Virus record (IMG/VR): IMGVR_UViG_3300020473_000011 | Location: 217,558-281,557 of that record | Length of the DNA: 64,000 nucleotides | Strand: one strand, 5' to 3' | Shown: positions 1-64,000 of the stretch, in pieces | Numbering within the stretch: position 1 is the first letter of the stretch | How the letters are laid out: each line of letters starts with the position of its first letter | The notes under the pieces: model-generated | Databases searched by the model: none | What the model was told of the DNA's origin: nothing | What the model saw: the letters and a program-made list of their open reading frames with translations, nothing else | Position numbers and translations under genes: made by a program

Positions 1-298
1 TACGACCGTTGACGTTTTCAAGTGTGACACGGTCTAGTTTTTTCCCTTTTTCCATAGCGCCATCAAGCGCTGTAATCGTGACCTCATCGTACATAAAATC
101 CCACTCAAGTAGGAATTTACCGTCGGCCGTGTAAACATCTTCCGTCGCGGTTCGCTCACCATTTTTAAGCTCAGCCACTTCGCTAAGCTTAGTATAGGGC
201 TTGATTAGAATTGTTGTGCTCTTCATCGGGTCGCGACGTGCTTCTGTTAACGCGTCATAATTACCCTGACATTCATGAAGTCTCTTAAATGCACTCAT
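1..298 (-). CDS. Partial (runs off left edge) member of the IANGQF paralog family
   Basis: Manual translation from ATG at 298: MSAFKRLHECQGNYDAL...VYTADGKFLLEW...GAMEKGKKLDRVTL. This matches the YS/TxDGK and AMxxGK motifs of the next four ORFs. Not in the ORF track. Confidence 0.8.
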   Translation of the reverse strand, partial: MSAFKRLHECQGNYDALTEARRDPMKSTTILIKPYTKLSEVAELKNGERTATEDVYTADGKFLLEWDFMYDEVTITALDGAMEKGKKLDRVTLENVNGR

Positions 299-314
299 TG
301 ATTTGTTCCTTCTG

Positions 315-1013
315 TTATCTTAGGCCGAGGTCTACTTGCAGGCGGCGTGTGGTGTAGCGTAATAATCCCGCTGTGCGGCTAGACGCCTCAAACTTCATGC
401 GGTCGATAAAACGGCCTTTTTCAAACAGGCTCTCTAACTCACTTAACACATCGGAGATACGATCCTTTCTGAGATTTGCAAAGTAGCTGAACTGGCCATT
501 GGCAAGTATGCGCATGACGTCTCGATGGCTCCAAGTAGTCGGGATCTTTGTTAATCGTGGTAGATTGGCCATGGCCATAGGGCTGAACGTTTTTGATGCC
601 TCGACCTCGTAGACTCTGATTTCAAAGTCATCAAAGTTCTCGTCTTTCACGCGTTCAATAAAGTCATCGAGTGTTCCAAATTCTGCATCGAGGTCAGCGA
701 TAGCCGCTGCCATGTCGTCACCCTCATACTCCACTAAGATGTCCCGTAGCCTCTTATCAGCGTCAGGGTCATCGTACAGCTCTGTCACATAGAGTGATTC
801 TGAATGCCAGTTTACGCGGTAATTACCATCTTCGGAGTAGATGTCGACACCGTCGTCGTAGTCTTTAAGTGCCATAAGGTCAGTTAAGGTCTCGAATTTC
901 TCGAAACGTAGTGCCGTTGGCTGTTTTAGTAGGTCGAAGCGCTCATCTAGGCTTCTGTGTGCCATGGCTTCATAGCGCGCGTGGCATTCGTGTAATTCAT
1001 TAAATGCTGTCAT
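315..1013 (-). CDS. Paralog-family protein (232 aa), putative virion internal protein
   Basis: YSEDGNY, FGTLDDF, FSP...LPRLTKIPTTWS, ILANGQF shared with neighbours. Confidence 0.8.
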   Translation of the reverse strand: MTAFNELHECHARYEAMAHRSLDERFDLLKQPTALRFEKFETLTDLMALKDYDDGVDIYSEDGNYRVNWHSESLYVTELYDDPDADKRLRDILVEYEGDDMAAAIADLDAEFGTLDDFIERVKDENFDDFEIRVYEVEASKTFSPMAMANLPRLTKIPTTWSHRDVMRILANGQFSYFANLRKDRISDVLSELESLFEKGRFIDRMKFEASSRTAGLLRYTTRRLQVDLGLR

Positions 1014-1021
1014 GACTACCC

Positions 1022-1753
1022 CTAACCTAGCCCTAGGTTTACTTCACAGATACGGCGTCTATTGTGCTGGTTATAGTACTCAACCATCGCGCGTGTGGTG
1101 TCTTTGTTGTCTGCCATGATGATAGAGCCATCACCTTGCACAAGACCCTGTACCTCTGCTAAGAAGTCGGTAACGCGCTTTTGATTGCCTGTCGCCAGTG
1201 ACTTAAATTGGCCGTTTGCAATCACGCGAGCAAGTATATCGACGCTCCAACGGTTAGGGAGCCGCGCCACGCGCTTTAGCTTTGAAGCAGTGACAGGGTT
1301 GAAGATGTTCTTACCTTTTTGGATGCGTACAGCAAGGTCAAAATCGTCAATACGCGCGTCATCCGTAAGCGAGTTCATGAACGCTTCAATAGTTCCATGT
1401 TCCTCGGCCATACGACCCAAATAGATGATAATAGAGTCAAGGCTCTCGTAGCCGTTTTGGTCAAGCTCAACGTACTTAACCGATTTACCTGCCTGCATTG
1501 CATCTGTAATGTCTGTGATTGCGAGACCCCATGGATCCCACTTCACCATGTACTTACCATCAGCACTGTAGACATTAAAGTTGTAATTTTTGAATTTAAG
1601 TAGGTCTTCAACACGCTTGAAGTCTTCAATGTGGATGTTTGTTTTGCTCTTCATTAAAGCGAGGCGACGTTCGTTAAGCTCTGCGCTTTCATCAAAGTCC
1701 AAGCCCGTGATGAAGTCTTCTGTGCTCTCTAGTAGGGTAGCAATTACGGTCAT
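1022..1753 (-). CDS. Paralog-family protein (243 aa)
   Basis: DESAELNERR, YSADGKY, HGTIEAF, KLKRVARLPNRW, VIANGQF. Confidence 0.8.
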   Translation of the reverse strand: MTVIATLLESTEDFITGLDFDESAELNERRLALMKSKTNIHIEDFKRVEDLLKFKNYNFNVYSADGKYMVKWDPWGLAITDITDAMQAGKSVKYVELDQNGYESLDSIIIYLGRMAEEHGTIEAFMNSLTDDARIDDFDLAVRIQKGKNIFNPVTASKLKRVARLPNRWSVDILARVIANGQFKSLATGNQKRVTDFLAEVQGLVQGDGSIIMADNKDTTRAMVEYYNQHNRRRICEVNLGLG

Positions 1754-1820
1754 TGTATTCTCACGCTCAAAAGGAAAGATTAGGGCTGCCTTATTTGCAG
1801 CCCTATACGGTTACTTGGTC

Positions 1821-2600
1821 TTAATTTTGTAGGTTAACGATACACGTGCGTGAGTCGTTTGAGTGTGCACGGTAACGTACACGAACTTCATGCGAGTCTT
1901 CGATTTCTTCGTGATAGCGGCTAACTTCAACATCTTTATTCACGATGTCTTTAAGCTCGCCTAGCGGGCTAAGACGCGCATTTCGAAGGTCTTCACGGTC
2001 TGTCGGCTCGTCGTAGCCCATGTAGAAGTTCTGCTTTAGAACCGAGAACTGGCCATTAGCGATGACCTTAGCTAACGCGTCTAACGTCCACTTATTAGGA
2101 AGCTTTGTAAGGCGCTTTAACTTAGCAGCTGCAAATGGGCTAAATGTACTTTTCGCCTTGTCTTCAACTACTGTAATAGTTACTTGGTCAACGTCAGCAC
2201 GCTCTGTTGTTGCGTCCATGAACTTCTCAATGGTGCCATGCTCTTCTTCGATGGCCACCAAGAAATTATGGATAGCTGCTGCACCACCTTGCCATGAGTC
2301 AAGCGTCACGGTCTTGCACGTCTTGCCTACGCGCATTGCGTTTTTAATTTCAGTGATGCTGATCTGCATACCTGAACCACGGTAAATTTTAATGCTGAAC
2401 TTCTCGTCTTTTGTGAAGTAGTCATAGCCCGATGTTTGGTTGATGAAATCCGTTGGCTTAGTCCAGTTTTCGAACTTCATGCTGTGCGGTAGGTTCTCTT
2501 TCAGTAGATTGAATCGACGCTCGTAAAGCTCTGCTGATTCGCAGAAATCGTCTGTCATTACTGTGTCTAGTGCTTCTAAAGCATTATTAATACGTGTCAT
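1821..2600 (-). CDS. Paralog-family protein (259 aa)
   Basis: DFCESAELYERRF, HGTIEKF, KLKRLTKLPNKW, VIANGQFSVLKQNFYMGYDEPT. Confidence 0.8.
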   Translation of the reverse strand: MTRINNALEALDTVMTDDFCESAELYERRFNLLKENLPHSMKFENWTKPTDFINQTSGYDYFTKDEKFSIKIYRGSGMQISITEIKNAMRVGKTCKTVTLDSWQGGAAAIHNFLVAIEEEHGTIEKFMDATTERADVDQVTITVVEDKAKSTFSPFAAAKLKRLTKLPNKWTLDALAKVIANGQFSVLKQNFYMGYDEPTDREDLRNARLSPLGELKDIVNKDVEVSRYHEEIEDSHEVRVRYRAHSNDSRTCIVNLQN

Positions 2601-2659
2601 TGCAATACCCTTAAAATGGAAAAGAGGGTTAGCCCCTCTTATAATTTTGAAAAAATGGA

Positions 2660-3439
2660 TTAACGGCCACCAGCCATGTTAAACACCATGCTACGTGAAT
2701 CGTTTGAGTGCGCGCCGTAGTTGATCACAACACGGCCATCATCAAGCTCTTTGGTGTAGTCGACTTTCAGGCGCTTCTCTGCAAACCCTTTGATTTCTTC
2801 CATCGGGTCAAGGCGCATGTCCGTCTTGTTCGGATCGTTCGTCGGCTCGTCGTAGCCCATGTAGTAATCTTGCTTTAGAACAGAGAACTGGCCGTTAGCA
2901 ATAGCCTTCATCATTGCATCTGCATTCCAACGCTTAGGAAGCTTAACAAGACGCTTTAGTTTTGCTGCGTTAAATGGGTTAAAGACTTCTTTAGACTTCT
3001 GCTCGTAGACATGAATATCAACGCGGCCGCTCTCGGTCTCGACGCTGCTTGTTTCAATGTGGTTTACGAAGTCTTCTAATGAACGGTATTCACCACTTGT
3101 CGCCAGCTTGTGAAGGTATTCTGATGTAGGCTCATAGCTGCGAGGAACCGCTGATAGTGAGATTTTCTTACAGGTTTTACCTGCTTTCATACCGTGTTCG
3201 ATGTCCATGATTTCGATTGAACCCATGTACGCGTGAATACGATGCTTACCGTCTTTTGTGTAGATAGTTTGACCGACGCTGATGTCATCAATCTCAGTCA
3301 ATTCTACGTCTTTGATAATAAGCTTTGAGCTTTGCTTTAGAAGGTCAAAACGGCGTTCATTTAGTTCTGCTGATTCGCAGAAATCATGAGCTTCTAACTG
3401 TTCGGTGACAGCTAGAACCTGTGCGATTCTTGTGGTCAT
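2660..3439 (-). CDS. Paralog-family protein (259 aa)
   Basis: DFCESAELNERRF, KLKRLVKLPKRW, AIANGQFSVLKQDYYMGYDEPT. Confidence 0.8.
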   Translation of the reverse strand: MTTRIAQVLAVTEQLEAHDFCESAELNERRFDLLKQSSKLIIKDVELTEIDDISVGQTIYTKDGKHRIHAYMGSIEIMDIEHGMKAGKTCKKISLSAVPRSYEPTSEYLHKLATSGEYRSLEDFVNHIETSSVETESGRVDIHVYEQKSKEVFNPFNAAKLKRLVKLPKRWNADAMMKAIANGQFSVLKQDYYMGYDEPTNDPNKTDMRLDPMEEIKGFAEKRLKVDYTKELDDGRVVINYGAHSNDSRSMVFNMAGGR

Positions 3440-3518
3440 ATCTCAGTCCCAATTGTTTAAGTTTATGACGGTAGGAGTCCCAGCCCGTCGGCTAAACTCA
3501 TTGTACAACGATGCACCT

Positions 3519-3546
3519 GTGACAGCAACGACCAATGGAGTATAAT
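3519..3546 (+). promoter_or_regulatory. Candidate sigma70 promoter for arfA
   Basis: GTGACA-16 nt-TATAAT ending 35 nt upstream of the ATG. Confidence 0.5.
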
Positions 3547-3581
3547 GGTGCATTATGTAACGAAAAATTGGAGTAATACAC

Positions 3582-3812
3582 ATGTCGAAAAGTAAGAAAA
3601 TGTCGGTCGATGCTGGCCGTGGGACTATTAATGACTGCGCCTTGGCAGCCCTTGTAACCAGTAAGGTTTTCCGTACTCAAGTTGTAAAAGCGAAGAAAGG
3701 GAAAGGCTCGTACAAGCGTAACGGAAAGCATAAGCTAAAAGCTTATCCAGTAGCTTCTTTAATTAAGAAGTTAGCGGATAGCCTTTTAGCGCGTATTTCA
3801 TTACTGCGATAA
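3582..3812 (+). CDS. arfA: Alternative ribosome-rescue factor A
   Basis: GTINDCALAALVTSKVFRTQVVKAKKGKGSYKRNGKH matches the ArfA signature (E. coli [37 protein letters not shown]). Confidence 0.88.
   Translation: MSKSKKMSVDAGRGTINDCALAALVTSKVFRTQVVKAKKGKGSYKRNGKHKLKAYPVASLIKKLADSLLARISLLR
3734..3790 (+). promoter_or_regulatory. Long in-frame hairpin in the arfA 3' end (candidate RNase III or termination site)
   Basis: GCTAAAAG..TATCC..TAGCTTCTT pairs with AAGAAGTTA..GGATA..CTTTTAGC; located just after the KGKGS...GKH codons. Confidence 0.7.
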
Positions 3813-3861
3813 CTGTTGTACAATGATTTTCGATTAATTGAGACACTTTTGAGGAAAACTA

Positions 3862-4398
3862 ATGACGACCCCTTCTCGCGCAAGCGCCGTACTAGCAAAG
3901 TACGAAGGCATGAAAGCCCCTAAGAAAATTGAAACAATCACGAACAAAAACGGCGACGAGGTTATTCTCGTTAAAGCGGGTGAGTGGGATTACCACCGCA
4001 AAGCTCCAAATGCTGACAACTCTCCAATTAAGCTTGTTTCTATGGTTGGTGGCCGTAACGGTGCAGACTATGAAATCGTTTACCGTGACCATTCGTCTCA
4101 GCTGTTCAAGTTTGAGGAAGGTCTTACCGTGGACGAAGCACTGTCAGACCGCGACTTTGCTATCCGTGAGGTGGCTATCGAGACACCGTCTAAGAGTTTC
4201 ATGGATATTCCTAACGGTGATGATGTTGCCGATGAGTTGCTTAAAATTGATGGCGTGAGCGACGTTCAGCACTATGCGTCGTTTGTTGTGACATGCAGCC
4301 CTGACGGTGTTAGTGACCGTAACGTTATTCGTGACTTGCAACGCATCCGCGCTGAAATCTTCCATGTACTAAAAGCACATGACGCGCTTGAGTCGTAA
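3862..4398 (+). CDS. Hypothetical protein (178 aa)
   Basis: GAGGA RBS, clean ORF, followed by a terminator. Confidence 0.7.
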   Translation: MTTPSRASAVLAKYEGMKAPKKIETITNKNGDEVILVKAGEWDYHRKAPNADNSPIKLVSMVGGRNGADYEIVYRDHSSQLFKFEEGLTVDEALSDRDFAIREVAIETPSKSFMDIPNGDDVADELLKIDGVSDVQHYASFVVTCSPDGVSDRNVIRDLQRIRAEIFHVLKAHDALES

Positions 4399-4415
4399 GA
4401 CCAACGCAGCTAAAG

Positions 4416-4441
4416 AAAAGGCGTCGTATGACGCCTTTTTT
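4416..4441. terminator. Bidirectional rho-independent terminator
   Basis: AAAAGGCGTC-gtat-GACGCCTTTTTT between convergent genes. Confidence 0.8.
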
Positions 4442-4461
4442 GTTGAGTCCAGTTTAGAGTG

Positions 4462-5028
4462 CTACTCGAAAAGCAGTGCGTTGTACCAACGCACAGTTAT
4501 CTTCTCTACGTAATCAATCGTCTCTTTGCTATGACGGCCTGTTACATCAGGTAAACACTTTATGATCTCGTCGTATAAGACGGCCATACCACACTTTTTC
4601 TGTGCTTTAGTGATATTGCCTGCGCCTGCATTATAGCTCGCGAGTGCAAGCTTGTAGCGGTCTTCTTGTGGCCTTTCCGACAACCAGTAGTTGTTAAGCT
4701 GGCGCATATAAAGCGCTCCCGCGTTAATCGACACGGCTGGTAACCAGAAGTCATCAAGATGGTCGTACTTGCTTTGCATATCCTTCGCTGTTGCAGGCAT
4801 GAACTGCATAACACCTCGTGCACCTACGGGAGACACTGCAAACGGGTCAAATCTTGACTCTTGCCATGCCTGAGCTTTCAAGTAGCGCCAGTCCGTGCCG
4901 AACGGCAGTAGCAGGGCGTACTCTTTAAACTCTTTGTCGTAAGTGCTTGGGATAATGCTAGCCGAGTGCGCAACCGATAATGACAGAAATTGCCAAAAAA
5001 CGACCAGCATAATAAATAGCCTTTGCAT
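4462..5028 (-). CDS. Lytic transglycosylase (SLT family), putative endolysin with N-terminal signal peptide
   Basis: AQAWQESRF (catalytic E), GARGVMQFMPATA, ALASYNAGAG. Likely start MQRLFIML at 5028. Confidence 0.88.
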   Translation of the reverse strand: MQRLFIMLVVFWQFLSLSVAHSASIIPSTYDKEFKEYALLLPFGTDWRYLKAQAWQESRFDPFAVSPVGARGVMQFMPATAKDMQSKYDHLDDFWLPAVSINAGALYMRQLNNYWLSERPQEDRYKLALASYNAGAGNITKAQKKCGMAVLYDEIIKCLPDVTGRHSKETIDYVEKITVRWYNALLFE

Positions 5029-5179
5029 TGTCACCCGCCTGTTTAATCCAGTTTGAAAAAGTGGTTTCTCGCTTCTCAATCAGGTTGTCCATCCAAAACA
5101 GTGCCAGTCGGCCAAAGCCAATGCCAACGAGTGCCAGACAGATTTTAAACAGCCCTTGGGCAATTGCAGTCTCTAACAT
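4958..5179 (-). CDS. Small two-TM membrane protein, holin-like
   Basis: MLETAIAQGLFKICLALVGIGFG... and AIYYAGRFLAISVIIGCALG hydrophobic segments, directly upstream of the SLT. Confidence 0.6.
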   Translation of the reverse strand: MLETAIAQGLFKICLALVGIGFGRLALFWMDNLIEKRETTFSNWIKQAGDNAKAIYYAGRFLAISVIIGCALG

Positions 5180-5234
5180 AATAAAGCCTCTTAGATTCGT
5201 GTTAACGTATCGCGGCTCAAGTCTCAACGATTGG

Positions 5235-5264
5235 ATTATATCACTAGAAGTATTCGGGTAGCAA
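5235..5264 (-). promoter_or_regulatory. Candidate sigma70 promoter of the lysis cassette
   Basis: Minus strand TTGCTA-18 nt-TATAAT. Confidence 0.5.
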
Positions 5265-5287
5265 AAAGGCGTCACATGGACGCCTTT
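5263..5287 (-). terminator. Rho-independent terminator
   Basis: AAAAAGGCGTC-acatg-GACGCCTTT. Confidence 0.7.
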
Positions 5288-5306
5288 GGCAGGATAGGGC
5301 ACAAGC

Positions 5307-5615
5307 CTAAATAAGGTTGCCCAAGTCGTCGACCATGTCGACAAAAGCTTCTAGCGGCTCTTCTGAGCGGTCTACAAAGGCTTTAAGATAAGCGTGATGC
5401 TTCTCTAGGCGCTCAACCTCATCTTTCGTCAGTTCTTGCTGGTTGTTTAGGTGATTACCTACACGGTCAAGCTCAGCTTTTACATCACGCATTAGGTTCG
5501 ACACCTCACGGTAATGCTTAAAGTGTTTGCGTTGGATGTCTTTTAGCTCATCCTTGCCAATGTTTGTTTGTACTGTGATTTTTGCTTCGTTTAATAGGCC
5601 AGCTGCGCGTGACAT
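5307..5615 (-). CDS. Hypothetical helical protein
   Basis: Likely start MSRAAGLLNEAK with GAGGA RBS. Confidence 0.65.
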   Translation of the reverse strand: MSRAAGLLNEAKITVQTNIGKDELKDIQRKHFKHYREVSNLMRDVKAELDRVGNHLNNQQELTKDEVERLEKHHAYLKAFVDRSEEPLEAFVDMVDDLGNLI

Positions 5616-5660
5616 GACGTTTTCCTCAATAGTTCGATTAGTTAACAGCCTAAAGAATAG

Positions 5661-5678
5661 CATCGTTGTACAATGATG
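5661..5678. promoter_or_regulatory. Palindromic operator-like site (example of ~29 copies)
   Basis: CATCGTTGTACAATGATG. Confidence 0.7.
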
Positions 5679-5873
5679 TTAAGGCACAAAAGCAACGTCG
5701 GCAGTTTTATCTTCATCGTCGACCAGTGGGACATCGTCTTTCAGGCAAAAACCGTAGTTGCCGTGATTCATAGTCAGGTGATAATCACCTTTCCCCTCAG
5801 CGCTTATTTCCTGCAACATCGCGATAGCTTCGTCCACCGTCATTATTTCTTCGTTTTTGTGAAGATAGGGCAT
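5679..5873 (-). CDS. Small acidic hypothetical protein
   Basis: 64-aa ORF with RBS, flanked by TTGTACAA sites. Confidence 0.55.
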   Translation of the reverse strand: MPYLHKNEEIMTVDEAIAMLQEISAEGKGDYHLTMNHGNYGFCLKDDVPLVDDEDKTADVAFVP

Positions 5874-6002
5874 TTGTTGTTTCCTTTAGGGTCTCGTCAT
5901 TATCACCGTTAGTGTTGCCCGCCAGTTTAGTTGGGATAAACCAGCTAGGCAACACTAATCGTTGTACAATGACTAGAGCGCGCCCCATCAGTGTTGACAG
6001 TT

Positions 6003-6112
6003 TTCTATGGGAATAAATATGGAAACCCTATTGTAATGGGCTTTATCGGGCGTTTTAGGCGTTTTCCATAGGTTTCCATAGAAATGTGTGGTTTTCGTCA
6101 GGATTTTCCATA
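6003..6112. repeat. TTTCCATA repeat cluster (inverted arrangement) downstream of the recombinase operon
   Basis: Minus-strand copies at 6003-6012 (variant) and 6018-6025; plus-strand copies at 6063, 6073, 6105. Confidence 0.75.
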
Positions 6113-6137
6113 AAAAAGCCAGTCGTTGTGACTGGCT
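6112..6137 (-). terminator. Terminator of the recombinase operon
   Basis: AAAAAAGCCAGTC-gttgt-GACTGGCT. Confidence 0.7.
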
Positions 6138-6322
6138 CGTTTACTATTGCTTTTTGGGCTGAGCTAACTTAACGGCTCGTTGTACAATCAAATCGGCTCT
6201 CGATGGGGTCACACCATTGGCTTCCTTTGGCTCTACGCCTTTTATGTGTGAATGACTATCTACCTCCAAGCTGATACCTGTTAGACTGTCTGTCACGTCG
6301 TAAATGCCCTTACTCATACTCT

Positions 6323-6754
6323 CTACCTCAAGGCTACTACATTAGCATGTCTCATCTGTGACTCTAGGTCTGACACCTGACGGCGGCTTACCCATAGCTG
6401 ATAGACTAGGTTAGCCTCGCGTGTCACTGACTTATCCAGTTCGGCTTTGTACTCGTCGCGCTCTTCGCGGTAGCGTTCCTTAGCGCCTTCCTGTTCCTTA
6501 ATATTACTACGATACTTCTCCTTTTGGGTAGGTGTGGCTTGCCCTGCTTTTTGTTTCGCAGCGTTCTTCAAGTCTTTTATACGCTGAATGACGCTAGGGT
6601 AGTGGTAAGCTGTACTTAGGCCAACGCCTGCTTCCTCTTCCACTGCCTTAGCCGATAGCTTCCGTTTAGCTTCCACGCGAATAGGCGTACCGCTCTGTAT
6701 GCGCGTAATCGCGTCAAATAGTTCTCTTTCAGTAGATTCACTCATCTTTACCAC
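6323..6754 (-). CDS. GinD/TnpC-like small HTH + coiled-coil protein
   Basis: LSAKAVEEEAGVGLSTAYHYP helix-turn-helix, then a charged coiled coil; last gene of the recombinase operon. Confidence 0.65.
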   Translation of the reverse strand: MVKMSESTERELFDAITRIQSGTPIRVEAKRKLSAKAVEEEAGVGLSTAYHYPSVIQRIKDLKNAAKQKAGQATPTQKEKYRSNIKEQEGAKERYREERDEYKAELDKSVTREANLVYQLWVSRRQVSDLESQMRHANVVALR

Positions 6755-6758
6755 CTAA

Positions 6759-8834
6759 TTAGTTCGTGAAAGGTTCAAAAGCTACGTTGGCTTTCTGTAG
6801 CATGTGTTCAATCATTTTGATCTGCATCGTGCCTGAGTACATGATCAAGTTACCGCCTGCAAAGTCTTCGGCATTCTTTTGGTCGTCACATAGCTCTTTA
6901 TGAAGGTCTAGTAACAGTTCGAAGCTTTCGTCAGTATAAATCTGGCTGTCGCAATCCATACAAAGAGCAGGGTTGCTCTCATTGTCCATGTTGCACTTGT
7001 AGCCGCTTGAGCAGTAGCCTGCACCTGCCGCATGAATGCTTATCTCGCCTTTCTTGATAAGCTTTTTCAGACCTTCCACTGACTGGTACATTTTGGGCAT
7101 TTTATCACGTGAAGCTACGATGGACTCGCCTTTTTTGCCGTACAAGGGCTTGTCTGTATTATACAAGTTGTCTGCAATTTTAGCCTGCATGTTCAAGCGT
7201 TCATCTAGGATTTGACTAATAAGCTCTAACTGCGACTTACTATCCTTATTCGCGTCAAAGAAACCCGCGAAGGCTGCGTGGTTTGCATAGTGACGCGACA
7301 TGTCTGCACAAAGATGTTTGAACTGTTGCTTTATGGCAGACACCGACGCTAAGTCATGGCGAACTGCAAATACAGCTAAGCTACGGCGCAGTTGATGTAG
7401 CGATAATTGCCATACACTACCAACGAGAATTGGGTCTGATGCCAAAGTTGGATTCAAACGCTTGTACTCTTCTACGTCATCAGCTGTAACGCGGTAGCCG
7501 CACGCGTCGCTCACTGCTTGTGTATACTGGCTATTGTGCGCAGGCAACTCTGTAGGCGGCACACCTGCCCGTTGATTCGCTACCCATAAATGGTCGCGTA
7601 GCGTTTCAATCTCCGCAGCTTTAGGGTGACCTTCATCAATGAATTTTTGGCAACGGCCTTGAATGGGCTTTGCTAAGATAGCCGCAGTTTCTATGGCCTT
7701 TTTAGTGATAGGCGCTGTCACCCAAACATCAGGCGTACCCTGATGTGAGTTAGACATCTTATGTGTTACCGACTTAATCAAAGGGACGTTTGTGTTGTTG
7801 TAATTTGCGATGTAGTAGCTGTCTGGTTTAATCTCATAGGCGTCACTACTGCGCATACCCGTATACGCCACACAGGCCACAAAACAAGTTACTTGCGCTC
7901 TGTTGTAAAGTACTGTGTAAGCACGGAATAACGCATTAGGTGCATTTATCGGTGCTGCAATAGCTTTTAGCTCTTCGTAAAGCTTTGTGCCTTTTAGACC
8001 GTCCTCAATGATAGCGCGTGATTCACGGGGTGTACGACTGTTAATTGCACGCGCCTTAACCTCGACCCCTTTTTCAATACAAGCAGTTACGCCCGCATCA
8101 TAATTCTGGTACAGTTCCGCTTGAACACGTGCTAGCACTGAGGCTTCTGCCCAGTAGCGTTCGATTGAATCGTCTAAGTGATTCAAAAGACTTGCGTAAA
8201 CGTTCGTAGGCAAGGCAGGGTACTGCCTAATTAGCTGCTTATCGTCTGCGCCAATTGCCTTGGCGCTCAACGGGTTTACACCTAGTGTTGGAACGCGAAA
8301 CGGTAATAAGCTCTCTAGGTTCTCTAGGTGCGATAACAGTGCGTTATAGCCACTTATTGATTGGGCTGATAAGTTCTTACTGGCCAAGTGTACTGCTAGG
8401 TTATCAAACACCTGCGTATTGCAAAGGGCTGCAAACGACGAGTGCTGTTCCTTGTCTAAGAAGGATGCCATGCTTTTAGCGTTAGAAAGCAGCCCTGAGA
8501 TAGAACCCGCTTTAAGCAGGCGCGTCGATCCCGCTGGTGCTCGAAGAAACGTGTAGATGATTGACTTAACTTCGGCTCTAAGTGCTGGGTTCTTAATCTT
8601 CTCAAAGCGAAAGATCAGCTTATTTCCATTTTTCAGCGATTTCTGCTGATTCAAGTCCCATATATCATCTGCAAACGTAACTACTTCGCCATTGGGGAAA
8701 GCGGCTACGGTGATGCTCTTTTGCTTGTCGTCACTCAGTGGGCTTTTTAGCTCACCAAGGTTGATAAAATCAACCTTGCCCTCAAAGACTACATTTGCGT
8801 CATCTGTGACGTGAAGCTGTGTGGCTGCACCCAT
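6759..8834 (-). CDS. Large tyrosine recombinase (GinC-like) with C-terminal Cys cluster
   Basis: YTGMRSSD, LHQLRRSLA, QFKHLCADMSRHYA; C-terminal YCSSGYKC...CMDC. Confidence 0.8.
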   Translation of the reverse strand: MGAATQLHVTDDANVVFEGKVDFINLGELKSPLSDDKQKSITVAAFPNGEVVTFADDIWDLNQQKSLKNGNKLIFRFEKIKNPALRAEVKSIIYTFLRAPAGSTRLLKAGSISGLLSNAKSMASFLDKEQHSSFAALCNTQVFDNLAVHLASKNLSAQSISGYNALLSHLENLESLLPFRVPTLGVNPLSAKAIGADDKQLIRQYPALPTNVYASLLNHLDDSIERYWAEASVLARVQAELYQNYDAGVTACIEKGVEVKARAINSRTPRESRAIIEDGLKGTKLYEELKAIAAPINAPNALFRAYTVLYNRAQVTCFVACVAYTGMRSSDAYEIKPDSYYIANYNNTNVPLIKSVTHKMSNSHQGTPDVWVTAPITKKAIETAAILAKPIQGRCQKFIDEGHPKAAEIETLRDHLWVANQRAGVPPTELPAHNSQYTQAVSDACGYRVTADDVEEYKRLNPTLASDPILVGSVWQLSLHQLRRSLAVFAVRHDLASVSAIKQQFKHLCADMSRHYANHAAFAGFFDANKDSKSQLELISQILDERLNMQAKIADNLYNTDKPLYGKKGESIVASRDKMPKMYQSVEGLKKLIKKGEISIHAAGAGYCSSGYKCNMDNESNPALCMDCDSQIYTDESFELLLDLHKELCDDQKNAEDFAGGNLIMYSGTMQIKMIEHMLQKANVAFEPFTN

Positions 8835-8835
8835 C

Positions 8836-10584
8836 CTATACCTCCAAACTTAGTGTAGATTTCGCGTAGGAACGCCAAAATTTGTGGATTCCTTCGCTGA
8901 ACAGCTTAGATTCTGCGGCTTTTACGTTATCTTTAACGAACAAAGCAAGCAGGCTCTCAATTCTTGCCAACAACTTACCCTTTGATTTCTCGAAGTGGTC
9001 GGCATCCTTGTACTTACTTGAAGACGCAAGAACGACTTCTTTGTAAGACAACAATTGGTAGGCATCGTCGATAGTGTCAACTAGCGCATAGTTGCTGCAC
9101 GTTAGGCAGCTATCAAACATCGTACACGGCATTTCCTCAGCACTGGCTAGACCAAGCTTCTCAAGGATAGGCGCATGTTTGCGTTGTGATTTAGTTGGGT
9201 TTGCACCCTCATACGGGTTAGAACAACGACCGCCCGATGGTACAGCCTCATTCTTTTTGTACTTCTGGTTTATGGCATCCAGCGGTAGTAGCTCAATACC
9301 AAGCTCGTCAGCAAGTTCTTGCTTGGCCTCGTCGACCGTCAAACCCTTACCGAGTTTACTTAATACTGTGATGGCTGCGTGTGACTGCTCGTAGTTCTCC
9401 GCTTCGTTACCACTGCCGAGGTAGTGCTCAACTGCGACGCCTGTTGAGTGCCCAGCGTCTTTTGCAGCGGCTACGATACCTGCTGCTCTGGTAGCTGTTT
9501 GGAAACGGTTTTTACGGAAGCGCTCGGCACTAAGCATTAGCTTGGAACCATCGTCAGCCTGTACCTTAAAATGTCTGAATAACATATCAGACACAGCGGT
9601 GATGAAGTTCATCACAGGCTGAACAATCTTGCCGTTGACTTGTAAGAAACTAAATAACTTCCCATCAGCTGCGGGATTATGCTTTGTATTCTCTAACAGT
9701 AGCTCTACCAGTGCTATCTCACGAGGTGTAGACATTAAGCGCGAAACATCATGGTTCGCACGTGCTTTATGCGCATTGATCTCATAGACTGTGCTCGACT
9801 TAGATTTTTTGCGCGTGATACAGTCAATTGTTAGGCTCTGCAATACAGCCGTATTTAGACCTGTGTATAGCGATAAGCGGAACATGCCTAGGGTACTTAA
9901 TAGCCACCAAGCTGTCCCTTTAGCCTCTGGTACGTTATAAGAAAAATTGCGGTCATTAGCCCTCAAACTAAACGTGCTACCGTTAGGGTTGGCTTTCAAT
10001 TGCTTAGACAGCTGGTCGTGCAAGTCACAAACCGCTTTCTTTAGGCAGCGTTGCTCGGTCTGAGAGTAAGCGCGGCGTACCTCACGACCACCACGTTTAA
10101 CAAAAGGCGGCGTGGCTCCTATGATCGGCTTAGGGTCAATACCCGCGACCACCAGTAGCTTCTTGTAAGCTGACCAGTCCCCCCATGCGGTTGATTGCTT
10201 GTAGCGTACCCGAGGGTCACGTACTTTTTGAGTCCAGTACTCAATGACCGCGTTACCACCTTCTGGTGAATCTAGGCTTACTTCTAATTCGTCACTTAGG
10301 GCTGTGAGTTTGCACCAGCGCTTATACGTTGACTTAATAGTGCTTGCGCTATTTGTCGCTGTCGTAACCCATTCCCATAATGCGTTAACGATGTGCTGGC
10401 GTGCTGGCACAAGCTCAGCATGCACGTCGCAATTTAGATGGTAAAGATGTGATACAGCCACTTCGTAATTTTCCCCGCTTGGAAGCGTTACCTTACGCGA
10501 TTGTGCGTGCATTGGTAAAGCCAGCGCTGTAGGCTTACTCGGGGCTTTTAAACTTGATGCACGTGATCGACTAATTCTTCGCAT
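8836..10584 (-). CDS. Degenerate tyrosine-recombinase-fold protein (GinB-like)
   Basis: YTGLNTAVL (catalytic R replaced by N), ERFRKN, AGHSTGVAVEHYL; C-terminal GGRC...CTMFDSCLTC. Confidence 0.7.
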   Translation of the reverse strand: MRRISRSRASSLKAPSKPTALALPMHAQSRKVTLPSGENYEVAVSHLYHLNCDVHAELVPARQHIVNALWEWVTTATNSASTIKSTYKRWCKLTALSDELEVSLDSPEGGNAVIEYWTQKVRDPRVRYKQSTAWGDWSAYKKLLVVAGIDPKPIIGATPPFVKRGGREVRRAYSQTEQRCLKKAVCDLHDQLSKQLKANPNGSTFSLRANDRNFSYNVPEAKGTAWWLLSTLGMFRLSLYTGLNTAVLQSLTIDCITRKKSKSSTVYEINAHKARANHDVSRLMSTPREIALVELLLENTKHNPAADGKLFSFLQVNGKIVQPVMNFITAVSDMLFRHFKVQADDGSKLMLSAERFRKNRFQTATRAAGIVAAAKDAGHSTGVAVEHYLGSGNEAENYEQSHAAITVLSKLGKGLTVDEAKQELADELGIELLPLDAINQKYKKNEAVPSGGRCSNPYEGANPTKSQRKHAPILEKLGLASAEEMPCTMFDSCLTCSNYALVDTIDDAYQLLSYKEVVLASSSKYKDADHFEKSKGKLLARIESLLALFVKDNVKAAESKLFSEGIHKFWRSYAKSTLSLEV

Positions 10585-11842
10585 GACCTTCCCCTAGTAA
10601 AGCTATTTCAAGTTCACGGTCACGAGCCTCAGCGATGTATCGTGCTGCGTCGTTACCATTTACGAAGTCTAGGTAGTCCATTAAGGTTTTAACGTCCTCG
10701 TGACCCATCCAGCGCTGTAGAACACTAAGCGCACTGCCACTGTTCATTGTTTCCAATAGCTCAGATAGGCGGTGTGTTGCATACGTCGAGCGTAAATCGT
10801 GGAATGAATACTCGAATGGGTTTGAGGTTTCGGCGCGTATCAGGTCAACCACGCGACGAAAGCCTTTGTACGCAGCTGACTGACCGAAGCCTAGACCTTT
10901 CTGAGTAATGAATAATGGTATGTTACCGCCGTCAAACGCGTCGCTTGCTTCAAATAGCGCACGGCGCTTCTTGTGTTTCTCTGATGAGCGGTAATCTAAA
11001 AGTTTGTTGTTTAACCAGTCAGGCATTTCGATTGGGCGGTCTTTGTTGCCCTTAGTTTCGTTACCACCTGTACTTAAACCAATCCAGACTTCGTTACCAC
11101 CTGATAGCTTAGCGTCGACTAATTTCTCTGTGTACGTAGCAACTTCGGTAATACGCATGCCTGTAAACAACGACAGCTGAACCATCAATTGAGTTTCTTC
11201 GTTTGCACGTACTAGGTAATCCCCCAATAAGCGTAGGTCTGACAAGGTTAAAGGACGTAGCACACGACCCCCTTGTTTCTTACCACCGACAATACGTAGG
11301 TCAGTACTATCAACCACAATTTTCTTAGTGGCCATCGTATCGCTTTTAAGGTTGTGGGTGAGTGATTCACAGCGGAATGGGGCGCGGCGTTGGTCATATT
11401 CGAATACGCCCTCATACAGCGCCCATTTGTAAAAACTCACGACAACATTCATGTAGCTTTTAGCTGTAGACGCAGCTAACGTACCGCCATCAACGGCAGC
11501 TTGCAGCGTATCTCTGAAAACGTAAGTAGGGCGCGTAGACGGCGTCGTACCAAACGTAAACCAATCAAAGTTGTTAATCTCTAAGAATCGGCAGTAGAAG
11601 AGTAAAGCTGTAGCTGTACTAGATAAACTCTTTAGGTTCTTACGCAGCTTACGGTCGAAGAAGTACATCACCGCCTCTTGAACGATTTCACCTTCTCCAT
11701 TGAATAAAACTGGGAACCTATCAATCGTACGTGATACCTCATCGCTGAACACGGCCAACAGTTCGCCAGCGTCTTCTGTGATCTCAACCGATTTATGCAA
11801 CGGCATATCGGTAATCCAATGTAGGTAAGCTTCTTGTGTCAT
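10571..11842 (-). CDS. Tyrosine recombinase/integrase (GinA-like)
   Basis: FTGMRITEV, TKGNKDR, FHDLRSTYA, WMGHEDVKTLMDYL: complete R-K-H-R-H-Y set. Confidence 0.92.
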   Translation of the reverse strand: MTQEAYLHWITDMPLHKSVEITEDAGELLAVFSDEVSRTIDRFPVLFNGEGEIVQEAVMYFFDRKLRKNLKSLSSTATALLFYCRFLEINNFDWFTFGTTPSTRPTYVFRDTLQAAVDGGTLAASTAKSYMNVVVSFYKWALYEGVFEYDQRRAPFRCESLTHNLKSDTMATKKIVVDSTDLRIVGGKKQGGRVLRPLTLSDLRLLGDYLVRANEETQLMVQLSLFTGMRITEVATYTEKLVDAKLSGGNEVWIGLSTGGNETKGNKDRPIEMPDWLNNKLLDYRSSEKHKKRRALFEASDAFDGGNIPLFITQKGLGFGQSAAYKGFRRVVDLIRAETSNPFEYSFHDLRSTYATHRLSELLETMNSGSALSVLQRWMGHEDVKTLMDYLDFVNGNDAARYIAEARDRELEIALLGEGHAKN

Positions 11843-12966
11843 ACTACTGCTGCCTTTTTAAAGTCGTCTAGTGTCCAAGTATCAAAGTAGCCTTCGTTAC
11901 CGTCACCCTCACAGGCCGCATAGGCCATCTGGCCGTAGCCATAACAGTTGAACTCACAATTAACGAGGTCGGCACTATCGGCAAGGTCAGTGTGTGTTTT
12001 ACGGTCGTATTCTTCCATGCCCATTGCTTGGATGGGGCACTCTTCGTCACAGCCTTCTGGCGTTATTAAATGGTTATCTTTTACGTAGGTTTCCATGACG
12101 CGTTGCGTGGCGTCGCCGAAGACTCCCGCTACGAACTCTTCGCGCGTTTCAGTACGCATACCGCTGCCTGATTCAAAGGTTGGAACGTCTAAGCCTGTGT
12201 TAGATTCGAAGAACTCAAGGTACGTCGTTATGTTGTCTTTTAGCGGCTCACCTGTACGCTTGGCGTAAGTCGATTTGTCGTAACCTGTGTCACGAAAGTC
12301 GCTCTCTACGTACTCAGCGCCTGACCATTCTTTAATAACGGCGAGTATAAATTTTTGACGGAAGCCGTCTTTGTTTTCGGGATCGACGTACTTAGTAAGG
12401 ATTGCGTGCAGCTCGTCGAAATGGTCTGCCGTGACTTCAATAGGCTGCTCACTTGCTGCTTGAAAGTCGTTGAATGTCCAGTCTTGAAAGTCAGCATTCT
12501 CAACAAAGCTATCCCGTAGGGCAGTGCCTAGTTGCGTGTAGCCCACAAAAATTGACTCTAACGCTAATTCTTCGGCATCTGTTTCAGCTTCGGCTCCCAT
12601 AATGTACTTGTGAGCTTCTTCGTGATTTAAAGGACGCTTTTTGTCGTATGACATGCCCAAAAAGTTTTTACGCACATAGTGCTGAACAAAGCTACTCGTT
12701 AGTGAATGTAGGAACTGGTAGACCGCCTCGTCGTAGCGTAGGTACTGACGGCATAGGTCTGTGAGATATACGTCGGGACGTACGTCACTTTCCATTAAGC
12801 ATAGTTCTTTGAATGTCGTAGCATCGTCGGCATCTGGCCATACTTCTGTAACGTAGCTAACAAACTTTTGGAATGCGAAGCCTTTCTTACCTGTTTCGTA
12901 AAACTTAGCTAGTCCAGCTTCTATCTTTTCTAAATCTTCTAACGTAACGACTCTTAACGTGGTCAT
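11839..12966 (-). CDS. Acidic hypothetical protein (375 aa) coupled to the integrase
   Basis: ATGA overlap with the integrase start; AGGA-free but clean long ORF. Confidence 0.7.
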   Translation of the reverse strand: MTTLRVVTLEDLEKIEAGLAKFYETGKKGFAFQKFVSYVTEVWPDADDATTFKELCLMESDVRPDVYLTDLCRQYLRYDEAVYQFLHSLTSSFVQHYVRKNFLGMSYDKKRPLNHEEAHKYIMGAEAETDAEELALESIFVGYTQLGTALRDSFVENADFQDWTFNDFQAASEQPIEVTADHFDELHAILTKYVDPENKDGFRQKFILAVIKEWSGAEYVESDFRDTGYDKSTYAKRTGEPLKDNITTYLEFFESNTGLDVPTFESGSGMRTETREEFVAGVFGDATQRVMETYVKDNHLITPEGCDEECPIQAMGMEEYDRKTHTDLADSADLVNCEFNCYGYGQMAYAACEGDGNEGYFDTWTLDDFKKAAVV

Positions 12967-13002
12967 AGGAATACTCTAAAGCTACATCAATAACTTTATT
13001 AT

Positions 13003-13051
13003 ATTCCATACTTTCCATAATTACAATAAGGCTACATTACTTTCCATAGAA
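13003..13051 (+). repeat. TTTCCATA repeat cluster upstream of the recombinase operon
   Basis: ATTCCATA 13003, TTTCCATA 13012, ATTACAATA 13020, TTTCCATAGAA 13041. Confidence 0.7.
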
Positions 13052-16000
13052 TTAGGCTAGGTTACCCCATATAACGTACCCGTATTCGGTATCTCCCAGC
13101 GTATAACGGCGATATAGCCAGCTACCGTCATCAGGGTCTCTGTACAGGATAGGCTCAACCACACCGTTTCGTATTGCCTCGATCATAGCTGCACGTGGTG
13201 AGTAAGTTCCTCGTGCTGTTCCGTTTTGCACTTTCTCGATCAACTCTTCACGGTACTTAGTACGCAAGTCACGTAACCACTGCATCAGGTCAATCTGAAC
13301 GATACCTGCCTTATAGCGTCGGAAGTCCTCACTTCGGAACTTAATAGGCAAGTTAACATCAACCCTGTCATGGAACGGCAATGGCTTCATAAGTGAGTAG
13401 TCGATGCTATCAAGCACAGTGGCCATATCAACAGCATACTCTACAAACAGGTCATCAGACTTAGCCACGGCCGCTTGCTTATAGCGGTCAATAATATCGA
13501 ACGTTGGAAGAATATTACCGACTAGCTTCGCGTAGTCAGCCGTGTCCATCGGCTTCATCATACGGTAGTGCATGTTCGCAACAGGGTCACTGAGCAGGTA
13601 CTGCTCGTAAGCTTGGCCAACGGCATTCACCATATCTTGGTAACTCGCGTACTTAGAGTGCAGCACGCCACCTGCTTCGGCACCTGTTGCCTGTGCGTAC
13701 GCTTCATCAATACGCGCGTCACTCAAGCCCATTGCCTTCAATGAACTGTAGAGCGAAGCAAGACCTTGCTCGTACTGCTCGTACAGACGGTCTAAGCGTT
13801 TTGCACTCACAGACTCTTGGTCATACTCGTCGTACAACGCAGTGTCACCTAGGTTAGACTGATCGAACTTATTGTAGCTCTCCGTGTCGCCTAGCCCTGC
13901 TTGTGCTACATCGGCGAATAGCTCGCCTTGCCCTAGCTGATACTGTTTCAGGCGCATGTAGTGTGCCTTTGACACCTCTTTTGCTTGTGCAAAGAACATA
14001 TCAGCTTGTGTAACGCTTAACCCAGCTTGCAGTAGTGCATTGTAGATTTCAGGCGCAACCAAGTCAGACTGTACTAGCTTGTTGTAAATAGCGCTGTCGC
14101 TTTCCAGTGATTGCTTGTAGCTCTGGTATGAGTCTGTTGTCTCTGCCAGCGCTTGACGCATAGCATGGTAGAACTCCGTCATACTCTCAGGCTTTTGTGC
14201 ATACCACTGATTACCAAACCAGTTCTCGCGCATGACCTTAACGACCTCGTCGTGCTCTTTCTCAGACAAGGCGACCTTTTGTTGTTTGAAGTCCCAGTGG
14301 TCGATAGCCACTTCGGTCAAGTTTGCGACCCACTTCTGGTATAGCTGACTTTCGCTCGGCGCAGCAAGTCTCTCAAAATCAAGACTATCAGCCAGCTTTG
14401 TGATCGTCTTGCGTAGCACAATCTCAATCTTCTTCGCGATACTCGACACATTCTGTGGATTAATACGCTTCATATCTGTAATGCGTATATCCGACGATGA
14501 TACCTTGTCCCGCAACCCGATTGGTCGGTCGTTCAACAGACTGTAGCCACGGCCATCACGTCGCATCGCTATCCAAAAGTCGGTCGACACTATATCGCGT
14601 ATTGGTACATACGCCTTGTTGGCTGCATGACCCAGTGGCACACCCACTGGGAGTGATAAGCTATAGGCCGTTGACGTTGGACGTACATGCGGTGTAAAGC
14701 GCTTTTTAATGTCCGTCTTTGTCGCCATTTCTGACGTCAGTGTTTGATAGAACTTAGTGTGTGTTGCGTAACGGCTTTCACTTAGCTGGTGGTAGCCCGT
14801 ACCACTAAATACTTCGCTGTAGTTGTCCAGCTGTTCAAAATGGATCGCGTTAGAGAATACGTCGAACGGTGACCACTTCGTGTAGGTCACATCAGCATTA
14901 ACATACTCTGACTCTATGCGGATAAAATCTTTATTCACGTAGTCATGCGCTTGTGCATTACGCAAGCGTATTACATCGGTAATTTTCACGTCTGGACGCG
15001 TCCGTACATCTTGGTCATACCGACGGTTCACGTCGACAGCTGAGACCTCAAGCTGCACCGAGTGGATAATACGACTTAACGTATGTTGGTCGTAGCGCTG
15101 TGTCCATTTTGGTAAACGGTAGTTCTCCACAAATGTTCGGGTAGGGATGACCCAGCGGTCAGTCTCAACCGTAACAGGTATACGTTGACCCATCGCACTT
15201 TGTTTGTACAGTACGGATGAACCCACGCCTTTTATTTGGTCGAGCATCTTAACCCACGCACTACCTACAATGCTGATTGATGGCGCTGTCGGCATCATAA
15301 CTTGATGGTAGCGTGCGCCCTGCATCATTGGTGCCGCATGCTGCTGAGGTTTGACCCATTGCTCACCCGTCATACGCACAGCTGTGCTGGTGGTCGGATT
15401 AACCTGCTTAGTCAGAATATCTTGTGACAAACTCAATGAGTCCGTTTTCTTCTTGATAAGCTCAAGCTCTTGGGTTCCCATTATCTGGTCTGTACTTGCA
15501 CGGTACGGCGACTGTATATGACTGCGCCCTAAGCTCTGCGAGATATGACCGTAGTCTTGCAACCAGTTCGGCAGCCCATAAGGGAACGTATGGCGGAATT
15601 TAGGGAACCAGTACTCAGCCTTTTGAGACAGCGTACTTCTAAAGCCCGTCAGTGAATCGAACTTAACTTCTTGTAGGTTAAGACTCGCCTTAGCAACTTT
15701 CATTTCAATACTTTTCAGACGCATAGAGTCTGCTTGCGACCACGGGGTCAGCTCTATTCGCTGAGTTACATAGCGCGTCAGTGCCTTTCGGCCATTGATG
15801 AGCTGTAGTGACCCCGATACATGGAAATCACTCTTAGTCATCGTCAGTGCAAACGGCTGGAACTTCGACATGTATGTCGTGCTCATGAATTTACCGTCAC
15901 GTGGCTTATAACCCTTCACGGTCTTAACGCGCATGTGTCGCCCAAGTGCATCAGTCACACTCGGGATCTTCATGTGCTTGTAATGCTCCGTCGTTGCTTT

Positions 16001-19000
16001 CTCCATCTGAGCACCTGCCATCGCTAAGTGGAAGTCCGTTGCTTTTGCAAGGTCAACCGCTGCAAACTTTGGATTAAACCCACGCAGTACTTCAAGTGCT
16101 ACATCAGTCAGGACAGGATTCTCGGCATAGCCTTCCTTCACGGCCATCGTTTCGTGCAAGTTGATCAGGGGCTGCATTACTTTTGAGTGTGCGTCGGCTA
16201 AGCGTATCGTCGTTCCAAACACTTCACTTGTCGTGTCAATTTTTGGCACGTTGTCCATCGTGATCTTAATCAATTCGACGGCAGTCTCCATCGTGTTGAT
16301 TTGCAGCTTAGTGCCCGTAACATCAGCTAAATACTTAGCCCAGCGCATAACAACCGACTCGACATGCTTCATTGCAAGGCTGTGCGGTTCCATCACAAGC
16401 ATAGCAACGTCGTTCATGATGGCATTGTATGAGGTTTCCGATTGCATTAGCACATCATTCATCGCCTTGATTTGACTACCTGCAATATTAAAGTTAGCCA
16501 CTTCTGGTAACTGCTCTACAAAGTTGTCCATCAGCCTCATGTGAGTTGTTTGAAGTCCTGCTATCTCCATTGAAGACTCTTTACTCAGCGTCACCTTATT
16601 TTGCAGCGCACGTTGTGCAAGTCTATTTAGTAATACAGCCTGTTCAAGTATAGTAAGAGCATCTTGGTTTTGGTAGTTAACGCCAATTTCTTTCGTGAGC
16701 TGACGGTCGCGAACAAGCAGCAAGCGCTCGCCTAAGTGTGCTGCATAGCTCGTTAGGCTCGCCAGCGACACATTGTTTAGCTCTGTACGAATGTGACCAC
16801 CACGCGTTAGTTTTGCACTGCCCTGTAGCTCAGTTGTTTTGACTGTGCTTAACGGCAAACCATCCTCATAATGCGTCTGGCCACCTGCAACGCGTGTGTA
16901 CAACAAGCCATCGGCCGTCGTGTCTTGTGACATTACGACGGTAGACGCGACGCCGTGCTCAATCGCTTGTCGTAGCGTCTGGTACTCGACAGTTGTCTCG
17001 ACTAAATTTGACGCATAGTCAGTGCCTGCCACGACTGAGGCATCGCTACTTAGGCGCGACGTACGCTGAACGGCCGAAGTTTCAATACGGTCTACCCAAT
17101 AGCGCACCGATGGCTCTGACGTTAGTGTGACCGCCTTAACGTGTTTACGGTTAAGGTCATGACCTTGACGGTGATAGATGTCCTGCTGTGTGCTACTAAG
17201 TTTAGACGTAACCAGCTGTGTACCAACTTGCACATTAGTCCATGATGCTTTCGTAAATGGCAGCTCTTCGCGGTGTGCTGATATTGAATCGGCCGTAACC
17301 AGCTTAATTAGCTCATCAATCGTAATACCGACTTTATCTAGCTTGAAGTTAACTAAGTCAGAGAGCACGCGGCTATTCTTGTCGACCTTAGTGAAGACAC
17401 CTTTTGGTATGGCTTTCAGTTGGCTAAACGCCCAATCGACTAGATTAGACTTTACAGCTTTAAGCCAGTCATTCGTATTGTAGGCGACTGCCTCAGCCTC
17501 AATATTGCTAACAGCATCGCGGCCAATCAGCACCGCATTTATCTGTGTTGAGGTATTTGATTTAGTCTCAAAATCAACACCATTCAATACACGCGTAATC
17601 CCTGAGTCTATGGCTAGTTGGGCACTGTCCATTAAAGTTGTGGATGCGTGCAGGGCAGTGTCTAGTGTCTGTGTGTTCTTTGGCGAAATTGCTTGCGAGC
17701 GTATCAGTTTCACAAGGTCTTGGTAGTACGTTGACCCCGAAATCACGTCCATACCCACAGGTTGTGGGAACATCGGCACGCCAGCTCTTTGAACATCAAA
17801 GTTACTTGCTGTTAGTGAATAGTTCTCGACCTCTATGATACGCAGGTCTACCTTGTTCTCTACGCGGGTGAATGGCTGTAGCGTGAACGCCTGACCCTTA
17901 ACAAGTTCAGCACCTGTCTTAGCGCCACGCGCCACAAGCGTTGACGACTTACTCGTGCCTAGGAAGCCCTGCACGCGCAGTGGTACCGTGCTAAAGCGGT
18001 TAATGGAAGTCTGCGCCATGTAGTATTCTAGAACGCTCTCAGCCTCACTACGGGCTTCGGTAAGGCGCAGAGGAACCACATTAAGTGACACCTTCGTTTC
18101 ACCCATAGCAAAAGGTACTGCGTCCATAAAGCCACTACGGCTCTTTTCAACAGTGAACGTTAAGCGGTCAGTCCTTGTGCTCATACCACTGACTTTATGC
18201 AGTTGCAGCGTATTCTCTTTGGTTGACGCTTTGTGCTTCCCGAATGGGATCAGGCGTGCTTCACTTGAGAACAGATAGCCCATCTTATTTAGGTCTATCG
18301 TTGTGGCGAACTTCTTAATCGTGTGGTTAACGTAACCTAGCCCTTTTGCTTGCGCTAAGGTTGAGCGGTGTACACGGCTGGGTATTTTTAACCCATCGCT
18401 ATAATTCCACGCCGATCCTGATTGCATTTCAAAGGGTACAACCTGTGCTTGTGCTACACGATTGCCCGTGCCCACATCAAACGCTGCGCGCTGCCACTTG
18501 TAGGCTGCATCACGGAAAAGTCGCAGGGCGACTGTCGAGATAAAACCGCTTTGACTGTTCAGTGTAAAGGTGACATCGTCGTCAGCGACTGACGACCGAG
18601 CTAACGCATTGTATAACAGCTCAATTGTGCTTGAGAATGCGTTACTCTCGCGTGCATCATAGCTTACCGTTTCAGGTAGACTGCTTGTAAGGTACGCTGC
18701 CGTTAAAAACTTGACTAGTTCCGCCGCAGGGACATCCTGATCGTCTCTAACGAGATTGATTATGTCTGTCCCAGCGGTGCTCAAGCGTGACATTAAGTAG
18801 CTCACGTCCTCGGCACTATCAGACGACAACAATGCCCGTGTGAAGCGTACTTTATCGACCCCCGAGTCAATTGACCAATTGCTCAGTACTTCGTAAAAAA
18901 GCTCAGCTACGTCACTTGTTCCTTTTGCTTGAGAAAAGACCAGCTTTTGTGCAGCTGGCATATTGCCGCCATTATCCAGACGGGTATTAATCCCCACCAC

Positions 19001-22000
19001 ATCATTTGAGGTGCCCACAGGCTTAGGCACTAGCGGATCAGTCGGTGCTGATGTTCGTGGTGCATTACGGCCATTCATAGGGTCGGCCGCCGCAGAGGTC
19101 GGAAACCCTCTGTTAGCCAGTATCGCATCGGCCATCGACGCTGTTGTGCTGCCTACTAAGTTGAAATTGAAGGATAGCGGGGCTTCCATCATGATGCGGT
19201 CAAGCGCATAACGTATAGCATACTTTAGCTCTTGTAATGCGTTTTGATTCGTCACTATATAGCGTAGTGTGTCGGCTATATGCGATTTAGTAGCACTTAC
19301 CTTGAAGAGCTGAACCAAGTGGTTTGACGCATGAAGCGACAAGGCACTTGTTGGCGCATAGCCAAGTGCGTCGGGTGCCGTGAAAGTATAGAGCTGCACA
19401 GGGTACGCCAGCATAGGCTCCGCGTATTGCATGCCACGACCTGTCACCGTCATGTTAACGTGCTTAGCGTCTCTCATGCGGTTAGCCGTCACTTGTAGGG
19501 CACTCATCGGCGCGCCTACCTTTGAGGTTAGGTGGCTTAGCTCTGCCATGGTCAGCTTTGTCGAGGCAAATGCGCGGTTGCTTTCTACGTACGAAGCTAA
19601 CCAGCGGTCTATTTTATCTTTCCCAGACCAGACACTACGTGTGGCATACGTACTATCAAAACCAGCTAGCGGTGCTTTAACACGCCATGATTTAATAACT
19701 TGTGAAAGTCCCAGTCTGTTCGTCTTAGTGAATGCCGAGCGTAGAGCCTCTAGCACGGTTTCCCCATGCGAAGAGGCTGACGAGGTGCCCTTTGTATCAC
19801 CTTGAAAGTCTGAACTACGGTGGAGTGATGCAAGCACTGTGTCATACCCCATCGCGATATGACGGCGAGCATGCGTGTAGTACTGCTGGTCGTAACCTAA
19901 TACCTCTTTTCGCTGGTATTGGCCAGCCACAAAAAGGCCATCAAAGGCTTGAAAGGGTACCTGATAGCGAATACCCCTCATATCTTCGTCAGCAATAGAG
20001 ATTGCACGCTTATCGCCTGTGAATAAAGCTGCTTGAGTCATGCTCTTTCGTGACGGGTAGGCCGCGCCGTATGACGCATTAGCACCCTCGTGGATAGACC
20101 TCGATACAAACGTAAAAGTCCATGTCTTGTAGGCAAGTCTACCCGCCAGCGTATTCAGTCCAATAAAGTACTGAACATCCGAATACGTCATCACGTTATG
20201 ATAAGTACGTGATGCAATTGTTCGATTGGTTTCACCGTTAGACAGTGCGCGACTGTAGTCAATATCTTGTGAAAAGCTGGTGCCTCGTTGCATTCCCTCA
20301 GAGTTAAGTAACTGGCGCTGAGCCGAGCGACTGTAGAGCATCATCATGCGCATGAACGGATCAGCCGTTGCTGCTTGCGTACCATGTATACCTGTTTTTG
20401 TGCTGTAACCCGAACGTGAAGTAAATTGACGCGCTAGGTAGGCGTGAGCCGTGTTTGCCCAGTTCCGAATGCTTGTCTGCTGGATCTCAAACTTAAAGTT
20501 ACCCACGGACAAGTCAACGTTCGACCTTAATAGCTTGTAGGACGCATCCATCGTGCGCACTGTTACGGTACTACCCAAGGCGTAGTTATGTTTGTTCGCA
20601 TGGTGTGCTGAACTACTTTGCATTACACGTGCTGAGTTATCATTTGTTTCATGGGATGTCTGGTAAAGGCCAACCATTGCATTTGTGTTCGTACTCGCAC
20701 GCGTAGACGGGGCGGAGATACCCACACGTTGAGGCTTAGCCTTGTAGTTGTCCCAAAAACCAGTCGTTAGCCTGACGTGGCGAACTTGGTCAACAGCGAA
20801 GCTTGGGATCTCAGGCGTCTTGTTCAAATCAGACGTCGACAGGTAGCATCGTATTTGATAACCCGTAAGTGTTCCATCTGCTGGTAACTGCTGTGGCTCG
20901 TTAGAGTATTCGGTGTACTTAGTTGTTAAAGACGATTGGTCACGATACTGTAGGCGGAACTCCGTAAGTACCGAGGTGCCCGTCGGTATGACTGAATACA
21001 ACGACGGTTCAACGCTCTGAATAACACGAAGAGACTCTACCTTAATGACATCAGATTCAAAGCTACCCACCCAGAAGCCACTCGCTTCCACAGGGTCTGA
21101 TAGAAATAGGCGCTTTTGGCCATCGCTATCATACTGGAAGTCTGTGCCTTTCATTTCACCGTGAATGTCATCATGTAACGCTACTTCATCAACAGGCTCG
21201 TAGACTTCGACTCGGCTCCTGAAATGAAGGCCATCCATCACGTTGTACTGACGCTCAAGTCGCAATTCTTCATCAGTTACCCATGCAACCTGCGTGCTTG
21301 ACTCCGTACCTTCGCTATCGGTAACAACCAATGTGCTGCCGTCACTAACAACCAATAATGGGTCACCGTCATGCCCTAGTGAAAAAGATTGGCTCTCGTA
21401 GTGCTCGCCCACAAGGCAATCACTAACACTCGGTAGATTAAAATAATCCGCCTTTTCTTCAAATAATATAACGGTCTCTGGTTGCTCACTATTAACTGCA
21501 CCGTTAGTCTTCTCAATAGACTGGATGACCGTTGAGACCTCTGCACCATCAGGCTCGCTGATGGCGACCATCGTCACGACATAATTACCATGCCATGTGC
21601 TGTAGTAACCTTTGCGCTGCACGACGATTGGGTCTTCGTTTAGGGTCTCTGATTCTACGCTGTATAAATCAACAAGTAGCGAGCTGGCAAGGTCTAAGCA
21701 GTAAACTTCACCCGTAACCCGTGCCGAGAAAACAACTAAAGAATTGTGAGCGTAAGCATGACCCACCTCGAAAGGAAGGGGCACCTCTTCAACGGTAAAC
21801 TCGTCAAATGAAATAAAGTAAACAGCCGTCGTTGATACCGCAACAATGCTACGAGAATAACCAAGCCACATTACGTGGTTTATATCGGCAACACCCTCTA
21901 CGTAACGAAATGGCGCAAAGACAAGGCAGCCATCAGGATCTTGCTGTACATAGAATACATCAATATGATTGCGAGTATTTCCTACCACCCACAACAGGTC

Positions 22001-22378
22001 TTCTGCCCACACGACATCGGTTGCAGGGTCGGAGAGGGTGATCGTTTGTTGATGCTCAAGGGTTGGAGAGAAGACCTCAATGGTTCCTCGGTCGGTCAGG
22101 ACTAAGACAACCTCTTTGCCTTCAATTGTACCGCTTATGGCACGCTTAGGGGCGTCGACCTCGACCACATAAACAATGTCATGGCCAAGCGGTGTTACGG
22201 CAACCACGTAGTTCTCAGCATGGTTATGCAGATACACGAGTCCTCTGTTATCGGGTATAACAGGCGCAACAAGCTGGTCTTTTTTATTAGACCACCATGA
22301 CCACTTACGGTCTAAATCGTCTACAAACGCTCTTAATTGAAGCGCGTCAATGCTTTCTCTTACACTCAAACTCGTCAC
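13052..22378 (-). CDS. Giant 3108-aa protein, putative virion structural or fibre protein
   Basis: 9.3-kb uninterrupted ORF; beta-rich N-terminal ~550 aa, then long Ser/Thr/Ala-rich quasi-periodic region and a 14-aa repeat tract. Function inferred from position only. Confidence 0.75.
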   Translation of the reverse strand: MTSLSVRESIDALQLRAFVDDLDRKWSWWSNKKDQLVAPVIPDNRGLVYLHNHAENYVVAVTPLGHDIVYVVEVDAPKRAISGTIEGKEVVLVLTDRGTIEVFSPTLEHQQTITLSDPATDVVWAEDLLWVVGNTRNHIDVFYVQQDPDGCLVFAPFRYVEGVADINHVMWLGYSRSIVAVSTTAVYFISFDEFTVEEVPLPFEVGHAYAHNSLVVFSARVTGEVYCLDLASSLLVDLYSVESETLNEDPIVVQRKGYYSTWHGNYVVTMVAISEPDGAEVSTVIQSIEKTNGAVNSEQPETVILFEEKADYFNLPSVSDCLVGEHYESQSFSLGHDGDPLLVVSDGSTLVVTDSEGTESSTQVAWVTDEELRLERQYNVMDGLHFRSRVEVYEPVDEVALHDDIHGEMKGTDFQYDSDGQKRLFLSDPVEASGFWVGSFESDVIKVESLRVIQSVEPSLYSVIPTGTSVLTEFRLQYRDQSSLTTKYTEYSNEPQQLPADGTLTGYQIRCYLSTSDLNKTPEIPSFAVDQVRHVRLTTGFWDNYKAKPQRVGISAPSTRASTNTNAMVGLYQTSHETNDNSARVMQSSSAHHANKHNYALGSTVTVRTMDASYKLLRSNVDLSVGNFKFEIQQTSIRNWANTAHAYLARQFTSRSGYSTKTGIHGTQAATADPFMRMMMLYSRSAQRQLLNSEGMQRGTSFSQDIDYSRALSNGETNRTIASRTYHNVMTYSDVQYFIGLNTLAGRLAYKTWTFTFVSRSIHEGANASYGAAYPSRKSMTQAALFTGDKRAISIADEDMRGIRYQVPFQAFDGLFVAGQYQRKEVLGYDQQYYTHARRHIAMGYDTVLASLHRSSDFQGDTKGTSSASSHGETVLEALRSAFTKTNRLGLSQVIKSWRVKAPLAGFDSTYATRSVWSGKDKIDRWLASYVESNRAFASTKLTMAELSHLTSKVGAPMSALQVTANRMRDAKHVNMTVTGRGMQYAEPMLAYPVQLYTFTAPDALGYAPTSALSLHASNHLVQLFKVSATKSHIADTLRYIVTNQNALQELKYAIRYALDRIMMEAPLSFNFNLVGSTTASMADAILANRGFPTSAAADPMNGRNAPRTSAPTDPLVPKPVGTSNDVVGINTRLDNGGNMPAAQKLVFSQAKGTSDVAELFYEVLSNWSIDSGVDKVRFTRALLSSDSAEDVSYLMSRLSTAGTDIINLVRDDQDVPAAELVKFLTAAYLTSSLPETVSYDARESNAFSSTIELLYNALARSSVADDDVTFTLNSQSGFISTVALRLFRDAAYKWQRAAFDVGTGNRVAQAQVVPFEMQSGSAWNYSDGLKIPSRVHRSTLAQAKGLGYVNHTIKKFATTIDLNKMGYLFSSEARLIPFGKHKASTKENTLQLHKVSGMSTRTDRLTFTVEKSRSGFMDAVPFAMGETKVSLNVVPLRLTEARSEAESVLEYYMAQTSINRFSTVPLRVQGFLGTSKSSTLVARGAKTGAELVKGQAFTLQPFTRVENKVDLRIIEVENYSLTASNFDVQRAGVPMFPQPVGMDVISGSTYYQDLVKLIRSQAISPKNTQTLDTALHASTTLMDSAQLAIDSGITRVLNGVDFETKSNTSTQINAVLIGRDAVSNIEAEAVAYNTNDWLKAVKSNLVDWAFSQLKAIPKGVFTKVDKNSRVLSDLVNFKLDKVGITIDELIKLVTADSISAHREELPFTKASWTNVQVGTQLVTSKLSSTQQDIYHRQGHDLNRKHVKAVTLTSEPSVRYWVDRIETSAVQRTSRLSSDASVVAGTDYASNLVETTVEYQTLRQAIEHGVASTVVMSQDTTADGLLYTRVAGGQTHYEDGLPLSTVKTTELQGSAKLTRGGHIRTELNNVSLASLTSYAAHLGERLLLVRDRQLTKEIGVNYQNQDALTILEQAVLLNRLAQRALQNKVTLSKESSMEIAGLQTTHMRLMDNFVEQLPEVANFNIAGSQIKAMNDVLMQSETSYNAIMNDVAMLVMEPHSLAMKHVESVVMRWAKYLADVTGTKLQINTMETAVELIKITMDNVPKIDTTSEVFGTTIRLADAHSKVMQPLINLHETMAVKEGYAENPVLTDVALEVLRGFNPKFAAVDLAKATDFHLAMAGAQMEKATTEHYKHMKIPSVTDALGRHMRVKTVKGYKPRDGKFMSTTYMSKFQPFALTMTKSDFHVSGSLQLINGRKALTRYVTQRIELTPWSQADSMRLKSIEMKVAKASLNLQEVKFDSLTGFRSTLSQKAEYWFPKFRHTFPYGLPNWLQDYGHISQSLGRSHIQSPYRASTDQIMGTQELELIKKKTDSLSLSQDILTKQVNPTTSTAVRMTGEQWVKPQQHAAPMMQGARYHQVMMPTAPSISIVGSAWVKMLDQIKGVGSSVLYKQSAMGQRIPVTVETDRWVIPTRTFVENYRLPKWTQRYDQHTLSRIIHSVQLEVSAVDVNRRYDQDVRTRPDVKITDVIRLRNAQAHDYVNKDFIRIESEYVNADVTYTKWSPFDVFSNAIHFEQLDNYSEVFSGTGYHQLSESRYATHTKFYQTLTSEMATKTDIKKRFTPHVRPTSTAYSLSLPVGVPLGHAANKAYVPIRDIVSTDFWIAMRRDGRGYSLLNDRPIGLRDKVSSSDIRITDMKRINPQNVSSIAKKIEIVLRKTITKLADSLDFERLAAPSESQLYQKWVANLTEVAIDHWDFKQQKVALSEKEHDEVVKVMRENWFGNQWYAQKPESMTEFYHAMRQALAETTDSYQSYKQSLESDSAIYNKLVQSDLVAPEIYNALLQAGLSVTQADMFFAQAKEVSKAHYMRLKQYQLGQGELFADVAQAGLGDTESYNKFDQSNLGDTALYDEYDQESVSAKRLDRLYEQYEQGLASLYSSLKAMGLSDARIDEAYAQATGAEAGGVLHSKYASYQDMVNAVGQAYEQYLLSDPVANMHYRMMKPMDTADYAKLVGNILPTFDIIDRYKQAAVAKSDDLFVEYAVDMATVLDSIDYSLMKPLPFHDRVDVNLPIKFRSEDFRRYKAGIVQIDLMQWLRDLRTKYREELIEKVQNGTARGTYSPRAAMIEAIRNGVVEPILYRDPDDGSWLYRRYTLGDTEYGYVIWGNLA

Positions 22379-22556
22379 CGTCTCAATAGAACCTGCTTAG
22401 TTAGCTTGCAGGCTGTCAGCTCAAATCTTGTCTCACATATATTCACTATTGTACAGTGCATCGCCAGTTGTAGCCAGTATTGTACAATGATTTGAAGGTC
22501 TGAGGGCTTCGCAGGTAGCGTGGGGCAGGCTAGACGATGGGCAGGTAATGCTGCAC

Positions 22557-22584
22557 AAAAAAGCCCGCGCGGGGCGGGCTTTTT
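22557..22584. terminator. Rho-independent terminator
   Basis: AAAAAAGCCCGC-gcggg-GCGGGCTTTTT. Confidence 0.8.
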
Positions 22585-22596
22585 AACGAGCTGCGT

Positions 22597-23817
22597 CTAC
22601 TTCTTCTTTTTAACTTCTGACTCTGGAATACCAGCGTCAACAAGATGAAGCATAATCAACTGCGTGTTGTATGGACCTGTCGGTTGGATGGCCACATAAC
22701 GACGGTACAGCTTCTCGCCAGAATCTGGGTCAGTCTCACCATACACGTGTACGTTAACTGGTAAGCCTGAGCTGATCACGTCTGCTGAGGTGAACGCAAC
22801 CATATCCATTTCTGATTTGAAGCGGAAACGTGCCGTGTTCAAGCGTGATGGGAATAAGATGGCGTAACGAGAACCCGCTTTTTCCACACTTGCAACACCG
22901 ATGTCACGCATTTCGATACGTGCTTGTTGTTGACGTAAGTTAACCACGGCGTTCGAGTCGCGGCTATTACGCCATGCGTCAGCTTGACGTGAAGGTGCAT
23001 TTACATCCTTCTCGCGTACAACAAAGCGCTTAACACAGATCGCACCGTTCTTAGTTGCGCCACTAATAGGCACATTATGCTGCTCAGCATACTCTTCGAA
23101 GAATTGCTGGTGGGCAGGCGTACGCTGGTTAGCCTCGTTAGAGATACCATACAACGCAAAGATCGGGTTACGACTACCAACAGGGTCAGCATCGCGAAGA
23201 GGCTCACCTGATGACTGGTCAACAGGGCGCTGAATAACGAACCAGCTTTGTGTCGGTGGATCACGCTGCTCGTCACCTTCTAACCACATACATAAGAAGA
23301 TACCGTAGTCTGTCACCGAGCCACGCCATGAAACAGGGTGTGCACGAAGGCGGCCTTTAACCACTGACGTATCGAAAAACGCACCTTGGCCGTTTTCAGA
23401 ACGCTTAGTTTCAACGGTATCAATATATGAGTACTCGTCGGCATGGCCTAGGTTACCCGATGGAATACCACGTGCATCCTGAATTACACCACCGTTACCT
23501 AAATCGCACTGTAGTAAGGTCGTTACCTGTGTCGAAATAGTTTGGTAGTTAAAGCTTGAATCAGCATGACCAGACTGGAACTGATTATTGCTGCTCATCT
23601 TGAGTGCAATCGGCTCATCTTCAAATAGATTTGTGCTATCACCAAGCGGCATGGCTAGGAAAGAGTAATCACTGTTATCAGTGAACTTCTCAAGCGAGTT
23701 CGGGAACTCATGTTTAATTTCCCAGCCCACAGTTTCCAACCAGCGCGCGATGTCGAATAACATCACGCGTAGGTCGCTGTAGCCGTATTTTACTGTACTG
23801 TCTACAGAAATTGACAT
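22597..23817 (-). CDS. QRPVD-family putative structural protein, A-type (406 aa)
   Basis: PTQSWFVIQRPVD, GSRNPIFALYGI, FVVREKDV, FPSRLNTARFRF, AFTSADVIS. Confidence 0.75.
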   Translation of the reverse strand: MSISVDSTVKYGYSDLRVMLFDIARWLETVGWEIKHEFPNSLEKFTDNSDYSFLAMPLGDSTNLFEDEPIALKMSSNNQFQSGHADSSFNYQTISTQVTTLLQCDLGNGGVIQDARGIPSGNLGHADEYSYIDTVETKRSENGQGAFFDTSVVKGRLRAHPVSWRGSVTDYGIFLCMWLEGDEQRDPPTQSWFVIQRPVDQSSGEPLRDADPVGSRNPIFALYGISNEANQRTPAHQQFFEEYAEQHNVPISGATKNGAICVKRFVVREKDVNAPSRQADAWRNSRDSNAVVNLRQQQARIEMRDIGVASVEKAGSRYAILFPSRLNTARFRFKSEMDMVAFTSADVISSGLPVNVHVYGETDPDSGEKLYRRYVAIQPTGPYNTQLIMLHLVDAGIPESEVKKKK

Positions 23818-23831
23818 TGTCTCACCTCAAC

Positions 23832-25748
23832 TTAAATTTGGTTATCTTTAATGGTACCTAGACGACCACCGTACCAACGCATTAGCATACGCATGCCTGT
23901 GTTGTACTTACCCGTCGAAGGTAGACCTTTATAAAGACGCGTCGTGCTTTCCCACTCACCGCCGTTTGCTTCACACGAAGCTTGGTCGGCATGGCCTGTC
24001 ACTGAACACACGCCTTCGTCGTACATAGCAAACTCAGAAAGTGCACCATTACTGATAACGTCCGCTGAGGTGTAGCCAATTAAGTCGGCTTCTTCTAGGT
24101 ACAGGTAGCGCTGCGTTGTTAAGCCTGACGGTACCGTGATTACGTACTCGTAATCTTCTGATACAGCAACTTGCTCAAACGTATTCAGCACCGCATTTGA
24201 ATCTGGCGCGTCTTCACCTGCGTTCAGCTCTTCACTTGGACGGTGGATGTCCGATTCACGTACCACGAAGTACATCGACTTCTGGAATTTCTCGTGATAA
24301 ACACCATACATACAGAAAAGTGGGCAGAATGACTTATTCTGGTCAACGAGTGGTGCACCTGTGTCCTTATCAACTAGACGTTGGATATTCAGCCAGCTAA
24401 AGCGGTGACCTTCATTCGTTTCGTATTGGTCAACAGCCTGATCCCATACTGCTAGAACAATACCGTGGTCAGACACAGTTAATGCGTAAGACATCGGAAC
24501 GTTTAGCGCGCCTTCCCGTGGATCACGTGCTTCACCATCGGTATCAAATGAGTTTTGCGCCATAGGGATCAACTCATAACGGCTGTTGTCATAAACTTCA
24601 ACACCGATGTTAGCTGTATCATCAATCGTCGTTAGATCCGTGATGGCGTGCTCTGTTAGCGTCCATACAGCATCACGCGCAGAGTCGTTAGCGAATTTAA
24701 CGCGCCAATCGAAGCTAAAGGCTGTGCCCGCATTCTTAACATCAATGCGCCAACCTTTTAGCTCTGAGTAGCTACCCTTCACAGTGAAGGCCACCTGCTG
24801 TGCTAGACCGTTTTCGTCACGTTCAGTACCTACTATAGCATCGGCGTCGATTGACGGTGGTAGGTCGCCCACTACTTTATAAGTAATGTAGCGCTGACCA
24901 TCTAGGTCTGCTAGGGTCTGGCTACCGTACTCTTTAAAGTAAAGCGTACACTTTCTTGGCTCGTATACAGGTTTCTTTAAGAGGTGGCCATAATCCGCGT
25001 CAGAAGGTGGCGTACGTTGTGAGTAACGACCTGATTCAGGGAAAGTCGCATTTAAGTCAACTTCCGATGCGTTCGTCATTTCGAACCATTCGATGTCAAG
25101 CTCGTACGTCACGCGACCCGATGTATCAAGACCCGCGACAGGTTCGATACGACGGCTGCCCCATACTTCTTGTGGTAGGCCACCACCTGATAACGGCTTT
25201 AAGTACCATTTAAGATTACCGTATGGGTCAGTTGATTGAACTTGAGTAACACGCGTATGATAAACCGCACGGTTAATAAAGCCATTTTCTTTATAGGCTT
25301 CATCAGTCATACGTAGACCGACAAAACCTAGCGTGCCCATCGTTGAGACTTGGTCAGCAAGATATTCTGTGTTCGGTGGAATATACGGAATTGCTGGTGC
25401 TTTTTTCTTGCCCCAGTCAATTTGCAGTGGTGTGGTTACGTTAATGTGACCCATACCATGGCCAATGCTATGTTGTGTATCAAAGCGGATAACCCAAGGT
25501 TGCTTCGCTTCAACACCATCCACACAAGCGTCGATATGCGGTGTAGCCTGAATAATGATCACGTCATTCGCAGGGCTGTTTGGATTTGTAAAGTCTAAGT
25601 CACTAATATCGGTAGGATAAGTGATCTCAAATGCGTTGTTATCTGCGCCATCGTAGAACTCTGTCAGGTCTTTTACAACAGACGTGAATAGCTCTCTTGG
25701 CGTCGCAAAACCGCCACGTGTGACGGAATACGGCTCAAATGCTGCCAT
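23832..25748 (-). CDS. QRPVD-family putative structural protein, B-type with large insertion (638 aa)
   Basis: PYSVTRGGF, PMSYALTVSDHG, QRLVDKDTGAPL, FVVRESDIHRPSE. Confidence 0.75.
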   Translation of the reverse strand: MAAFEPYSVTRGGFATPRELFTSVVKDLTEFYDGADNNAFEITYPTDISDLDFTNPNSPANDVIIIQATPHIDACVDGVEAKQPWVIRFDTQHSIGHGMGHINVTTPLQIDWGKKKAPAIPYIPPNTEYLADQVSTMGTLGFVGLRMTDEAYKENGFINRAVYHTRVTQVQSTDPYGNLKWYLKPLSGGGLPQEVWGSRRIEPVAGLDTSGRVTYELDIEWFEMTNASEVDLNATFPESGRYSQRTPPSDADYGHLLKKPVYEPRKCTLYFKEYGSQTLADLDGQRYITYKVVGDLPPSIDADAIVGTERDENGLAQQVAFTVKGSYSELKGWRIDVKNAGTAFSFDWRVKFANDSARDAVWTLTEHAITDLTTIDDTANIGVEVYDNSRYELIPMAQNSFDTDGEARDPREGALNVPMSYALTVSDHGIVLAVWDQAVDQYETNEGHRFSWLNIQRLVDKDTGAPLVDQNKSFCPLFCMYGVYHEKFQKSMYFVVRESDIHRPSEELNAGEDAPDSNAVLNTFEQVAVSEDYEYVITVPSGLTTQRYLYLEEADLIGYTSADVISNGALSEFAMYDEGVCSVTGHADQASCEANGGEWESTTRLYKGLPSTGKYNTGMRMLMRWYGGRLGTIKDNQI

Positions 25749-25936
25749 TGCTCATTTCCTCGTTACTTTAGTCTCAGCACCATTGATACGGCGATACTGC
25801 AATCTCAGGTGTAGTTATGATTGTACAACGGATGTGCAGGCGTTGTACAACGGAGACTATAAAAAACTTACAAGAAGCAACCTAGGGAAAAACTGCACAC
25901 TAGGCCACTTCGTCAATTAATACCTTAAAACGTTCT

Positions 25937-27283
25937 TTAGTTTTGAGGCGGTGCGTCAGCGTCGATCTCAGTCAGCATTAGAACCGTCATATTCGTGTTG
26001 TACGAGTTATTCGGTGTTAACGCTGTGTACTTACGATAGCGCGCTTGGTTCTCAAGTACCTTACCGTCGGCATCTTTCGCACCTTCGTTGTAAACATTTA
26101 CACGAATAGTAAGCTGTGGCGCGATAACGTCACTACTTGTATACGCGATCATGTCAAGGTCATGCTGATAGCGGAAGCGCTTAGTGTTTAAGCGGTTAGG
26201 GTACAAGATAACGTACTTTGCACCCGCCAAAATAAAGCTACCTTGGTTGGTGGTCTCTGAGCTAGCTCGGAACTCAACACGCGTCTGCTGTTGCACTTCG
26301 TTTAACCACGCATTCGAGTCACGCGTATTACGAGTGGCATCTTCTGGGTAAGTTGGTTTAAGTACGTCTTTTTCGCGCACAGTAAATTTCTGTACGATAC
26401 CCGATAGCGGACGTAACGACACAGGTGTTGCCATACCGATTGGCACTTGGCCATTCATATCGTAGGTGTACGTCGTGCGGTCGTCAGTAAAGCCATACGT
26501 ATCATAGATGTGTTTGTTGTAGATACCGTACATACAGAACACAGGGTTACGACTGCCTAGTGGATCAGGGTCTTGTAGGGCGTTACCTGTCTTTTGGTCA
26601 ACAGGACGCTGCACACAAACCCAAGATTGCGTAGGTGAGTCACCCGCTGATTGGTCGTCAGACTCAATCCAATAAGCGAACACAAAGCCACGGTTTGATA
26701 CTGATAAACGGAAGCTCATTGGGTAAGCTCGTAGCATTCCGTTGAACTCACGCACGTCGATGAAGTTCAACGTTTGGATATTGAAGCCATGCGCAGGGAT
26801 CGGGTCGTTCTTGATTGAGTTCACTGCTGATGACGCGCCCATCACAACCACATCGCGGTAGTTGTGTGGTACTGTATGCGGTGATTCACCTACGTGGCCA
26901 CACACATAGCCGCGAAGGTTAGGGATAGCCTCATCATAGTCATCACCTAATTGAAGTGGGGTTGCCACTTGGATCTGACAGGTGTACTGGCTATCGGCCG
27001 TCACACGAATACGCCAAGGTTCTTCATCGTGAAGCATGTTAACTGCATCAGTCGTTTCAAGCACGGCTTCGATGTTTTGTGGATTAGCTGGATCGAATGT
27101 GATTGGCGTACGTGTGATTAACGTAAAGCCATTCGCAATCATGAGTTGCAGCCAATCCGAGACCATTTCACGTACGTCGGTAAAACCGTCACGCGTCACA
27201 GTCGTTACAAATTGCGTATCACCACTTGTTAGTGGTGCTGCTAGGGTTGACGTGTAAACGTCACCGTTGATGTTTAGTGCCAT
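25937..27283 (-). CDS. QRPVD-family putative structural protein, A-type (448 aa)
   Basis: PTQSWVCVQRPVD, GSRNPVFCMYGI, YPNRLNTKRFRY, AYTSSDVIA. Confidence 0.75.
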   Translation of the reverse strand: MALNINGDVYTSTLAAPLTSGDTQFVTTVTRDGFTDVREMVSDWLQLMIANGFTLITRTPITFDPANPQNIEAVLETTDAVNMLHDEEPWRIRVTADSQYTCQIQVATPLQLGDDYDEAIPNLRGYVCGHVGESPHTVPHNYRDVVVMGASSAVNSIKNDPIPAHGFNIQTLNFIDVREFNGMLRAYPMSFRLSVSNRGFVFAYWIESDDQSAGDSPTQSWVCVQRPVDQKTGNALQDPDPLGSRNPVFCMYGIYNKHIYDTYGFTDDRTTYTYDMNGQVPIGMATPVSLRPLSGIVQKFTVREKDVLKPTYPEDATRNTRDSNAWLNEVQQQTRVEFRASSETTNQGSFILAGAKYVILYPNRLNTKRFRYQHDLDMIAYTSSDVIAPQLTIRVNVYNEGAKDADGKVLENQARYRKYTALTPNNSYNTNMTVLMLTEIDADAPPQN

Positions 27284-27297
27284 TAGTCAGCCCCTTC

Positions 27298-28638
27298 TTA
27301 ATTTCCGCCCGCAGGAATGATGCCCGACACGCCAATGTTGTCTTGCGTCATAATCGCGTTGTTATACCAGCGCATTAAGATGCGTAAGCCCGTATTGTAC
27401 TCACCCGTTGCACGTAAGCCTTTGTAGCGCTTCTTCGTACCGTCTTCGTACATAGATAGCTCGGCGATGCCGTCTTGTGAAATGATGTCTGCTGAGCAGT
27501 AGCCCATCAAATCCATTTCCTCTAAGTACATGTAACGTTGCGTGTTCAAACCAGACGGGATAGTTACAACGTACTCGTAGTTCTCCGTCACGCTGATCTG
27601 TTCAAGCGGGTTGATTAGGGCAACACTATCTCGCGTGTTGATTGTCGCGTCTAAGTCTTCACTTGGACGATGCACGTCTGATTCACGCACTACGAAGTAG
27701 CGTGTCTCATTCAGTGTTTGGTTTTGAATGCCGTACATACAAACAAGCGGCGCGTGGCTCTCTGCTTGGTTGATTAGTGGTGCACCTGAGTCTTTGTCGA
27801 CTAGACGTTGTGCTGCGAACCAGCTGTGACGACAACCTGTATGGTCGTACTGGTCGGTTGCTTCTTCCCAGATAGCTAACATAATACCGTGGTCTGATAC
27901 AGTTAATGCGTAAGACATTGGAATGTTAGGCGTACCCGCAACGGCAACCTGTGCTGTATCAGGGAACTTGTCTTCGAACTCACGCTTTGCATCATATAGT
28001 GGACGACGGCAGAAAAAGCCTTTGTCTTCAATTTCTAGACGTAGCTGGTCGTTAGGGTCACACCACGAAACTTGCTTGTCGATAACGGGAATACGTCGAC
28101 CTAAGAAACCCAGTGTACCTTCAACAACAGGGTCGTCATTCTTGCCGCCTTTGTTCGGTGGCGTGTAGTCATAGAGCTGCCAGTCACCTTGTGCAGGTTT
28201 AAATAACTGTAACGGCGTCGATACGTTAATGTGAAGGTTACCAATCTCTGGTGCCTTATCATTACGGTCTTCACGACGGTTATTATGACTCGGGTGACAT
28301 TGCTTACCTACACCTGAATCAAAGCGAATGATCCATGGTTGCGGTACGACTGATACACCGTGAGTCGCGCGCTCAGGGTCTGCACCTGCTAGGTGGTCTA
28401 CGAAGCCAGTAGCTTCGATAACGAACACCGATGAATCAAACGACAATGGGTCGCTCAGATCAGGGTTGTCCGATGGGTATAAAAGTTTGAAAGCATTCTC
28501 TGATGCCGTAGGGTCATCAGGGTGCTCATAATAATCTGTTAAATCACGGACAACCGACGTAACCAGCGCTTTAAGCGTAGTGAAACCACCACGTTCAATG
28601 CTGTACGGTTGGAAATCCGCTCTCATTTCAAATGCCAT
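27298..28638 (-). CDS. QRPVD-family putative structural protein, B-type (446 aa)
   Basis: PYSIERGGF, PMSYALTVSDHG, QRLVDKDSGAPL, FVVRESDVHRPSE. Confidence 0.75.
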   Translation of the reverse strand: MAFEMRADFQPYSIERGGFTTLKALVTSVVRDLTDYYEHPDDPTASENAFKLLYPSDNPDLSDPLSFDSSVFVIEATGFVDHLAGADPERATHGVSVVPQPWIIRFDSGVGKQCHPSHNNRREDRNDKAPEIGNLHINVSTPLQLFKPAQGDWQLYDYTPPNKGGKNDDPVVEGTLGFLGRRIPVIDKQVSWCDPNDQLRLEIEDKGFFCRRPLYDAKREFEDKFPDTAQVAVAGTPNIPMSYALTVSDHGIMLAIWEEATDQYDHTGCRHSWFAAQRLVDKDSGAPLINQAESHAPLVCMYGIQNQTLNETRYFVVRESDVHRPSEDLDATINTRDSVALINPLEQISVTENYEYVVTIPSGLNTQRYMYLEEMDLMGYCSADIISQDGIAELSMYEDGTKKRYKGLRATGEYNTGLRILMRWYNNAIMTQDNIGVSGIIPAGGN

Positions 28639-28720
28639 AAGTTGTTAACTCCGTCACATCGGCAGCCATTGCTGCGATTAAAAGCCCAGTTACATGTCCG
28701 CGACGAGCGCGGTCTAGCAC

Positions 28721-28732
28721 CATTGTACAATG
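28721..28732. promoter_or_regulatory. Palindromic operator-like site
   Basis: Perfect CATTGTACAATG, paired with a second core at 28757. Confidence 0.7.
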
Positions 28733-28776
28733 AATGTGCAGAGTATTACAGTTTCATTGTACAACCATTGATGCCG

Positions 28777-29673
28777 TTATGCTGTGCGAAACATCACACT
28801 GATCCCCGCGTTGTCTGCCTCAGTACTAACCATACTGTGGTAGATGCGCTGGGAGTTGAAAACTTCCATGTTCAAATTGGCGTTAGCCGATACGAGGTCA
28901 GTATTAGCAAAGCCAATAATGTCGAATACACCCTCGTAGCTAAAGCGCTCCGTAGAGAAATTGTTCGGAAACTGGATTATGTAATCACGGTTCTCCGCAA
29001 TCTCCTTCAACTTAACAGTGTGCATGACACTGTTTCGGTTGTAGACGTAATCAATTGCGGTAGTGGCTGGGGCAGGGACGGGTATATCACTCTCCCGAAC
29101 CAGCAATTGCTTTATGTCAGCTGTAAAACGGTTAAACGTACCACTCAATGCCAGTACAGGGTTGTGTACCGTTGGGATAACAATACCTGTTTCCCAATCG
29201 ACAGGTTTTTGTACGCAAAGCCAACTCAGCTGACGTTCGGGGCTATCCACCACGGCATGCTCCCATATCGCGATAGCAAACCCATGGCTGTCAGCCGTGA
29301 ATAGAAGAGAGAAGGGGCGGTTATACTTGCCGTGGGTACCGAGTCGGTCTCGACGGAACCAGTACCCCAACTCATTCGGCGTGTCTGAGGTATTTAGACT
29401 TCCGACAACCCGTGCGTATAAGTCACCCGTCGTGCTTTCTACCTGCATTGGCGTCGCAATGTTCAAGCGTAAGCGCTGTTCGTCACTCGATAGCTCGAAG
29501 CGAACTACCCACTCTTGGTCGTACGAGTTTACGTCCAAGGCGATTCGAGGCTTCATAAGCAAGACACGACCGTCTTGCTTCTCTATGATCTCAAAATGGT
29601 AGTTGGCCTTCTCTTTGAGAGCTTCAAAAACTTCCCTCAAGTCGACAAGGCCATGTCGGAAAAAGCTAAACAT
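28777..29673 (-). CDS. QRPVD-family putative structural protein, short form (298 aa)
   Basis: NIATPMQ, SWLCVQKPVDWETG, LLVRESDIPVP, FPNNFSTERFSY. Confidence 0.7.
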   Translation of the reverse strand: MFSFFRHGLVDLREVFEALKEKANYHFEIIEKQDGRVLLMKPRIALDVNSYDQEWVVRFELSSDEQRLRLNIATPMQVESTTGDLYARVVGSLNTSDTPNELGYWFRRDRLGTHGKYNRPFSLLFTADSHGFAIAIWEHAVVDSPERQLSWLCVQKPVDWETGIVIPTVHNPVLALSGTFNRFTADIKQLLVRESDIPVPAPATTAIDYVYNRNSVMHTVKLKEIAENRDYIIQFPNNFSTERFSYEGVFDIIGFANTDLVSANANLNMEVFNSQRIYHSMVSTEADNAGISVMFRTA

Positions 29674-29681
29674 GCTCTGCC

Positions 29682-30338
29682 TTACACGCCTGTGAAACCG
29701 TTACCGATTGCGTTCATATCTAGGTTACTCGTGTCGTCTAACGAAAAGGTACTTGAGACTGTTTCCATGCCATCACTGACCATACCAACTGATTCACTTT
29801 CTAGGCCATCAGTGCCACTTGCTTTCTTACCTAGCGACTCAGTCTGCTTCACGGTTGTGAAACCTGCGTCTTTAAGCCCGCTAAGTTGTACTGTAGCCGT
29901 CGCGAAGTCGATGTCGCCTTCACCGTCTTCTTGTGGGAATGACTTGCGCTCAAGCTCGGCGGTAACGCTAAAAGCATCGCTTTCGAACTCAGCGTCAACA
30001 GCTGGGATCAACGTTTCTTCTGCCCACGTTACAAACTCACCTACGAACTCGTCACCGTTAGACTCGCTATTTACTGTCACTTCCCACTCAAGGTCGTCAC
30101 TGTTTAATTGACGTAGTGACGGTGTCAGTGTTGGCCAGTCCCACTTCATCATCGCGTTAAAGCCTTTGATAGTATCAGTTAGAAAGCCCTGAACACGCGA
30201 TACGGTCTCTGTGCCTGCGTCGGTCAGTGTTAGGTTTTCGAGTTCTTCGCCAATATTCGATGAACCGCCACCAATACTTGATGAACCACCACCTACAAGG
30301 GCTTCATAACGTTCTAGGATTGTATTTGCTCGTGTCAT
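29682..30338 (-). CDS. Acidic hypothetical protein
   Basis: Start MTRANTILERYEA, Gly/Ser linker, very D/E-rich. Confidence 0.65.
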   Translation of the reverse strand: MTRANTILERYEALVGGGSSSIGGGSSNIGEELENLTLTDAGTETVSRVQGFLTDTIKGFNAMMKWDWPTLTPSLRQLNSDDLEWEVTVNSESNGDEFVGEFVTWAEETLIPAVDAEFESDAFSVTAELERKSFPQEDGEGDIDFATATVQLSGLKDAGFTTVKQTESLGKKASGTDGLESESVGMVSDGMETVSSTFSLDDTSNLDMNAIGNGFTGV

Positions 30339-30370
30339 TATCACAGTCTCACTTTAGTTGTTGTTTAAGG

Positions 30371-31450
30371 CTACGACATCATTGCCGTTAGCCAGTTACT
30401 TGATTCGTCTTGTACACTACGAACGTGTTCGCGTATCTCTGAACCGTTGATCATGATAAACATGATCGTCCCTGATGTTTCTTGTGCATGGTTGATAACC
30501 GATTTGTACTTACGGGCTATCTGCTCACGAAACACCTTAGAAAATTCTATGTTTTGCATGCTGCCAAACAGACGGGCTTCACTGAATGCGACTAAGTCCA
30601 TTACATGCCTGTAACGGTATCGCCGAGTGTTGAGGTTGTGCGGGAAAAAGACCTTGGCCGTGTTTTCTTCGGTGTAGTAATTCACCTCTGCATCCCAGTG
30701 CGGCATGATGGCATTTTCCATGCGCTTAAACTGCCACGCGGGTTGTGACTTAGTCGGCACCACCACGTCAGATTCACGAACAACAAACTTATTGCGCTTA
30801 TGGCCAAAACCATTTTTTATCTCATAGGCTGCAAAGACAGGTGACATTTCGCTAACTAGTGGCTCACCTGATTCGGGGTCAACTGGGCGCTGTACGCACA
30901 GCCAGCTAAACCATGAACCATCATGCCACACGCTGGCATCATCGAACGTCTCTTCATACGTAAAGAACACAAAGCCTCTGTCGGTAAGCGTTAATACGTA
31001 GCCCATCGGATAAGCAGGCGCTGCTTTGCTTAGGTACGTTCGGTCAATAAATGGAATACCCACATTACCAATGTCACTGCCAATAACACCAACATGATCC
31101 CAGCCGAGCAGCTGTTCGTATTCCCCAAGCACTTCTGTTAAGAACCCCGTATCAGGTAGCTGTAAGTCAGGTGCGACATAGACGCGCGCCTGATCCCATT
31201 CAACCTTAAACATGATACGGTACGAGTACTGCTTACCTGCCAGCATTGCGTTACCCTCGGGCAACACTTCGAGCAGACAAGAGAAGGGGATGTCATCTTC
31301 GAGCAGCTTCGGATGTAGTAGGAAGTCGTTCTCGCCTTGTTGAATAGTTACCGACGTAAATGAGCCAGCCTCGACCATGTCGATGACTAGTTCTTTCATC
31401 ATTGTAACGTGGCTTTTAAAACCGCTACGGTGGAACGAGTAACCTGCCAT
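30371..31450 (-). CDS. QRPVD-family putative structural protein (359 aa)
   Basis: YSFHRSGF, SWLCVQRPVDPESGEPL, FVVRESDVVVP, FPHNLNTRRYRY. Confidence 0.75.
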   Translation of the reverse strand: MAGYSFHRSGFKSHVTMMKELVIDMVEAGSFTSVTIQQGENDFLLHPKLLEDDIPFSCLLEVLPEGNAMLAGKQYSYRIMFKVEWDQARVYVAPDLQLPDTGFLTEVLGEYEQLLGWDHVGVIGSDIGNVGIPFIDRTYLSKAAPAYPMGYVLTLTDRGFVFFTYEETFDDASVWHDGSWFSWLCVQRPVDPESGEPLVSEMSPVFAAYEIKNGFGHKRNKFVVRESDVVVPTKSQPAWQFKRMENAIMPHWDAEVNYYTEENTAKVFFPHNLNTRRYRYRHVMDLVAFSEARLFGSMQNIEFSKVFREQIARKYKSVINHAQETSGTIMFIMINGSEIREHVRSVQDESSNWLTAMMS

Positions 31451-31456
31451 TGGTGC

Positions 31457-31696
31457 CTACTCCTGCTCAAGACTGAGCGGGGATTCAAAGTCTATTCTGG
31501 CTGCACGTGAGTTAACCCACTTGATAGTCGTCAAACGTAGAGCTTCATGACCAATGTTACTCGCAGCCGCAAGTGCACTCATGAATAACAGTGATTGTTC
31601 GGCGGGTGTTAGCGTGCTTCGTCCATTCGTTGCGCGTGTGGCCATGCTTTTTACATAGCGCGCAAGCGTAGAGTCAGCTGCAAATGTTAATGCCAT
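31457..31696 (-). CDS. Small hypothetical protein
   Basis: GGAGG RBS, operonic spacing. Confidence 0.55.
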   Translation of the reverse strand: MALTFAADSTLARYVKSMATRATNGRSTLTPAEQSLLFMSALAAASNIGHEALRLTTIKWVNSRAARIDFESPLSLEQE

Positions 31697-31804
31697 TTAA
31701 TTGCCTCCCAGTCAGGCGGTCTCAACTCAGTATCAATGCTACAATTATAAACCATTGTACAAGAGTTTCATACTACCCGAAAGTGAGGCTAATTGGCACC
31801 TAAT

Positions 31805-32014
31805 TTAACGTTGGGGGTCTTGTTTGTTTTGTCGCTTAAAGCGCTGCATTTTGTTCCACAGGCGATACGAGTCACCGTCATTCACCTTGGCCATTCGTAT
31901 ACAGGCGTCATTCATCGCATCAAGGTCTTTGCTTTCCAGCGCTTTGTTAAAGTCGCGCTCTATGTAGCGTTTTAAGTCGCTCCCTTTCATAACAACGACG
32001 TCGGTTTGTCTCAT
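31805..32014 (-). CDS. Small hypothetical protein
   Basis: RBS and operonic position. Confidence 0.55.
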   Translation of the reverse strand: MRQTDVVVMKGSDLKRYIERDFNKALESKDLDAMNDACIRMAKVNDGDSYRLWNKMQRFKRQNKQDPQR

Positions 32015-32029
32015 AGTTCTACCTATTTT

Positions 32030-32476
32030 TTAGCGTGCAGCTATACGACCACCCGTATAGGCGACGTATACTTCTAAGTTGTGGTGCTTGGCACGTGCAA
32101 TCATGTCCCGCGTTCCAGCGGAGTGTCCGTCCCAAAGGGCGATTAAGCCACCTCGTGACTGCGCCGCATAGCAAGCCATGTCTTCGTTTCGTAAGAAGCC
32201 CGCTTCTAAGTTCGGGTCTTCTGAGTCACCCCAGTCAGGCTCAAAGTCTTCCACATGGATGCCGTGTGCTTTGGCATATTTAACACCGAGTGCATCGCCC
32301 CCTAAAGCCGTTCCGTTTACGACCTCCGTGATGTCCCAGCCGAACTTGGTAACAGCCTTAGCGACTGCGCGTTCAAGCAGCGGGTAGTCCCGCATCGTTA
32401 GATGACGTGAGCCTGCTATTATCAAACGAGTAGTCTTTATCTTTCGTGTAGGGGGAGTCTTAGTGAAAAGCGCCAT
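32030..32476 (-). CDS. SLOG-superfamily (DUF2493/YspA-like) protein
   Basis: IIAGSR, VVNGTALGGDALG, RNEDMA, WDGHSAGTRDMI. Confidence 0.75.
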   Translation of the reverse strand: MALFTKTPPTRKIKTTRLIIAGSRHLTMRDYPLLERAVAKAVTKFGWDITEVVNGTALGGDALGVKYAKAHGIHVEDFEPDWGDSEDPNLEAGFLRNEDMACYAAQSRGGLIALWDGHSAGTRDMIARAKHHNLEVYVAYTGGRIAAR

Positions 32477-32652
32477 TAGCCCTCAGTGAGAACTCTAATG
32501 TTCTGGATAAGTTCACGGTCTTGGTTCTTACGGGCAGTGTGCTGCATACAGACACTGACAGGCTCATAGCGAAACATGTAGCAGTGGCCTTCTTCTTGGC
32601 CAGCGTGCATCTGCTTGTGATCACAGGTTTCGCAACGGTTAGGGTTGCTCAT
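32476..32652 (-). CDS. 58-aa Cys/His micro-protein (not in the ORF track)
   Basis: MSNPNRCETCDHKQMHAGQEEGHCYMFRYEPVSVCMQHTARK...; its TAA overlaps the next ATG. Confidence 0.6.
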   Translation of the reverse strand: MSNPNRCETCDHKQMHAGQEEGHCYMFRYEPVSVCMQHTARKNQDRELIQNIRVLTEG

Positions 32653-32742
32653 AACGGGTCTCGGTTATCTTGTTGTACAATGTTCGCCGAGCATGGTACC
32701 AGCATAGCCTGTACGAAACAAGCTATGCTGTAGGGGGATTCG

Positions 32743-33240
32743 TTAGCGGCGGACTACACCTGAGTCCCGTAATCTTTCTGTTAGGGCGATAAGGTGTTTG
32801 CACATACCTGCCTGATGCGCTTTGTTACGCTCGGGCATGTCTTTTGTCTTGCGTTCGTAAGGCGGGAACTTCTTGCCAAATAAAGCATCGCTCTTATTAT
32901 TGAACCACGCCCATGTATGCGTGTAGTCAGTGCATCCACACCGTACACGAACGTCATGGCCTGATGCTTTCGGCTTTTCTACGTATACGGTTCGGCCACC
33001 TACGTTAAAGGGGAGTGTGTACCGCCCCTGCTTCTTGTCGGATGATTCGATGCCTTGGAAGACTACCACAGCACTGTAGCGCGCATTAGCCTTAGACTCA
33101 CTATCAATCGTGGCGCTGACCATGAGCGTCTTGGTACCCGCAGCATAGCGCGAGTTCTCTATATTAACGTAGCCGTTAGCTGCCTCAGCACGGTCTCTTA
33201 CGGCCTCTGTGCCGCGAACTAATTGAACAAGTGTCGTCAT
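32743..33240 (-). CDS. SWIM-type zinc-finger protein
   Basis: VRCGCTDY...GMCKHLIAL (CxC...CxH); likely start MTTLVQ. Confidence 0.7.
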   Translation of the reverse strand: MTTLVQLVRGTEAVRDRAEAANGYVNIENSRYAAGTKTLMVSATIDSESKANARYSAVVVFQGIESSDKKQGRYTLPFNVGGRTVYVEKPKASGHDVRVRCGCTDYTHTWAWFNNKSDALFGKKFPPYERKTKDMPERNKAHQAGMCKHLIALTERLRDSGVVRR

Positions 33241-33299
33241 GTCTATCTCAGTCTCGTTTATAAATAAAAAGTGAGGGCACGTAACCCTCACAGTAAACA

Positions 33300-33998
33300 T
33301 TACTCGCCAAGCGCTAGGTACCAGCTTGATTGCTCGGTCAAACGTTCTTTGGCTTCGTTAACTTTCGTTTCCCCTTCACTAACTAAATCACTTGCGTCCA
33401 TGGTGACGGGCAGGTCGTTTAGTGTGAATGCTCGGCGTGATCGGCCAAGAGACATTAGGAAAAATCCGACAAGGATGTCGAAGAAGATGTCGTCCGAGTA
33501 GTCGATACTTGGGATCTCTGCTGAGGTCACAAGATTGCTCGCGTCTTTCTCTACATCTTCAAGCGTATGGTGTCTGTGCATGGTGATGTCATACATACCG
33601 CTTGAACCCGCCACTGATAGCGTTGGTTTGTTGTACTCCCATGGGATCTGACGCGGTCGACCAGTCGCATAGTATGGGTCAGAAAGACCACCTGCATTAC
33701 CATAGATAAACGCGGCTGCGCCTTGGCCTGAGCCACCGTTACTACTTGAATCGCTGACAGGGATTACTCGGGAAATCCAAGCTGGTGTTGAACCACCACT
33801 AATATCTGTCAGGTCAATTGAAGCGTCTACAGCTAACGTCTGTCGGTCAGTTAGCGGTCGGTATTTGCTGTAAATAGCAAGAGCACGCTTTACAATCAAA
33901 TGGAAACGGTGTCGATTGATCTGCGTGGTTTCTAGTTCACCGACTATGAACTCACCGCTTTCGGTCATTACGTAGTCGATTAATTCGTCTAATGTCAT
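33300..33998 (-). CDS. T4 gp13-like neck/head-completion protein
   Basis: HLIVKRALAIYSKY and C-terminal PVTMDASDLVSEGETKVNEAKERL resemble the gp13 N- and C-terminal helices. Confidence 0.55.
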   Translation of the reverse strand: MTLDELIDYVMTESGEFIVGELETTQINRHRFHLIVKRALAIYSKYRPLTDRQTLAVDASIDLTDISGGSTPAWISRVIPVSDSSSNGGSGQGAAAFIYGNAGGLSDPYYATGRPRQIPWEYNKPTLSVAGSSGMYDITMHRHHTLEDVEKDASNLVTSAEIPSIDYSDDIFFDILVGFFLMSLGRSRRAFTLNDLPVTMDASDLVSEGETKVNEAKERLTEQSSWYLALGE

Positions 33999-34070
33999 CT
34001 GTTAGGCTCCGTACGAAAAGGGACGCTCTAGCGCCCCTTATCAACATATTTACCCGAAGCTCTTTAGGGG

Positions 34071-34634
34071 TTACTTGCTGCTTGTTTTACGACCTAGCGT
34101 AGAACGGCGGCGTTTGTTACCTGTTTGAGACTTCGGTGTTGAAGTTGCTTTAGTCTCAGTCTCAGGTTTAGTCGCAGTCTTCTTAGCTGGTGCGCTTTTC
34201 GCAGGTGCGGCCTTCGCAGGTGCACTCTTAGCAGCTTCCTTTGGAGCGTCTTCCGCTACCGTGGCAGCTTCCGCCTTCTTAGCTGCGGCTGCGTCTTGCA
34301 CTGCTTTATTTTTAGCTGCTGCGTCTTTCACGGCTTGAGCTTTTGCAGCTGCGTCAGCGTTTGCTTTCTCTTCGCGTGCTTTTGCCTTAGCTGCACCCGA
34401 GTTTGCTTTAGGGTCTGAAACAACAGTGTTTTCGCTGTGCTTACGTACAACTGAACCATGCTGAGCCACAAAGCCTTTGGTTGATAGCCCAAATGCGCGG
34501 ATGAATGGTACAAGCTCATTATGTAGCTTGTCGCTGATCTCTTCTGAGGTTTCACCCTTCGCTAAAGTAATTGTGCGATTTTGGCTTTTTACAGGGATTG
34601 TTACCTGTGCATTTGTATTGTTAATTAGGTACAT
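34071..34634 (-). CDS. Protein with Ala/Lys-rich histone-like tail
   Basis: Short globular N-terminus, then AKAKA, KSAPAKAAPAKSAPAKK and a basic C-terminus. Confidence 0.7.
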   Translation of the reverse strand: MYLINNTNAQVTIPVKSQNRTITLAKGETSEEISDKLHNELVPFIRAFGLSTKGFVAQHGSVVRKHSENTVVSDPKANSGAAKAKAREEKANADAAAKAQAVKDAAAKNKAVQDAAAAKKAEAATVAEDAPKEAAKSAPAKAAPAKSAPAKKTATKPETETKATSTPKSQTGNKRRRSTLGRKTSSK

Positions 34635-34744
34635 ACTTTCTCATCTCGTCTCAATTAAAATTGTACTACCCACAGCGGGTAGTACGCACCATTGTACAAC
34701 ACTTTTTTGCGGCGTGATAGTGTTGTACAAAATCTAGCAACGGC

Positions 34745-36367
34745 TTAGTTTTTGGCTAAGCCCTTGTCATACAGGCGTGCCGAACGGAACTGCACTGCAA
34801 GGTCATCCAGCGCTCGCCCTAACGCTAAACTTAGATTCATTAACAGTTCTTGCATCTGGTCTCGTTGAGGCTCTTCAAGCGCTGCTAGAAGCTTACGCGC
34901 CTTAATGTCATCGACAGCGTTAGCCAGCGCTAGTACAACTTTGCTGAAACAATCTATAAAGCCTTTACCACCTTCTTTCGCTAGCGCTGCCATTAGGTTG
35001 TCTAACGCATCGTCAAAATCAATATCCGCCAGAATGTCTCTTGTTTTAGATGGCACTGAGCGTGACACGACACCTGCTGGTGGAGCATCCCAAAGTCCCA
35101 TATCACCTAAAGGGTCTTTTGTGGAGCTAAGTAAAATACCTTCAATGTCGCGTGATGCCTTTGCCATCTTACCCGCAAGTCCGCGTAGCAGCTTAGAGCT
35201 TACGTTCTCTTTGAAGTTGTGGTCGTCACTGTTAATAAGCTGGTCGGATGCGTAATCCAATAGACCAAAGTAGGTTAGCAGTGCGCTTCCCCAGATCATT
35301 CCACTTTCATTAGTAAGCAACCAATTTACGGCAGCATCAACATCACCCTGTGGTGTGTCCATACCAATAGCCCCGTTCGCAGACTCGGTCACCTTAATTA
35401 GGTCAGCTATACTTACACCATCTTGGTCTTTAATTAGGGTTGCCCAGTTCATAAGCGAATCTAAGACCGAGCCTTCCTTACTTGACTCAAATTTTAGCGT
35501 GAGGTCTTGGCTCGCTGGTTTTTCAAGGTTAGATTCTTTCGCGCTATAGGCTGCACTAAAACTCATTTCGAAGTCGAGGCTTGAAGCCTCTGGGATGGTG
35601 ATTGACTCACCGCTTATATTTGGATGCAATACGCCGCCAAGTGCGACGGGTTCTTCAAACGTTACATTCGCAGATAGGTCTGTAGCTTCTAACGATTCGG
35701 CCACGGTACCCTCTGTGGTATCTATAGGCGTCTGTGTTACTTCGATTGTGTTGTCAATGGTTGGCTTTGCTACGACTACTTCGGGGACACTCTTAGTTAG
35801 AGCACGCAGAACAGAGGTGGCCGTCACAACCTCATCAAAGTAGAGACGTAACGCCTTATCTACATCACTCGTCAAAGCATCGTCTATGGCAGACTGCACA
35901 CTGGCTGCCCATAGCGTCAGTAAATCTAGAAGTTTATTCAGGTAGCTACGACCTTTTACTGATTGTTGGAAAGCACTGTGTAGGCTCGCAGCTGCTACAC
36001 TGCTTGGGTGTAGCGTTTCGTCTTCTTTAAGGTCGAGTAAGCTAATACCCGACATGCTTAGTGATGTTGAAAGCTTGTCTTGCGCCTGTGACAAAGCGCG
36101 GTGTAGTGCAATGAAGCCATCTTGGTTTGCTGCATCAACAGGGTAGTCTCGGCGTCTTAGTACATAAGCAGCGGCGGTTGTCATTAGCTGTGCGATAGCC
36201 ATAACACGCAGGACGTTACCCTGATAGTAGGCATGTGTGCCAATCGTACGCATAAGCGATGGGTCTTTATGGAAAGTCATGTCTAGCAGTGGCGCTTGGA
36301 TAAAACCCCCGCCTAATTGCTTAGTCAGTCCCTCAAACAAGGTACCGACGTGGTCTGGTGTGCGCAT
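34745..36367 (-). CDS. Hypothetical helical protein (~540 aa)
   Basis: Long ORF; likely start MRTPDH after GGAG. Confidence 0.7.
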   Translation of the reverse strand: MRTPDHVGTLFEGLTKQLGGGFIQAPLLDMTFHKDPSLMRTIGTHAYYQGNVLRVMAIAQLMTTAAAYVLRRRDYPVDAANQDGFIALHRALSQAQDKLSTSLSMSGISLLDLKEDETLHPSSVAAASLHSAFQQSVKGRSYLNKLLDLLTLWAASVQSAIDDALTSDVDKALRLYFDEVVTATSVLRALTKSVPEVVVAKPTIDNTIEVTQTPIDTTEGTVAESLEATDLSANVTFEEPVALGGVLHPNISGESITIPEASSLDFEMSFSAAYSAKESNLEKPASQDLTLKFESSKEGSVLDSLMNWATLIKDQDGVSIADLIKVTESANGAIGMDTPQGDVDAAVNWLLTNESGMIWGSALLTYFGLLDYASDQLINSDDHNFKENVSSKLLRGLAGKMAKASRDIEGILLSSTKDPLGDMGLWDAPPAGVVSRSVPSKTRDILADIDFDDALDNLMAALAKEGGKGFIDCFSKVVLALANAVDDIKARKLLAALEEPQRDQMQELLMNLSLALGRALDDLAVQFRSARLYDKGLAKN

Positions 36368-36576
36368 ACTGGCTCCGTATCTCTGTCTCAATTAAATGTG
36401 ATTATTCGATAATCATTGTACAAGGATATTATAGCCATAATCACTATTACTTTTCAGCAAAACAATCTAATTAATTTAGCTAGCGACGCACCATTGGAAG
36501 GTGCTATTATGCAGCCGAGTCCAACGGACTCATTAACTGATACTTATGAAAAATTGAATAACGAGGGAAGAACCCT

Positions 36577-37506
36577 ATGAACCATATTGCAGGTGGTATG
36601 GCCGAGAAGATGACAGACACGTTATTGACTGGTCTAACCAAGCATGTACGAATTGGACTATCAGGCGCTCAGCGCACAGGTAAGTCAACGTTGGCCGAGC
36701 ACTACAGTAATCTGACTGGATTACCTTTTGTCGTATCGTCAGTCTCATCCATTATGGCTGAAATTGGCTTTGACTCGACGGCCTCGTACGATAAAGACTT
36801 TAAAACGCGCCTTAAAGCTCAGTTCCACTTACTAAAACGCCTTGATGAGGAATGGAGTAAACACGAGGGTGGTTTTATCACCGACCGCACACCGATGTGC
36901 ATGGCCATGTACACACTAGCCGATATTGTGGGTACGACAGAACTTGATGATGACGATGTTTCAGCGTTATATGACTACATTGACCAGTGCAAGCTGCTTA
37001 CTTTGAAGCACTTTAATGTGCTCGTTAATGTAGCCTACAATCCGCGCATTGAACTTATTAATAAGGCTGGGTCAGCTCCCGCTAAAAAACACCACATCTT
37101 ACATTTGGAGACGTTGCTTAAAAGCCTGATCTTTGAAATCAAGGTACCTACAGGGTCAGACCCTAGAACATTACATGACCTCTGTGGTGAAGACGACGAG
37201 CGCTCACTGTTACGTCGCTTTGACAAACCGAAGAGTGCGCCTACTGCTACCTGCTTGGGTCGTATCGAGAATCTAGTACGCCTGAGCTTAGCTGACATTC
37301 AACAATCAAAGCTAATCGTCGCGGATTTACCTTTTGAAGCTGGTAGCGTTGAAGAGCGCGTACAGTGGTTACACAGCATCGTCATTAGAGAGGCGTTTGA
37401 TTGGGTTTCTTGTGGTCTAGCAGAACTTGGTGATAGTCCGCTCATTAACGATGAGACAGCCAAGTTGTATAAAACGATTGATATTGAGCACATAAAGTAC
37501 GCTTAA
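36577..37506 (+). CDS. P-loop nucleoside monophosphate kinase-like protein (AAA_28 type)
   Basis: GLSGAQRTGKSTLA, FITDRTPMCMAMY. Confidence 0.75.
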   Translation: MNHIAGGMAEKMTDTLLTGLTKHVRIGLSGAQRTGKSTLAEHYSNLTGLPFVVSSVSSIMAEIGFDSTASYDKDFKTRLKAQFHLLKRLDEEWSKHEGGFITDRTPMCMAMYTLADIVGTTELDDDDVSALYDYIDQCKLLTLKHFNVLVNVAYNPRIELINKAGSAPAKKHHILHLETLLKSLIFEIKVPTGSDPRTLHDLCGEDDERSLLRRFDKPKSAPTATCLGRIENLVRLSLADIQQSKLIVADLPFEAGSVEERVQWLHSIVIREAFDWVSCGLAELGDSPLINDETAKLYKTIDIEHIKYA

Positions 37507-37791
37507 AGTACTACCCCTCTAAATAGCGCTTTTGATGTAAGTCAAAAGTACCATTTAAAAGTATTAGGATGCTCATTCGTTGGGCATCTTCATAAAACCG
37601 CAATTAAACTGCATAATAACCTGCAAATATTATTTTAAACTGATTACTTATTCATTGTATACTACTGTAGCACAGGGGTTTATAAGACTTTTGTTCGTCA
37701 TTTTTCTTGATAAGATTATTTACTTAGACTAAAGTGATCTTACTTATTTCATATCGCGTAAACTCTCTTATAGCGTGTAGTGGAGTAGCCT

Positions 37792-38634
37792 ATGAATAAT
37801 GAGAGAAGAACCCTACCTGCTGTTGGTGATACGCACTTTAAAGCTGACCCCAATAACAAAAACCTAGTACTTGTCACGGCTCGTGGCCGCTTTGACGTCA
37901 GTTCCGTTGAGTCATTGCGACAGAACCTTACGCGTAGCCCGCTGTTCCTTAATCCTGAACGGCGAGTGCTTGTCGAGATACTAGAAAATTGTGAAGGCAC
38001 AAATGCCTACTATGAAGCGTTAAGCTGTCAGCTGCATCGCATGCAGTCTATGGGTTTCTCTGCTGAAAAGGTTGCCTTTGCCATTGATCCAAACGTCGTA
38101 GGGCGCGACGAGGGTATCAAAAATTATCGGTTCATTTACACCGCTAATAAGTTTATGGTTGAGTTCTTCGAAAATGCTGACGACGCGAAAGCGTGGCTTT
38201 TAGGCAACTCTACTAAACCAAACAGATCAACGGAGCGCCTACCTTCTACATTTAGGACTGATAGTGTGTACGAACACCTTGTAAGGATTGACTGTCACTC
38301 GCCATTTGACGCTGAATTTTGTGCGAGTTCTATTGCGACACAGGCGTCGAATATACAATTTTTAAACCCGCACCGCGTAGAGCTTATTAGCTTTATTGGC
38401 GACTGCTCAACAGCTACAGACGACTTTTATGAAATGTTTGGAGAACATATCGCACGTGAGGTCAAGATGGGCTTTGCACCAGTCAGCACGGCTATTATGA
38501 TCCCAAATGGGTCTGATGGACGCGAGTTGCTAGTGGAGCGACTAACAGCCGTATTCGCCAAACATGCTACGTACGACGTTAGATGCTTTTCTGATGAGAA
38601 AGATGCAGAAGCTTGGTTATTGCGTGATAGCTGA
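37792..38634 (+). CDS. Tandem SpoIIAA/STAS-like domain protein
   Basis: Two ~130-aa halves ending FENADDAKAWL and FSDEKDAEAWL. Confidence 0.6.
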   Translation: MNNERRTLPAVGDTHFKADPNNKNLVLVTARGRFDVSSVESLRQNLTRSPLFLNPERRVLVEILENCEGTNAYYEALSCQLHRMQSMGFSAEKVAFAIDPNVVGRDEGIKNYRFIYTANKFMVEFFENADDAKAWLLGNSTKPNRSTERLPSTFRTDSVYEHLVRIDCHSPFDAEFCASSIATQASNIQFLNPHRVELISFIGDCSTATDDFYEMFGEHIAREVKMGFAPVSTAIMIPNGSDGRELLVERLTAVFAKHATYDVRCFSDEKDAEAWLLRDS

Positions 38635-38691
38635 GCCTGACTAAGAAGTACCTAGGCGATAGCTAGGTACTCATACGCAAACCTTTATTCG

Positions 38692-39336
38692 TTACGCGCC
38701 ATCATCAACCGTTTCTAACTGTAGGCGGCCTAGTGTCGCAAGCTTATCAGCAATATCATTACCAATGGCCGTGAAGCGATCCCAGCTACGTGCAGGGAAG
38801 TCGTTCTTATTACGGTGACCTCGACAGTGATGCCACGTAGGGCGCAAGCCCTTTGATGCCATCAAGAATTGTTGCCAGTACGGTACATTCTTAACGTCTT
38901 CAAAGTTTCGCGCTTTCCAGCCTGCCATCCACTCCGTAGCGCCTTTAACTACATACTGTGAATCAGAGATTATATGTGCACGTGTCTGGTTAGTACGTAT
39001 ATCCTCGATGTCGTTAATTTCAAGTAGTGATGAAATAACCGCTTGTAGCTCCATCTTGTTATTGGTTGTTAAAGGGTGCCCTCCTGACATATAGGTCAGC
39101 ATCGGTGGCTCTCCCTCTTCAATAAGCAATAAGGCGACACCCCAACCACCTTTACCCTCAGACTGTGTTTTCTTTGTTGCTTTACAGCGGCTATAAACCA
39201 CGCCGCCGTCACAGAAAAGGTAAAGCGCTGGTACTGAATAGGCACGAGGAAGTGCATAGGCCAGCTCGTCGGCCAATGCTTGGTTATTCTTTAAAAACGC
39301 CTTGAGTGAACTAAGCGTAGGCTTTTTACCTGCCAT
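38692..39336 (-). CDS. rnhA: Ribonuclease HI
   Basis: LFCDGG, TTNNKMELQAV, SDSQYVVKG, WHHCRGH, GNDIADKLA. Confidence 0.9.
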   Translation of the reverse strand: MAGKKPTLSSLKAFLKNNQALADELAYALPRAYSVPALYLFCDGGVVYSRCKATKKTQSEGKGGWGVALLLIEEGEPPMLTYMSGGHPLTTNNKMELQAVISSLLEINDIEDIRTNQTRAHIISDSQYVVKGATEWMAGWKARNFEDVKNVPYWQQFLMASKGLRPTWHHCRGHRNKNDFPARSWDRFTAIGNDIADKLATLGRLQLETVDDGA

Positions 39337-39338
39337 GC

Positions 39339-40217
39339 TTACTTCCTCTTACGGGCTTTACTAGCTGCTTTTTTATTTGCGCGTTGTGCTGGCGTACGCT
39401 TCTTTCGGGTTAACCCTGACATTTGGCGTGCATTTTTGGCGGCTTGCATTGAACGGCGGTATTCACCCACGCGTTGGCTTAGCTCGGTCGGTGCCACATC
39501 TTGGAAAGGCTCTGATAAGTGGTACTTTGTCTTGTACTCGCCATCTGAGATAACACCTACGCCCTTTGAAAGTTCAGTGTCATTTTCGGCTGTCGCGACA
39601 AACATAGAGTAGTACTTAAACGCTACAACAAAGCCACCGTCAATGCCATCTAGTGCTGCGTGGCAGTACTCTGCGTCAATACGTTCGTCGTAAGGTACTG
39701 GGTCTGTTCCACTGAAATCAATCCATGAACGCAAGCCGTCGGCATGCCTGATGTACGCATAGAATGAAAAACGACTTGTGCTCTGCGATAGGTCATCCAG
39801 TGCACCCGTCACGATGTCTTCATCGGGCAACATCGCTTCACCCGCGTGATTAAGGCGCTGAAATGCTAGGTACACGCGCTGGTCTTTAGTGTTGACACTG
39901 ATACCAACGCAAAACTGGTCAAAGAAAGCACTCGCACGCGCTAGGTGATGTAAATGCTTAGCTTGATCATCGGATGCCTGCCCAGTCATTAATAGATGTG
40001 ACATGCCCATGTGCCATGATTCAATTTCGCTGTTTAAGACGTCGTGAACCTTACTTAGGTGCATCGCCGTAACTAACTGCGCATTTGTGACAACGGGTTG
40101 TTGTGGTTGACTTGTTGGGATGATCTTGTTCATCGGTGCTTTTTTCACAAAGCGGCCGATAGGTTTACTTGCCATTGCACGCTGTACAACAGCTACCTGT
40201 GCGGAAGAAAGTGCCAT
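39339..40217 (-). CDS. Hypothetical protein with basic C-terminal tail
   Basis: 292-aa ORF, operonic with rnhA. Confidence 0.65.
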   Translation of the reverse strand: MALSSAQVAVVQRAMASKPIGRFVKKAPMNKIIPTSQPQQPVVTNAQLVTAMHLSKVHDVLNSEIESWHMGMSHLLMTGQASDDQAKHLHHLARASAFFDQFCVGISVNTKDQRVYLAFQRLNHAGEAMLPDEDIVTGALDDLSQSTSRFSFYAYIRHADGLRSWIDFSGTDPVPYDERIDAEYCHAALDGIDGGFVVAFKYYSMFVATAENDTELSKGVGVISDGEYKTKYHLSEPFQDVAPTELSQRVGEYRRSMQAAKNARQMSGLTRKKRTPAQRANKKAASKARKRK

Positions 40218-40288
40218 AATGCTCTCTTAAATTTATCAGTCTCAATTATTGTAATTAAATCCCATTAGGATTGCAGGCACTATATTGC

Positions 40289-40313
40289 AAAAAGGGCTGC
40301 AACGCAACCCTTT
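40289..40313 (-). terminator. Rho-independent terminator
   Basis: AAAAAGGGCTGC-aac-GCAACCCTTT. Confidence 0.6.
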
Positions 40314-40318
40314 AGACT

Positions 40319-40642
40319 CTAAATCTCAGTGATGATCTTAGGCGTGTTATCTGCTTCGGCCTTTGCTACGCCTTCTAAAACGCCTTGTACCATAGCGTTG
40401 AAGTCGTACTCTTCACCATCGGCAGGCCGCCTTAATTTCACCATACTATCACGTAACCTACCGTGATTAATCATCATGAGTATGGCATGACGGGCAACTT
40501 CGATATAAGTGTCGTCATTAGGGACGAAGACAATACAGCTTAGCCCTTGCTTTACGTAGTCTGTAGGGTAAGGCAGCTTGTCGCAGAAGATGACGTCACC
40601 TACCCGCTCAGCCTTTGGTGCACTTGGTACGTTTATCGTCAT
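40319..40642 (-). CDS. Hypothetical protein
   Basis: ORF track, operonic spacing. Confidence 0.6.
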   Translation of the reverse strand: MTINVPSAPKAERVGDVIFCDKLPYPTDYVKQGLSCIVFVPNDDTYIEVARHAILMMINHGRLRDSMVKLRRPADGEEYDFNAMVQGVLEGVAKAEADNTPKIITEI

Positions 40643-40647
40643 AAAGC

Positions 40648-41028
40648 TTACCCTATTACACTGTCTAGCGCGTCGACTAATGAATCCACAAAGATGTCAT
40701 TTACTTCGGCTTTTGTTTTAACGTTAACCCCACGGATTGTAAGCAGCTTGATGTCATATAGGTCGCGTCCATTTAGTGTGATTTGAACCATACCACCCAC
40801 CTTGACCTTAGTACCACGTACGCGGAACTGAATACCGCTATCAATCGCGATAAAGTCACGAGCTGCCCAGCTTCCGAGCGCCCACTTATCAAGGGTTCTT
40901 AGCTGCTTTAGGATGGTCTCAGCAATGGCCTTATTACGGCTACTGTCCAGTTCATTCAAGGCTGACTCTCTGATAGAAAACAGGGAGCCGTCCAGCGCGT
41001 GCAATGCACGACTTACGGCGTTGTTCAT
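40648..41028 (-). CDS. Hypothetical phage protein
   Basis: Likely start MNNAVS, which overlaps a CATTGTACAATG palindrome. Confidence 0.6.
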   Translation of the reverse strand: MNNAVSRALHALDGSLFSIRESALNELDSSRNKAIAETILKQLRTLDKWALGSWAARDFIAIDSGIQFRVRGTKVKVGGMVQITLNGRDLYDIKLLTIRGVNVKTKAEVNDIFVDSLVDALDSVIG

Positions 41029-41090
41029 TGTACAATGTCTCAATCGTTACTGAAAAATTCATTGTACAACATATTGAGGGGAATTTAACT

Positions 41091-41699
41091 ATGTCTAGTG
41101 GGGAAACCACCGTATACCACGAAATGGCCAAGTTACTCGGCGACGAGCTTGCCGCAGACCCGACACTCGTTGCGAGTGTTACGCTGAGCGCCGAAAAGCT
41201 AGGTGATACGGCGACGATTGAGCGCCTGCGACTTCTCAGTGACCTACGTGAACCACTGGGAGCCACTACACAGGCTTATGCTGTTGGTCTCTTGATGCAG
41301 CTACCTAAGTGTGATGGAAACTGGCGAGAGACCCTTGAGGAACGCGAACTCAGTACGCTAATAAAAGACCTTGAGTACGTGAAACCTGCTGTCGTTGAAG
41401 AAAAGTCATTTCGACCCGCGAAAGACCTGTGGAAAGAAGAAGTTGACCGACTCGCGCTCGCGCCTGACTATGTTAAGCTAATCTACATGGCCAGCCTTGT
41501 AACGCGTATCTTAAAGCGTGACTGGCATAACTTCTTGCAACAGCAACAGCTCATAGACCGTGCGAAGCTGGCGGCTGTCGTACTGGGTGAATACTCCGAC
41601 GAGATCGCGCCATGGGTGAGGTTGTTAGACTCTGCCAGTAAGGGGAGTTATAAGGGGAAGGTGCCTAAACAGGGGGCGCTCTCGTATAGCCTCAGTTAG
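41091..41699 (+). CDS. Hypothetical helical protein
   Basis: GAGGGG RBS before MSSGETT; terminator follows. Confidence 0.65.
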   Translation: MSSGETTVYHEMAKLLGDELAADPTLVASVTLSAEKLGDTATIERLRLLSDLREPLGATTQAYAVGLLMQLPKCDGNWRETLEERELSTLIKDLEYVKPAVVEEKSFRPAKDLWKEEVDRLALAPDYVKLIYMASLVTRILKRDWHNFLQQQQLIDRAKLAAVVLGEYSDEIAPWVRLLDSASKGSYKGKVPKQGALSYSLS

Positions 41700-41710
41700 C
41701 TTCTATCAAT

Positions 41711-41739
41711 AAAAAAGCCGAGTGTTATCTCGGCTTTTT
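41711..41739. terminator. Bidirectional terminator
   Basis: AAAAAAGCCGAG-tgttat-CTCGGCTTTTT. Confidence 0.8.
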
Positions 41740-41755
41740 CTTATAAATAAATTGC

Positions 41756-43084
41756 TTACGCTGAGCGTTGGTTGAAATCGACAAAGAATCTTTCGAACGC
41801 TGCATGACCTACATACGTTAAGCGTGTCTTGCCCGTACTCACGCCATTATCGTCTAAGTCATCCGATACGTAGAAGACACCCTCCGCGAACTTAATGAAG
41901 GATGGTACGTTATAGCCTCGAATATTTGATGGTGACGTCACCATGTAATACACGCGCTTTTGGTCATCCGTCGTTAGATCAATCGTGATATACAGACCTT
42001 TACCGCGCTCCTGTAAAGCGGCTGCTTCATAGAGTGCCGTGCGCAGTTTGAGACGTAGTGCATCACACTCGGACTCTAGGCTTTTGACATTATCAAGAGC
42101 TGCCTGCTTTAACAGGTTGGAGTAAACCGTACCGATGTCTTGAATGTCGCCATCAGACATTTGCTCTAGGATCTCTTCGCGCTCCGCAGGTGTTAGTTGA
42201 GCAACTTTGGCTGCGGCATCTTCTAAGATTTGCTGGTCAATACCGCCGCCTTTCAGGATCACCTGATCAACGAAGTTGTGTAACCACGGGATTTGAACGC
42301 CTGTCGCAAGCTTGGTTGGTGCTGAAACACCTACGGGGTTGCCATCACCTGTTTTATACAGGTAGCGTACTTGAATGTCATAGTAAACATAACGGTCAAA
42401 AATACCGCCTGCAACGTCGGCTACTTCAAAGTAGCTCGGTGTCGTAGGGTCGTACACATCGCGGTCAACAATAACCTCACGAGCTGACGCCTGTGTAAGA
42501 AGCTTATTCACCACCTCAAAGCGTGGCACTAGCTTATCTGAGACACCCGCCATATCATGCGTAAGGATATTGTACTTGAGCATGTAATGGTCTGTCGGCT
42601 CAACGATTGTCATGTTTGCTAGGTCGGGGGCTGGCACAGCTGAACCGCCTGTCGTGAACGCACCCTCAGTGAAACCAAGTTGCTCGATACCATCTACAAA
42701 CAGTTTTACACCGTAGTAATAGTCCTTACCTGATAGAAGACCATCTACGTACAACGTTTTGTAGTTGTACTTGTCTCCTTCGTCAAACGTGGCCTTATGT
42801 ACGAGCACATTACCCGCAAACTTGTACGGTTGAAGTGTCTTAGCATAGGTTTCATCAAACGAGGTGCCCGCTGCATCCAGCTCATCTTTTGGCGCTACAT
42901 AGATTGCCAAGTATGTTTCAGGTAGTAGGGCTTGGTCTTTTAGGACTTCTCGCAGGGCTTGCTGGCCTTCAAAGCCGATCAGCGTAACACCATGGCGCAT
43001 TAGACCATCGTGCTGAGGCTGTGGGTCAGCCACGGTGGCAACAGGGTTAGATGCGTTTAAGAACGCATTTAAGTCAAAAATCAT
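41756..43084 (-). CDS. FN3/Ig-like + helical protein, paralog 1
   Basis: YLAIYVAP, VDGLLSGKDY, YVYYDIQVRY, IPWLHNFVDQ. Confidence 0.6.
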   Translation of the reverse strand: MIFDLNAFLNASNPVATVADPQPQHDGLMRHGVTLIGFEGQQALREVLKDQALLPETYLAIYVAPKDELDAAGTSFDETYAKTLQPYKFAGNVLVHKATFDEGDKYNYKTLYVDGLLSGKDYYYGVKLFVDGIEQLGFTEGAFTTGGSAVPAPDLANMTIVEPTDHYMLKYNILTHDMAGVSDKLVPRFEVVNKLLTQASAREVIVDRDVYDPTTPSYFEVADVAGGIFDRYVYYDIQVRYLYKTGDGNPVGVSAPTKLATGVQIPWLHNFVDQVILKGGGIDQQILEDAAAKVAQLTPAEREEILEQMSDGDIQDIGTVYSNLLKQAALDNVKSLESECDALRLKLRTALYEAAALQERGKGLYITIDLTTDDQKRVYYMVTSPSNIRGYNVPSFIKFAEGVFYVSDDLDDNGVSTGKTRLTYVGHAAFERFFVDFNQRSA

Positions 43085-43149
43085 TATCCTGTCCTTATCA
43101 AAAAGGGCTGAGCACTATTACCCAGCCACTTAGCAGAATGAGCGTGCGA

Positions 43150-44463
43150 TTACGAGAATACGATTTCCGCACGGTCACGGTACACAGAACCACGCACAGT
43201 TACGTAGAACTTGTCATCCGCGATTTCACTACCTTCAACGACCGCGCCAAGGTGGAACGCTTTGTCTAACCACGAGTAGTAGCTAGTCGGAACGTCTTCG
43301 CGGTAGCCTTGTTTAGTTACAAACGTGAAAGCTTCTTTCAGCTCTGCGTCAGTTAAGTCCAGTAGCTCACCGTAGGTACTATCGATCTCGTTATACAACG
43401 CGATACGACGAAGCTGCTCACGTACTTGCGAGAACTTAATCGCCATTGTCTGGAACTCTTCAACGGCGACATCACGGGTCATGTCGTACATCAGTGTGGC
43501 TACTGATGAGAACGAGCCTGAGTTAAGCGCTTTACGAAGCTCTTCACGAACATCTGCGTCGTCCAGCAAGTTTTGGGCGATGTCGCTTACAAGCGTATCT
43601 TCAACCTGTCGGCCTTGAATAACCGTTTGGTTTACGAAGTCTGCCAACCATGGAAGCATGAACGGTTGAGCGGTTGCCACTACGAAGTCACTTGCTGCGT
43701 CAGGCTTACCAGCTTCTACCTTACGTGCACGGATGCGAATATCGTAGTTCACATACTTACGCATGCCTTCTGTCGTCGGAGAGAACGTGAAAACAGGCTT
43801 ATTCTCTGCGTCAAAGGTAAAGTTTGATGTGATAATAACGGATTCATCGTACGTGTACTCAGGCATTGCTACCTTCGTTGCATCCACAACTTCTAAGACA
43901 AAAGCACTCGTTGAGCTGGTGTCCGCAGTGTCGATAGTAACTTTCATCGAGCTGCCAACTTCTTCCATCTTTAGTGTCACTGTTGGTGGTGCTTCTGTTG
44001 TACCTTCTAACGTGATCGTGTTTGAGGTAGCTAACCAATCAGGTTGAGCTACCTTGTTAAGCACTAGCTCAAAAGCGGCCTTGTATTGATAGCCTGCTGG
44101 TAAGCCCGCTACACTGAACGAGTTATACAAGGCACTGCCGTCTTGTGATTGGATTAAGTCAGTAAGTGGTACGCGGCGATAGACTGCGTTGTCGCTATTG
44201 GTTGCTGTCGTTTTATCGAGGGCACCTACGCCCACCTCTAATGCAGGTACTAGGTACACGCTTAAATACGAGTTGTGAAGGTCTTCTTTAAGCTTCAAGC
44301 CTTCGGTGGCCGCGTACTTGCGGACAGCTTGTAAAAGGAAGTCGCCTGTTGTCGTTGCATTCTCTAGCGTAAACGTAAGGGTGTGCATACCGTGAGCGTT
44401 GACTGACGATGTTGTTGCGTTTACGAAAGTTTCCGCGAAAATTGGGGTCATGGAAAATGCCAT
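43150..44463 (-). CDS. FN3/Ig-like + helical protein, paralog 2
   Basis: YLSVYLVP, VAGLPAGYQY, YVNYDIRIRA, LPWLADFVNQ. Confidence 0.6.
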   Translation of the reverse strand: MAFSMTPIFAETFVNATTSSVNAHGMHTLTFTLENATTTGDFLLQAVRKYAATEGLKLKEDLHNSYLSVYLVPALEVGVGALDKTTATNSDNAVYRRVPLTDLIQSQDGSALYNSFSVAGLPAGYQYKAAFELVLNKVAQPDWLATSNTITLEGTTEAPPTVTLKMEEVGSSMKVTIDTADTSSTSAFVLEVVDATKVAMPEYTYDESVIITSNFTFDAENKPVFTFSPTTEGMRKYVNYDIRIRARKVEAGKPDAASDFVVATAQPFMLPWLADFVNQTVIQGRQVEDTLVSDIAQNLLDDADVREELRKALNSGSFSSVATLMYDMTRDVAVEEFQTMAIKFSQVREQLRRIALYNEIDSTYGELLDLTDAELKEAFTFVTKQGYREDVPTSYYSWLDKAFHLGAVVEGSEIADDKFYVTVRGSVYRDRAEIVFS

Positions 44464-44865
44464 GCTAATAACTCCTAGGATTAAGTTAGGTTATTCGCTG
44501 TCTCATAGCCTTTCACACGACTGGCCTATAGAACCTGCCGTGGGCATTCTCATGTCTCGTTTGAGAAGGTGGGACTTCTCGGGATCGTCTAAAGTTTAAT
44601 TCTACAACGAATTATAACGTTGTACAAAGCTTAGCTGTGGCTCAACGATGTTAAAGGCTGTACCACAGACACACGACCCGATGCACTACGCCTGCGAAGT
44701 ATCACAGGCATTGAAGGACGCTTAGGGGTGCCTTTCTTAGCAGTTAACGCTAAGGTTGCTGCCAGTGGCGTTGCCGTGGCAACACTCACAGGCATGAAGC
44801 TAACGAAGGTACCTATTAGGCCAAACAGTAAGCTTGTCACTGCGGCCTTAATGCGTGATATGCGA

Positions 44866-45039
44866 TTAATCGTCATCAGCACAACCACATGTATTGTTGC
44901 AAACACACACGTCGCCACATGGCTCGACATCTGGCTTAGTGGCGGTTTTACGTTGACGACTAGCTAGTACCTTATCATCAATTACTTTGTCTAAGTCAGC
45001 TAGTACTGTTGCAATACGTGTCATCGCTGGTTGATTCAT
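44866..45039 (-). CDS. Micro-protein with Cys-rich tail
   Basis: GAGGA RBS; ends CGDVCVCNNTCGCADDD. Confidence 0.5.
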   Translation of the reverse strand: MNQPAMTRIATVLADLDKVIDDKVLASRQRKTATKPDVEPCGDVCVCNNTCGCADDD

Positions 45040-45093
45040 CGCGCAATCCTCGTTAAATTGGTTGTACAATGATTATAACTTAATCACTTGCTA

Positions 45094-45408
45094 TTACGCT
45101 AGACCTTCGTACACTTCCAAATTAAATGTCACGTCGGTTACATGCTTAGCATCTTTCCAAGCTGACACTGTTGCCAACTGCGCCTTAACATCGTCGCTAG
45201 CTGCATCGGCTAACATTAGCAGCTCTTTATCGCCCATGATCAAGTCATGTGCGCGTCCTGTTACATCACGGTTAGTTAGACCTGAAATCAAGCTTAGTAC
45301 TTCATTTAGGTGTTCTTCTGGTGGGTAGGTTTTATCAATTACTGATGTAATAGCTGGTACACTAAACGGTACGATCACTTTATTCTCAGGGAATATTGAT
45401 GCTGTCAT
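45094..45408 (-). CDS. Hypothetical protein
   Basis: ORF track, leader motif upstream. Confidence 0.6.
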   Translation of the reverse strand: MTASIFPENKVIVPFSVPAITSVIDKTYPPEEHLNEVLSLISGLTNRDVTGRAHDLIMGDKELLMLADAASDDVKAQLATVSAWKDAKHVTDVTFNLEVYEGLA

Positions 45409-45528
45409 TATTATCTCACTTTTTCATTGTCTCAATTAAGGGCGCTGCCAATAAAAAAGAGGCAGCCCGCACCATTGAGTATACAATGGTTAGGGCTGCC
45501 TAGACAGTCTAAAGATACGATTAATCGC

Positions 45529-46068
45529 CTAGCACAGTAAGTTTATTAAAGCTGACCGTTCGTGCTCTGAAAGCACGGTGCTAGGTGTATCTCGCAGAGG
45601 CAAGCTCTCGAAAAGAGCTGTACTCTCGTCATCAATGAACCAGCAAAAGTTGCCGACCTCAGATTCGACGATGACCGCAAAGTCCCCCATGTACTCACAA
45701 CGATACGCCTTGTCTTCAAAGCGTTTAATAAACTCTAACAGTAAACTGTCTCGGTCACGTACAAGCAAGGTGACGGCTTGTCGTAACTGTAGGATCGTGT
45801 GATTAGCACGGGTGCGTAACTCTTCACTCCGCTGTAGCGAGGCTTCTACCTCGGGCAAACTAGCGGCTTCTAATACGCGTTGCATGATTGAATAATCGCG
45901 ACTAGCGGGTGACCAGTCGAAACCCAGCTTATCCAATGCGGCCTTTAGTGCTTCTTTCGCATAACTCGCCTCATCCCGTAACATTCCATTTGTGTATTCA
46001 AGACGTTTAACCTCATTAAAGAGATTGGCTGCGTTGGACAGTCCGACGTTTGAAGGATGTTGAGCCAT
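45529..46068 (-). CDS. Hypothetical coiled-coil protein
   Basis: GGAGG RBS. Confidence 0.6.
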   Translation of the reverse strand: MAQHPSNVGLSNAANLFNEVKRLEYTNGMLRDEASYAKEALKAALDKLGFDWSPASRDYSIMQRVLEAASLPEVEASLQRSEELRTRANHTILQLRQAVTLLVRDRDSLLLEFIKRFEDKAYRCEYMGDFAVIVESEVGNFCWFIDDESTALFESLPLRDTPSTVLSEHERSALINLLC

Positions 46069-46229
46069 GTGACCTCCGTTATATGTGAACTTCTCGCATT
46101 CACATCACGCAGTAACGCACTGTCTCAGTCAGTTAGTAAGTCGTATGGCGACAGCCTGCGCACTCGTTAACAAAGACTGATTCCCTTTGTTTTTCGCAAT
46201 TTCACACAGACTCAAATTCGTAAGAAAAG

Positions 46230-46256
46230 TATGCCGACTCAGAAACAGTCGGCATA
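46230..46256 (-). terminator. Terminator after the hfq-like operon
   Basis: TATGCCGACT-cagaaac-AGTCGGCATA with T-tract on the minus strand. Confidence 0.7.
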
Positions 46257-46277
46257 TAACATTGAAAGTGTAACATA

Positions 46278-46664
46278 CTATTCCAATGCCAAGATAGCTA
46301 TTAAGTTAGACGGGTCAGTTTTATTGGCATCAAGGATTGCATTGCGCTCACGTGACCACGGCATGCAGCACCCTTTGCTAATTTGACAGGCAGCCTTTGT
46401 GGCCTCTTGGTGGGCGATCTCACAGCTATAAAGTTGGTGACCACTCTGGATTTTTGTATGTTCAGCTAAATGACGGCACTGGGTGCCCTCATCATTTAAC
46501 TCGCCCACTGGGCATAAGTTTGATCGACAACACCCGCCACTTCGGATGCACTTGAAGTAGTAAGTGTCGCCGACGACATTAAGCAGACCATGGTTGGCCT
46601 GCCAGTCTAGTTCGTCCTTCGAGGGTGACCACAGCTCTGAGGTAATGTTACCTGACTGTGTCAT
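46278..46664 (-). CDS. Cys-rich metal-cluster protein (YkgJ-like)
   Basis: CIRSGGCC...CP...CRHL...CEI...C...GCC. Confidence 0.5.
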   Translation of the reverse strand: MTQSGNITSELWSPSKDELDWQANHGLLNVVGDTYYFKCIRSGGCCRSNLCPVGELNDEGTQCRHLAEHTKIQSGHQLYSCEIAHQEATKAACQISKGCCMPWSRERNAILDANKTDPSNLIAILALE

Positions 46665-46893
46665 TTGTTTTACCTAGGTATGCTTCACTGCAAATACTTA
46701 GGATCTTATTGCGGTCGATTAGTGTACACGCGTTATTCTGGCCATGTAAGTCTAACATTAGTGATTGGTCATCAAACTCATTGATGTAGCCCGTAAGGCT
46801 AATGTTATTGTCTAGATACACGCGCAGTAGCTTACGTGAATCTTTCCAGTCTTTTAAAGCACGCTTTCTTAAATTTGAATTGTCGGTAAACAT
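46648..46893 (-). CDS. hfq: Divergent Hfq/LSm-fold RNA chaperone
   Basis: LRVYLDNNISLTGYINEFD aligns to Sm1 VSIYLVNGIKLQGQIESFD; TLIDRNKILSI aligns to Sm2 QMVYKHAISTV. Confidence 0.72.
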   Translation of the reverse strand: MFTDNSNLRKRALKDWKDSRKLLRVYLDNNISLTGYINEFDDQSLMLDLHGQNNACTLIDRNKILSICSEAYLGKTNDTVR

Positions 46894-46903
46894 TACTCTT
46901 CAC

Positions 46904-47425
46904 TCATTGGATTTTATTAAATACATTTTTAACCGCAGCTTTCAGCCCACTGAATAGCCCTAGGTTTTCTGGATGTTCGTTTATGGCCAGCCCTGACTCA
47001 CCGTTCCACACAAGCTTGCTATCACTCTCTGATAGCACATCATTCTCGTACATGACTATGTGCGTAGGCACTTCTAGCTCACCTGCCAAAAAGTGAATGG
47101 CACGCTCCGTTAGCTGGTAATGGCCAATGCCCTTATCTGAGCGCTTGATCAAACCCCAAAAACGCAACTTGGTTGCATCGCCACGGATCGCCGAATTACA
47201 GTCGGCTAGCTTGAGCACATTTTCAAGATGAAATGCTGTGTGAACTGACCCACTCGTATACTCGTGTAACAAGCGTAAAGCTTGGATCATCGACGGGTTC
47301 AGTGCACGCTTATAGGCGCGCTTCGTTGTGTAACAACAAGGACAGGTCGTTTTTAAATCAGCATCAAACTCTGAATACATTTTCGATTGAGCATCAGCTA
47401 CTGTCATTTCAGTTTCGGTGGTCAT
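46904..47425 (-). CDS. Hypothetical protein with CPCC motif, possible winged-helix
   Basis: AGGAG RBS before MTTETE; TCPCC; LRFWGLI..YQLTERA. Confidence 0.6.
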   Translation of the reverse strand: MTTETEMTVADAQSKMYSEFDADLKTTCPCCYTTKRAYKRALNPSMIQALRLLHEYTSGSVHTAFHLENVLKLADCNSAIRGDATKLRFWGLIKRSDKGIGHYQLTERAIHFLAGELEVPTHIVMYENDVLSESDSKLVWNGESGLAINEHPENLGLFSGLKAAVKNVFNKIQ

Positions 47426-47435
47426 CAATACGCTC

Positions 47436-47888
47436 CTAAATCTCGCCGCTACACCACGACTTTTTCTTTCCGCCGTAGTACTCATAGGCTAACCCTGCGT
47501 CAATTAACGCATTTGATAGCAGCACACCATCGACTTTTACGTCCGCTAAAATACGGAAATACTTATCGCGTTGAAGGTTGTGAAGGGTGATCTGGCCACG
47601 CTGTACGAACTGCTGAGTAAACGCTTTAGCTTCATCGCCTAGCGTATCTTCTCTCGCACACTCGTAGCCACGGATCTCAGGGGTATCAACACCGTTAACA
47701 CGGATATTAATTTCATGACCGATAATAGCTGGCCAGCCCTTGATATTTAGTTTGATGGTGTCCCCGTCGTAAACGGAAACTAGCTCAATCACACCAACCG
47801 ATTGCTCGTAGGTTTTTGCGTGCGCCGCAGGGGCTAGGCTAATTGATGCCGTTGCAAATAGGGCAGTCGCTAGGTGGCGTAAACTCAT
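47436..47888 (-). CDS. Thermonuclease (SNase) family protein with signal peptide
   Basis: VYDGDTI, IRVNGVDTPE, DKYFRILADV, LIDAGLA. Confidence 0.88.
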   Translation of the reverse strand: MSLRHLATALFATASISLAPAAHAKTYEQSVGVIELVSVYDGDTIKLNIKGWPAIIGHEINIRVNGVDTPEIRGYECAREDTLGDEAKAFTQQFVQRGQITLHNLQRDKYFRILADVKVDGVLLSNALIDAGLAYEYYGGKKKSWCSGEI

Positions 47889-48023
47889 CGTCTCTATCTC
47901 ACTATCTCACAGTCTCAAACGCGCAATGGTGCGCACTCAGCATTGTACAATACATTTTAGTGCCTTGTACAATGTTTTGTACTATACTGCGGTTCTGAGA
48001 TTTTGAGAATTTTAGGGGCAAAT

Positions 48024-48566
48024 ATGTACGCTGTCATACATGACACCTACTACCGTGACACACCTGAGCGTATACAGCTAAGTGGCATGGTTTCACTTAA
48101 AGATGATTGCAGATTCATGATCACAGCTGATTACAAAGCTGGGCATGCGCCTGATGAAGCTGGCGATTCACGCAGGCCGCCAATGAGTGCCACTATTGTA
48201 TTTAGTGGTGAAGAACTTAAAGACCTGTTGTTAAATAAGCGCTATACGGAAGCTGTGCCATTAAAACCCGATGATATTCGCGAAACCCTATTGAAGTGTG
48301 CCCACGTATCAACCACGGGCAAGCGATGGGATAACCTGCACCTTACAATTGGCGAAATAACGCGTAGTAGCGTTATGCTGGTGTTGCGCGCAAATGTGTT
48401 GTCTAACGAAGTTATGACACTCGCGCTACCACTAGGTGTGCTCGATGAGCTACTTAGCTCAACTATCTACTTAGAGAAAAATCAGCGTGTTCGTGAACTG
48501 GTACTCACGTGGCCAACGGTTAACTACCGTAACTTACTCAAGGCAACGGCTACGACTCTCGGCTAA
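48024..48566 (+). CDS. Hypothetical protein
   Basis: AGGGG RBS before MYAVIH. Confidence 0.6.
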   Translation: MYAVIHDTYYRDTPERIQLSGMVSLKDDCRFMITADYKAGHAPDEAGDSRRPPMSATIVFSGEELKDLLLNKRYTEAVPLKPDDIRETLLKCAHVSTTGKRWDNLHLTIGEITRSSVMLVLRANVLSNEVMTLALPLGVLDELLSSTIYLEKNQRVRELVLTWPTVNYRNLLKATATTLG

Positions 48567-48864
48567 ACAATCCACCTCGCTTTAGCTTTCGTCCGCGTTC
48601 GACAATTAGTTCGATAAGCTCGATCAAGACGTCAACATGACAAGCCTGATGCTTCTTACAAAAGCAGCCTAGTCGTTTACCTTGCAGGCGATGCAGCTGC
48701 TTTACTAGGTGTGGTTGGCTGAGTATGTGGTCGCGATAGAGTTTTAGTACCTGCTGTCGCGTCAGGCCATTCTTTATTCGAAAGGGATTGCCCCATTTAC
48801 TGGGGCGGTGAACAGGTATGTCACACTGCTCTGTGAGTACGTTAACGCGTGTGGTTTTATTCAT
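48550..48864 (-). CDS. DUF4326-family protein
   Basis: RPSKWGNPF, LQGKRLGCFC..ACHVDVL. Confidence 0.8.
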   Translation of the reverse strand: MNKTTRVNVLTEQCDIPVHRPSKWGNPFRIKNGLTRQQVLKLYRDHILSQPHLVKQLHRLQGKRLGCFCKKHQACHVDVLIELIELIVERGRKLKRGGLFSRES

Positions 48865-49259
48865 TACCTTAGTTTTAGTATCTCAGGATTTGCAAGCTTG
48901 TCACGCGCTATCGTTAGGTCGTTCCCACCGTCTGCATTTGATGACGTTGGCAAGTCCCAGTAACAAAGCCCTTTGCGTACCAGTGCATTCGCTGTATTAA
49001 TGGTTGCGCGGCGTGACCAGCCCATAGAAAACGAAAGATGGTCGCTGTTTTCGCTATCTTTTTGCAGTATAACAAAGAGCAACATTAGTTGGTTTTCATT
49101 CAGTGATGAAAAGGTTTCCATTGTGTAAGCCGTAGGGAACGCATCAAGATAGCGGGCACTCCGCTCATCGAGGTTTTCTTTCTTGTCCCCGAAACATAGT
49201 TTCTCAAGGATTATTTCTTCTATGCGCTCAGCGCTATTAATTTTCATGATTATCTCCAT
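48864..49259 (-). CDS. Hypothetical protein
   Basis: Operonic 1-nt overlap. Confidence 0.55.
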   Translation of the reverse strand: MEIIMKINSAERIEEIILEKLCFGDKKENLDERSARYLDAFPTAYTMETFSSLNENQLMLLFVILQKDSENSDHLSFSMGWSRRATINTANALVRKGLCYWDLPTSSNADGGNDLTIARDKLANPEILKLR

Positions 49260-49422
49260 CTAGACTTTCGTCCCAAATCATAACGTCGCTGCCGCAACAG
49301 GACGTCTCCCAACCTTCGTCAGTACCGACGGGCTGCGTTTTACCGCAACCGCCGACACATTGAAAGTTTTGCCCCTTGGCTAAAAGGGGCAGTGGCGCTA
49401 GCTCTGCCAGTTCTGATGACAT
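49237..49422 (-). CDS. Small Cys-containing protein
   Basis: CVGGCG...SCCG. Confidence 0.45.
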   Translation of the reverse strand: MSSELAELAPLPLLAKGQNFQCVGGCGKTQPVGTDEGWETSCCGSDVMIWDESLDGDNHEN

Positions 49423-50462
49423 GTTAGTACCCATTCTTTTACTTGGTCGTCAGACAACGACGCGACATATTCGCTCACTGGCATACCTACGGTGCTTTGT
49501 GCGACTTCGCGCATATAACCCATAAACACGCCAAGGCTTTTGCCTGCTGTGCCAGTCCACTCCCTTACCTTCTCAGCACTGTAGCGAGCTTTAACGCGCT
49601 TACGTTCGGCATCACGTACTTCCCGCATAGCGGCATGATCTGCCAGTAGGCGCTTATAGCGCTCGCCAAACTCAGGGAACACCTTAAAAGCACGTGTTAA
49701 CTGTTCTTGTGGTGTCGGAAGTGAATCGACATCAACTTGGACGCCTTTCTCTACCAATGTCTTCCACATCTGCTTGTAACTATCACGCTTGTTATCGCGA
49801 GACCGTGCACGATGGTTACGATTCTCTGTGTTAAAGAAGTTAGGCTGTAAATACGGTGTAGACATCGCATAGTCGATAACTTCTTCAAGCGTGTCGAAGC
49901 CTTTTGCAAAGCGCTCGTAGTCAAAGCCCAAAAACTCTAGCACTGCCTTTGTGTCTGAGCTGACAACCATCTTTTCGATACGCACGGCACTGTTATCAGG
50001 ATCCATCAAGGTATACGTTAAGCCTTTATGGCCATAAGCAAAGCCCATGCTATCCGCAGTACGACCAACGAAGTTACCAAGGTCGTTATAGCTGTAGTAG
50101 CTCAGTGCTGAATCAAAGTGCTCAGACGGCATGAAGATCAAGTCAACTTGAAGTTCACCGAAACCACCTAGTGACCACGTCTGTGTCTCTGGGTTGAAGT
50201 TCTCAGACTTTGACTTAGGGCGAACTAACTCGGTGACACCTAACTGGTCAAGGTTATTTAATACGCGCTCTAGGGCGTTGTTATCTTCTACAAGCAAGTC
50301 TAAGTCGCCAAAGCTTTCCTTGTTACGGTAGTATGGTACGACCTCGATACGGCAATCAGGAAGCACCTGTGCTAATTTGCTCTTAACGTCAGCTGCTAAT
50401 GCCACAAACTCAGCTGCAAGATAGCGACGTGTCTTTGTTTCTAATAATGCCTTACCACCCAT
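49398..50462 (-). CDS. Pol-beta-superfamily nucleotidyltransferase-like protein
   Basis: KESFGDLDLLV (G-D-h-D) and LQVDLIF third acidic residue. Confidence 0.6.
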   Translation of the reverse strand: MGGKALLETKTRRYLAAEFVALAADVKSKLAQVLPDCRIEVVPYYRNKESFGDLDLLVEDNNALERVLNNLDQLGVTELVRPKSKSENFNPETQTWSLGGFGELQVDLIFMPSEHFDSALSYYSYNDLGNFVGRTADSMGFAYGHKGLTYTLMDPDNSAVRIEKMVVSSDTKAVLEFLGFDYERFAKGFDTLEEVIDYAMSTPYLQPNFFNTENRNHRARSRDNKRDSYKQMWKTLVEKGVQVDVDSLPTPQEQLTRAFKVFPEFGERYKRLLADHAAMREVRDAERKRVKARYSAEKVREWTGTAGKSLGVFMGYMREVAQSTVGMPVSEYVASLSDDQVKEWVLTCHQNWQS

Positions 50463-50475
50463 TACGGACTCCTAT

Positions 50476-51828
50476 TTATCGGGTAAAGTTTTGGTCTAAA
50501 AGCGTTGTTTTTAGTAGTGCGCAACGCCAGTTCTTTTGTGCCCTTTTGATAGCCACTCGACGTCGTTTCTTGATTTCTAGGCCAACTTCGATCCCTTTAA
50601 GACCGAGAGAACCTACGTCATCAATCACTGTGTAAGTGGCTGCCTCATGCACCGCCGCCATTATGTCAGCCTGATAGTAGTACACGCGCTCAAAGGTCGG
50701 GCGACCCTGTGCGTCGGCCTCACAGACTAGTAACATTTGTTTGAAGCGCTTTGGTTTCGCTAGCGCCTTGGTTTCTTCCAATAGTTTCAATAGCGCTTTG
50801 TCATTCATCGCGCTGCAAGTGTGAATTTGCGTGTGATGCTTAGCTGTCATCATCGCAAGGTCACGGTATTCATTCGGTATACGTAGTCGTGCTGCCATAT
50901 CTTTAATGATATAGGCACCACGTGGCTCATGCTTTGTATGTCCCTGCATCGGGTTTGTATAAACCGTCGGGACTCTCAAGCGCTGAGCAAGCTCCTGTAA
51001 GTGCTCAGGTAACTCATAGAGGTAAGGGCGTGTTCTGGCCTTACCTAGGTCATGGCAAAGTGCTGCAAAGCGTACGACAGGGTCTGACGTTAATTCACAG
51101 CATCTTTCAAGTACCAAAAGTGTGTGTATGCCCGAGTCAATCTCAGGGTGAAAGTCTGCACGCTGTGGCATACCAAAGAGTGCATCAATCTCAGGCAGTA
51201 CGATAGCTAAGGCTCCGCACTGGCGTAAGACTTCAAAGTAGACCGTTGGCGTCTCTGTCGCAAGGGCTTTCTGTGTCTCTTTCCATACGCGTTCTGGTGT
51301 TAAATGTTCGAGGTCACCGTTCTCGGCCATAAGCGTCATGACGTTCATTGTCTCGTCAGCAACGGTAAAGCCTAGGTGTGCAAAGCGTGCTGCAAAGCGT
51401 GCCGTGCGTAATACCCGTAGAGGATCGTCAAAGTATGCCGAAGATGTGTGACGAAGCACCTTATCTCTGATGTCGCGCATAGCATCTAGCGGGTCAATAA
51501 CTTCATCGTTGACTGCATCGTAAGCCATCGCGTTGATGGTTAGGTCACGTCTACATAAGTCTGACTCTAAACCTACATCAGGGGAGAAGTCGACTTTAAA
51601 GCCCTTATGGCCTGCGGCCACCTTGTATTCAGTACGCGCGAGGGCAAACTCTTCGCCATTTTCGGGATGAAGAAAGACAGGGAAATCTTTGCCGACTTGC
51701 TTAAAGCCATGTTCAAGCATTTGCTCTGGTGTAGCACCGACGACAACCCAATCTCTATCAGAGACAGGTAATCCCAGTAATTTGTCACGGACAGCACCGC
51801 CGACTAAATAGGCTTCCATTGTACTCAC
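50476..51828 (-). CDS. cca: Multifunctional CCA tRNA nucleotidyltransferase with HD phosphatase domain
   Basis: YLVGGAVRD, DRDWVV, VGKDFPVFLHP, ALARTE, RRDLTINAMA, DPLRVLR, HPEIDSGIHT, LCHDLGK. Confidence 0.95.
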   Translation of the reverse strand: MSTMEAYLVGGAVRDKLLGLPVSDRDWVVVGATPEQMLEHGFKQVGKDFPVFLHPENGEEFALARTEYKVAAGHKGFKVDFSPDVGLESDLCRRDLTINAMAYDAVNDEVIDPLDAMRDIRDKVLRHTSSAYFDDPLRVLRTARFAARFAHLGFTVADETMNVMTLMAENGDLEHLTPERVWKETQKALATETPTVYFEVLRQCGALAIVLPEIDALFGMPQRADFHPEIDSGIHTLLVLERCCELTSDPVVRFAALCHDLGKARTRPYLYELPEHLQELAQRLRVPTVYTNPMQGHTKHEPRGAYIIKDMAARLRIPNEYRDLAMMTAKHHTQIHTCSAMNDKALLKLLEETKALAKPKRFKQMLLVCEADAQGRPTFERVYYYQADIMAAVHEAATYTVIDDVGSLGLKGIEVGLEIKKRRRVAIKRAQKNWRCALLKTTLLDQNFTR

Positions 51829-51852
51829 TTCTCAATCTCTCAGGTCTCAAAC

Positions 51853-51879
51853 AAAAAACCACTGCAATGCAGCGGTTTT
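51853..51879 (-). terminator. Rho-independent terminator
   Basis: AAAAAACCACTGC-aat-GCAGCGGTTTT. Confidence 0.7.
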
Positions 51880-51912
51880 CCCATTATGCCTAAGTAAATA
51901 AGCTTGTCAACA

Positions 51913-51936
51913 AATAATCGTTGTACAATGATTATT
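51913..51936. promoter_or_regulatory. Palindromic operator-like site, longest example
   Basis: AATAATCGTTGTACAATGATTATT. Confidence 0.7.
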
Positions 51937-52339
51937 TGTCATCTTTTTTACTTTCGGGGGCATCATCTTGTTTTTCAATGACAACAGGTCGATTACTTCG
52001 ACGGTGCATTGTGAACTTCTCAAAGCCTCGGTAACCAAAACTTGCGCCAATCGACAGCATGAGCATGTTCTGGTACCAGTCGGGCATACTCGCTAGGGCA
52101 GCAAAGCCCGCCTTAATATGTACAACCATGCTGGGGAAGAAGCATAGGATCATAGGGATGGATAAGATTATCGTCCAGTACTCGTCTTTCCAAGATGACA
52201 TAGACCCTTCGGCCATACGGTCTTCCCATCGTTGAATACGTTCGATTTTACCTTCGACTTTCTTTTGTGTGATTTTCTGGCGGCCTTGGAAGTACGTGGC
52301 AACCCAGCCACCAATGGCTGTAAGGGCAGTAAGTGACAT
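51932..52339 (-). CDS. Holin-like membrane protein (3TM family-like)
   Basis: SWKDEYWTIILSIPMILCFFP...MPDWYQ...IGASFGYR. Confidence 0.6.
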   Translation of the reverse strand: MSLTALTAIGGWVATYFQGRQKITQKKVEGKIERIQRWEDRMAEGSMSSWKDEYWTIILSIPMILCFFPSMVVHIKAGFAALASMPDWYQNMLMLSIGASFGYRGFEKFTMHRRSNRPVVIEKQDDAPESKKDDK

Positions 52340-52428
52340 AAACATGCTCCAATAAAAACTTAAAGTCACATATCTCAATTGCTCACTCACTGCACAATTA
52401 TACAACGATTTGGTGGTGGTAAACAGAA

Positions 52429-53049
52429 TTAGTTTGTTAGCATTTCAGCTATCTTAGGGTCGCCCGCAAAGAGGTCAGTTGCTTTTGAAACGGCTTTCTC
52501 CCAGTTCCAACCCATACGAAATAGGGTAGGCAAGTGGTAGACAAAGTAGGCTGCGGCTTCTACAACATTAGCGGGCATTTGAGAGCCTGTTCGTATCTTG
52601 TGCACGACTTCGGGCGTGCCCTCAATACGGAACAGTGGGATGTCATTCGCTTCGGCTTTGCCCCCAAGTGGTATCACTTGGTAGAGTCCATGGGTCACAC
52701 CCCGTGTCACGGTGCAGTAGCTGTAGTGGCCGAGTGACTGGCCATGTGTGCGTGCTAGATTAATGGCAGCTTGTTGGCAGCAATGTTCGAAATCACGGCC
52801 TGCAAGTTCTGTATTGCCCACGACCTGCACAGCTTGACTACCAAGTTGTATTCTGGGGTCGTTTAGGCTCAGTGCTTGACGGTCGGCCTCAATTTTATTG
52901 GTCGCTTTTAAAAACTTCTCTTCGAGGCTTACCTTACGTGCCTCATAGACGAGTCTTAGCTCTTCGAGCTTTTTCTCAAAGCTTTCGTCCAGTTTAGTGC
53001 GCTGTTCGCTAACGTCTTCTTGGGTTACAAGGGCTTCATTAAACTTCAT
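52429..53049 (-). CDS. Hypothetical protein with N-terminal coiled coil
   Basis: ORF track. Confidence 0.6.
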   Translation of the reverse strand: MKFNEALVTQEDVSEQRTKLDESFEKKLEELRLVYEARKVSLEEKFLKATNKIEADRQALSLNDPRIQLGSQAVQVVGNTELAGRDFEHCCQQAAINLARTHGQSLGHYSYCTVTRGVTHGLYQVIPLGGKAEANDIPLFRIEGTPEVVHKIRTGSQMPANVVEAAAYFVYHLPTLFRMGWNWEKAVSKATDLFAGDPKIAEMLTN

Positions 53050-53053
53050 CAGG

Positions 53054-53623
53054 TCACCATGCTGTGACTAGGCAGCTGTTAAGGTTTGCACCTGCGGTGA
53101 CTTCAACTATTTCGCGAGCTTCACGGTTATCGTAGCGACCAAACATCGTAGCGCGTAGGTATTTAAGGGTCTTTGCAATAACTTGGCTTTCGGAGAGTTC
53201 TGGGTTGTTGACGATCAGGTCATCAATGTAGGCTGTTATGATCCCTTCAAGCTTTTCAGCGCCAATTTTTATGGGAAGTACAATGGTCATCACGGCAAGT
53301 TCGTCTTCAAGACGTGCTAGGCGTTGCCCCTTTGATTCACCTTGGCCACGGCCTTGATGATTGTTCAGTGCAATGACACGACCACTTTTAATTTCGTTCT
53401 CAACCATGAGGCCGAATCGGAGCTGGTCACGGTGGGAAGCAGTTGAAGGGTCAGCATATTGTGGCTCCCCGTCATCCGAGAATCCCTTGAGGGTAATTTT
53501 TCCGCGCTGTAGTGCGCCTTCAAGTCGCTTTAATATACTCTTAACTGGTGCTTCGTATACGGTGTTCTTATCACGTAGAGCTTCCAACTGTTCTATTAAA
53601 GAGACCGAGTCATCTGTGCTCAT
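53054..53623 (-). CDS. Hypothetical protein
   Basis: Likely start MSTDDSV immediately after a TTGTACAA site. Confidence 0.55.
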   Translation of the reverse strand: MSTDDSVSLIEQLEALRDKNTVYEAPVKSILKRLEGALQRGKITLKGFSDDGEPQYADPSTASHRDQLRFGLMVENEIKSGRVIALNNHQGRGQGESKGQRLARLEDELAVMTIVLPIKIGAEKLEGIITAYIDDLIVNNPELSESQVIAKTLKYLRATMFGRYDNREAREIVEVTAGANLNSCLVTAW

Positions 53624-53831
53624 CGTTGTACAAGTCTCATTCTTTGAAAGTCGTACTATGAACGATAATTGATGATAGTGCAATGGTGTGTCACCAAAAT
53701 GTTGTACAATGATATTCGCACCGTATGACGGTAACCTCTTAAAAGTAAACCTCTTCTATTGCAACAGAGGGGATTTCAACGTAACATCCACGGCGGCAGG
53801 CTTGTACTAAGAAACTTACACTATCTGCCGC

Positions 53832-54161
53832 ATGATACTAGGGAGACACTACATGACTTCAAAATGGCCATCGAATAGCTTTGTTGCCACCGAAGAAACT
53901 ACAACTTTCCTTCATGAGGGAAAGGACATGTATGAACTTTGGACGGTACTCGCTACAGAGACAGGCAACATCATGCCTGACCTGCTGGGTAATCAGCTTG
54001 GTTCTTCATTTGAGGATGCCGTTGAAAACTGGGTTGATCTGATGGGTGAACTTCATCTATTCGACCCGCTTGCAATGACATACAACGGTTTACCCGTTGT
54101 TGCATCAAGAATGGAAGCCATGGCAATTGGTCAGCAATACACACAGGGCGCGCTCTTATAG
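53832..54161 (+). CDS. Hypothetical protein
   Basis: GGGAG RBS before MTSKW. Confidence 0.55.
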   Translation: MILGRHYMTSKWPSNSFVATEETTTFLHEGKDMYELWTVLATETGNIMPDLLGNQLGSSFEDAVENWVDLMGELHLFDPLAMTYNGLPVVASRMEAMAIGQQYTQGALL

Positions 54162-54200
54162 GTTTGCGCCTTTTATTAATAATTAATTGAGACTTGAGAT

Positions 54201-55040
54201 ATGACACAGTTTGAGAAGCTGAACCACCGTATTTTAACGGAAGGTGTATGGCAACATATTGAGCGCACGGGCAATGCGTGCCTAACCGTCATTGGTGAGA
54301 CATTCGTGTACGATTGTTCAACTGATGAGCACGAAATGGTAACGACGCGTAAAGCGCCTTTTAAGCTAGGTATTGCTGAATTATTAGCGTACTTACGTGG
54401 GGCAACGTCAGCGGCGACTTTCCGTGAGCTAGGTACTAAGTCGTGGGACGCTAATGCCAATGAAAACAAAGCATGGCTAGCCAACCCGAACCGTAAAGGC
54501 GAAGACGACCTCGGTAAAATCTACGGCGCGGTTGCACGTGACTTTGGTGGCTTAGACCTTATCCAAAAGACGTACGATAACTTGAAGTCGGGTAAAGACG
54601 ACCGTGGTGAGGTCATCACGTTTTGGAAGCCTGATGATTTCAAAAAAGGCTGCTTACGTCCATGTATGCACACCCATAACTTTGCACTCCTAGACGGTAC
54701 CCTACACCTTGAAAGCTACCAGCGCAGCTGCGATGTAGCATTAGGACTTGCAGGTGCCAATATGACACAGGTGCAAGTACTGCTTCGCTTAATGGCTCAA
54801 ATCACGGGTCACAAAGCTGGCCGTGCTCGTCACCATATTACGAATGCGCACCTGTACGATGACCAAGTTGAGCTAATGCGTGACGTGCAGCTTACGCGTG
54901 AGCCAATGGCGAATCCTAAAATCTGGATCAACCCAGAAATCAAAACACTTGAAGACGTTCAAACGTGGGTTACTACTGATGACTTTAAGTTGATTGACTA
55001 CAAGTCTCACGACTCAATTTCATATCCATTTTCGGTGTAA
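54201..55040 (+). CDS. thyA: Thymidylate synthase (Vibrio-type ThyA)
   Basis: RTG, TTRK, DDRGE, GCLRPCMH, YQRSCD, NAHLY, YPFSV C-terminus. Confidence 0.95.
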   Translation: MTQFEKLNHRILTEGVWQHIERTGNACLTVIGETFVYDCSTDEHEMVTTRKAPFKLGIAELLAYLRGATSAATFRELGTKSWDANANENKAWLANPNRKGEDDLGKIYGAVARDFGGLDLIQKTYDNLKSGKDDRGEVITFWKPDDFKKGCLRPCMHTHNFALLDGTLHLESYQRSCDVALGLAGANMTQVQVLLRLMAQITGHKAGRARHHITNAHLYDDQVELMRDVQLTREPMANPKIWINPEIKTLEDVQTWVTTDDFKLIDYKSHDSISYPFSV

Positions 55041-55042
55041 CT

Positions 55043-55516
55043 ATGAGCTTTCTTGTCATTGATACCGACAAGTACTCTGCTGAGGCCATTGACCGCATTC
55101 GTGCGGCAATGGCTGCTGAGGACATTGTCGAAGAACCCAAAGCCCTTGTTGTGCCTGAGCAAAATACGCTCTACGCGAGCATATTTCGTGCACTTAACCC
55201 TAAATCTGACTGTATTGACCCAAATAGTGAGTCAGCCCGCACACTTGATGATATGATGCCCGTCGGCAAGCGTATCAGTTTGAGTGTCGAGATTGTGAAC
55301 ACTGACCGTGCGCAAATGCTCTTCGGTACTATGTACGATAAGTACTCAGAGTTGTTCGGCATTCGCGTTCACAGCTGGGGCGCTTACGACATCTTAAAAG
55401 CCCAAGAAGAGCGCCTAAAAACGATGTCGAGTCTTCACGATGAGTTTTATGCAAAACTGCAAGACCTTCGTCATACCGATGACCGCGTCCTGTTGGAAAC
55501 TGAAAAGATAAACTAA
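55043..55516 (+). CDS. Hypothetical protein
   Basis: Operonic with thyA. Confidence 0.6.
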   Translation: MSFLVIDTDKYSAEAIDRIRAAMAAEDIVEEPKALVVPEQNTLYASIFRALNPKSDCIDPNSESARTLDDMMPVGKRISLSVEIVNTDRAQMLFGTMYDKYSELFGIRVHSWGAYDILKAQEERLKTMSSLHDEFYAKLQDLRHTDDRVLLETEKIN

Positions 55517-55521
55517 GCTAT

Positions 55522-56799
55522 ATGAAAAAACTGGAAGGGGATTTGATGGCAACACATGTAAACTTACTCAACGGCCTGAGCTTTACAGACGCTGAGCTTA
55601 CACGATTCCAAAGTGTAACCGACCTCGTCGACCAGCGCTTTAACCGTTGGCTCGTCAGTCAAAGTATCGTGAACCCCATTAATGACTCCTTCCTTTCTCA
55701 TTTGAGCGCAGCTGAATATGAGGTTGAGCGCCGCATCCGCAATGAGAATAATACCAACCGTGAACTACTCGACGTCGAGATCGAAGGGCAAAAGCGTCGC
55801 CTTGCGAAACTCGAAGAACAAAAAGACTTACAAGAGCGTGCTAAGAAGCTCTTAAACGGTCGACTCGCTAAGACCCTAAGAGAAACACTCTCTGATACCG
55901 ATAAGCTTGCTAGAACAGGGTTGAGCCTACGTGGTCGTGATGCTGACGATATTACGCACGTACTGCGTACGCTTTATTCACCCAGCGTGACCTTTAATCG
56001 GATCTGGAACGCGATTGCTGTCATCCCCAAACTTCCCGAACAATTGGCAAAACTCGTTAATACGGCTGAGTTCTGTAAGTCCATTGGACGTGACATGCCT
56101 CAACGTAAGGTGCAGGGCAGAGAAGCCATAGGCTTTTTGGGTATTGAGGGCTGCAAGGTTGTCATACCCCTCATCATTGCAAAGAACAGGCTACGCGGTT
56201 CGTCGCGTAACTTTCCATTAAGTGGGGCTAAGCTCTGGTCATATTGCGTGACCATGGGGAATACAGCAACCCACCTTTTAAAAGAGTCAGGACACCGTGA
56301 CCCCGCCGAGGGCTTTATGCTGGCCGTTACTATGCTGTTGGCACATATTGCCGTCTATAACGTGTATGACCATTGCTATGACATGGCGCGAGAAGAGTTG
56401 ATGGGATTACTGCGTAATCGTAATGCGATGGACTTATACTTTGTCGTACCTCATGTTAACGCAAGCCCTACGATACTGGCTGACACGCTAACAGAGTTCG
56501 CGCCCGCGACGGCACTTGAGTTGCTTGAGCTGTTCGACTGGGAGAACCTAAAGCGTATTAAAAAGGGCGTTACCGAAGAGCTTACCCGTGTTCCTACGCA
56601 TAAGCGCTCAATGCACGGTCAAGCGCTAAAACAGGCCAAACACTACGCAAAATTCATAATGCTTCGTGAAAGTAAGACCTTTGTGAAAGACCATTTACGT
56701 CCGTTCCTTGCCTGCGCGTTTCTGAGCGATGAGCAGATCCGTAACCTAATACGTGCCAACCTCAAACACCTTGACCTAAAGGGCTTCATCGAAGCCTGA
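55522..56799 (+). CDS. HDOD-domain protein (HD-related, likely catalytically inactive)
   Basis: LAKLVNTAEF, REAIGFLGIEG, KLWSYCVTMG, EGFMLAV..LAHIAVY follow the HDOD pattern. Confidence 0.6.
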   Translation: MKKLEGDLMATHVNLLNGLSFTDAELTRFQSVTDLVDQRFNRWLVSQSIVNPINDSFLSHLSAAEYEVERRIRNENNTNRELLDVEIEGQKRRLAKLEEQKDLQERAKKLLNGRLAKTLRETLSDTDKLARTGLSLRGRDADDITHVLRTLYSPSVTFNRIWNAIAVIPKLPEQLAKLVNTAEFCKSIGRDMPQRKVQGREAIGFLGIEGCKVVIPLIIAKNRLRGSSRNFPLSGAKLWSYCVTMGNTATHLLKESGHRDPAEGFMLAVTMLLAHIAVYNVYDHCYDMAREELMGLLRNRNAMDLYFVVPHVNASPTILADTLTEFAPATALELLELFDWENLKRIKKGVTEELTRVPTHKRSMHGQALKQAKHYAKFIMLRESKTFVKDHLRPFLACAFLSDEQIRNLIRANLKHLDLKGFIEA

Positions 56800-56827
56800 T
56801 ACAGTATGCACCATTCGCACTAGGCAC

Positions 56828-56854
56828 AAAAAAGGCTTTCACTTGGAAAGCCTT
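56828..56854. terminator. Terminator between convergent genes
   Basis: AAAAAAGGCTTTC-acttg-GAAAGCCTT. Confidence 0.7.
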
Positions 56855-56858
56855 ATCG

Positions 56859-57371
56859 TTAATCCTGTTTTTCTTTGGCGACAAACAGTCGCTTAGCACA
56901 GTATCGGTAGTTATGATCCTCATGGTTAACACGCGTGTCATTGACAGCGATACTGTAGTAGTTCGGGTCGAGTTCTGTCATAAAGGTTTGGCGCTCAATG
57001 ATAACAGGTAGCAAGTCGTCAAACGGCATGACTTGGCCAAGCGAGACTAGACCGCTATACGCGAACTTACCCGACGGCTTAAAAACATCAACGTCGACCT
57101 GCCAGCCCGCATTCATGAGGCTTTTTAATTCAAGTACTTCTGGCTCAACGATATTGCCCACATGCTCAAGCTGACGCATCATTGTGACAGACTGTAACTC
57201 GTCGCCCAATCCATACTCTGACAGGGTGCCTGCATCTTCGGCCTTGTCGATAGCGTCGAATAGGGTGCTTATCGCTATGTGGTCAACGCCGTGTTTTTCA
57301 CAGTACTTTGTCGCGGTTTCGATCACAGAAAAAGGGATCAAGCCTTTCTCTAATGCTTCATGTAATGTCAC
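56859..57371 (-). CDS. Hypothetical protein
   Basis: ORF track, operonic. Confidence 0.6.
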   Translation of the reverse strand: MTLHEALEKGLIPFSVIETATKYCEKHGVDHIAISTLFDAIDKAEDAGTLSEYGLGDELQSVTMMRQLEHVGNIVEPEVLELKSLMNAGWQVDVDVFKPSGKFAYSGLVSLGQVMPFDDLLPVIIERQTFMTELDPNYYSIAVNDTRVNHEDHNYRYCAKRLFVAKEKQD

Positions 57372-57373
57372 GT

Positions 57374-57652
57374 CTATTCCTTAATATTTGTCCAACTGTA
57401 ACCATTAATCGTAGTGTTAAAAAGCTTCACATGTCGCAATAACTCTTGTGCTTTTGGTCTCAGCTCATCAGGTACCACGTTTAAGAAAATCTGCACATCT
57501 ACGATGAACTTTCGGAATTTAGCCTTGTTCTTGACCTTCGGCACACGGAGTTTGTGAGAGTGAGCAAAGGTACTGTGATTCGTTTGGCACCCCGTACAAA
57601 AATCACGTGACAAATTGCCTTGATAACAGTTTAAGCAGAAGTACTTCGACAT
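57374..57652 (-). CDS. Zn-ribbon protein
   Basis: CLNC...CTGC. Confidence 0.55.
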   Translation of the reverse strand: MSKYFCLNCYQGNLSRDFCTGCQTNHSTFAHSHKLRVPKVKNKAKFRKFIVDVQIFLNVVPDELRPKAQELLRHVKLFNTTINGYSWTNIKE

Positions 57653-58053
57653 TAGCCCCTCCCTGTAACATGGTCTACGTAATCTATTGTGGCCACCCCT
57701 AAGAAATTGGCCAGCTCTTTCTTGTGAAGAGCCTTACCTTCTTCCTCTGACACATCGGCACAGTAAGCACAAATGTTCAAGAACTGTTCGGCATCATCAC
57801 GGTTTTTGATGAACTCAGGGAGTTCCCATAGGTCGCCGTCTTCGTCCATCAAGAAGCTGCGCTCAACTTTGTTTTGGTCGGCTACGCGGGCAAAAGTGTA
57901 GTACTCATCCCGTGCATAGGGTGACCCACGCTTTGGCCTGACTTGGTCGTCGACACGTTCTTTGTTTCGGCCTTGCTGATTGTCGTCAATGGCCTCATAA
58001 ATTCGCTGAGACAGTTTGCTTGCGCCCATGCCTCTTAGTTTTGTCATTCTCAT
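57652..58053 (-). CDS. Hypothetical protein
   Basis: Operonic overlap. Confidence 0.55.
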   Translation of the reverse strand: MRMTKLRGMGASKLSQRIYEAIDDNQQGRNKERVDDQVRPKRGSPYARDEYYTFARVADQNKVERSFLMDEDGDLWELPEFIKNRDDAEQFLNICAYCADVSEEEGKALHKKELANFLGVATIDYVDHVTGRG

Positions 58054-58078
58054 TCAGTCGTCCTTAGTTGGTAAGCCG

Positions 58079-59242
58079 TTAGCTTACCAATCGTCCAAAA
58101 AATGCGTCATCTAGACTATCAAAAGCCGTTTCTGGCTCGTGCCCGATAATACGGTCGACGCCGTGTAGCTTTTGTGCGGTCATCACTAATTCGTTTGCAA
58201 ATACTTGCAAGGTGTTTGTGCTCGCGCCTTTAACTGATGGTAAATGTGCGTCGGTTTCCAGCACGCAGCCCCAAAGGTCAAAAAGCGTCAAGTGGCTTTG
58301 TAGTGCCCCCTTCATGCGAGCCTCTTGGAACACATGTGGCATATAGTAGGCTCCCAAGTGGAACTTACAGTCTAATGCGGCCATTAGTTCTTTTGCGCGT
58401 TGGTATGCTGGGTCACGAAGGCTCATTGACTTTGTGCGCTTTACAATATGGTCATGTGCACGGTTCACTAGTTCAACTGAGGCACGTGTGTCTTGCATGA
58501 TGGCAAAGCGTTTTTGTAAGTGCTTGTGCACATCATCACGGAAGCGCTGACTCGCAATGTCGAGGTGATGTTCCCATTCATTCACAATTTGAAAGCGCTG
58601 TACTAAGCCCTCTGTCGTTCCGATCATACCGCTTTTTGAAGCCTTACGAACAAGTCCTATCGTGAACTCGACATGCGCTTTGAACGGTGACCACACTTGA
58701 CCCACTACCGTCATAAACTCACCGTCTTCGCCAAGTGCTGGCAGGTGTAAGTCTGTTGCGTCTCTGAATGAGCTAAAGCTCACATTGGCATCAAGTAGGT
58801 GCTCGCGGATCCCTGTTTTCTTGGTTACTGCTTTAAGCAGCGGGAACTCATCGGGTTGTAGCGATTTTCGCCCCCACTGTGTAACCATATTCAGGTTTTC
58901 GCCTGAAAAGCGTACGCCAACCTCTTCAAGCATGGTTGTTATCGCCTCGTCGGTGTGCACAAACTGCTTCTTTTTCGTAACACCGCGAAAGTCTACGATC
59001 TGGCCGTTTGCTATAAAGAAATCACCCCCGTTAACGCGGTCACTTACACGCGTTTCACTTTGCAGTGATAAAGCCTTACTTAGCGAGTGCGCCGACGGCA
59101 TTAAATGACTGTAGGTCTGGCCGTCGTCATCCTCAACTATAAGCATCGCTTGTACAAGCTCATTAAAGCCATGGTAACCTACAACACAGCGCTCAACGCG
59201 GGCGGTACCCTTTCTAATCATTTTCCAATCAAAAGTAGCCAT
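58079..59242 (-). CDS. Hypothetical protein, possibly DUF932-like
   Basis: GLVRKASKSGM loosely resembles the DUF932 RxxCxNGM motif; weak. Confidence 0.45.
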   Translation of the reverse strand: MATFDWKMIRKGTARVERCVVGYHGFNELVQAMLIVEDDDGQTYSHLMPSAHSLSKALSLQSETRVSDRVNGGDFFIANGQIVDFRGVTKKKQFVHTDEAITTMLEEVGVRFSGENLNMVTQWGRKSLQPDEFPLLKAVTKKTGIREHLLDANVSFSSFRDATDLHLPALGEDGEFMTVVGQVWSPFKAHVEFTIGLVRKASKSGMIGTTEGLVQRFQIVNEWEHHLDIASQRFRDDVHKHLQKRFAIMQDTRASVELVNRAHDHIVKRTKSMSLRDPAYQRAKELMAALDCKFHLGAYYMPHVFQEARMKGALQSHLTLFDLWGCVLETDAHLPSVKGASTNTLQVFANELVMTAQKLHGVDRIIGHEPETAFDSLDDAFFGRLVS

Positions 59243-59245
59243 TGT

Positions 59246-59470
59246 TTATTTATCCTTCCCGCTTGGTAGCCATGACGTCGGCATACGTCCTTCATCGACT
59301 GCCACCGTGTCTTCAAGTGTGTGCAGTGTGCCACAGTTATTACAGCGTATTACGACAGCGGGTAGTAATTCGCCGTCTATATCGTTTAGTTCTTCGTCCA
59401 CGTGGTGGGACATATCAGAGGCGGGTGCCCCACAGTTACCACAAATTACATGAAGCCTTGCCATAACCAT
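59246..59470 (-). CDS. Zn-ribbon protein
   Basis: ICGNCG...RCNNCG. Confidence 0.6.
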   Translation of the reverse strand: MVMARLHVICGNCGAPASDMSHHVDEELNDIDGELLPAVVIRCNNCGTLHTLEDTVAVDEGRMPTSWLPSGKDK

Positions 59471-60810
59471 TATGCTGCCCCCTCATAACTACGGTTAACC
59501 GTGTTACGTCGACCGCGTCGCTTACGACGGCTGCTTGATTGTGCTTCTAGGCGCTCTTTATGCGCTTTTTCAGCGGCTTCCTGTTGCTTCTTGCGCTTCT
59601 CATTGTAGGCACTTCTACGTTGATTTCGGCCTGTCTCTCGACGGCTAATATGCTTTAATGCTGAGTCACGCGCGCTCTTAACGCTCAGTAGTGGTATTTC
59701 TTCATTCTGCGTATTCTTCTTACGCACTTGTACACGGTTTACGCTTACGCATGATCGGCGCATAAACAGGTCTGTATACAAGGTTCTAAAGTCCAAGCAT
59801 TGCATTGTTGTCTCACAGACTTTAGAGCGCCCCATCAGCCACGCAAGGGCACAAGAAAATGTCATTGAAATAGGCGTTAAGTCGCGCTCAGCTGGGTGCA
59901 AGTTGCTCAGGTTTACCGTCTGTAGTGCCAGCATAATCTTAGGTAGTTCTAGTGCATCTACGGCACCTGCACCACACCACCGACCAACAATCCGTGCGGC
60001 ATCCAATGCAAAATTAAGCGTCAGTGTCAGCTCTTTATCAATTTTGTCTATACCGTCTCGGCCAGTTGTCAGCTCAAGTGTGTTATCTAGGCTCATCGCA
60101 GAGATAGCGGGCGTGTGCCACCACAGGCTAGGGTTTGACTTTGGTACGTAGATAAACACCGTGCAATTATGCTTAGGCACAAGGCCAACCCAGTCAGCTG
60201 CTGCTGTCATGGGCACGGCGGCAACCTTTAAGCTCCAAACTGTTCCCTCTTCATTCACAGGACGTGCATTCGCACCCAGTAGAGTGTCTGTATTTAATGC
60301 GGCGTCACGTGGCCAAGGTAATCGGTAAAGGGAGCGCCCATCAAAGTAGATTTGTTCTTCCCGTTCGTCATAGCAGTTTTCAATGCCTAGGGCAGTCTCG
60401 ACTTCACCGTTTTGTAGCTTTTCCATCATTATCGTCTGGTCACCGACCCACAACACGTGCAGCTTTTGCACGGGGTCATGGAACGTACGGCATGGTTCAA
60501 CGTCAATGACCATTTCTTGGTCAATAAATTGCGTACCAAGACGGCCTTGCCTCGTGTCTTTTACAGGTGTCGTAAATGTCATGTAACTACAACGGATCGG
60601 GTCTGTAAGGTCAGGTGAATCGTACGCCTGTTTAATTCGACGTGCCTCTGACGCATGCACAGAGTGCCACTGCCAAGAACTTGAGTCCTCCGCAGGTGCG
60701 CTAAGCTTATTCGCGCTTTGTGAGAGCTGAAAACCAAGGGCAGGCTTTATCGCGGCTAACCAACCATCAAAGGCTGTGAATTGTTCTAGGCTGTGAACTG
60801 GTATTGTCAT
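59470..60810 (-). CDS. Hypothetical protein with basic C-terminus
   Basis: 446-aa ORF, operonic. Confidence 0.65.
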   Translation of the reverse strand: MTIPVHSLEQFTAFDGWLAAIKPALGFQLSQSANKLSAPAEDSSSWQWHSVHASEARRIKQAYDSPDLTDPIRCSYMTFTTPVKDTRQGRLGTQFIDQEMVIDVEPCRTFHDPVQKLHVLWVGDQTIMMEKLQNGEVETALGIENCYDEREEQIYFDGRSLYRLPWPRDAALNTDTLLGANARPVNEEGTVWSLKVAAVPMTAAADWVGLVPKHNCTVFIYVPKSNPSLWWHTPAISAMSLDNTLELTTGRDGIDKIDKELTLTLNFALDAARIVGRWCGAGAVDALELPKIMLALQTVNLSNLHPAERDLTPISMTFSCALAWLMGRSKVCETTMQCLDFRTLYTDLFMRRSCVSVNRVQVRKKNTQNEEIPLLSVKSARDSALKHISRRETGRNQRRSAYNEKRKKQQEAAEKAHKERLEAQSSSRRKRRGRRNTVNRSYEGAA

Positions 60811-60811
60811 G

Positions 60812-61966
60812 CTAGGCCACCTCGCTATTCATTGATTTTGCACTCGACATTTTGTCGACTTGCCACTTGCCCGCACGGATGTAGTACAGGTAGTGATCGA
60901 CATCTTTACCAACAACTGAGCACGCATCGAGGTTATCTTTAAGCGGGTCGACGAATTGCCAAATATTACAATCCATGATGTCTATACGCGCGCTACGGCC
61001 GATGATCTGGTTCAGTAAGCCTTCAACGCCGACACCACGTGCGATCATGACACCGCGAACGCCCTTAATATCGGCACCCTCATCAAGCATTTGGCAATTG
61101 ACTATAAAATCAAGCTCACCCTGTTTAAATTGGGCGCTTACGTCATCAACGTACTCTTTCGGGCAGTCAACGAGGGCAACAGAGTTATAACCTTTTAGCT
61201 GTAGCATTTTGTTCACTTCGTAAACCTGCTCTTTGGTTTTCATGTAAACGATAGTACCGCTCATCAAGTGTCCATATTCGCTAACAAGATCCTCAACAAG
61301 TGTCGTTTTATTGAGCATGCCCATATCAACAACCGAGTGAACCGTCGCAGGTGCTATAAAGCCACGTCTTACGGCTTCTTCGCGGGTAATCGCTGTGATC
61401 ACCTTATCGAACTTCAAGCTAAATTTATCGCCACGTGATGGGGTTGCTGTTAAGCCAAGCATCGGTCTATCGGTGATAAATTCAAGCTTCTTTTGGAAGC
61501 TCATCATCGGTTCGTGGTGTGCCTCATCATGCACAGAGAAGTGCCAGCCTTGTTCTAGAACCTCTGGCGGGATTTCTGAGAAGATAGACTGAGTAATTAA
61601 TTCAACGCCATCAAGACACCCGATCTCGACTGCACCCTGAGTTAGCAAGTTATGCTTATGTGCAAAGTACATCACACGCATGTTTTCGCCCTCTGGTACG
61701 CCTAAGTACTCACGTAGTCTTTTATTAGACAATATGAGGGCAGTCATGTGGTTTTTACCTGTGCCCGTCGGTGAGATAAGTAAGGTACGTCGAAAGCCCC
61801 CAATAATGGCATCCACCACATTGATTTCGGCTTTATCTTGATAGTCGCGGTGTTGGTATACGCGACCGTCTTCGGTTTTTACTCGATCATCAGCGGTGCC
61901 TTCAACATAACCATGTATATCGGTGGTTTGATCTTGTGGCTCAGCTAAGATTAAATCATCAGTCAT
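60812..61966 (-). CDS. Compact superfamily 2 helicase (ResIII/Hel-C type)
   Basis: SPTGTGK, HDEAHH, GLTATP, MLDEGAD, QIIGRSAR. Confidence 0.88.
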   Translation of the reverse strand: MTDDLILAEPQDQTTDIHGYVEGTADDRVKTEDGRVYQHRDYQDKAEINVVDAIIGGFRRTLLISPTGTGKNHMTALILSNKRLREYLGVPEGENMRVMYFAHKHNLLTQGAVEIGCLDGVELITQSIFSEIPPEVLEQGWHFSVHDEAHHEPMMSFQKKLEFITDRPMLGLTATPSRGDKFSLKFDKVITAITREEAVRRGFIAPATVHSVVDMGMLNKTTLVEDLVSEYGHLMSGTIVYMKTKEQVYEVNKMLQLKGYNSVALVDCPKEYVDDVSAQFKQGELDFIVNCQMLDEGADIKGVRGVMIARGVGVEGLLNQIIGRSARIDIMDCNIWQFVDPLKDNLDACSVVGKDVDHYLYYIRAGKWQVDKMSSAKSMNSEVA

Positions 61967-62245
61967 TCTTAAACCTTAGTTATCGGTGTATCGTTGCGCC
62001 TGCACTGTCCAATGCGGCGTGGCCTGTATTCTGGCCTTAATTTATAAGCCAACTTTAGCGCGAAAACCCCTGCGGCGCAACTGTTTTTTATTGTACAACG
62101 TTATTTATCTTTCAAAGTATTCGCTGTTCACACATGACAAGCATTGTACAATGAGGCACAATAACGCCCGTAAGCCTGAGACGCCGTTAAGCCAATGGTG
62201 CGTAGTGGCTAACAGCTATTTGAGACTGAGATAAAGTGAGACAAA

Positions 62246-62764
62246 ATGAGTCATAAAAATAAAGTTGAAATGATCGCGGTTGTAACACGCACAACCAAGA
62301 AAAAAGAGTTAGAAATCGTAGCGTTTGCCGACGGTAAGTACCCTGCGGGCACGCGTAAAATCACCTTGGTGAAGCTTGAAGACACTATCTGCTTTAGCCG
62401 TACTATGAAGATGATGGAAAACATCATGCTTGCTGCGTGGTTTAATCAGTATGACCCTAAGATCCCATTAGGTCAGCAAGCCCTTGTTGTTCTGATCTCG
62501 GCAGATTCTTTAAGCCTTAAAGGGCACTTCGAAGTAGAGCCTCTGGGTCATGCACAGATGACGAACCTTGAAGGCAAACCGCTTCACTTACCGACAGCCA
62601 CACTCTCTACGCGTAAAAAGCTCTTTGCGATGCACTGGGATCAAATGCGTGGTCTTGTTCGTCAGTGGGAAGATTTTCATGCTGACAAGCAGGCCGACAG
62701 CTCTGAACTGGTTGACGGTGCCGTAGAGGTAATGCCAGCAACAGCCGAGCAGGGCGAAAGCTAA
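62246..62764 (+). CDS. Hypothetical protein
   Basis: ORF track, leader motifs. Confidence 0.6.
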   Translation: MSHKNKVEMIAVVTRTTKKKELEIVAFADGKYPAGTRKITLVKLEDTICFSRTMKMMENIMLAAWFNQYDPKIPLGQQALVVLISADSLSLKGHFEVEPLGHAQMTNLEGKPLHLPTATLSTRKKLFAMHWDQMRGLVRQWEDFHADKQADSSELVDGAVEVMPATAEQGES

Positions 62765-62973
62765 TGCCTGTCATCGCCCAGTACATTCTTCTAGGCTTGT
62801 GGGCGACATCCTTCGGGGTCTACGCATGGACTGAGGGAAAAGACCACAGTACGATGATTGAGGCGTGTCTCGTGGCGCTTGTTTCACCGATAGTGTACGT
62901 GTGGCGCTTCGTGTGTGCCTGCTTCCAGATCCTCGGCGAAATACTTGTTGGTATCGCGAGTTCACTGGACTAG
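62764..62973 (+). CDS. Small membrane protein
   Basis: Two hydrophobic segments, 1-nt overlap. Confidence 0.55.
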   Translation: MPVIAQYILLGLWATSFGVYAWTEGKDHSTMIEACLVALVSPIVYVWRFVCACFQILGEILVGIASSLD

Positions 62974-62989
62974 AAAAGCCCCCTTAAAC

Positions 62990-63016
62990 AAAAGCCAGCA
63001 TGACGCTGGCTTTTTT
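62990..63016. terminator. Bidirectional terminator
   Basis: AAAAGCCAGC-atgac-GCTGGCTTTTTT. Confidence 0.8.
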
Positions 63017-63023
63017 GTGTCTG

Positions 63024-63395
63024 TTAAGCAACAGAGACAACCTTTCTATCTTTCACAATGGCTTTGACCCCGTTACCTATCGGGTACTTACCATTGCCCA
63101 AGGTTTCAACCAGTGCCCGTGTTTCCTCGTTTAGAATGAGTTCTTGAAGTTGTTCAAGGTCAACACCTTGAGCACGTTCTAAAAACCGCAGCATGGCGTG
63201 TTCAGTTACGATAATCTCAGACTTTTTCTTACTCATTTCTGCGATTTGGTCGTTTACGCTCTTGAGTTGCTTCTGCACGAGGGACTGCTTTTGCTGCGCC
63301 TCACGCACAGCCTCAGTCGCTGCCTTTGCATCAGCCTCAAGCTTGTACTTTCTGCTTTGGAGTTGTTTAAGCTCGTGTGCTTTCTGGACGCTCAT
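63024..63395 (-). CDS. Coiled coil + small alpha/beta domain (VTEHAMLRFLER)
   Basis: ATGA overlap with the upstream gene. Confidence 0.6.
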   Translation of the reverse strand: MSVQKAHELKQLQSRKYKLEADAKAATEAVREAQQKQSLVQKQLKSVNDQIAEMSKKKSEIIVTEHAMLRFLERAQGVDLEQLQELILNEETRALVETLGNGKYPIGNGVKAIVKDRKVVSVA

Positions 63396-63601
63396 AGTTC
63401 CCCTTGCTTTTTGTCGACCCAATTAACGCTGCCATAAGGGCATACGTACGCTTGTTGGTCTTTAAACGTCAGTGCGACGTGACCCTGCTTAACCTCTAAT
63501 GACTCAAAGTCATCGCGTTGTACAAGTTCAGTTAATTTTCTCTTGGCTACGCGGATATACGCACCCAATCCGTTAATTATTTCTGTGTATCTAGTCATCA
63601 A
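63392..63601 (-). CDS. Small hypothetical protein
   Basis: Overlapping operon arrangement. Confidence 0.5.
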   Translation of the reverse strand: MMTRYTEIINGLGAYIRVAKRKLTELVQRDDFESLEVKQGHVALTFKDQQAYVCPYGSVNWVDKKQGEL

Positions 63602-63939
63602 GTTTCCAGTAGGTTTGAGGCAATACTAATGCCTGTCCTGCGCGCACGTTTCTCGGCCGCTTCAATTATCGGTCGTAGCTTACGTTCTGCGCCATTCAGC
63701 GTCAACTGAATACCGTACTGTTTGGGTTTTACTTGGCGCTCAACGTGTGTAATAGCGCGTAACGACGTATCATTGTACAACTCATCACGGATGTAGTTGG
63801 CTGTCTGCTCAACAGCCTGCCAGCGTGCTTTTTGTTGGTCGATAGGAAGTACTTTCGGGGAGTCACCGAGCGGCACGACTGAAATCAACGCAAAGTGTTG
63901 ATTGGTCTCTAGGGTTGTGTTGCTGTTCATTGGTTGCAT
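63598..63939 (-). CDS. Hypothetical protein
   Basis: GAGG RBS. Confidence 0.55.
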   Translation of the reverse strand: MQPMNSNTTLETNQHFALISVVPLGDSPKVLPIDQQKARWQAVEQTANYIRDELYNDTSLRAITHVERQVKPKQYGIQLTLNGAERKLRPIIEAAEKRARRTGISIASNLLET

Positions 63940-64000
63940 TGGGGTACCTCAGTTCTCATACTCAAGTTAAAAGCCATGGTGTTACTGGCTCGGGGACCAG

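Follow-up and report, generated by a model that had tools for sequence, protein, structure and literature searches.

A jumbo-phage lineage carries arfA with a conserved hairpin in its reading frame

The message of bacterial arfA contains a stem-loop that causes either premature termination of transcription or cleavage by RNase III (PMC8012679). In the E. coli protein, the basic stretch KKGKGSY-R-GKH sits in the mRNA channel of the ribosome, and a single substitution, A18T, abolishes the activation of RF2 by ArfA (PMC8012679). In every bacterial arfA that we examined (Pseudoalteromonas, Vibrio, Algibacillus, Rheinheimera, Shewanella, Klebsiella, Salmonella, and two further bacteria), a strong hairpin lies directly past the conserved core, in one of three arrangements. 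In the arfA genes of Pseudoalteromonas, Vibrio, and Algibacillus, an in-frame stop codon is present in the loop, and a U-tract follows the stem. In Shewanella and Rheinheimera, the hairpin is contained within a longer open reading frame and is then followed by a U-tract. Finally, in Salmonella, Klebsiella, and another enterobacterium, the hairpin again lies within the reading frame, now without a U-tract, which is the RNase III type of arrangement described for E. coli (PMC8012679).

The subject of this work is this known device, the arfA gene plus its hairpin, in a new carrier, a lineage of jumbo phages. Phages carry tRNAs, and some also carry tmRNA and translation factors. In particular, huge phages are known to carry tmRNA genes and thus to supply parts for the rescue of translation. 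In B. subtilis, the rescue backup BrfA is likewise controlled through a non-stop mRNA, so that its synthesis depends on the failure of trans-translation. The phage arfA described here would follow the same logic as BrfA and the tmRNA of huge phages, but with different molecules. A search of the literature yielded one mention of an ArfA in a phage, gp30 of pelagiphage HTVC027P, an ArfA-domain protein that is expressed both early and late (PMC12753301); no mention was found for jumbo phages or for the control hairpin in a phage.

The phage gene and its hairpin

The gene lies in a stretch of 64,000 nucleotides, here called the window, which comprises bases 217558-281557 of a 281,557-bp IMG/VR virus record, i.e., the end of that record. 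A 281,411-bp contig (L057) represents a second assembly of the same phage and is identical over the compared arfA region. Within the window there are four tail-sheath paralogues (phrog_12249), which resemble the tail sheaths of Erwinia, Pseudomonas, and Yersinia jumbo phages, although at an identity of only 26-28%, and a gene for an SLT lytic transglycosylase; the whole record contains 14 tRNA genes. Together with the finding that the locus is common to six variants (see below), the tail sheaths and tRNAs of this virus record bear out the original prediction that it is a phage that carries arfA. Aragorn detected no tmRNA in the phage record, and searches of the record found no SmpB, RF-1/RF-2 domain, RNase III, Pth, or RtcB. 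These searches covered a record that is only about 67% complete by CheckV, so phage-encoded tmRNA, SmpB, or RNase III may have been missed. A megablast search of positions 2600-6800 against plasmid and phage collections gave no match, nor did Rfam and tRNA scans of the window.

Judged from its sequence, the gene (Table 1) is arfA. Its product matches the Pfam ArfA family PF03889 with 74 bits (E 6.3e-21, residues 9-51), compared with a curated cut-off of 25.5 bits, and the match covers positions 2-44 of the 44 in the profile, indicating a full-length ArfA. NCBIfam gave no match for this reading frame, but that library probably contains no model for ArfA, and the Pfam match is decisive. The phage protein also aligns with E. 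coli ArfA as resolved in three ribosome-RF2 structures (5U4I, 5MDV, and 5H5U; E about 3e-7). Thus, the ArfA signature that had been noticed in the sequence holds up against both the family profile and a protein of solved structure. In alignments with E. coli ArfA and with 13 homologues, the KKGKGSY-R-GKH stretch is kept in the phage protein; A23, the counterpart of E. coli A18, is still alanine. The alignment with E. coli ArfA shows R46 and K49-H50 among the kept channel residues, and H50 is the last conserved residue of the phage protein. The retention of both the RF2-activating and the channel-binding residues, including the A18 equivalent, points to a normal activity of the phage ArfA.

Table 1. 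Features of the arfA locus (positions in the window)
Feature	Position	Strand	Details
TTGTACAA palindrome	3501-3508	.	74 nt before the arfA start codon; invariant in five relatives
Sigma-70-type promoter	3519-3546	+	GTGACA, 16 nt, TATAAT; 11 of 12 consensus positions
Shine-Dalgarno GGAG	3570-3573	+	8 nt before the ATG; read from the sequence
arfA open reading frame	3582-3812	+	76 codons plus stop; functional conserved core, codons 1-50 (3582-3731)
RNA hairpin within the reading frame (codons 51-70)	3734-3790	+	5' arm 3734-3759, loop 3760-3764, 3' arm 3765-3790
Non-conserved read-through tail and stop	3791-3812	+	TAA at 3810-3812; unrelated sequence among variants
Second TTGTACAA copy	3816-3823	.	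4 nt past the arfA stop, 39 nt before the next gene (3862-4398)

A 57-nt hairpin had been predicted directly after the functional N-terminal part of the protein, and it is found at exactly those coordinates. An inverted-repeat search yields arms of 26 nt and a loop of 5 nt, and the sequence folds into 23 base pairs. The hairpin begins with the last base of codon 51, one codon past H50, and ends within codon 70. By itself, it folds at -26.5 kcal/mol, which places it in the top 0.05% (z = -4.0) of 42,630 windows of 57 nt taken from both strands of the 64 kb; about seven loci in this stretch fold equally well or better. The surrounding 111-nt region gives a z of -3.9 relative to shuffled sequences. 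No run of U residues follows the hairpin on its 3' side.

Among bacteria, the arrangement is close in form to that of arfA (yhdL) in the enterobacteria E. coli and Salmonella. Besides the family and the core, the two have in common that the hairpin lies in the reading frame just past the core, that the frame continues beyond the hairpin as a tail of low conservation, and that no U-tract follows. There are also differences. The phage hairpin is 57 nt long, compared with 49 nt in Salmonella, has more internal loops, and starts one codon past the K-H pair rather than about five. In addition, the phage copy is virus-borne and is preceded by its own predicted sigma-70-type promoter. In sequence, the nearest relatives are the arfA genes of Pseudoalteromonas, Vibrio, and Algibacillus, which have 63-81% identity to the phage gene over the core. 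In these bacteria, the hairpin starts at the homologous tyrosine stretch, E-S/P-Y-L-I-A, which corresponds to K-A-Y-P-V-A in the phage. The bacterial genes have the stop codon in the loop and the terminator-like U-tract, whereas most phage variants have neither; one variant (L058) keeps the stop-in-loop form. These comparisons suggest that this group is the likely donor and that the phage hairpin derives from that of the donor.

Conservation of the gene and of the hairpin RNA

A protein search yielded five close relatives of the phage ArfA, with identities of 73-96%. The encoding contigs were fetched for four of these, L002/L003 (277 and 416 kb), L004/L005, L007/L008, and L009, and all of them match the synteny of the window, with paralogous genes of 232-263 residues upstream on the opposite strand. 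A sixth variant, L058, was added by a scan for the conserved promoter region, i.e., independently of the hairpin, and has both promoter and gene in common with the others. In a phylogenetic tree, the six phage proteins form one clade (support 99/91) among ArfAs of the Alteromonadales type. Between the variants, dN/dS over codons 1-50 ranges from 0.02 to 0.15, with synonymous sites near saturation (pS 0.57-0.77); from these values, purifying selection on ArfA in the phage lineage has been strong. The nearest cellular matches come from Pseudoalteromonas, Rheinheimera, Vibrio, Algibacillus, and Shewanella. None of the cellular genomes searched contains an arfA of the phage type, the best match reaching 71% identity over the core only.

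The hairpin has been conserved along with the protein. The same stem-loop forms in each of the six variants, with free energies of -17.6 to -34.0 kcal/mol. In the six-sequence alignment, 96.4% of the cells fall into standard pairs, compared with 34-56% in controls with slid partners. Four pairs have undergone compensatory double changes (C-G to U-A twice, U-A to G-C, and U-A to C-G), in a set of six sequences in which 13 of the 23 pairs never vary. The covariation score was reached by none of 500 shuffles, a control that related sequences may exceed without any structure. Furthermore, the nucleotide identity of the hairpin is 72-89% and drops to about 25% directly downstream. When the window is compared with the distant variants, the hairpin is more conserved (82-88%) than the core of the gene (73-77%). 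The same is seen at the level of codons: where the window and L004, L007, and L009 encode the same residue, the codon itself is identical in 34 of 45 cases in the hairpin and in 64 of 119 cases in the core.

By comparison, the end of the reading frame has drifted. The stop codon is located in the loop in L058 and otherwise lies 3 (L007, L009), 6 (window, L002), or 11 (L004) codons past the hairpin. With the stop in the loop, the 3' arm of L058 is non-coding, yet it has been kept and carries a compensatory change from T-A to G-C; consequently, coding cannot explain the conservation of this arm. Taken together, the compensatory pairs, the identity above that of the core, the moving stop codon, and the retained non-coding arm indicate that the hairpin is a selected RNA element rather than a by-product of coding. 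At the level of sequence and evolution, then, the proposal that the phage retains the arfA control hairpin is upheld by the bacterial position of the hairpin, its compensatory changes, and its conserved synonymous sites. The hydrophobic tail that had been counted as a further feature of the protein did not fare as well, since residues 71-76 are neither conserved nor consistently hydrophobic in the relatives. This tail is an accidental read-through of the 3' arm and of unrelated sequence, different in every variant, and it is probably seldom translated.

The same evidence bears on the idea that the phage acquired arfA recently, as a passenger for which it has no use, and that the hairpin is simply a legacy of the donor. 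The closest relatives are indeed bacterial arfA genes with the same kind of hairpin, and mobile elements are found nearby, a recombinase operon in the window and an IS605 TnpB gene in relatives. However, synonymous divergence has come near to saturation while all six variants have kept arfA together with its promoter, synteny, and hairpin. The low dN/dS and the compensatory changes also argue against a passenger, as does the failure to find the phage-type gene in a cellular genome. We consider this explanation highly improbable and already close to refuted.

Expression and possible function

The promoter upstream of arfA (Table 1) is the sole match to the promoter pattern in the window, where 0.04 matches would be expected. 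Both of its hexamers are invariant in the five relatives, and so is an upstream CATTGTACAACGATG element. Since the promoter is near consensus, transcription of arfA by the host RNA polymerase is predicted, and it would thus probably be early. In two marine metatranscriptome runs (X12/X14), high-depth contigs match the window exactly over the genes on either side of arfA, but none covers positions 3494-3855. The contigs stop at 3493 and resume at 3856, leaving out exactly the arfA cassette. Because the share of words is 0.58 in several DNA runs too, as it is in the metatranscriptome runs, this gap probably reflects a strain difference, in which the cassette is different or missing, rather than expression. 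Four other runs that do contain arfA look like low-depth DNA.

The reading that we favor, with moderate confidence, is that arfA and its hairpin were captured once and kept, and that the hairpin acts as it does in bacteria, providing a rescue reserve on demand. In this model, an ancestor of the jumbo-phage lineage would have acquired arfA a single time from a marine donor among the gammaproteobacteria (Alteromonadales or Vibrio type), and the gene would have occupied a fixed locus since then. The host RNA polymerase would transcribe the gene from the near-consensus sigma-70 promoter. To judge by homology, by position, and by the signs of selection, the hairpin would then end the mRNA inside the reading frame, as in bacterial arfA, presumably through cleavage of the stem by the RNase III of the host, and a non-stop message would result. 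Ribosomes would stall at the 3' end of this message, and as long as tmRNA-SmpB has spare capacity, the nascent ArfA would be tagged and degraded. Once trans-translation has no capacity left, ArfA would instead be released in a truncated form of about 51-60 residues. This protein would bind the empty mRNA channel, recruit the RF2 of the host, and free the stalled ribosomes. The phage would thus have a rescue reserve that is produced only when needed, independently of continued host transcription. The model assumes that the host provides RNase III, RF2, and tmRNA.

Of the two ways to shorten the message, cleavage by RNase III appears likelier than termination, because there is no conserved U-tract and because the stop codon of L058 lies in the loop. 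An intrinsic terminator was considered as a separate reading and rejected; a terminator scan detected none on the + strand here, and the bases past the hairpin differ in every variant. The drifting stop codon and the unconstrained tail are as expected if ribosomes rarely reach them.

These features must also be weighed against a second explanation, in which ArfA is functional but the hairpin serves another purpose, as a 3' stabilizer, as a processing site ahead of the downstream gene, or as a weak terminator. ArfA would then be made constitutively, from an mRNA that includes its stop codon, with no gating by tmRNA. The stop codon in the loop of L058, as in Pseudoalteromonas and Vibrio, is consistent with this idea, since a transcript that ended past the hairpin would retain its stop. 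Furthermore, the ArfA of Pseudomonas phage pf16, a 47-aa reading frame with its own stop, and those of the pelagiphage type manage without a hairpin in the reading frame. Against it are the location of the phage hairpin, which is exactly that of the regulatory hairpin of bacterial arfA, the freely drifting stop with its unconstrained tail, and the absence of a conserved U-tract, which does not suit a typical terminator. Another use of the hairpin therefore seems to us possible but rather unlikely.

A third explanation would make ArfA a takeover factor. The phage protein would bind stalled ribosomes or RF2 and either compete with the tagging by tmRNA of phage proteins whose transcripts have been processed or disturb the rescue system of the host. 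In this respect, the release by ArfA of an untagged product from a non-stop mRNA has been discussed for the Neo protein of DRT2 (PMC11100668), and, speculatively, the phage ArfA could free untagged products from non-stop mRNAs in a comparable way. That the phage proteins form a clade with a tail and an N-terminus of its own would also fit. Nevertheless, the conserved RF2-activating and channel residues, with the A18 equivalent among them, indicate a normal activity, and if the hairpin gates synthesis, ArfA would be unable to pre-empt tmRNA. We regard such a function as improbable.

Returning to the on-demand reserve, the retention of both the gene and its regulatory RNA over a long divergence would mean that it pays the phage to restrict the production of ArfA to times of saturated trans-translation and, consequently, that the yield of phage is in some conditions limited by the capacity for rescue. 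The original prediction had proposed a backup for a tmRNA system overloaded by host defenses or phage nucleases, and this is a plausible inference only. A more specific version, which we put forward tentatively and think rather unlikely, is a module triggered by demand. In this case, host RNases, tRNA-cleaving defenses, or the turnover of mRNA by the phage itself would saturate tmRNA with non-stop complexes during infection; only then would the phage ArfA be released, restoring ribosomes for the translation of phage proteins after transcription of host arfA has been shut off. If this is true, the phage encodes a rescue factor that depends on a release factor and whose production is set by the quality control of the host, and its arfA also serves against abortive-infection systems directed at RNA. 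Phage arfA offers a simple genetic handle on when ribosome rescue matters in infection and against RNA-targeting defenses, and the six natural variants can serve directly for covariation analysis of the arfA hairpin.

ArfA in other phages and neighboring elements

A survey of phage databases, which had been suggested together with the original prediction, revealed full-length arfA in at least two other phage lineages. In a collection of phage sequences, the sole phage hit was Pseudomonas phage pf16, in which the unannotated ArfA reading frame contains the full domain (72.5 bits). This frame is found at L055:2504-2647 (about 131775-131918 of KU873925.1, on the - strand of the record) and partly overlaps pf16_199, a hypothetical gene annotated on the other strand. 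Its stop codon lies inside the 5' arm of a short hairpin. In IMG/VR, ArfA-like reading frames were present in 43 further viral contigs. Among these, L014-L016 encode a full-length ArfA (65 bits) amid phage genes that include an Rz-like spanin; here the hairpin has been kept directly past the core and is followed by a U-tract. Like gp30 of HTVC027P, the pf16 and L014-L016 proteins are phage-borne members of PF03889, but all of these proteins lie outside the jumbo-phage arfA clade.

Most of the other contigs in this set (L012-L054) contain a divergent marine type, small viral reading frames of 41-68 aa that match the C-terminal half of the profile only (NPVAKEVRTPKFKP..VVKAKKGKGSY, 28-37 bits) and have a lysine at the place equivalent to E. 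coli A18. These proteins may represent a separate, channel-binding offshoot of ArfA that belongs to pelagiphage-like viruses. No hairpin within the reading frame was found among the pelagiphage-type IMG/VR loci scanned.

Several other features of the window deserve mention. Head-to-head with arfA lie four paralogues of 232-259 aa (315-3439, - strand), which match nothing in Pfam, PHROG, or NCBIfam and are kept upstream of arfA in all of the relatives fetched. On the other side, a tandem operon (6323-11842, - strand) contains reading frames of 423 aa (with a Phage_integrase domain), 582 aa, 691 aa, and 143 aa, a layout that resembles Tn554- or GInt-type mobile elements with several recombinases. 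L002/L003, whose ArfA is 96% identical, carry an IS605-type TnpB gene in place of this operon in the part that was fetched; the region downstream of arfA therefore appears to be a landing place for mobile DNA. Farther on, a reading frame of 3108 aa without a Pfam match (13052-22378, - strand) adjoins the four tail-sheath paralogues, which are consecutive (22597-28638, 406-638 aa).

Finally, the palindrome TTGTACAA, which flanks arfA on both sides (Table 1), recurs throughout the phage. The copy past the arfA stop is kept in L002, L007, L009, and L058. The window contains 29 copies, compared with 2.1 expected, and the whole 281.5-kb record contains 149. The copies are mostly intergenic and are often paired at a distance of 22-53 nt, and the extended form is about cATTGTACAAtg. 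TTGTACAA is possibly a phage-specific promoter or operator. Besides the sites at 3501 and 3816, examples are found at 25821/25843, 28723/28757, 34692/34723, 41028/41062, and 47943/47965.

What the first reader, a model, noticed from the sequence alone, without database searches (positions are those of the whole stretch)
6003..13051. TTTCCATA repeat clusters bracket the recombinase operon
Seen: left cluster has two minus-strand copies facing three plus-strand copies around a central segment (TTCTATGG 6003 / CCATAGAA 6076; TATGGAAAC 6018 / GTTTCCATA 6072). Right cluster has three plus-strand copies ending 1 nt from the giant-gene stop. Both clusters also contain ATTACAATA (6029-6037 minus, 13020-13028 plus) and the CCATAGAA extension. 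Inference: arm-type recombinase binding sites marking element ends or an attP; an iteron-like origin is an alternative.
Basis: partly seen in the sequence, partly recalled or inferred. Interest (0 to 1): 0.65.

Follow-up and report, generated by a model that had tools for sequence, protein, structure and literature searches.

The report
Integrative element ends inside jumbo phage
The two repeat clusters are most likely the left and right ends of a 7-kb "SE"-type mobile element (two active tyrosine recombinases, one inactive recombinase-fold protein and a small helper protein) sitting inside a roughly 420-kb marine phage genome, a carrier not found for this element family in the collections searched.

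Summary
TATGGAAA/TTTCCATA occurs 9 times in the window against 1.6 expected. In the 281-kb record it forms only three clusters, and two of them bracket the operon.

[quoted passage not shown] Each protein matches its positional counterpart in published SEs, at 24-35% identity to the nearest modules.

The outermost copies (TTCTATGGRAA at 6003 and 13051) head imperfect terminal inverted repeats, 15 of 20 bases identical. They correspond to the family's C/C' termini (TACYATG...).

The inner copies match a subterminal motif, T[AC]TGGAAA, found at both ends of bacterial relatives:
- 34 of 46 loci carry it in one orientation just upstream of intA.
- The three SE papers checked do not mention it.

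"Element ends" is therefore supported. "attP" and "iteron origin" are not. Binding is inferred, not shown, and no empty site was found.

Three points are new: the carrier is a jumbo phage, an orphan gene precedes intA, and this lineage has no relative above about 31% identity over full length.

The parts
6003..13051 (-). Candidate SE-family element, 7,049 bp, with its genes on the - strand
   Evidence: Bounded by the terminal inverted repeats. It contains the intA-tfp-intB-srap module. The sequence and context are identical on 7 contigs, the longest 419.5 kb.
13020..13051 (-). C end (intA-proximal terminus): terminal imperfect inverted repeat. Read inward it is TTCTATGGAAAG...TATTGTAAT.
   Evidence: 15 of 20 bases match the other end. 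The gapped 32/35-nt alignment scores 25, and 4 of 1000 shuffles reach that. It lines up with the family terminus TAC[CT]ATG, which lies about 100 nt upstream of the first gene in relatives.
13003..13019 (-). Two subterminal motif copies at the C end: TATGGAAA at 13012-13019 and TATGGAAT at 13003-13010. Both point inward.
   Evidence: The equivalent forward copies occur in 34 of 46 bacterial SE loci.
12998..13026 (-). Sigma-70-like promoter for the operon: TTGTAA, 17 nt, TATAAT. The two motif copies sit in its spacer.
   Evidence: Best promoter-like site in 5600-13400, with 10 of 12 matches. Consensus match only; function is not shown.
11839..12966 (-). P0001, 375 aa: orphan first gene of the operon. 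It is built of two tandem repeats of about 190 aa, and its stop overlaps the intA start by 4 nt.
   Evidence: No family hit. No homologue in the 5.8-billion-protein word search apart from itself. No homologue in any of 80 bacterial SE loci. Internal repeat seen (D6).
10571..11842 (-). intA, 423 aa: ordinary tyrosine recombinase
   Evidence: Pfam Phage_integrase 7e-11. 31-32% identical to IntA of the Shewanella and Alteromonas SEs, E 2e-49. R, K, H-x-x-R, H and Y are conserved.
8836..10584 (-). tfp, 582 aa: tyrosine-recombinase-fold protein lacking the first catalytic arginine
   Evidence: Matches Tfp of SEs at 24%, E 3e-22. The Arg-I position is Asn (N244) in all 21 aligned Tfp sequences. The AlphaFold model (pLDDT 71) has XerA, Cre, XerH and lambda Int as best PDB matches, E 2e-6, probability 1.00.
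6759..8834 (-). intB, 691 aa: large tyrosine recombinase
   Evidence: 30% identical to the Shewanella IntB, E 2e-74. G-x-R, K, H-x-x-R-R, K-H and Y are conserved, together with a C-terminal Cys cluster.
6323..6754 (-). srap, 140-143 aa: small auxiliary protein
   Evidence: 28-35% identical to Srap of four SEs, E 1e-11 to 2e-13. The N-terminal KLS.KAVEEEAGLG block is conserved. Weak coiled-coil type hit in Pfam.
6144..6317 (-). Small ORF of 57 aa between srap and the terminator
   Evidence: Called as a gene on the 419-kb contig. Translation. Function unknown.
6116..6138 (-). Intrinsic-terminator-like hairpin ending the operon. Its T tail runs into the innermost motif copy.
   Evidence: 9-pair stem with tail TTTTATGGAA.
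6063..6112 (+). Three inner motif copies of the C' end, at 6063-6070, 6073-6083 and 6105-6112. They are oriented opposite to the two outer copies.
   Evidence: The same layout, with outer copies facing inner inverted copies, occurs in the Citrobacter, Shewanella and V. pectenicida SEs. It also appears as a stereotyped (+,+,-) cluster in 20 of 80 loci.
6003..6037 (+). C' end (intA-distal terminus): terminal imperfect inverted repeat. Read inward it is TTCTATGGGAAT..TATGGAAA..TATTGTAAT.
   Evidence: As single-stranded DNA, 5997-6116 folds into a long imperfect hairpin, -13.5 kcal/mol, z -2.2.
13052..22378 (-). Flank: giant phage ORF of 3,108 aa. Its stop codon abuts the C end.
   Evidence: No family hit. 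Five tail-sheath-like paralogues lie upstream of it.

Best explanation

Shown:
- The operon is an SE core (intA, tfp, intB, srap) preceded by an orphan gene.
- The outermost repeat copy at each side heads an imperfect terminal inverted repeat that corresponds to the family's C and C' termini.
- The inner copies correspond to a subterminal motif, T[AC]TGGAAA, whose position and orientation are conserved at both ends of related bacterial SEs.

Inferred:
- IntA and IntB cut and join at the termini, as published for SEs, where attL x attR recombination yields a circular copy.
- The repeated motif is bound by an element protein. Srap, Tfp or the N-terminal part of IntA are the candidates.
- This binding would assemble the two unlike ends into one complex.
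- At the C end the copies lie inside the operon's promoter, so the same binding would also throttle the operon.
For: Family membership:
- One-to-one protein matches to four plasmid SE modules. The Tfp or Srap accessions of three of them (L009, L010, L022) appear in the published SE ortholog tables.
- IntA and IntB keep the catalytic residues; Tfp lacks Arg-I.
- The Tfp model matches Xer, Cre and lambda Int structures.

Termini:
- The two ends are 15 of 20 identical, and the inverted alignment is reached by 4 of 1000 shuffles.
- Published termini and those extracted here begin TAC[CT]ATG about 100 nt before the first gene. Ours begin TTCTATG 85 nt before the first gene.

Motif:
- Of 44 forward copies in the 450 nt upstream of intA across 46 loci, 42 fall in one 50-nt window. 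34 of the 46 loci have at least one. The background rate is 0.18 per kb.
- The C' ends of the Shewanella, Citrobacter and V. pectenicida SEs carry 2-3 copies in both orientations.
- 20 of 80 loci show the (+,+,-) distal cluster.

Operon signals: the promoter overlaps the copies, and a terminator closes the operon.

Phage context:
- Tail-sheath paralogues, an SLT lysozyme, a DNA polymerase and a helicase lie around the element.
- There is distant similarity to Erwinia and Pseudomonas jumbo phages.
- The context is the same on 7 contigs of up to 419.5 kb.
Against: - Insertion and activity are therefore inferred from anatomy only.
- The element's G+C and tetranucleotide composition are indistinguishable from the phage's, so there is no compositional sign of recent arrival.
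- An extra gene between the C end and intA was not seen in any relative examined.
- The terminal heptamer differs from the family consensus at position 2 (TTC against TAC).
- No binding data exist for the motif.
- The profile comparison of Tfp with IntA was inconclusive.
Confidence: 0.78

Rival explanations
1. The module has been domesticated as the phage's own lysogeny or integration system. The clusters would act as an attP-like region that integrates the whole phage genome.
For: The element's composition equals the phage's. It is fixed in all 7 contigs. The lineage has no relative above about 31% identity. The orphan first gene is unique to it.
Against: Both termini tightly flank the operon in the inverted arrangement of a cargo-free SE. 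An attP needs only one site. The phage has a separate, conventional 343-aa tyrosine recombinase elsewhere.
Confidence: 0.1
2. The repeats are only transcriptional operators. A regulator such as Srap would control the operon and the downstream gene, with no role in recombination.
For: Two copies lie in the spacer of the best promoter-like site. The left cluster lies between the operon's terminator and the next gene.
Against: The motif recurs at the distal C' ends of relatives, 9-17 kb from the operon promoter and next to the mapped termini. The outermost copies form the terminal inverted repeat. This role can coexist with the main explanation.
Confidence: 0.07
3. The inverted repeats bracket an invertible segment: a recombinase-driven switch that flips the operon region.
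For: The terminal repeats are in inverted orientation, about 7 kb apart.
Against: All 7 contigs show one orientation. Published family members excise as circles from such inverted termini (PMC9345347, PMC10214605). No outward promoter and gene pair that inversion would switch was seen.
Confidence: 0.03
4. The clusters are an iteron-type replication origin, or a chance clustering.
For: Short direct repeats about 10 bp apart (6063/6073 and 13003/13012) resemble iterons.
Against: No initiator gene lies in or beside the region. The motif is conserved at SE ends in chromosomes and plasmids. Shuffles exclude chance.
Confidence: 0.02

Closest known systems
Strand-biased circularizing integrative elements (SE-6283, SE-6945 and 35 others; Nonaka/Idola/Yano, PMC9345347 and PMC10214605)
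   Same: - Same four core genes in the same order, at one end of the element.
- IntA and IntB are catalytically complete; Tfp has the recombinase fold without Arg-I; Srap is small.
- The termini are imperfect inverted repeats of about 20 bp.
- The size is like the cargo-free SE-AmaTe101 (6,353 bp) and SE-6945 (7,171 bp).
- Insertion is at the very 3' end of a gene.
   Different: - It sits in a jumbo phage genome rather than a gammaproteobacterial chromosome or plasmid.
- Its proteins are only 24-35% identical to the nearest members.
- It has an extra orphan gene between the C end and intA.
- The termini begin TTCTATG, not TACYATG.
- The motif variant is TATGGAAA throughout, not TCTGGAAA.
- The target is not gor.
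- Circularization and strand bias were not tested.
The gor-targeting SE clade, e.g. on Shewanella pSX1_LC6, Citrobacter pPSV and V. pectenicida pLMG19642-1, and in 34 genome loci
   Same: The end architecture is the same. At the C end, the terminus is followed by 1-2 inward-pointing T[AC]TGGAAA copies. At the C' end, one outer copy faces 1-2 (occasionally more) inverted inner copies.
   Different: - Those elements sit at the 3' end of glutathione reductase, and the gene's last codons and stop lie inside the SE terminus.
- They carry 4-12 kb of cargo, often defence or toxin genes.
- Ours has more copies (3 at C, 5 at C').
GInt genomic islands (ginABCD; Bardaji 2017, PMC5385486)
   Same: A four-gene operon of three recombinase-type proteins plus a small helper, all needed for excision. 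The element is non-conjugative.
   Different: In GInts the degenerate recombinase is the third gene; here it is the second. According to PMC10214605, GInt and SE proteins form separate clusters. GInt ends are direct imperfect repeats.
Tn554 (tnpA, tnpB, tnpC)
   Same: [quoted passage not shown] Site-specific insertion with imperfect inverted ends.
   Different: Tn554 has no Tfp counterpart and occurs in Firmicutes.
Lambda-type attP with arm-type sites
   Same: Several accessory sites in both orientations flank the crossover sites and differ between the two sides.
   Different: In lambda the arm-site sequence is unrelated to the core sites and is read by a dedicated Int N-domain. Here the terminal copy and the inner copies share one motif, and the binding protein is unknown.

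Membership tests
SE (strand-biased circularizing integrative element) | Four co-oriented core genes in the order intA-tfp-intB-srap at one end of the element | tested here: met
   One-to-one blastp matches to four plasmid modules. The Tfp or Srap accessions of three of those modules are listed as SE orthologs. 31 of 80 genome loci match all four proteins.
SE (strand-biased circularizing integrative element) | IntA and IntB carry the R-H-R-Y catalytic set | tested here: met
   Invariant G-x-R, K, H-x-x-R, H and Y columns include our proteins.
SE (strand-biased circularizing integrative element) | Tfp has a tyrosine-recombinase fold but lacks catalytic residues | tested here: met
   The Arg-I position is Asn in 21 of 21 sequences. 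The model's best PDB matches are XerA, Cre, XerH and lambda Int, E 2e-6. hhalign against IntA was inconclusive.
SE (strand-biased circularizing integrative element) | Small Srap protein with a C-terminal coiled coil | tested here: met
   28-35% identity to four Srap proteins. Conserved N-terminal block. Only a weak coiled-coil type Pfam hit.
SE (strand-biased circularizing integrative element) | Imperfect terminal inverted repeats C/C' of 13-20 bp | tested here: met
   15 of 20 bases identical. The alignment starts at the last base before the giant gene's stop, and 4 of 1000 shuffles reach its score.
SE (strand-biased circularizing integrative element) | attL x attR recombination gives a circular copy, with strand bias and without an empty donor site | not testable with these tools
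No junction or empty site in contig collections.
SE (strand-biased circularizing integrative element) | Site-specific insertion shown by comparing attL, attR and attB | tested here: inconclusive
   No related phage without the element was found. Abutting a gene's stop codon parallels the gor-targeting relatives.
SE (strand-biased circularizing integrative element) | Resident on gammaproteobacterial chromosomes or plasmids (the reported host range; typical rather than defining) | tested here: not met
   The carrier is a virus record with tail-sheath, SLT, polymerase and helicase genes.
GInt | Order ginA, ginB (both catalytic), ginC (lacks Arg-I), ginD | tested here: not met
   The Arg-I-less protein is the second gene, and the third is catalytically complete.
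Tn554 family | Three genes tnpA-tnpB-tnpC with no recombinase-fold pseudo-enzyme | tested here: not met
   A Tfp gene lies between the two recombinases.
RIT (recombinase in trio) | Three tyrosine recombinases flanked by long inverted repeats (feature list recalled from memory and from the mention in PMC10214605) | tested here: not met
   One of the three lacks Arg-I and a fourth small gene is present. The inverted repeat is only about 32-35 bp.
Lambda-type arm sites | Accessory sites with a sequence distinct from the core sites, bound by the Int N-terminal domain | tested here: inconclusive
   The inner and terminal copies share one motif. The binding protein was not tested.
Iteron replication origin | Repeats next to an initiator gene | tested here: not met
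   No replication initiator among the ORFs between or beside the clusters.

The most novel reading that the evidence does not exclude
An intact, active SE rides inside a jumbo phage genome of about 420 kb. That would give this 'non-mobilizable' element family a virion route between cells.

The conserved but unequal sets of T[AC]TGGAAA sites at its two ends would be the so far undescribed accessory sites that make the ends functionally different. The C end carries inward-pointing direct copies only. The C' end carries facing copies that can fold into a hairpin. This asymmetry could underlie the family's strand-biased circularization.
Probability: 0.35. Interest if true: 0.75.

Novelty: new variant of a known kind. 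Interest (0 to 1): 0.6.

Why it matters
[quoted passage not shown] They are described as lacking any transfer system of their own, and how they move between cells is open.

An SE integrated in a phage genome would be a direct vehicle. This differs from the jumbo-phage transduction of islands reported in 2025 (PMC12595487).

Separately, the conserved subterminal motif gives the published 20-bp termini a wider and asymmetric context. That makes two questions directly testable:
- which of the four proteins reads the ends;
- why one strand is preferred.

Tried and rejected
Looking for relatives and an empty site:
- Near-identity DNA searches of 5500-13500 against plasmids and phages found nothing.
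- The single-protein IntB scan of viral contigs found nothing. The profile scan of IMG/VR with the IntB alignment also found nothing.
- Giant-gene tail and SLT scans looked for syntenic phages. Only unrelated SLT hits came back, with no synteny.
- The word-index protein search for IntB gave one weak hit.
- The empty-site pattern (left flank, 0-30 nt, right flank) had no match in viral or metagenome contigs.
- The right-flank 32-mer found only the same contig, CETM01183118.1, which is 100% identical.

Other negative results:
- Rfam found nothing in 5500-13500. There are no tRNAs in the window.
- Composition gives no sign of foreign origin.
- The published coordinates for SE-Pda04Ya311 did not show clear C/C' motifs in the pAQU1 record, so that element was not used for end comparison.
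- Ends of the Alteromonas pAMEDUM8_300 and V. parahaemolyticus pHLA elements could not be located on the distal side.
- hhalign of Tfp against IntA gave probability 2%, which is inconclusive. PDB sequence search with Tfp found nothing.
- The protein-atlas search for P0001 gave only sub-threshold leads.
- No second SE module exists in the 281-kb record.

Full report
**1. Observation**

The stated strings are at the stated coordinates.

TTTCCATA occurs 9 times in the window against 1.59 +/- 1.27 in shuffles, and no shuffle reached 9. The window is the last 64 kb of a 281,557-bp virus record. In that record, places with at least two TTCCATA copies within 150 bp number only three:
- the two clusters of the finding;
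- a pair inside a long ORF at G000 195216, taken as chance.

ATTACAATA occurs three times in the record, and two of those are in the clusters.

Written in the sense of the operon (minus strand) the motif is TATGGAAA. Eight copies exist: five on the left and three on the right. Two are imperfect, TATGGGAA and TATGGAAT.

**2. What lies between the clusters**

All genes between the clusters are on the minus strand and abut or overlap:
- P0001, 375 aa;
- a 423-aa Pfam-positive integrase;
- a 582-aa protein;
- a 691-aa protein;
- a 143-aa protein;
- a 57-aa ORF.

The best sigma-70-like site of the region (TTGTAA, 17 nt, TATAAT; 13026 to 12998) lies inside the right cluster. A terminator-like hairpin (6138 to 6116) lies at the inner edge of the left cluster.

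**3. Identity of the operon**

tblastn of the 691-aa and 582-aa proteins against plasmids found adjacent homologues in Alteromonas, Shewanella, Vibrio and enterobacterial plasmids. The annotated regions show the same four sizes in the same order, about 400, 570, 690 and 140 aa.

blastp gives one-to-one matches:

| Protein | Best identity | E-value |
|---|---|---|
| IntA | 32% | 2e-49 |
| Tfp | 24% | 3e-22 |
| IntB | 30% | 2e-74 |
| Srap | 35% | 2e-13 |

[quoted passage not shown] One module is the named SE-Pda04Ya311.

The papers define SEs by three things:
- the genes intA, tfp, intB and srap;
- imperfect terminal inverted repeats C and C' of 13-20 bp;
- circularization without an empty donor site.

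Alignments show that IntA and IntB keep the catalytic residues. Tfp has Asn where the first arginine should be, in all 21 sequences.

A model of our Tfp (pLDDT 71) matches XerA, Cre, XerH and lambda Int over about 350 columns, E 2e-6. A profile comparison with IntA was inconclusive.

GInts have the degenerate recombinase in third place, and Tn554 lacks it. The module is therefore SE-type, not GInt or Tn554.

**4. The clusters are the element's ends**

Published termini, read inward, begin TACCATG or TACTATG. The same start lies about 100 nt upstream of intA in five plasmid modules and in 34 genome loci.

Our two ends begin TTCTATGG at 13051 (read leftwards) and at 6003 (read rightwards). They are 15 of 20 identical. 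The Shewanella element is also 15 of 20, and two others are 9-11 of 20.

A gapped alignment of 32/35 nt, which includes the shared TATTGTAAT, scores 25 against 16.5 +/- 2.2 in shuffles. Four of 1000 shuffles reach it.

The distance from the C end to the first start codon is 85 nt. The element so defined is 7,049 bp. Published cargo-free or near cargo-free SEs are 6,353 and 7,171 bp.

**5. The inner copies**

In the relatives the motif T[AC]TGGAAA is a fixed part of both ends.

*C end (intA-proximal)*
- Inward-pointing copies lie at +18 and +48 in Shewanella, +47 in Citrobacter and +49 in V. pectenicida.
- Ours lie at +4, +33 and +42.

*C' end (intA-distal)*
- One outer copy in the symmetric orientation lies at +18 to +29.
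- One or two inner copies in the opposite orientation lie at +64 to +124.
- Ours has outer copies at +4 and +16 and inner copies at +61, +71 and +103.

The Citrobacter C' terminus found this way closely resembles the published C' of SE-EasCA1043.

Across 46 bacterial loci, 42 of 44 forward copies in the 450 nt upstream of intA fall in one 50-nt window. 34 loci have at least one copy. The background is 0.18 per kb on both strands.

Twenty of 80 loci show a distal (+,+,-) cluster with spacings of about 61 and 35 nt within the 10 kb fetched.

The 2023 SE paper has no occurrence of 'arm', 'subterminal', 'direct repeat' or 'binding site'. The 2022 paper reports no further motif in attL or attR of SE-6945. 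As far as these texts go, the motif is undescribed.

**6. Mechanism**

Shown: the gene content, catalytic residues, terminal repeats, conserved motif architecture, and the promoter-like and terminator-like sites.

Inferred from the SE literature: IntA and IntB recombine the two ends into a circular copy, and Tfp and Srap are required helpers.

Inferred here: the motif copies are binding sites for one of these proteins. They would make the two ends structurally different, and at the C end they would couple end-binding to repression of the operon.

As single-stranded DNA the C' region folds into a long imperfect hairpin (z -2.2). The C end does not (z -1.2). This is a lead on strand bias, not evidence.

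**7. Carrier**

The flanks are phage DNA:
- five tail-sheath-like paralogues and a 3,108-aa ORF on one side;
- small genes and an SLT lysozyme on the other;
- a DNA polymerase, a helicase and a tRNA nucleotidyltransferase further on.

Tail-sheath similarity points to jumbo phages of Erwinia, Dickeya, Pseudomonas and Yersinia at 26-28% identity.

The same protein set in the same order is on 7 contigs, the longest 419,531 bp, with the element in mid-genome. The sequence is 100% identical to the window. Another copy is the contig CETM01183118.1.

**8. How unusual**

- Tfp has no tblastn match in 50,697 phage records. IntB has two weak partial matches.
- One of those lies in a four-gene module at the edge of a third-party Pseudomonas prophage record. 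Its type was not determined.
- A profile scan of IMG/VR found no IntB relative apart from the record itself, which is left out.
- An exhaustive search of 1.84 billion representatives gave 758 hits. No non-self full-length protein exceeded 31% identity. The two best hits sit in ordinary four-gene modules.
- P0001 has no relative anywhere.

The bacterial relatives sit at the 3' end of glutathione reductase, whose last codons and stop lie within the SE terminus. Ours abuts the stop codon of the giant phage gene. The habit is the same but the target differs.

**9. Limits**

- Composition does not mark the element as foreign.
- Insertion, activity and protein binding therefore remain inferences.

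**10. Verdict**

The 'element ends' reading is supported. The 'attP' and 'iteron' readings are not.

The thing is a divergent member of a known family in a new kind of carrier, with an end architecture that the family shares but that the three SE papers checked do not describe.

Noticed in passing
window 11839-12966 (-): P0001 is an orphan made of two tandem repeats of about 190 aa; both end in a D/F-x-D/T-W-T-x-x-D-F motif. It is the first gene of the SE operon, and its stop overlaps the intA start. No homologue in any search, and the Atlas model is poor (pLDDT 0.53).
   Followed up: partly
window 13052-22378 (-): A giant 3,108-aa ORF with no Pfam or PHROG hit. Its last 800 aa have no tblastn match in GenBank phages.
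   Followed up: partly
window 22597-31450 (-): Five consecutive paralogues all hit the same tail-sheath family (phrog_12249, E 5e-38 to 3e-59). That is an unusual multiplication of a sheath-like gene.
   Followed up: no
window about 3582-3812 (+) (L034 19155-19385): A 76-aa gene with a precomputed Pfam ArfA hit (alternative ribosome-rescue factor A), carried by the phage.
   Followed up: no
G000:C1:60691-61722 (-) and 6553-8454 (+): The phage has a separate conventional tyrosine recombinase (343 aa, Phage_integrase E 1e-29) and a 633-aa ORF with a weak integrase-domain hit. Neither belongs to a second SE module.
   Followed up: partly
L038 5418-6848 and 33 other genome loci (L040-L093): A large clade of bacterial SEs sits at the 3' end of gor (glutathione-disulfide reductase). 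The conserved flank is ..GAAGARTTYGT. The gene's last two codons and its stop codon lie inside the SE terminus.
   Followed up: partly
L035 (BK061480.1 48745-53985): A Pseudomonas prophage record holds a four-gene module of 376/563/637/171 aa (three 'integrases' plus a TetR-like protein) next to a prophage integrase fragment. It could be an SE or GInt caught in a prophage prediction.
   Followed up: no
L010 2700-2900: In a V. alfacsensis plasmid, an SE's C end lies directly beside a sequence resembling the C' end of SE-6945. That sequence has three direct TTAGAT copies and one inverted copy. This suggests tandem SEs, and that other SE clades have their own subterminal repeat motif.
   Followed up: partly
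window 5903-5962: A 10-bp inverted repeat (TAGTGTTGCC ... GGCAACACTA) with a 28-nt loop lies in the phage flank just outside the C' end. A TTGACA hexamer at 5994-5999 lies 3 nt from the terminus.
   Followed up: no
Cargo of relatives (L032, L031, L037, L022): SE cargo in the relatives examined is rich in defence and toxin genes: SIR2, AbiH, PIN, TrlF-like ATPase, DEAD helicase, and RHS/SpvB-TcaC. The phage-borne element carries none of these.
   Followed up: no

What the first reader, a model, noticed from the sequence alone, without database searches (positions are those of the whole stretch)
6323..12966. GInt-like four-gene triple-recombinase operon inside a jumbo-phage genome
Seen: intact integrase (423 aa), degenerate recombinase lacking the first Arg (582 aa), large recombinase with intact motifs (691 aa) and a small HTH protein (143 aa), all tightly coupled. 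Established: GInts are genomic islands defined by ginABCD, three tyrosine recombinases plus a small gene, described from bacterial chromosomes. Inference: either a GInt has hopped into a phage, or a very large phage uses this multi-subunit machine as its own integrase (a temperate jumbo phage).
Basis: partly seen in the sequence, partly recalled or inferred. Interest (0 to 1): 0.75.

Follow-up and report, generated by a model that had tools for sequence, protein, structure and literature searches.

The report
Mobile SE element inside giant phage
The four-gene recombinase block is a 7.1-kb mobile element of the SE family (strand-biased circularizing integrative elements, so far known only from bacterial chromosomes and plasmids), inserted at the tail end of a giant gene of a ~420-kb marine phage; near-identical phages in other samples lack it exactly, so it is a hitch-hiker and not the phage's own integrase.

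Summary
The ORFs are real and tightly coupled. IntA (423 aa) and IntB (691 aa) keep the full R-K-H-R-H-Y tyrosine-recombinase set. The 582-aa protein has a recombinase fold with the first Arg replaced by an invariant Asn.

The family is SE, not GInt. [quoted passage not shown] None matches E. coli GinA-D (best E 3.7).

The decisive evidence is an empty site. Two NCBI assemblies and contigs of two further sequencing runs carry the same phage locus without the block. Their flanks are about 99.9% identical to the window next to the site.

These define a 7,076-bp element, window 5989-13064, minus strand. It is bounded by a 6-bp direct repeat ATGGGG and sits 9 bp before the stop of a 3,108-aa phage gene.

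Besides the core it carries a 375-aa gene placed ahead of intA, a 57-aa ORF, its own promoter and terminator, subterminal inverted repeats and clustered TATGGAA boxes at both ends.

So "a mobile element hopped into a phage" is supported. "The phage's own integrase" is not. No Tfp homologue was found in 50,697 GenBank phage records, and no IntB relative in IMG/VR.

The parts
5989..13064 (-). The whole mobile element, 7,076 bp: everything present in the window but absent from empty-site variants of the same phage.
   Evidence: BLASTN of the empty locus L092 against the occupied locus L093. In runs X15 and X16 the contigs stop matching at window 13065 and continue with the sequence of window 5953-5982.
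13065..13070 (-). attL copy of the 6-bp core ATGGGG. It falls inside the last codons of the giant phage gene.
   Evidence: Junction comparison of attB, attL and attR.
5983..5988 (-). attR copy of the 6-bp core ATGGGG.
   Evidence: The same attR junction is seen in four independent ENA assemblies.
13020..13051 (-). Left subterminal inverted repeat. It starts 13 bp in from the element end and contains the first TATGGAAAG box.
   Evidence: Local alignment of the left end with the reverse complement of the right end gives 27 matches over 32-35 bp. This score was reached by 37 of 2000 shuffles and 19 of 3000 genome segment pairs (pair I22, 102, 128).
6003..6037 (-). Right subterminal inverted repeat. 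It starts 14 bp in from the element end and contains two inverted boxes.
13004..13048 (-). Three direct TATGGAA boxes at the left end. They overlap the promoter and are presumed recombinase or accessory-protein binding sites.
   Evidence: Seven TATGGAA boxes lie in 200 bp of the element ends, against 32 in the whole 281.6-kb record and none in the rest of the element; Poisson P about 6e-16.
6003..6112 (-). Three direct and two inverted boxes of the TATGG(A/G)AA type at the right end.
12998..13026 (-). Sigma-70-type promoter TTGTAA-17-TATAAT inside the left end. It is the only minus-strand promoter-like site in 5800-13300.
   Evidence: a consensus match only. Published SEs also place the operon promoter in the left end (PMC10214605).
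11839..12966 (-). U375, a 375-aa cargo gene of unknown function. It is a tandem duplicate of a ~200-aa domain, lies between the left end and intA, and overlaps intA by 4 bp.
   Evidence: It has no homologue in any of about 70 bacterial SE loci. None of 54 bacterial loci has an ORF abutting intA. Its C-terminal half has 32 homologues of ~200-220 aa and unknown function. The internal repeat is family D11. It is absent from empty-site phages.
10571..11842 (-). intA: an ordinary-sized tyrosine recombinase with the full catalytic set R230 K264 H348 R351 H381 Y390.
   Evidence: Pfam PF00589 at 7e-11 and phrog_1 at 9e-29. BLASTP gives 34% identity and 3e-55 to bacterial SE IntA. Alignment A4.
8836..10584 (-). 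tfp: a protein with a tyrosine-recombinase fold and a degenerate active site (Asn244 in place of the first Arg). It also has a C-terminal Cys cluster C454/C487/C493/C496.
   Evidence: It is homologous to SE Tfp, including WP_015068672.1, which is listed as Tfp in the supplement of PMC10214605. The AlphaFold model (pLDDT 69.7) has XerA, Cre and XerH as its best PDB matches, E 1.4e-5. Alignments A3 and A5.
6759..8834 (-). intB: a large tyrosine recombinase with R328 K359 H480 R483 H507 Y516 and a C-terminal Cys cluster.
   Evidence: TBLASTN and BLASTP reach 1e-72 against SE IntB. Alignments A1 and A8. The AlphaFold model (pLDDT 75) matches Cre and XerH.
6323..6754 (-). srap: a small accessory protein with a conserved N-terminal motif (LSxKAVEEEAG) followed by a coiled coil.
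   Evidence: BLASTP gives 38% identity and 4e-22 to bacterial Srap, and 1e-12 and 5e-11 to Srap of published SEs. Alignment A6.
6144..6317 (-). orf57, a 57-aa ORF of unknown function that lies in the element downstream of srap. It contains one copy of the phage-wide motif ATTGTACAACGA (6177-6188).
   Evidence: Called as a gene. Absent from empty-site loci. No Pfam match. Motif count.
6116..6138 (-). Intrinsic terminator-like hairpin followed by a T-run, closing the element's transcription unit.
13052..22378 (-). Target gene: a 3,108-aa phage ORF of unknown function lying next to five tail-sheath paralogues. The insertion is 9 bp before its original stop and changes the C-terminus from ...WGAL to ...WGNLA.

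Best explanation
[quoted passage not shown] This copy has inserted site-specifically into a ~420-kb marine jumbo phage.

Shown:
- The element is 7,076 bp and is flanked by the hexamer ATGGGG on both sides.
- It sits in the last codons of a 3,108-aa phage gene and supplies a new four-residue end and stop codon.
- Natural populations hold both the occupied and the exactly empty form of the same phage.
- The element encodes IntA, Tfp, IntB and Srap in the SE order.
- It has a promoter in the left end and a terminator near the right end.
- It has subterminal inverted repeats and TATGGAA boxes clustered only at its two ends.

Inferred from the experimental work on SE-6283 and SE-6945 (PMC9345347, PMC10214605):
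- IntA and IntB carry out strand cleavage and exchange.
- Tfp (recombinase fold, no first Arg) and Srap act as non-catalytic, essential assembly or DNA-binding partners, probably on the TATGGAA boxes.
- attL x attR recombination gives a circular copy with the two ends joined across a 6-bp spacer.
- That circle integrates into an attB that shares the hexamer.

In the SE model the hexamer next to the right end is carried over from the previous donor site. Here it equals the attB hexamer. That fits spread between copies of the same phage locus, for example during co-infection, but ordinary conservative exchange over a 6-bp overlap would give the same picture.

The 375-aa gene ahead of intA and the 57-aa ORF are cargo of unknown function.
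For: Family and gene order:
- All four proteins have BLASTP homologues in the order IntA-Tfp-IntB-Srap in 56 complete loci of Vibrio, Shewanella, Alteromonas, Aeromonas and others.
- They also match published SEs: SE-Pda04Ya311, SE-PaeBT2436 and the pAMDE1 block listed in the paper's supplement.
- The IntB tree puts the window protein inside the span of published SEs.

Catalytic pattern:
- It matches SE: IntA and IntB are intact and Tfp is degenerate.

Empty sites:
- L092 (GCA_024232155.1) and L094 (GCA_024449935.1).
- Contigs of runs X15 and X16 leave the window at exactly 13065 and continue with the right flank.
- X15-X18 hold 0.89-0.98 of the flanking gene's sampled words but only 0.05 of those of the block stretch.

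Occupied form:
- It is seen in several independent samples (X1, X2, X3; ENA assemblies).

Flank identity:
- 1 mismatch in 2,809 bp on the left and 2 in the first 4 kb on the right.

Ends and transcription unit:
- Inverted repeats, boxes, promoter and terminator.

RNA:
- Metatranscriptome contigs lie on U375, intA, tfp and intB. This is weak evidence because DNA carry-over is not excluded.
Against: - No circular junction, second insertion site or bacterial copy of this element was found, so current activity is inferred only from the presence/absence polymorphism.
- The outermost 13-14 bp of the two ends are not similar to each other, and they do not end in the ...GTA / TAC... seen in the published termini.
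- The inverted repeat is only moderately above chance.
- The nearest bacterial relatives are 28-38% identical, so the donor is unknown.
- The element's GC content and tetranucleotide make-up are those of the phage. That could mean long residence in the phage lineage rather than a recent hop.
- In experiments SEs do not leave empty sites, so the empty forms are read here as never-occupied. Precise excision cannot be excluded.
Confidence: 0.85

Rival explanations
1. It is a GInt: a ginABCD island as defined by Bardaji et al. 2017.
For: There is a superficial likeness. Both have three recombinase-like genes plus one small gene in one operon, and one of the three lacks the first Arg.
Against: The degenerate protein is second here, not third. 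The sizes differ: 423/582/691/143 aa against 400/434/624/128 aa in E. coli IAI1. No BLASTP hit to GinA-D is better than E 3.7, while every protein hits its SE counterpart. The flanking repeat is 6 bp, not 10-11 nt.
Confidence: 0.03
2. It is the phage's own multi-subunit integration module, which would make this a temperate jumbo phage.
For: The block has the phage's base composition. It contains one copy of a phage-wide regulatory-looking motif. No close bacterial copy is known.
Against: Near-identical phages lack the whole block at a precise 6-bp junction. The inverted repeats and box clusters bracket only the 7 kb. No contig joins the region to bacterial DNA. The phage record has other solitary tyrosine-recombinase genes that could serve such roles.
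Confidence: 0.04
3. It is a one-off historical insertion that is now immobile. Occupied and empty lineages simply coexist, and the genes are on their way to decay.
For: Only one insertion site is known and no circle junction was found. The composition is fully phage-like.
Against: All six ORFs are intact, and every invariant catalytic residue of the family is kept. The flanks of occupied and empty forms are ~99.9% identical next to the site, so the event is recent. RNA-library contigs cover the operon.
Confidence: 0.1
4. It is an assembly chimera between a phage and a bacterial contig.
For: None beyond the general risk in metagenome assemblies.
Against: The same junctions appear in assemblies of several samples and pipelines, and the contigs run up to 419.5 kb. 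Run X2 covers the block with 100%-identical pieces.
Confidence: 0.01

Closest known systems
Strand-biased circularizing integrative elements (SE-6283/Tn6283, SE-6945, SE-Pda04Ya311, SE-PaeBT2436, the SE core block on pAMDE1; Nonaka 2022 PMC9345347, Idola 2023 PMC10214605)
   Same: The four core genes are in the same order and of the same sizes. Every core protein shows sequence homology to its counterpart. IntA and IntB are catalytic and Tfp is degenerate. The genes overlap or abut in the operon, and the promoter lies in the left end. The ends carry imperfect inverted repeats. The crossover unit is 6 bp. The total size, 7.1 kb, is close to the smallest SEs (6.4-7.3 kb). The insertion is site-specific.
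   Different: It resides in a phage genome, not a chromosome or plasmid. Identity to any bacterial SE protein is only 23-38%, and IntB sits on a long, unresolved branch. A cargo gene sits between the left end and intA and is coupled to it, which was seen in 0 of 54 bacterial loci. The inverted repeats are longer and start 13-14 bp in from the ends, and the tips lack the ...GTA/TAC... pattern. GC content equals that of the carrier rather than being lower. Strand bias and copy-out are untested.
GInts (ginABCD; Bardaji 2017, PMC5385486)
   Same: Both have three recombinase-fold proteins plus one small protein in one operon. In GInts all four are needed for recombination. One protein lacks the first Arg. 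Both form a circular intermediate with a ~6-nt staggered exchange.
   Different: The position of the degenerate protein differs (third in GInts, second here). The protein sizes differ. There is no detectable sequence similarity. GInts are flanked by 10-11-nt repeats and have an AT-rich 3' end.
Tn554 family (TnpA, TnpB, TnpC)
   Same: [quoted passage not shown] Both leave a 6-bp footprint and show target specificity (as summarised in PMC10214605).
   Different: Tn554 has no Tfp counterpart and lives in Firmicutes. It was not compared by sequence here.
GMT islands (GmtY, GmtZ, GmtX; bioRxiv 10.1101/2023.03.28.534373) and RIT elements
   Same: They are multi-recombinase mobile modules of Gammaproteobacteria (GMT) or of diverse bacteria (RIT).
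   Different: GMT has three genes. Its second protein carries a Phage_Integr_2 domain and its third is StbA-like. RITs have three catalytic recombinases and no small gene. Neither pattern fits this block.

Membership tests
SE (strand-biased circularizing integrative element) | Four core genes intA-tfp-intB-srap on one strand, in this order, as an operon. | tested here: met
   ORF layout. The same order with all four BLASTP matches is found in 56 bacterial loci.
SE (strand-biased circularizing integrative element) | Tfp and Srap are homologous to the SE-specific Tfp and Srap families; the tfp-srap synteny block was used to define SEs. | tested here: met
   Tfp against pAMDE1 WP_015068672.1, which is listed in Additional file 3 of PMC10214605: 1e-13 by TBLASTN and 3e-21 by BLASTP. 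Srap: 1e-12 and 5e-11 to published SEs.
SE (strand-biased circularizing integrative element) | IntA and IntB carry the RHRY motif. Tfp has a recombinase fold but lacks the complete motif. | tested here: met
   Alignments A1, A3, A4 and A8. Fold searches. In Tfp the first Arg is Asn244, matched to IntA by eye. The Lys, second Arg and Tyr positions are retained, which is a milder loss than 'lacks RHRY'.
SE (strand-biased circularizing integrative element) | Imperfect terminal inverted repeats C and C' of 13-19 bp that abut the 6-bp spacer. | tested here: inconclusive
   A 32-35-bp imperfect inverted repeat exists but starts 13-14 bp in from each end. The tips are dissimilar and lack the GTA/TAC ends of the published examples. 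Chance level is about 0.6-2%.
SE (strand-biased circularizing integrative element) | 6-bp crossover or spacer unit at the junctions and site-specific insertion. | tested here: met
   ATGGGG is present once in attB and on both sides of the element. Only one site was seen in all assemblies searched.
SE (strand-biased circularizing integrative element) | attL x attR recombination gives a circle from one preferred strand and leaves no empty donor site (copy-out). | not testable with these tools
   The public runs are held only as contigs, and the laid stretch could not span both ends. This needs PCR or raw reads.
SE (strand-biased circularizing integrative element) | Hosts are Gammaproteobacteria. 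| tested here: inconclusive
   The carrier is a phage of unknown host. Nearly all of the nearest isolated relatives of its tail sheath infect gammaproteobacteria such as Erwinia, Dickeya, Pseudomonas and Yersinia. Nearly all bacterial relatives of the core genes are marine gammaproteobacteria.
GInt | ginA and ginB are catalytic, the third protein GinC lacks the first Arg, and the small GinD comes last. | tested here: not met
   Here the second protein is the degenerate one and the third is fully catalytic. The GInt layout was read from E. coli IAI1 and from PMC5385486.
GInt | Sequence similarity to GinA-D. | tested here: not met
   BLASTP against E. coli IAI1 GinA-D gave nothing better than E 3.7.
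GMT island | A trio of GmtY (tyrosine recombinase), GmtZ (Phage_Integr_2 domain) and GmtX (StbA-like). | tested here: not met
   There are four core genes here, not three. No Phage_Integr_2 or other Pfam hit appears on the second or third protein. There was no direct sequence comparison.
RIT element | Three consecutive catalytic tyrosine recombinases and no fourth small gene (from the description in PMC10214605 and general knowledge). | tested here: not met
   The middle protein lacks the first Arg and a conserved fourth gene is present. There was no direct sequence comparison.

The most novel reading that the evidence does not exclude
This is a phage-adapted SE lineage. On this reading the element spreads from genome to genome of co-infecting giant phages at one fixed site, much as a homing element does. 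Three observations fit this: the identical hexamer at both junctions, the phage-like composition, and a phage regulatory motif inside the element. The element would then use the virion as its vehicle between cells. That would answer how 'non-mobilizable' SEs travel. Its unusual leading gene, U375, would be a phage-directed or selfish cargo.
Probability: 0.3. Interest if true: 0.78.

Novelty: new member of a known kind. Interest (0 to 1): 0.62.

Why it matters
SEs were described only in 2018-2023. They have been reported only from chromosomes and plasmids of Gammaproteobacteria, are thought to lack any transfer function of their own, and carry resistance and defence genes. Transposable elements are generally reported as poorly tolerated in phage genomes (PMC3429520).

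A complete SE in a ~420-kb phage extends the known carriers of this family to viruses. Natural occupied and empty alleles come with it. It offers a candidate vehicle for movement between cells.

It also gives, without any experiment, a clean attB/attL/attR triplet for a very divergent family member. That triplet can be used to test the copy-out model and the roles of Tfp and Srap.

It further shows that very large phage genomes can host autonomous integrative elements in the way a chromosome does.

Tried and rejected
- Pfam, NCBIfam and PHROGs gave nothing for the 582-aa and 691-aa proteins.
- The word-indexed protein search found almost no relatives. TBLASTN on plasmids and a pattern scan of genomes did find them.
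- Profile searches of PDB sequences with the Tfp, IntB and Srap alignments gave only noise or coiled coils.
- hhalign of the Tfp profile against the IntA and IntB profiles was not significant. The residue correspondence for Tfp therefore rests on the local motif match and on the fold search.
- A scan for an attS-like palindrome around a 5-8-bp spacer near the block found only terminators.
- Repeat finding alone could not set the borders: 395 inverted pairs were found in 16 kb. Only the empty site did that.
- Scans of IMG/VR with the giant gene's C-terminus, with IntB, with the IntB profile, with the left end and with the attB junction all found nothing.
- The metagenome scan with the left end found only a 281-kb contig that looks like another copy of the window's own genome; its flank was not checked.
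- The GenBank phage set has no Tfp or U375 homologue and only two weak partial IntB-like hits.
- pSEA1 and pSEA2, the plasmids that carry SE-6283 and SE-6945, are not in the held plasmid collection. SE-Pda04Ya311 and SE-PaeBT2436 were used instead.
- U375 gave no usable lead from the protein atlas. The gene contexts of two of its homologues were uninformative.
It was re-sent with permitted rows only.
- No protein-complex prediction was run.
Full report
**1. Observation**

The window is the last 64 kb of a 281,557-bp IMG/VR virus record. Other assemblies carry the same genes on contigs of up to 419.5 kb.

The minus strand holds five abutting ORFs between 6323 and 12966: 375, 423, 582, 691 and 143 aa. 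Their sizes, coordinates and coupling are as stated.

Only the 423-aa protein is recognised by Pfam, NCBIfam or PHROGs as an integrase. Alignments with homologues show the following.
- The 423-aa protein has R230, K264, H348, R351, H381 and Y390.
- The 691-aa protein has R328, K359, H480, R483, H507 and Y516, plus a conserved Cys cluster.
- The 582-aa protein has an invariant Asn244 in the motif YTGLN, where IntA has FTGMR. It keeps K273, R357 and Y388.

AlphaFold models of the 582-aa and 691-aa proteins (pLDDT 69.7 and 75.0) both have Cre, XerA and XerH as their best solved matches. The HTH claimed for the 143-aa protein is not demonstrated. It has a conserved N-terminal motif and a coiled coil.

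**2. Which family**

TBLASTN against plasmids found both large proteins side by side in many gammaproteobacterial plasmids. In each case they sit between a ~400-aa integrase gene and a ~145-aa gene.

One of these loci is on Alteromonas plasmid pAMDE1. Its genes are listed as tfp and srap orthologues in the supplement of the paper that defines strand-biased circularizing integrative elements, or SEs (PMC10214605).

A pattern scan of one genome per species gave 204 IntB relatives, of which 80 loci were kept. With the window's proteins as BLASTP queries, 56 loci show IntA-Tfp-IntB-Srap in that order. The best values were:

| Protein | Best identity | Best E-value |
|---|---|---|
| IntA | 34% | 3e-55 |
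| Tfp | 26-28% | 1e-31 |
| IntB | 30% | 1e-72 |
| Srap | 38% | 4e-22 |

Against SEs with published termini (SE-Pda04Ya311, SE-PaeBT2436), every protein hits its counterpart. Against GinA-D of the GInt in E. coli IAI1, nothing scores better than E 3.7.

GInts also differ in layout. Their third protein is the degenerate one, and the sizes are 400/434/624/128 aa. GMT, RIT and Tn554 layouts do not fit either.

In an IntB tree the window protein is a long branch. It is unresolved at the base of the large marine clade, within the span covered by the published SEs. Its identity to any other row is at most 28%.

**3. Borders and mobility**

Sequence features alone did not fix the ends. Two searches of public sequencing runs did better.
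- Runs X1-X3 hold the block.
- Runs X15-X18 hold 0.89-0.98 of the sampled words of the neighbouring giant gene, but only 0.05 of those of the stretch containing the block.

An exact-protein look-up of the 64-aa gene downstream then returned a 147-kb NCBI contig (L092). In it the giant gene is followed after 99 bp by that 64-aa gene. Alignment of the empty and occupied loci gave the junctions:
- attB reads ...GTTAT ATGGGG CGCGCT...
- attL reads ...GTTAT ATGGGG TAACC...
- attR reads ...CACTG ATGGGG CGCGCT...

The element is therefore window 5989-13064, which is 7,076 bp, with ATGGGG on both sides.

Further evidence for both states:
- A second NCBI assembly has the same empty site, and four ENA assemblies have the same attR.
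- Contigs of X15 (61 kb) and X16 (19.7 kb), laid on the window, stop matching at exactly 13065. They continue with the sequence of window 5953-5982.
- Run X2, an independent sample, covers the block with identical pieces.
- A metatranscriptome (X4) has contigs on U375, intA, tfp and intB.

Next to the site, the occupied and empty phages differ by 1 base in 2.8 kb on the left and 2 bases in 4 kb on the right. The insertion lies 9 bp before the stop of the 3,108-aa gene and changes its end from ...WGAL to ...WGNLA.

**4. Anatomy of the element**

In order, on the coding strand:
- 13 bp of tip sequence.
- A 32-bp arm of an imperfect inverted repeat.
- A promoter, TTGTAA-17-TATAAT, overlapped by three TATGGAA boxes.
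- U375, intA, tfp, intB, srap and orf57.
- A terminator.
- Three direct boxes and two inverted boxes.
- The other repeat arm, then 14 bp of tip sequence.

The boxes are strongly concentrated at the ends. Seven lie in 200 bp of the ends, none in the rest of the element, and 32 in the whole record (P about 6e-16). The inverted repeat is moderately above chance.

U375 has no counterpart in any bacterial SE locus. No bacterial locus has an ORF abutting intA, in 0 of 54 examined. U375 is a tandem duplicate of a ~200-aa domain that occurs alone in 32 other proteins of unknown function.

The element's GC content (46.7%) and tetranucleotide make-up are typical of the phage. Published SEs are usually lower in GC than their hosts.

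**5. Setting**

The record is a phage.
- It has five tail-sheath paralogues, an endolysin or transglycosylase, a DNA polymerase, a helicase and a tRNA nucleotidyltransferase.
- The nearest isolated relatives of its sheath protein are 250-310-kb phages of Erwinia, Dickeya, Pseudomonas and Yersinia.
- There is no other copy of the SE genes in the record.
- Two unrelated solitary tyrosine-recombinase genes lie elsewhere in it.

No Tfp homologue is present in 50,697 GenBank phage records, where IntB gave only two weak partial hits. No confirmed IntB relative is present in IMG/VR. The held literature has no report of an SE in a phage.

**6. Mechanism**

Shown here: a recent, precise, site-specific gain (or loss) of a self-contained 7.1-kb unit with SE core genes.

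Inferred from SE experiments:
- IntA and IntB do the chemistry.
- Tfp and Srap are essential non-catalytic partners.
- The ends are joined into a circle across a 6-bp spacer.
- The circle integrates at an attB.

In the SE model the hexamer beside the right end comes from the previous donor site. Here it equals the target hexamer. This fits transfer between copies of the same phage locus, but it does not prove it.

Strand bias, copy-out and the binding role of the boxes are untested.

**7. Verdict**

It is a mobile element that has entered a giant phage. But it belongs to the SE family, not the GInts, and it is not the phage's own integrase.

It is a new and very divergent member of a known kind, in a setting not reported before.

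Noticed in passing
Whole record. In the window: 3500, 5663-5674, 5959-5970, 6177-6188, 51918 and others.: The 12-mer ATTGTACAACGA occurs 31 times and its core TTGTACAACG 84 times in 281.6 kb, against 0.03 and 0.5 expected. From inspection of the listing, copies appear mostly intergenic and oriented with the genes, often just after a GC-rich hairpin and before an AT-rich stretch. This looks like a phage-specific promoter or regulatory signal. One copy lies 14 bp downstream of the attB core and another lies inside the element's orf57.
   Followed up: partly
window 22597-31450: Five paralogous tail-sheath genes (phrog_12249) lie in a row, just upstream of the 3,108-aa gene that has no family match.
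   Followed up: partly
window 315-3439 (ORFs of 232, 243, 259 and 259 aa): This is a tandem family of paralogous genes with an ~840-bp repeat spacing. Almost all differences between the occupied and empty phage variants fall in this area (15-78 mismatches per 500 bp at 4.5-7 kb right of the site, about 0 elsewhere). It looks like a hypervariable cassette.
   Followed up: partly
G000:C1:60691-61722 (minus) and G000:C1:6553-8454 (plus), outside the window: There are two further solitary tyrosine-recombinase genes in the phage record. One is 343 aa (PF00589, 2e-28). The other is 633 aa with a weak match (1.4e-5, below the cut-off). Neither is related by BLAST to the SE proteins. They might be a dimer resolvase or the phage's own integrase.
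   Followed up: partly
window 11839-12966: U375 is an internal tandem duplication. The nucleotide repeat is at 11857-11888 and 12460-12491, 603 nt apart. The duplicated unit is an acidic, Cys-containing ~200-aa domain whose single-domain relatives occur in unannotated metagenome contigs.
   Followed up: partly
locus L089 15023-15253 and 20196-20627; window 50476-51828: The phage encodes homologues of ArfA (ribosome rescue), CheW and a tRNA nucleotidyltransferase. These are host-like functions, as would be expected in a very large phage.
   Followed up: no
plasmid loci L004, L006, L007, L008: Bacterial SE relatives on plasmids carry defence- or conflict-type cargo directly after srap: SIR2, a TrlF-like ATPase, and SpvB/RHS toxin genes. 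The phage copy carries no recognisable cargo of that kind.
   Followed up: no

What the first reader, a model, noticed from the sequence alone, without database searches (positions are those of the whole stretch)
13052..22378. 3108-aa giant ORF with modular, quasi-periodic architecture
Seen: N-terminal ~400 aa of short beta-strand-like segments (propeller-like); a YQIRCYLSTSD..TPEI segment; about 2000 aa of Ser/Thr/Ala/Met-rich sequence with aromatic or aliphatic residues recurring about every 15 aa (for example ELFY..VRF..VSY..VKF..VSY..LLY..VTF..RLF); then a helical repeat tail. No enzyme motif recognised. Inference: a long filament or solenoid such as a virion fibre or sheath-associated hair.
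Basis: partly seen in the sequence, partly recalled or inferred. Interest (0 to 1): 0.6.

Follow-up and report, generated by a model that had tools for sequence, protein, structure and literature searches.

The report
Orphan giant propeller-plus-solenoid phage protein
A marine jumbo phage encodes a real 3,100-residue protein with no known relatives outside seven sister phages, built from a beta-propeller head, a long array of 15-residue helix-loop units and a near-invariant tail; it sits among the tail-building genes and is probably a long structural appendage of the virus particle, but this is untested.

Summary
The 3108-aa ORF (window 13052-22378, minus strand) is real. It is intact and syntenic in seven related jumbo-phage genomes (2719-3390 aa), has its own terminator-bounded transcription unit, and is tiled by marine metatranscriptome contigs. 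It is an orphan: no Pfam, PHROG, NCBIfam or PDB match, no phage-database match, and an exhaustive profile search of 1.84 billion proteins found only family members. The architecture is modular. Residues 1-540 are conserved and hold a beta-propeller. Residues ~1010-1990 are an array of ~15-residue helix-loop units (significant in six of seven members), alpha-solenoid-like rather than beta-solenoid. Residues 1990-2500 are indel-prone. The C-terminal module is conserved and helical, with one ~98-aa duplication and a last 208 aa that are 55% invariant. There are no conserved catalytic motifs. The gene always lies between a six-fold paralogue array (the Lu11 gp246/247 family) and the sheath/tube genes, and evolves much faster than those neighbours. 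A separate 1634-aa ORF with an embedded lysin-like segment holds the tape-measure position. Best reading (confidence ~0.4): an elongated virion or tail-associated structural protein. The "fibre or hair" idea is plausible but unproven, because both AlphaFold models were low-confidence and no virion data exist.

The parts
13052..22378 (-). Giant ORF, 3108 aa from GTG 22378 (probable true start TTG 22369, 3105 aa); stop codon at 13052-13054
   Evidence: intact single ORF in seven genomes
20759..22378 (-). aa 1-540: conserved N-terminal module, a beta-propeller (aa ~55-380) plus a beta-rich region containing YQIRCYLSTSD..TPEI (aa 507-524); 29% invariant columns
19349..20758 (-). aa 541-1010: nearly gap-free but fast-diverging region with no periodicity; fold unknown
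16409..19348 (-). aa 1011-1990: array of ~65 helix-loop units with a 15.0-15.3-residue period (harmonics 7.5 and 3.8), alpha-solenoid-like; the fastest-evolving part (2% invariant columns)
   Evidence: helices in the AlphaFold model coincide with the units
15479..16408 (-). aa 1991-2300: moderately conserved block containing the invariant FPYGLPNWLQDYG motif (aa 2265-2277); partly deleted in P0005
14879..15478 (-). aa 2301-2500: hypervariable indel region (72 to 526 aa among homologues)
13679..14878 (-). aa 2501-2900: conserved, predicted helical, Tyr/Gln-rich module containing a ~98-aa-spaced duplication (aa 2726-2799 = window 13982-14203; aa 2824-2897 = window 13688-13909)
13055..13678 (-). 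aa 2901-3108: near-invariant C-terminal module (55% invariant columns; 54-92% identity across all seven members); candidate anchoring or partner-binding domain
22448..22486 (-). Two copies of the genome-wide promoter-like motif TGTACAAT, 70 and 101 nt upstream of the GTG
22555..22585 (-). GC-rich hairpin followed by a T run (intrinsic terminator) right after the last paralogue, which isolates the giant gene as its own transcription unit
   Evidence: read directly from the sequence
22597..31450 (-). Upstream array of six paralogues (phrog_12249, the Lu11 gp246/247 and Y3 gp151/152 family) at 22597-23817, 23832-25748, 25937-27283, 27298-28638, 28777-29673 and 30371-31450; always precedes the giant gene

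Best explanation
The ORF encodes a clade-specific giant structural protein of a marine, Pseudoalteromonas-associated jumbo myophage. Shown: it is a real, conserved, separately transcribed gene that is fixed in the tail-morphogenesis cluster between a six-fold paralogue array and the sheath/tube genes. It has a conserved N-terminal beta-propeller module, a ~1000-aa array of 15-residue helix-loop units, an indel-prone region and a near-invariant helical C-terminus. It has no catalytic motifs and evolves far faster than its neighbours, mainly in the middle. Inferred: the invariant C-terminal module anchors the protein to a conserved virion partner, possibly the products of the adjacent paralogue array. 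The helix-loop array would form an elongated alpha-solenoid rod or flexible arm some tens of nanometres long. The beta-propeller would act as a distal binding head, in the way the seven-bladed propeller of phiKZ gp131 sits at the distal end of fibres built from a paralogue family. On this reading it works as an external tail- or neck-associated appendage, fibre- or hair-like, that contacts the cell surface or environment, with its exposed middle free to diverge.
For: Reality and conservation: one uninterrupted ORF of 2719-3390 aa in seven genomes. Marine metatranscriptome contigs at 99-100% identity tile the gene body but not the upstream spacer. The gene has its own terminator and promoter-like motifs. 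Context: the order is always paralogue array, giant, a few small genes, then sheath (PF04984), tube and baseplate on one strand. It is most compact in the most divergent genome. Architecture: propeller; 15-residue helix-loop period; helical C-terminus with a duplication; conserved ends and a variable middle. Rate: neighbours are 74-94% identical to the P. umbrosa locus while the giant is 47%; in L005 neighbours are 64-85% and the giant 30%. No enzyme signature. Cys is nearly absent, 0.1% against 1.2% in the proteome, as is common in exposed structural proteins (my own knowledge). Precedent for a propeller on jumbo-phage fibres built from paralogues: PMC13250141. The distant relatives Lu11, Y3 and AD1 are 'hairy' myoviruses whose hair proteins are unidentified (PMC6143709, PMC7247149).
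Against: There is no direct evidence that the protein is in virions. Both AlphaFold models are low confidence (mean pLDDT 35 and 38), so the solenoid and the anchoring role rest on sequence patterns. The conservation pattern, with the C-terminus most conserved and the propeller at the N-terminus, is the reverse of typical receptor-binding fibres, whose distal C-terminus is the variable part. Phage fibres are usually beta-structured trimers, and an alpha-solenoid fibre would be unusual. The homotrimer test of the C-terminal module gave no answer. The periodic signal is weak in the seventh member, and a period-2 component appears in two members. No homologue exists in the characterised 'hairy' phages, so it cannot be their hair protein.
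Confidence: 0.4

Rival explanations
1. It is an internal virion or ejected protein, packaged in the head or tail lumen and delivered into the cell. The analogue is the 3,500-aa N4 virion RNA polymerase or T7/phiKZ-type ejection and inner-body proteins, with a C-terminal module for incorporation and an N-terminal module acting at entry.
For: It has giant size with no recognisable motifs, and conserved termini with a divergent middle. This resembles N4 vRNAP, whose terminal domains serve injection and encapsidation (my own knowledge). The distant relative PaBG packages a 221-kDa non-fibre protein, gp202 (PMC7412058). Fast evolution is common among injected proteins.
Against: No polymerase, helicase or nuclease motifs are conserved (Walker A, DxD-type, HExxH and HD[SA] are all absent). 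There is no profile similarity to PaBG gp202. The gene sits in the tail cluster, not the head cluster. A propeller followed by a long helix-loop array looks like scaffold architecture, not an enzyme.
Confidence: 0.2
2. It is a non-virion assembly factor: a giant scaffold, template or chaperone used to build the tail, baseplate or appendages, or to organise the paralogue-array proteins, and then discarded.
For: The gene lies in the morphogenesis cluster. A propeller plus alpha-solenoid is classic protein-protein scaffolding architecture. aa 561-1300 is nearly gap-free in all members despite 14-30% identity, which suggests geometric constraint.
Against: No assembly chaperone of this size is known in phages (my own knowledge). 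Large indels are tolerated in aa 1330-2520, which argues against a strict ruler. The fastest-evolving gene of the cluster is unexpected for an internal assembly template.
Confidence: 0.15
3. It is a non-structural intracellular protein, such as a host-takeover or compartment/coat-like scaffold (beta-propeller followed by alpha-solenoid, as in membrane-coat and nucleoporin-type proteins), that happens to be encoded beside the tail genes.
For: The domain order matches the propeller-solenoid coat architecture. The top structural matches to the N-terminus include BBSome, IFT-A, COPI and Sec31 propellers, but any propeller would give these. Directly downstream, relatives carry variable accessory or anti-defence genes such as AcrVA2-like.
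Against: The propeller hits are generic, with hundreds at similar Z. Synteny with structural genes is strict in all seven genomes, and in G001 there is no accessory island at all. The same promoter-like motif precedes the paralogues and tail genes.
Confidence: 0.15
4. It is the tail tape-measure protein.
For: It is very long, has conserved termini with a variable middle, has periodic hydrophobic residues, and its length is broadly conserved.
Against: The canonical position, after the sheath, tube and two small genes and before the baseplate and gp5-like spike, is held by another ORF of 1634 aa (1325 aa in G001). That ORF has an embedded endolysin-like segment. The giant lies upstream of the sheath behind its own terminator. 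A ~350-aa beta-propeller and helices broken every 15 residues do not fit a protein that must lie extended in the tube lumen. At 1.5 A per residue, 3108 aa would imply a ~470-nm tail, against 150-165 nm in the distant relatives (PMC6143709).
Confidence: 0.03

Closest known systems
phiKZ gp131-gp135 tail-fibre system (paralogue family with a seven-bladed beta-propeller at the distal fibre end)
   Same: A jumbo myophage; a tandem array of paralogues sharing one domain next to a propeller-bearing protein in the tail gene region; the propeller is proposed as a host-contact head (PMC13250141).
   Different: There is no sequence similarity. gp131 is 771 aa with a C-terminal propeller, whereas here the propeller is N-terminal on a 3108-aa chain with a ~1000-aa helix-loop array. 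The paralogues here share a C-terminal domain, not an N-terminal one.
Hair or whisker filaments of 'hairy' myoviruses (Lu11, Y3, AD1; Rak2-like CBB and phAPEC6)
   Same: By its paralogue family and tail genes, this genome is distantly related to the Lu11/Y3/AD1 group. The hairs are long, flexible, of unknown protein composition and proposed to contact hosts (PMC7247149, PMC6143709).
   Different: None of those phages has a homologue of this protein. No micrograph exists for this clade, so whether it is hairy is unknown.
Alpha-solenoid repeat proteins (HEAT, ARM or TPR-like), including propeller-plus-solenoid coat-type proteins
   Same: A regular succession of short amphipathic helices separated by short capping loops, degenerate at sequence level, preceded by a beta-propeller.
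   Different: The unit is ~15 residues per helix (~30 per presumed hairpin), shorter than HEAT, ARM or TPR units. No Pfam repeat model matches. The three-dimensional superhelix is not demonstrated, since the model has pLDDT below 50 there.
Adenovirus/reovirus triple beta-spiral fibre shaft (15-residue repeat)
   Same: The same repeat length of about 15 residues, in a candidate viral fibre.
   Different: The hydrophobic pattern is i, i+3/4, i+7 with S/T/D-x-x-E capping boxes. There is no fixed Gly or Pro turn position (Gly at most 0.13 and Pro at most 0.09 at any phase), and AlphaFold draws helices. This indicates helix-loop units, not a beta-spiral.
N4 virion RNA polymerase and other giant packaged phage proteins
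   Same: About 3000+ aa, orphan-like sequence, and terminal domains conserved for virion functions.
   Different: No polymerase motifs are conserved; it has a repeat or scaffold-type architecture; it is located in the tail cluster.

Membership tests
Tail tape-measure protein | Gene lies between the tube or tail-chaperone genes and the baseplate hub | tested here: not met
   That position is held by a 1634-aa ORF with an endolysin-like segment and by a 1325-aa ORF in G001. The giant lies upstream of the sheath behind a terminator.
Tail tape-measure protein | Largely continuous alpha-helix able to lie extended in the tube lumen, without large globular beta domains | tested here: not met
   There is an N-terminal beta-propeller, and the helices are interrupted every ~15 residues by polar, Gly or Pro loops.
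Tail tape-measure protein | Protein length sets tail length | not testable with these tools
   No particle measurements exist for this clade.
Beta-propeller fold (N-terminal module) | Circular array of 4-stranded blades | tested here: met
   All 50 listed PDB matches are propellers, with Z 12.4-14.9 and 166-226 residues aligned. About 30 short strands are predicted. Moderate confidence only: pLDDT is 58-82 for aa ~75-210 and lower elsewhere. No WD40, NHL or Kelch Pfam match.
Alpha-solenoid repeat proteins | Tandem helix-turn units with regular spacing | tested here: met
   The period is 15.0-15.3 with harmonics, p about 0.003-0.005, in six of seven members. Stacked units show a capping loop followed by an amphipathic helix.
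Alpha-solenoid repeat proteins | Units stack into an elongated superhelix | tested here: inconclusive
   The AlphaFold model of aa 1-1200 has pLDDT below 50 in this region. aa 1200-1990 was not folded.
Triple beta-spiral fibre shaft (adenovirus type) | 15-residue repeat with alternating hydrophobic residues and a conserved Gly or Pro turn | tested here: not met
   The phase table shows no Gly or Pro column and helix-type spacing. Caveat: a period-2 component appears in P0004 and P0005.
Trimeric phage tail fibre or spike | Homotrimerisation | tested here: inconclusive
   The trimer prediction for the last 208 aa gave 'no answer'.
Trimeric phage tail fibre or spike | Known fibre, spike or chaperone domains (collar, Peptidase_S74, beta-helix and similar) | tested here: not met
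   No Pfam, PHROG or NCBIfam hit in any member tested.
Virion RNA polymerase or other giant packaged enzymes | Conserved catalytic motifs (polymerase Asp motifs, Walker A, metal-binding His or Asp clusters) | tested here: not met
   None is conserved in five or more of six members, and no family or PDB profile hit was found.
phrog_12249 'tail sheath' family (the neighbours) | Homology of the giant to this family or to genuine sheath proteins | tested here: not met
   The family profile of the giant hits nothing else in its own genome. The paralogue family itself shows no profile similarity to genuine sheaths (probability 0.5%).
Virion structural protein (generic) | Presence in purified particles | not testable with these tools
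   No proteome or micrograph exists for this clade. There is only gene-order evidence.

The most novel reading that the evidence does not exclude
The protein is a new class of phage appendage: a monomeric or low-order alpha-solenoid arm (about 65 helix-loop units) tipped by a beta-propeller, rather than the usual trimeric beta-structured fibre. Equivalently, it would be a phage-encoded 'propeller plus solenoid' coat-type scaffold that forms a lattice or sleeve around the tail together with the six paralogues. It would then be a candidate molecular basis for hair-like or sleeve-like decorations in a marine jumbo-phage lineage.
Probability: 0.15. Interest if true: 0.75.

Novelty: new variant of a known kind. 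Interest (0 to 1): 0.45.

Why it matters
Giant orphan genes take up a sizeable share of jumbo-phage genomes, and almost none has an assigned role. This one is among the largest phage ORFs and is widespread in seawater data sets from at least ten studies. It has a tractable handle, because a cultured Pseudoalteromonas umbrosa strain carries a relative. It also shows an unusual, testable architecture of propeller, helix-loop array and invariant anchor. If it is an external appendage, it would extend the repertoire of phage host-contact structures beyond beta-structured trimers and could bear on the unresolved identity of 'hairs' on jumbo myoviruses. If it is internal or non-virion, it would be a new kind of giant scaffold. 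Either way, its rapid divergence next to slowly evolving tail genes marks it as a likely interface with the host or environment.

Tried and rejected
- Megablast and tblastn of the ORF against 50,697 phage records found nothing.
- Pfam, PHROGs and NCBIfam on the protein and its homologues found nothing; the one NCBIfam row, at E 0.05, is noise.
- The family profile against PDB sequences found nothing.
- BLASTP and profile comparison with the large virion proteins of Y3 (gp150, gp154), Lu11 (gp242, gp244) and PaBG (gp202), and with all ORFs of its own genome, found nothing.
- Word searches for shorter proteins related to the N-terminal 560 aa or the C-terminal 549 aa found nothing.
- The Atlas feature search on aa 561-2300 gave no usable hit.
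- AlphaFold on aa 1-1200 (4 sequences) and aa 2501-3108 (6 sequences) gave mean pLDDT 35 and 38. Only the propeller core is usable, so I ran no fold search on the C-terminal model.
- Foldseek against viral models gave only generic propeller proteins with TM below 0.15.
- The homotrimer prediction for the last 208 aa returned no verdict, which is neither support nor evidence against.
- Self-BLAST found no repeats. hhalign's one-file self mode printed no rows, so I used 406 tile pairs instead. Two script calls were lost to an I/O hang.
- A Chou-Fasman propensity profile was flat and uninformative.
- A first attempt at the exhaustive profile search was rejected for exceeding 1,200 positions and was re-run on aa 2000-3108. 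The N-terminal and middle parts were therefore not searched exhaustively.
- PADLOC on the ten ORFs downstream of the giant gene found nothing.
- The literature search for virion proteomes of relatives carrying the paralogue family found nothing accessible.
- The idea that the array changes length in ~235-aa modules was dropped, because indel sizes are heterogeneous at 42-252 aa.
- No alternative genetic code was needed.
Full report
**The observation**

The window holds a single open frame on the minus strand from 22378 to 13052, 3108 aa from a GTG. Six of the seven family members begin Met/Leu-Ser/Asn-Val at the position aligned with its residue 4, a TTG preceded by GGTGA. The true start is therefore probably 22369. 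The window is the last 64 kb of a 281,557-bp virus record (CheckV completeness 67%), which makes this a jumbo phage. GC content is even across the gene.

**Is it a real gene?**

Yes, on four lines of evidence:
- Full-length, uninterrupted homologues exist in six other contigs: P0002 at 65% identity, P0003 at about 50%, and P0004-P0006 and the G001 protein at 30-35%. Their lengths are 2719-3390 aa.
- A GC-rich hairpin followed by a T run closes the preceding gene.
- Two copies of TGTACAAT lie 70 and 101 nt upstream. This motif occurs 124 times in the genome against about 10 expected, mostly in spacers 40-120 nt before gene starts.
- In two marine metatranscriptome runs from one sample, short contigs at 99-100% identity tile the gene body (window 17.0-22.2 kb) and none covers the upstream spacer. 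This fits transcription, but such libraries can hold DNA.

Near-identical DNA occurs in seawater or marine metagenomes from at least ten studies.

**It is an orphan family**

- No Pfam, PHROG or NCBIfam model matches it or its homologues.
- The family profile matches no PDB sequence.
- Neither megablast nor tblastn finds it in 50,697 phage records.
- An exhaustive HMM search with aa 2000-3108 against 1.84 billion representative proteins returned only three clusters, all giants of this family.
- Word searches found no shorter proteins related to either terminal module.
- Scans of IMG/VR and of 185,579 prokaryotic species genomes added one divergent member (2837 aa) and re-found Pseudoalteromonas umbrosa strain B95.
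- There is no similarity to the large virion proteins of the distant relatives Y3, Lu11 and PaBG, and no paralogue in its own genome.

**Genomic context**

Upstream on the same strand lie six paralogues that match phrog_12249, labelled 'tail sheath'. They are full-length homologues of Lu11 gp246/247 and Y3 gp151/152, which have two copies each. They show no profile similarity to genuine sheath proteins (probability 0.5%), so that label is doubtful.

Downstream, the relatives have a few small genes and then the genuine sheath (PF04984/PF17482), the tube and baseplate genes. In this genome the sheath is at G000 211.5-213.4 kb. A ~14-kb island, with a tyrosine-recombinase-like gene and several orphans, has been inserted between the giant and that block. 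In the most divergent genome the order is fully compact: six paralogues, the giant, three small genes, sheath, tube and on to a 1325-aa ORF.

After the sheath, tube and three small genes, this genome has a 1634-aa ORF, followed further on by a gp5-like spike. Its residues 935-1017 match phage endolysins. That is the expected tape measure or tail lysin, so the giant is not the tape measure.

**Evolutionary rate**

Against the P. umbrosa locus the neighbours are 74-94% identical and the giant 47%. Against L005 the neighbours are 64-85% identical and the giant 30%. Against G001 they are 57-77% and about 30%.

Divergence is concentrated in the middle. Invariant columns among six members:

| Residues | Invariant columns |
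|---|---|
| 1-540 | 29% |
| 541-1300 | 8% |
| 1301-1990 | 2% |
| 1991-2300 | 7% |
| 2301-2500 | 1% |
| 2501-2900 | 14% |
| 2901-3108 | 55% |

aa 561-1300 is almost gap-free in all members. Large indels are confined to aa ~1330-1630, 1886-2137 and 2300-2520.

**N-terminal module**

AlphaFold with four sequences gave a poor model overall (mean pLDDT 35). It drew about 30 short strands over aa 57-380, with pLDDT 58-82 for aa ~75-210. An exhaustive structural comparison returned only beta-propellers at the top, with Z 12.4-14.9 and 190-226 aligned residues. Language-model features also pointed to LVIVD, SGL and NHL propellers.

**The middle and the periodicity**

Self-BLAST finds no repeats. A first spectrum over aa 550-2600 was marginal. 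Profile-profile comparison of 406 tile pairs found nothing significant in the middle; the best was aa 1101-1236 against 1332-1464, E 1.4e-3 before correction.

The family-averaged hydrophobic signal tells a different story. It shows a clear 15.0-15.3-residue period, with harmonics at 7.5 and 3.8, restricted to aa ~1010-1990. The power is 12.9 in aa 1011-1310, and 12.2 and 11.1 in aa 1301-1990, against a shuffle 95th percentile of about 8 (p about 0.003). There is no signal in aa 561-1010 or 1990-2500. The phase is coherent from aa ~1130 to ~2030. Each of P0001-P0006 shows the period on its own (band p of 0.025 or less), and it is the global maximum in five of the six. The seventh member, which is shorter here, shows it only weakly (p = 0.11).

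Stacked in rows of 15, the units read as a 4-5-residue polar loop, often an S/T/D-x-x-E capping box. A ~10-residue amphipathic helix with hydrophobic residues at i, i+3/4 and i+7 follows. The pattern is conserved in divergent members, with no fixed Gly or Pro position. It also coincides with the helices AlphaFold drew at aa 1156-1168, 1173-1184 and 1189-1196.

This is a helix-loop, alpha-solenoid-like array of about 65 units. It is not a beta-solenoid or an adenovirus-type beta-spiral. One caveat is that two members also show a period-2 component.

Composition is only mildly unusual. S+T is 18% in the middle against 13% in the proteome. Cys is almost absent, with none in aa 561-2500.

**C-terminal module**

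The six-sequence model is again low confidence (mean pLDDT 38). It is almost all helix from aa ~2640 to ~3070, ending in a beta-hairpin. One internal duplication is significant: aa 2726-2799 against 2824-2897, probability 83%, E 1e-5. No catalytic-type motif is conserved anywhere in the protein. A controlled homotrimer prediction for the last 208 aa gave no verdict.

**Interpretation**

What is shown:
- It is a real, clade-restricted giant gene fixed inside the tail-morphogenesis cluster.
- It has conserved end modules and a fast-evolving repeat-like middle.
- It has no enzyme signature.

What is inferred is an elongated structural protein of the particle. The invariant C-terminus would serve as an anchor, perhaps to the products of the adjacent paralogue array. 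The helix-loop array would serve as a rod or arm, and the propeller as a distal binding head.

phiKZ gives a precedent. Its fibres are built from a paralogue family, with a seven-bladed propeller at the distal end (PMC13250141).

The distant relatives Lu11, Y3 and AD1 are 'hairy' myoviruses (PMC6143709). In phAPEC6 the hairs are flexible filaments of unknown composition (PMC7247149). None of these phages has a homologue of this protein, and no image of this clade exists.

I put 0.4 on the virion-appendage reading. The rivals, with my estimates, are:
- packaged or ejected protein, 0.2
- discarded assembly scaffold, 0.15
- non-structural propeller-solenoid scaffold, 0.15
- tape measure, 0.03

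**Comparison with known families and novelty**

The protein fails the membership tests for tape measure, beta-spiral fibre, known fibre domains and packaged enzymes. It meets the fold-level test for a propeller and the sequence-level test for a helix-loop repeat array.

It is best described as a new variant of the known kind 'giant structural proteins of jumbo phages', with an architecture (propeller, 15-residue helix-loop array, invariant helical tail) that I did not find described. Interest is moderate. The object is real and unusual, but its function is not established.

**Limits**

- Only two folds and one exhaustive profile search were available, and aa 1200-1990 was never folded.
- aa 1-2000 was not searched exhaustively.
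- Alignments hold at most seven sequences.
- Contigs laid on the gene cannot show transcript ends or strand.

Noticed in passing
window 22448-22486 and genome-wide (G000): The motif TGTACAAT, mostly TTGTACAAT[G/A], occurs 124 times in the 281.6-kb genome against about 10 expected. It lies mostly in spacers 40-120 nt upstream of gene starts on the same strand. A longer form, AATCGTTGTACAATGATT, precedes many small plus-strand genes. It is a candidate phage-specific promoter, perhaps with early and late variants.
   Followed up: partly
window 22597-31450 (minus strand): There are six tandem paralogues (298-638 aa) of phrog_12249, which is labelled 'tail sheath'. They share a conserved C-terminal ~200 aa and have variable N-termini. 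Lu11 and Y3 have only two copies. Profile comparison with genuine sheath proteins shows no similarity (probability 0.5%), so the label is doubtful and the family's role is open.
   Followed up: partly
window 1-12966 (minus strand mostly): A ~14-kb variable island lies between the giant gene and the tail block. It holds a 375-aa orphan, a tyrosine-recombinase/integrase-like gene (10571-11842, PF00589), 582- and 691-aa orphans, and two adjacent 259-aa paralogues (1821-2600, 2660-3439). The island is absent from the P. umbrosa and G001 loci. L005 and L009 carry an AcrVA2-like gene at the same spot. There are no PADLOC hits. Iyer et al. (PMC7824862) report a tyrosine-recombinase-type topoisomerase in Lu11/PaBG-group phages, which may be relevant.
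   Followed up: partly
L007:12084-16988 (G000 204084-208988, outside the window): A 1634-aa ORF sits in the canonical tape-measure position, downstream of the sheath, the tube and three small genes. It has an Ala/Gly-rich stretch, and residues 935-1017 match phage endolysins. It is a probable tape measure or tail lysin. The equivalent in G001 is 1325 aa.
   Followed up: partly
L003 / L014 (Pseudoalteromonas umbrosa strain B95, NODE_9, 202.6 kb): A cultured bacterium's assembly contains a 202.6-kb contig of a closely related jumbo phage, with structural genes 74-94% identical. This suggests lysogeny, pseudolysogeny or a carrier state, and gives a likely host genus for the clade.
   Followed up: no
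L003:21965-22405, L005:22079-22525, L009:15948-16412; G000 C1:215765-216196 (just outside the window): A small CheW-like protein (PF01584) is conserved between the giant gene and the sheath gene in several members. A chemotaxis-adaptor fold inside a phage tail gene cluster is unexpected. It is missing in G001.
   Followed up: no
window 50476-51828 (minus strand): This gene is a tRNA nucleotidyltransferase (CCA-adding enzyme family, phrog_2244, E 4e-125). A DNA-polymerase-like gene lies at 49398-50462 and a helicase at 60812-61966.
   Followed up: no
window 18346: One metatranscriptome contig (run X15, depth 43) lacks 4 bases inside the giant gene, which would shift the frame. The DNA runs do not show the deletion. 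It may be an assembly error or a minor variant.
   Followed up: no
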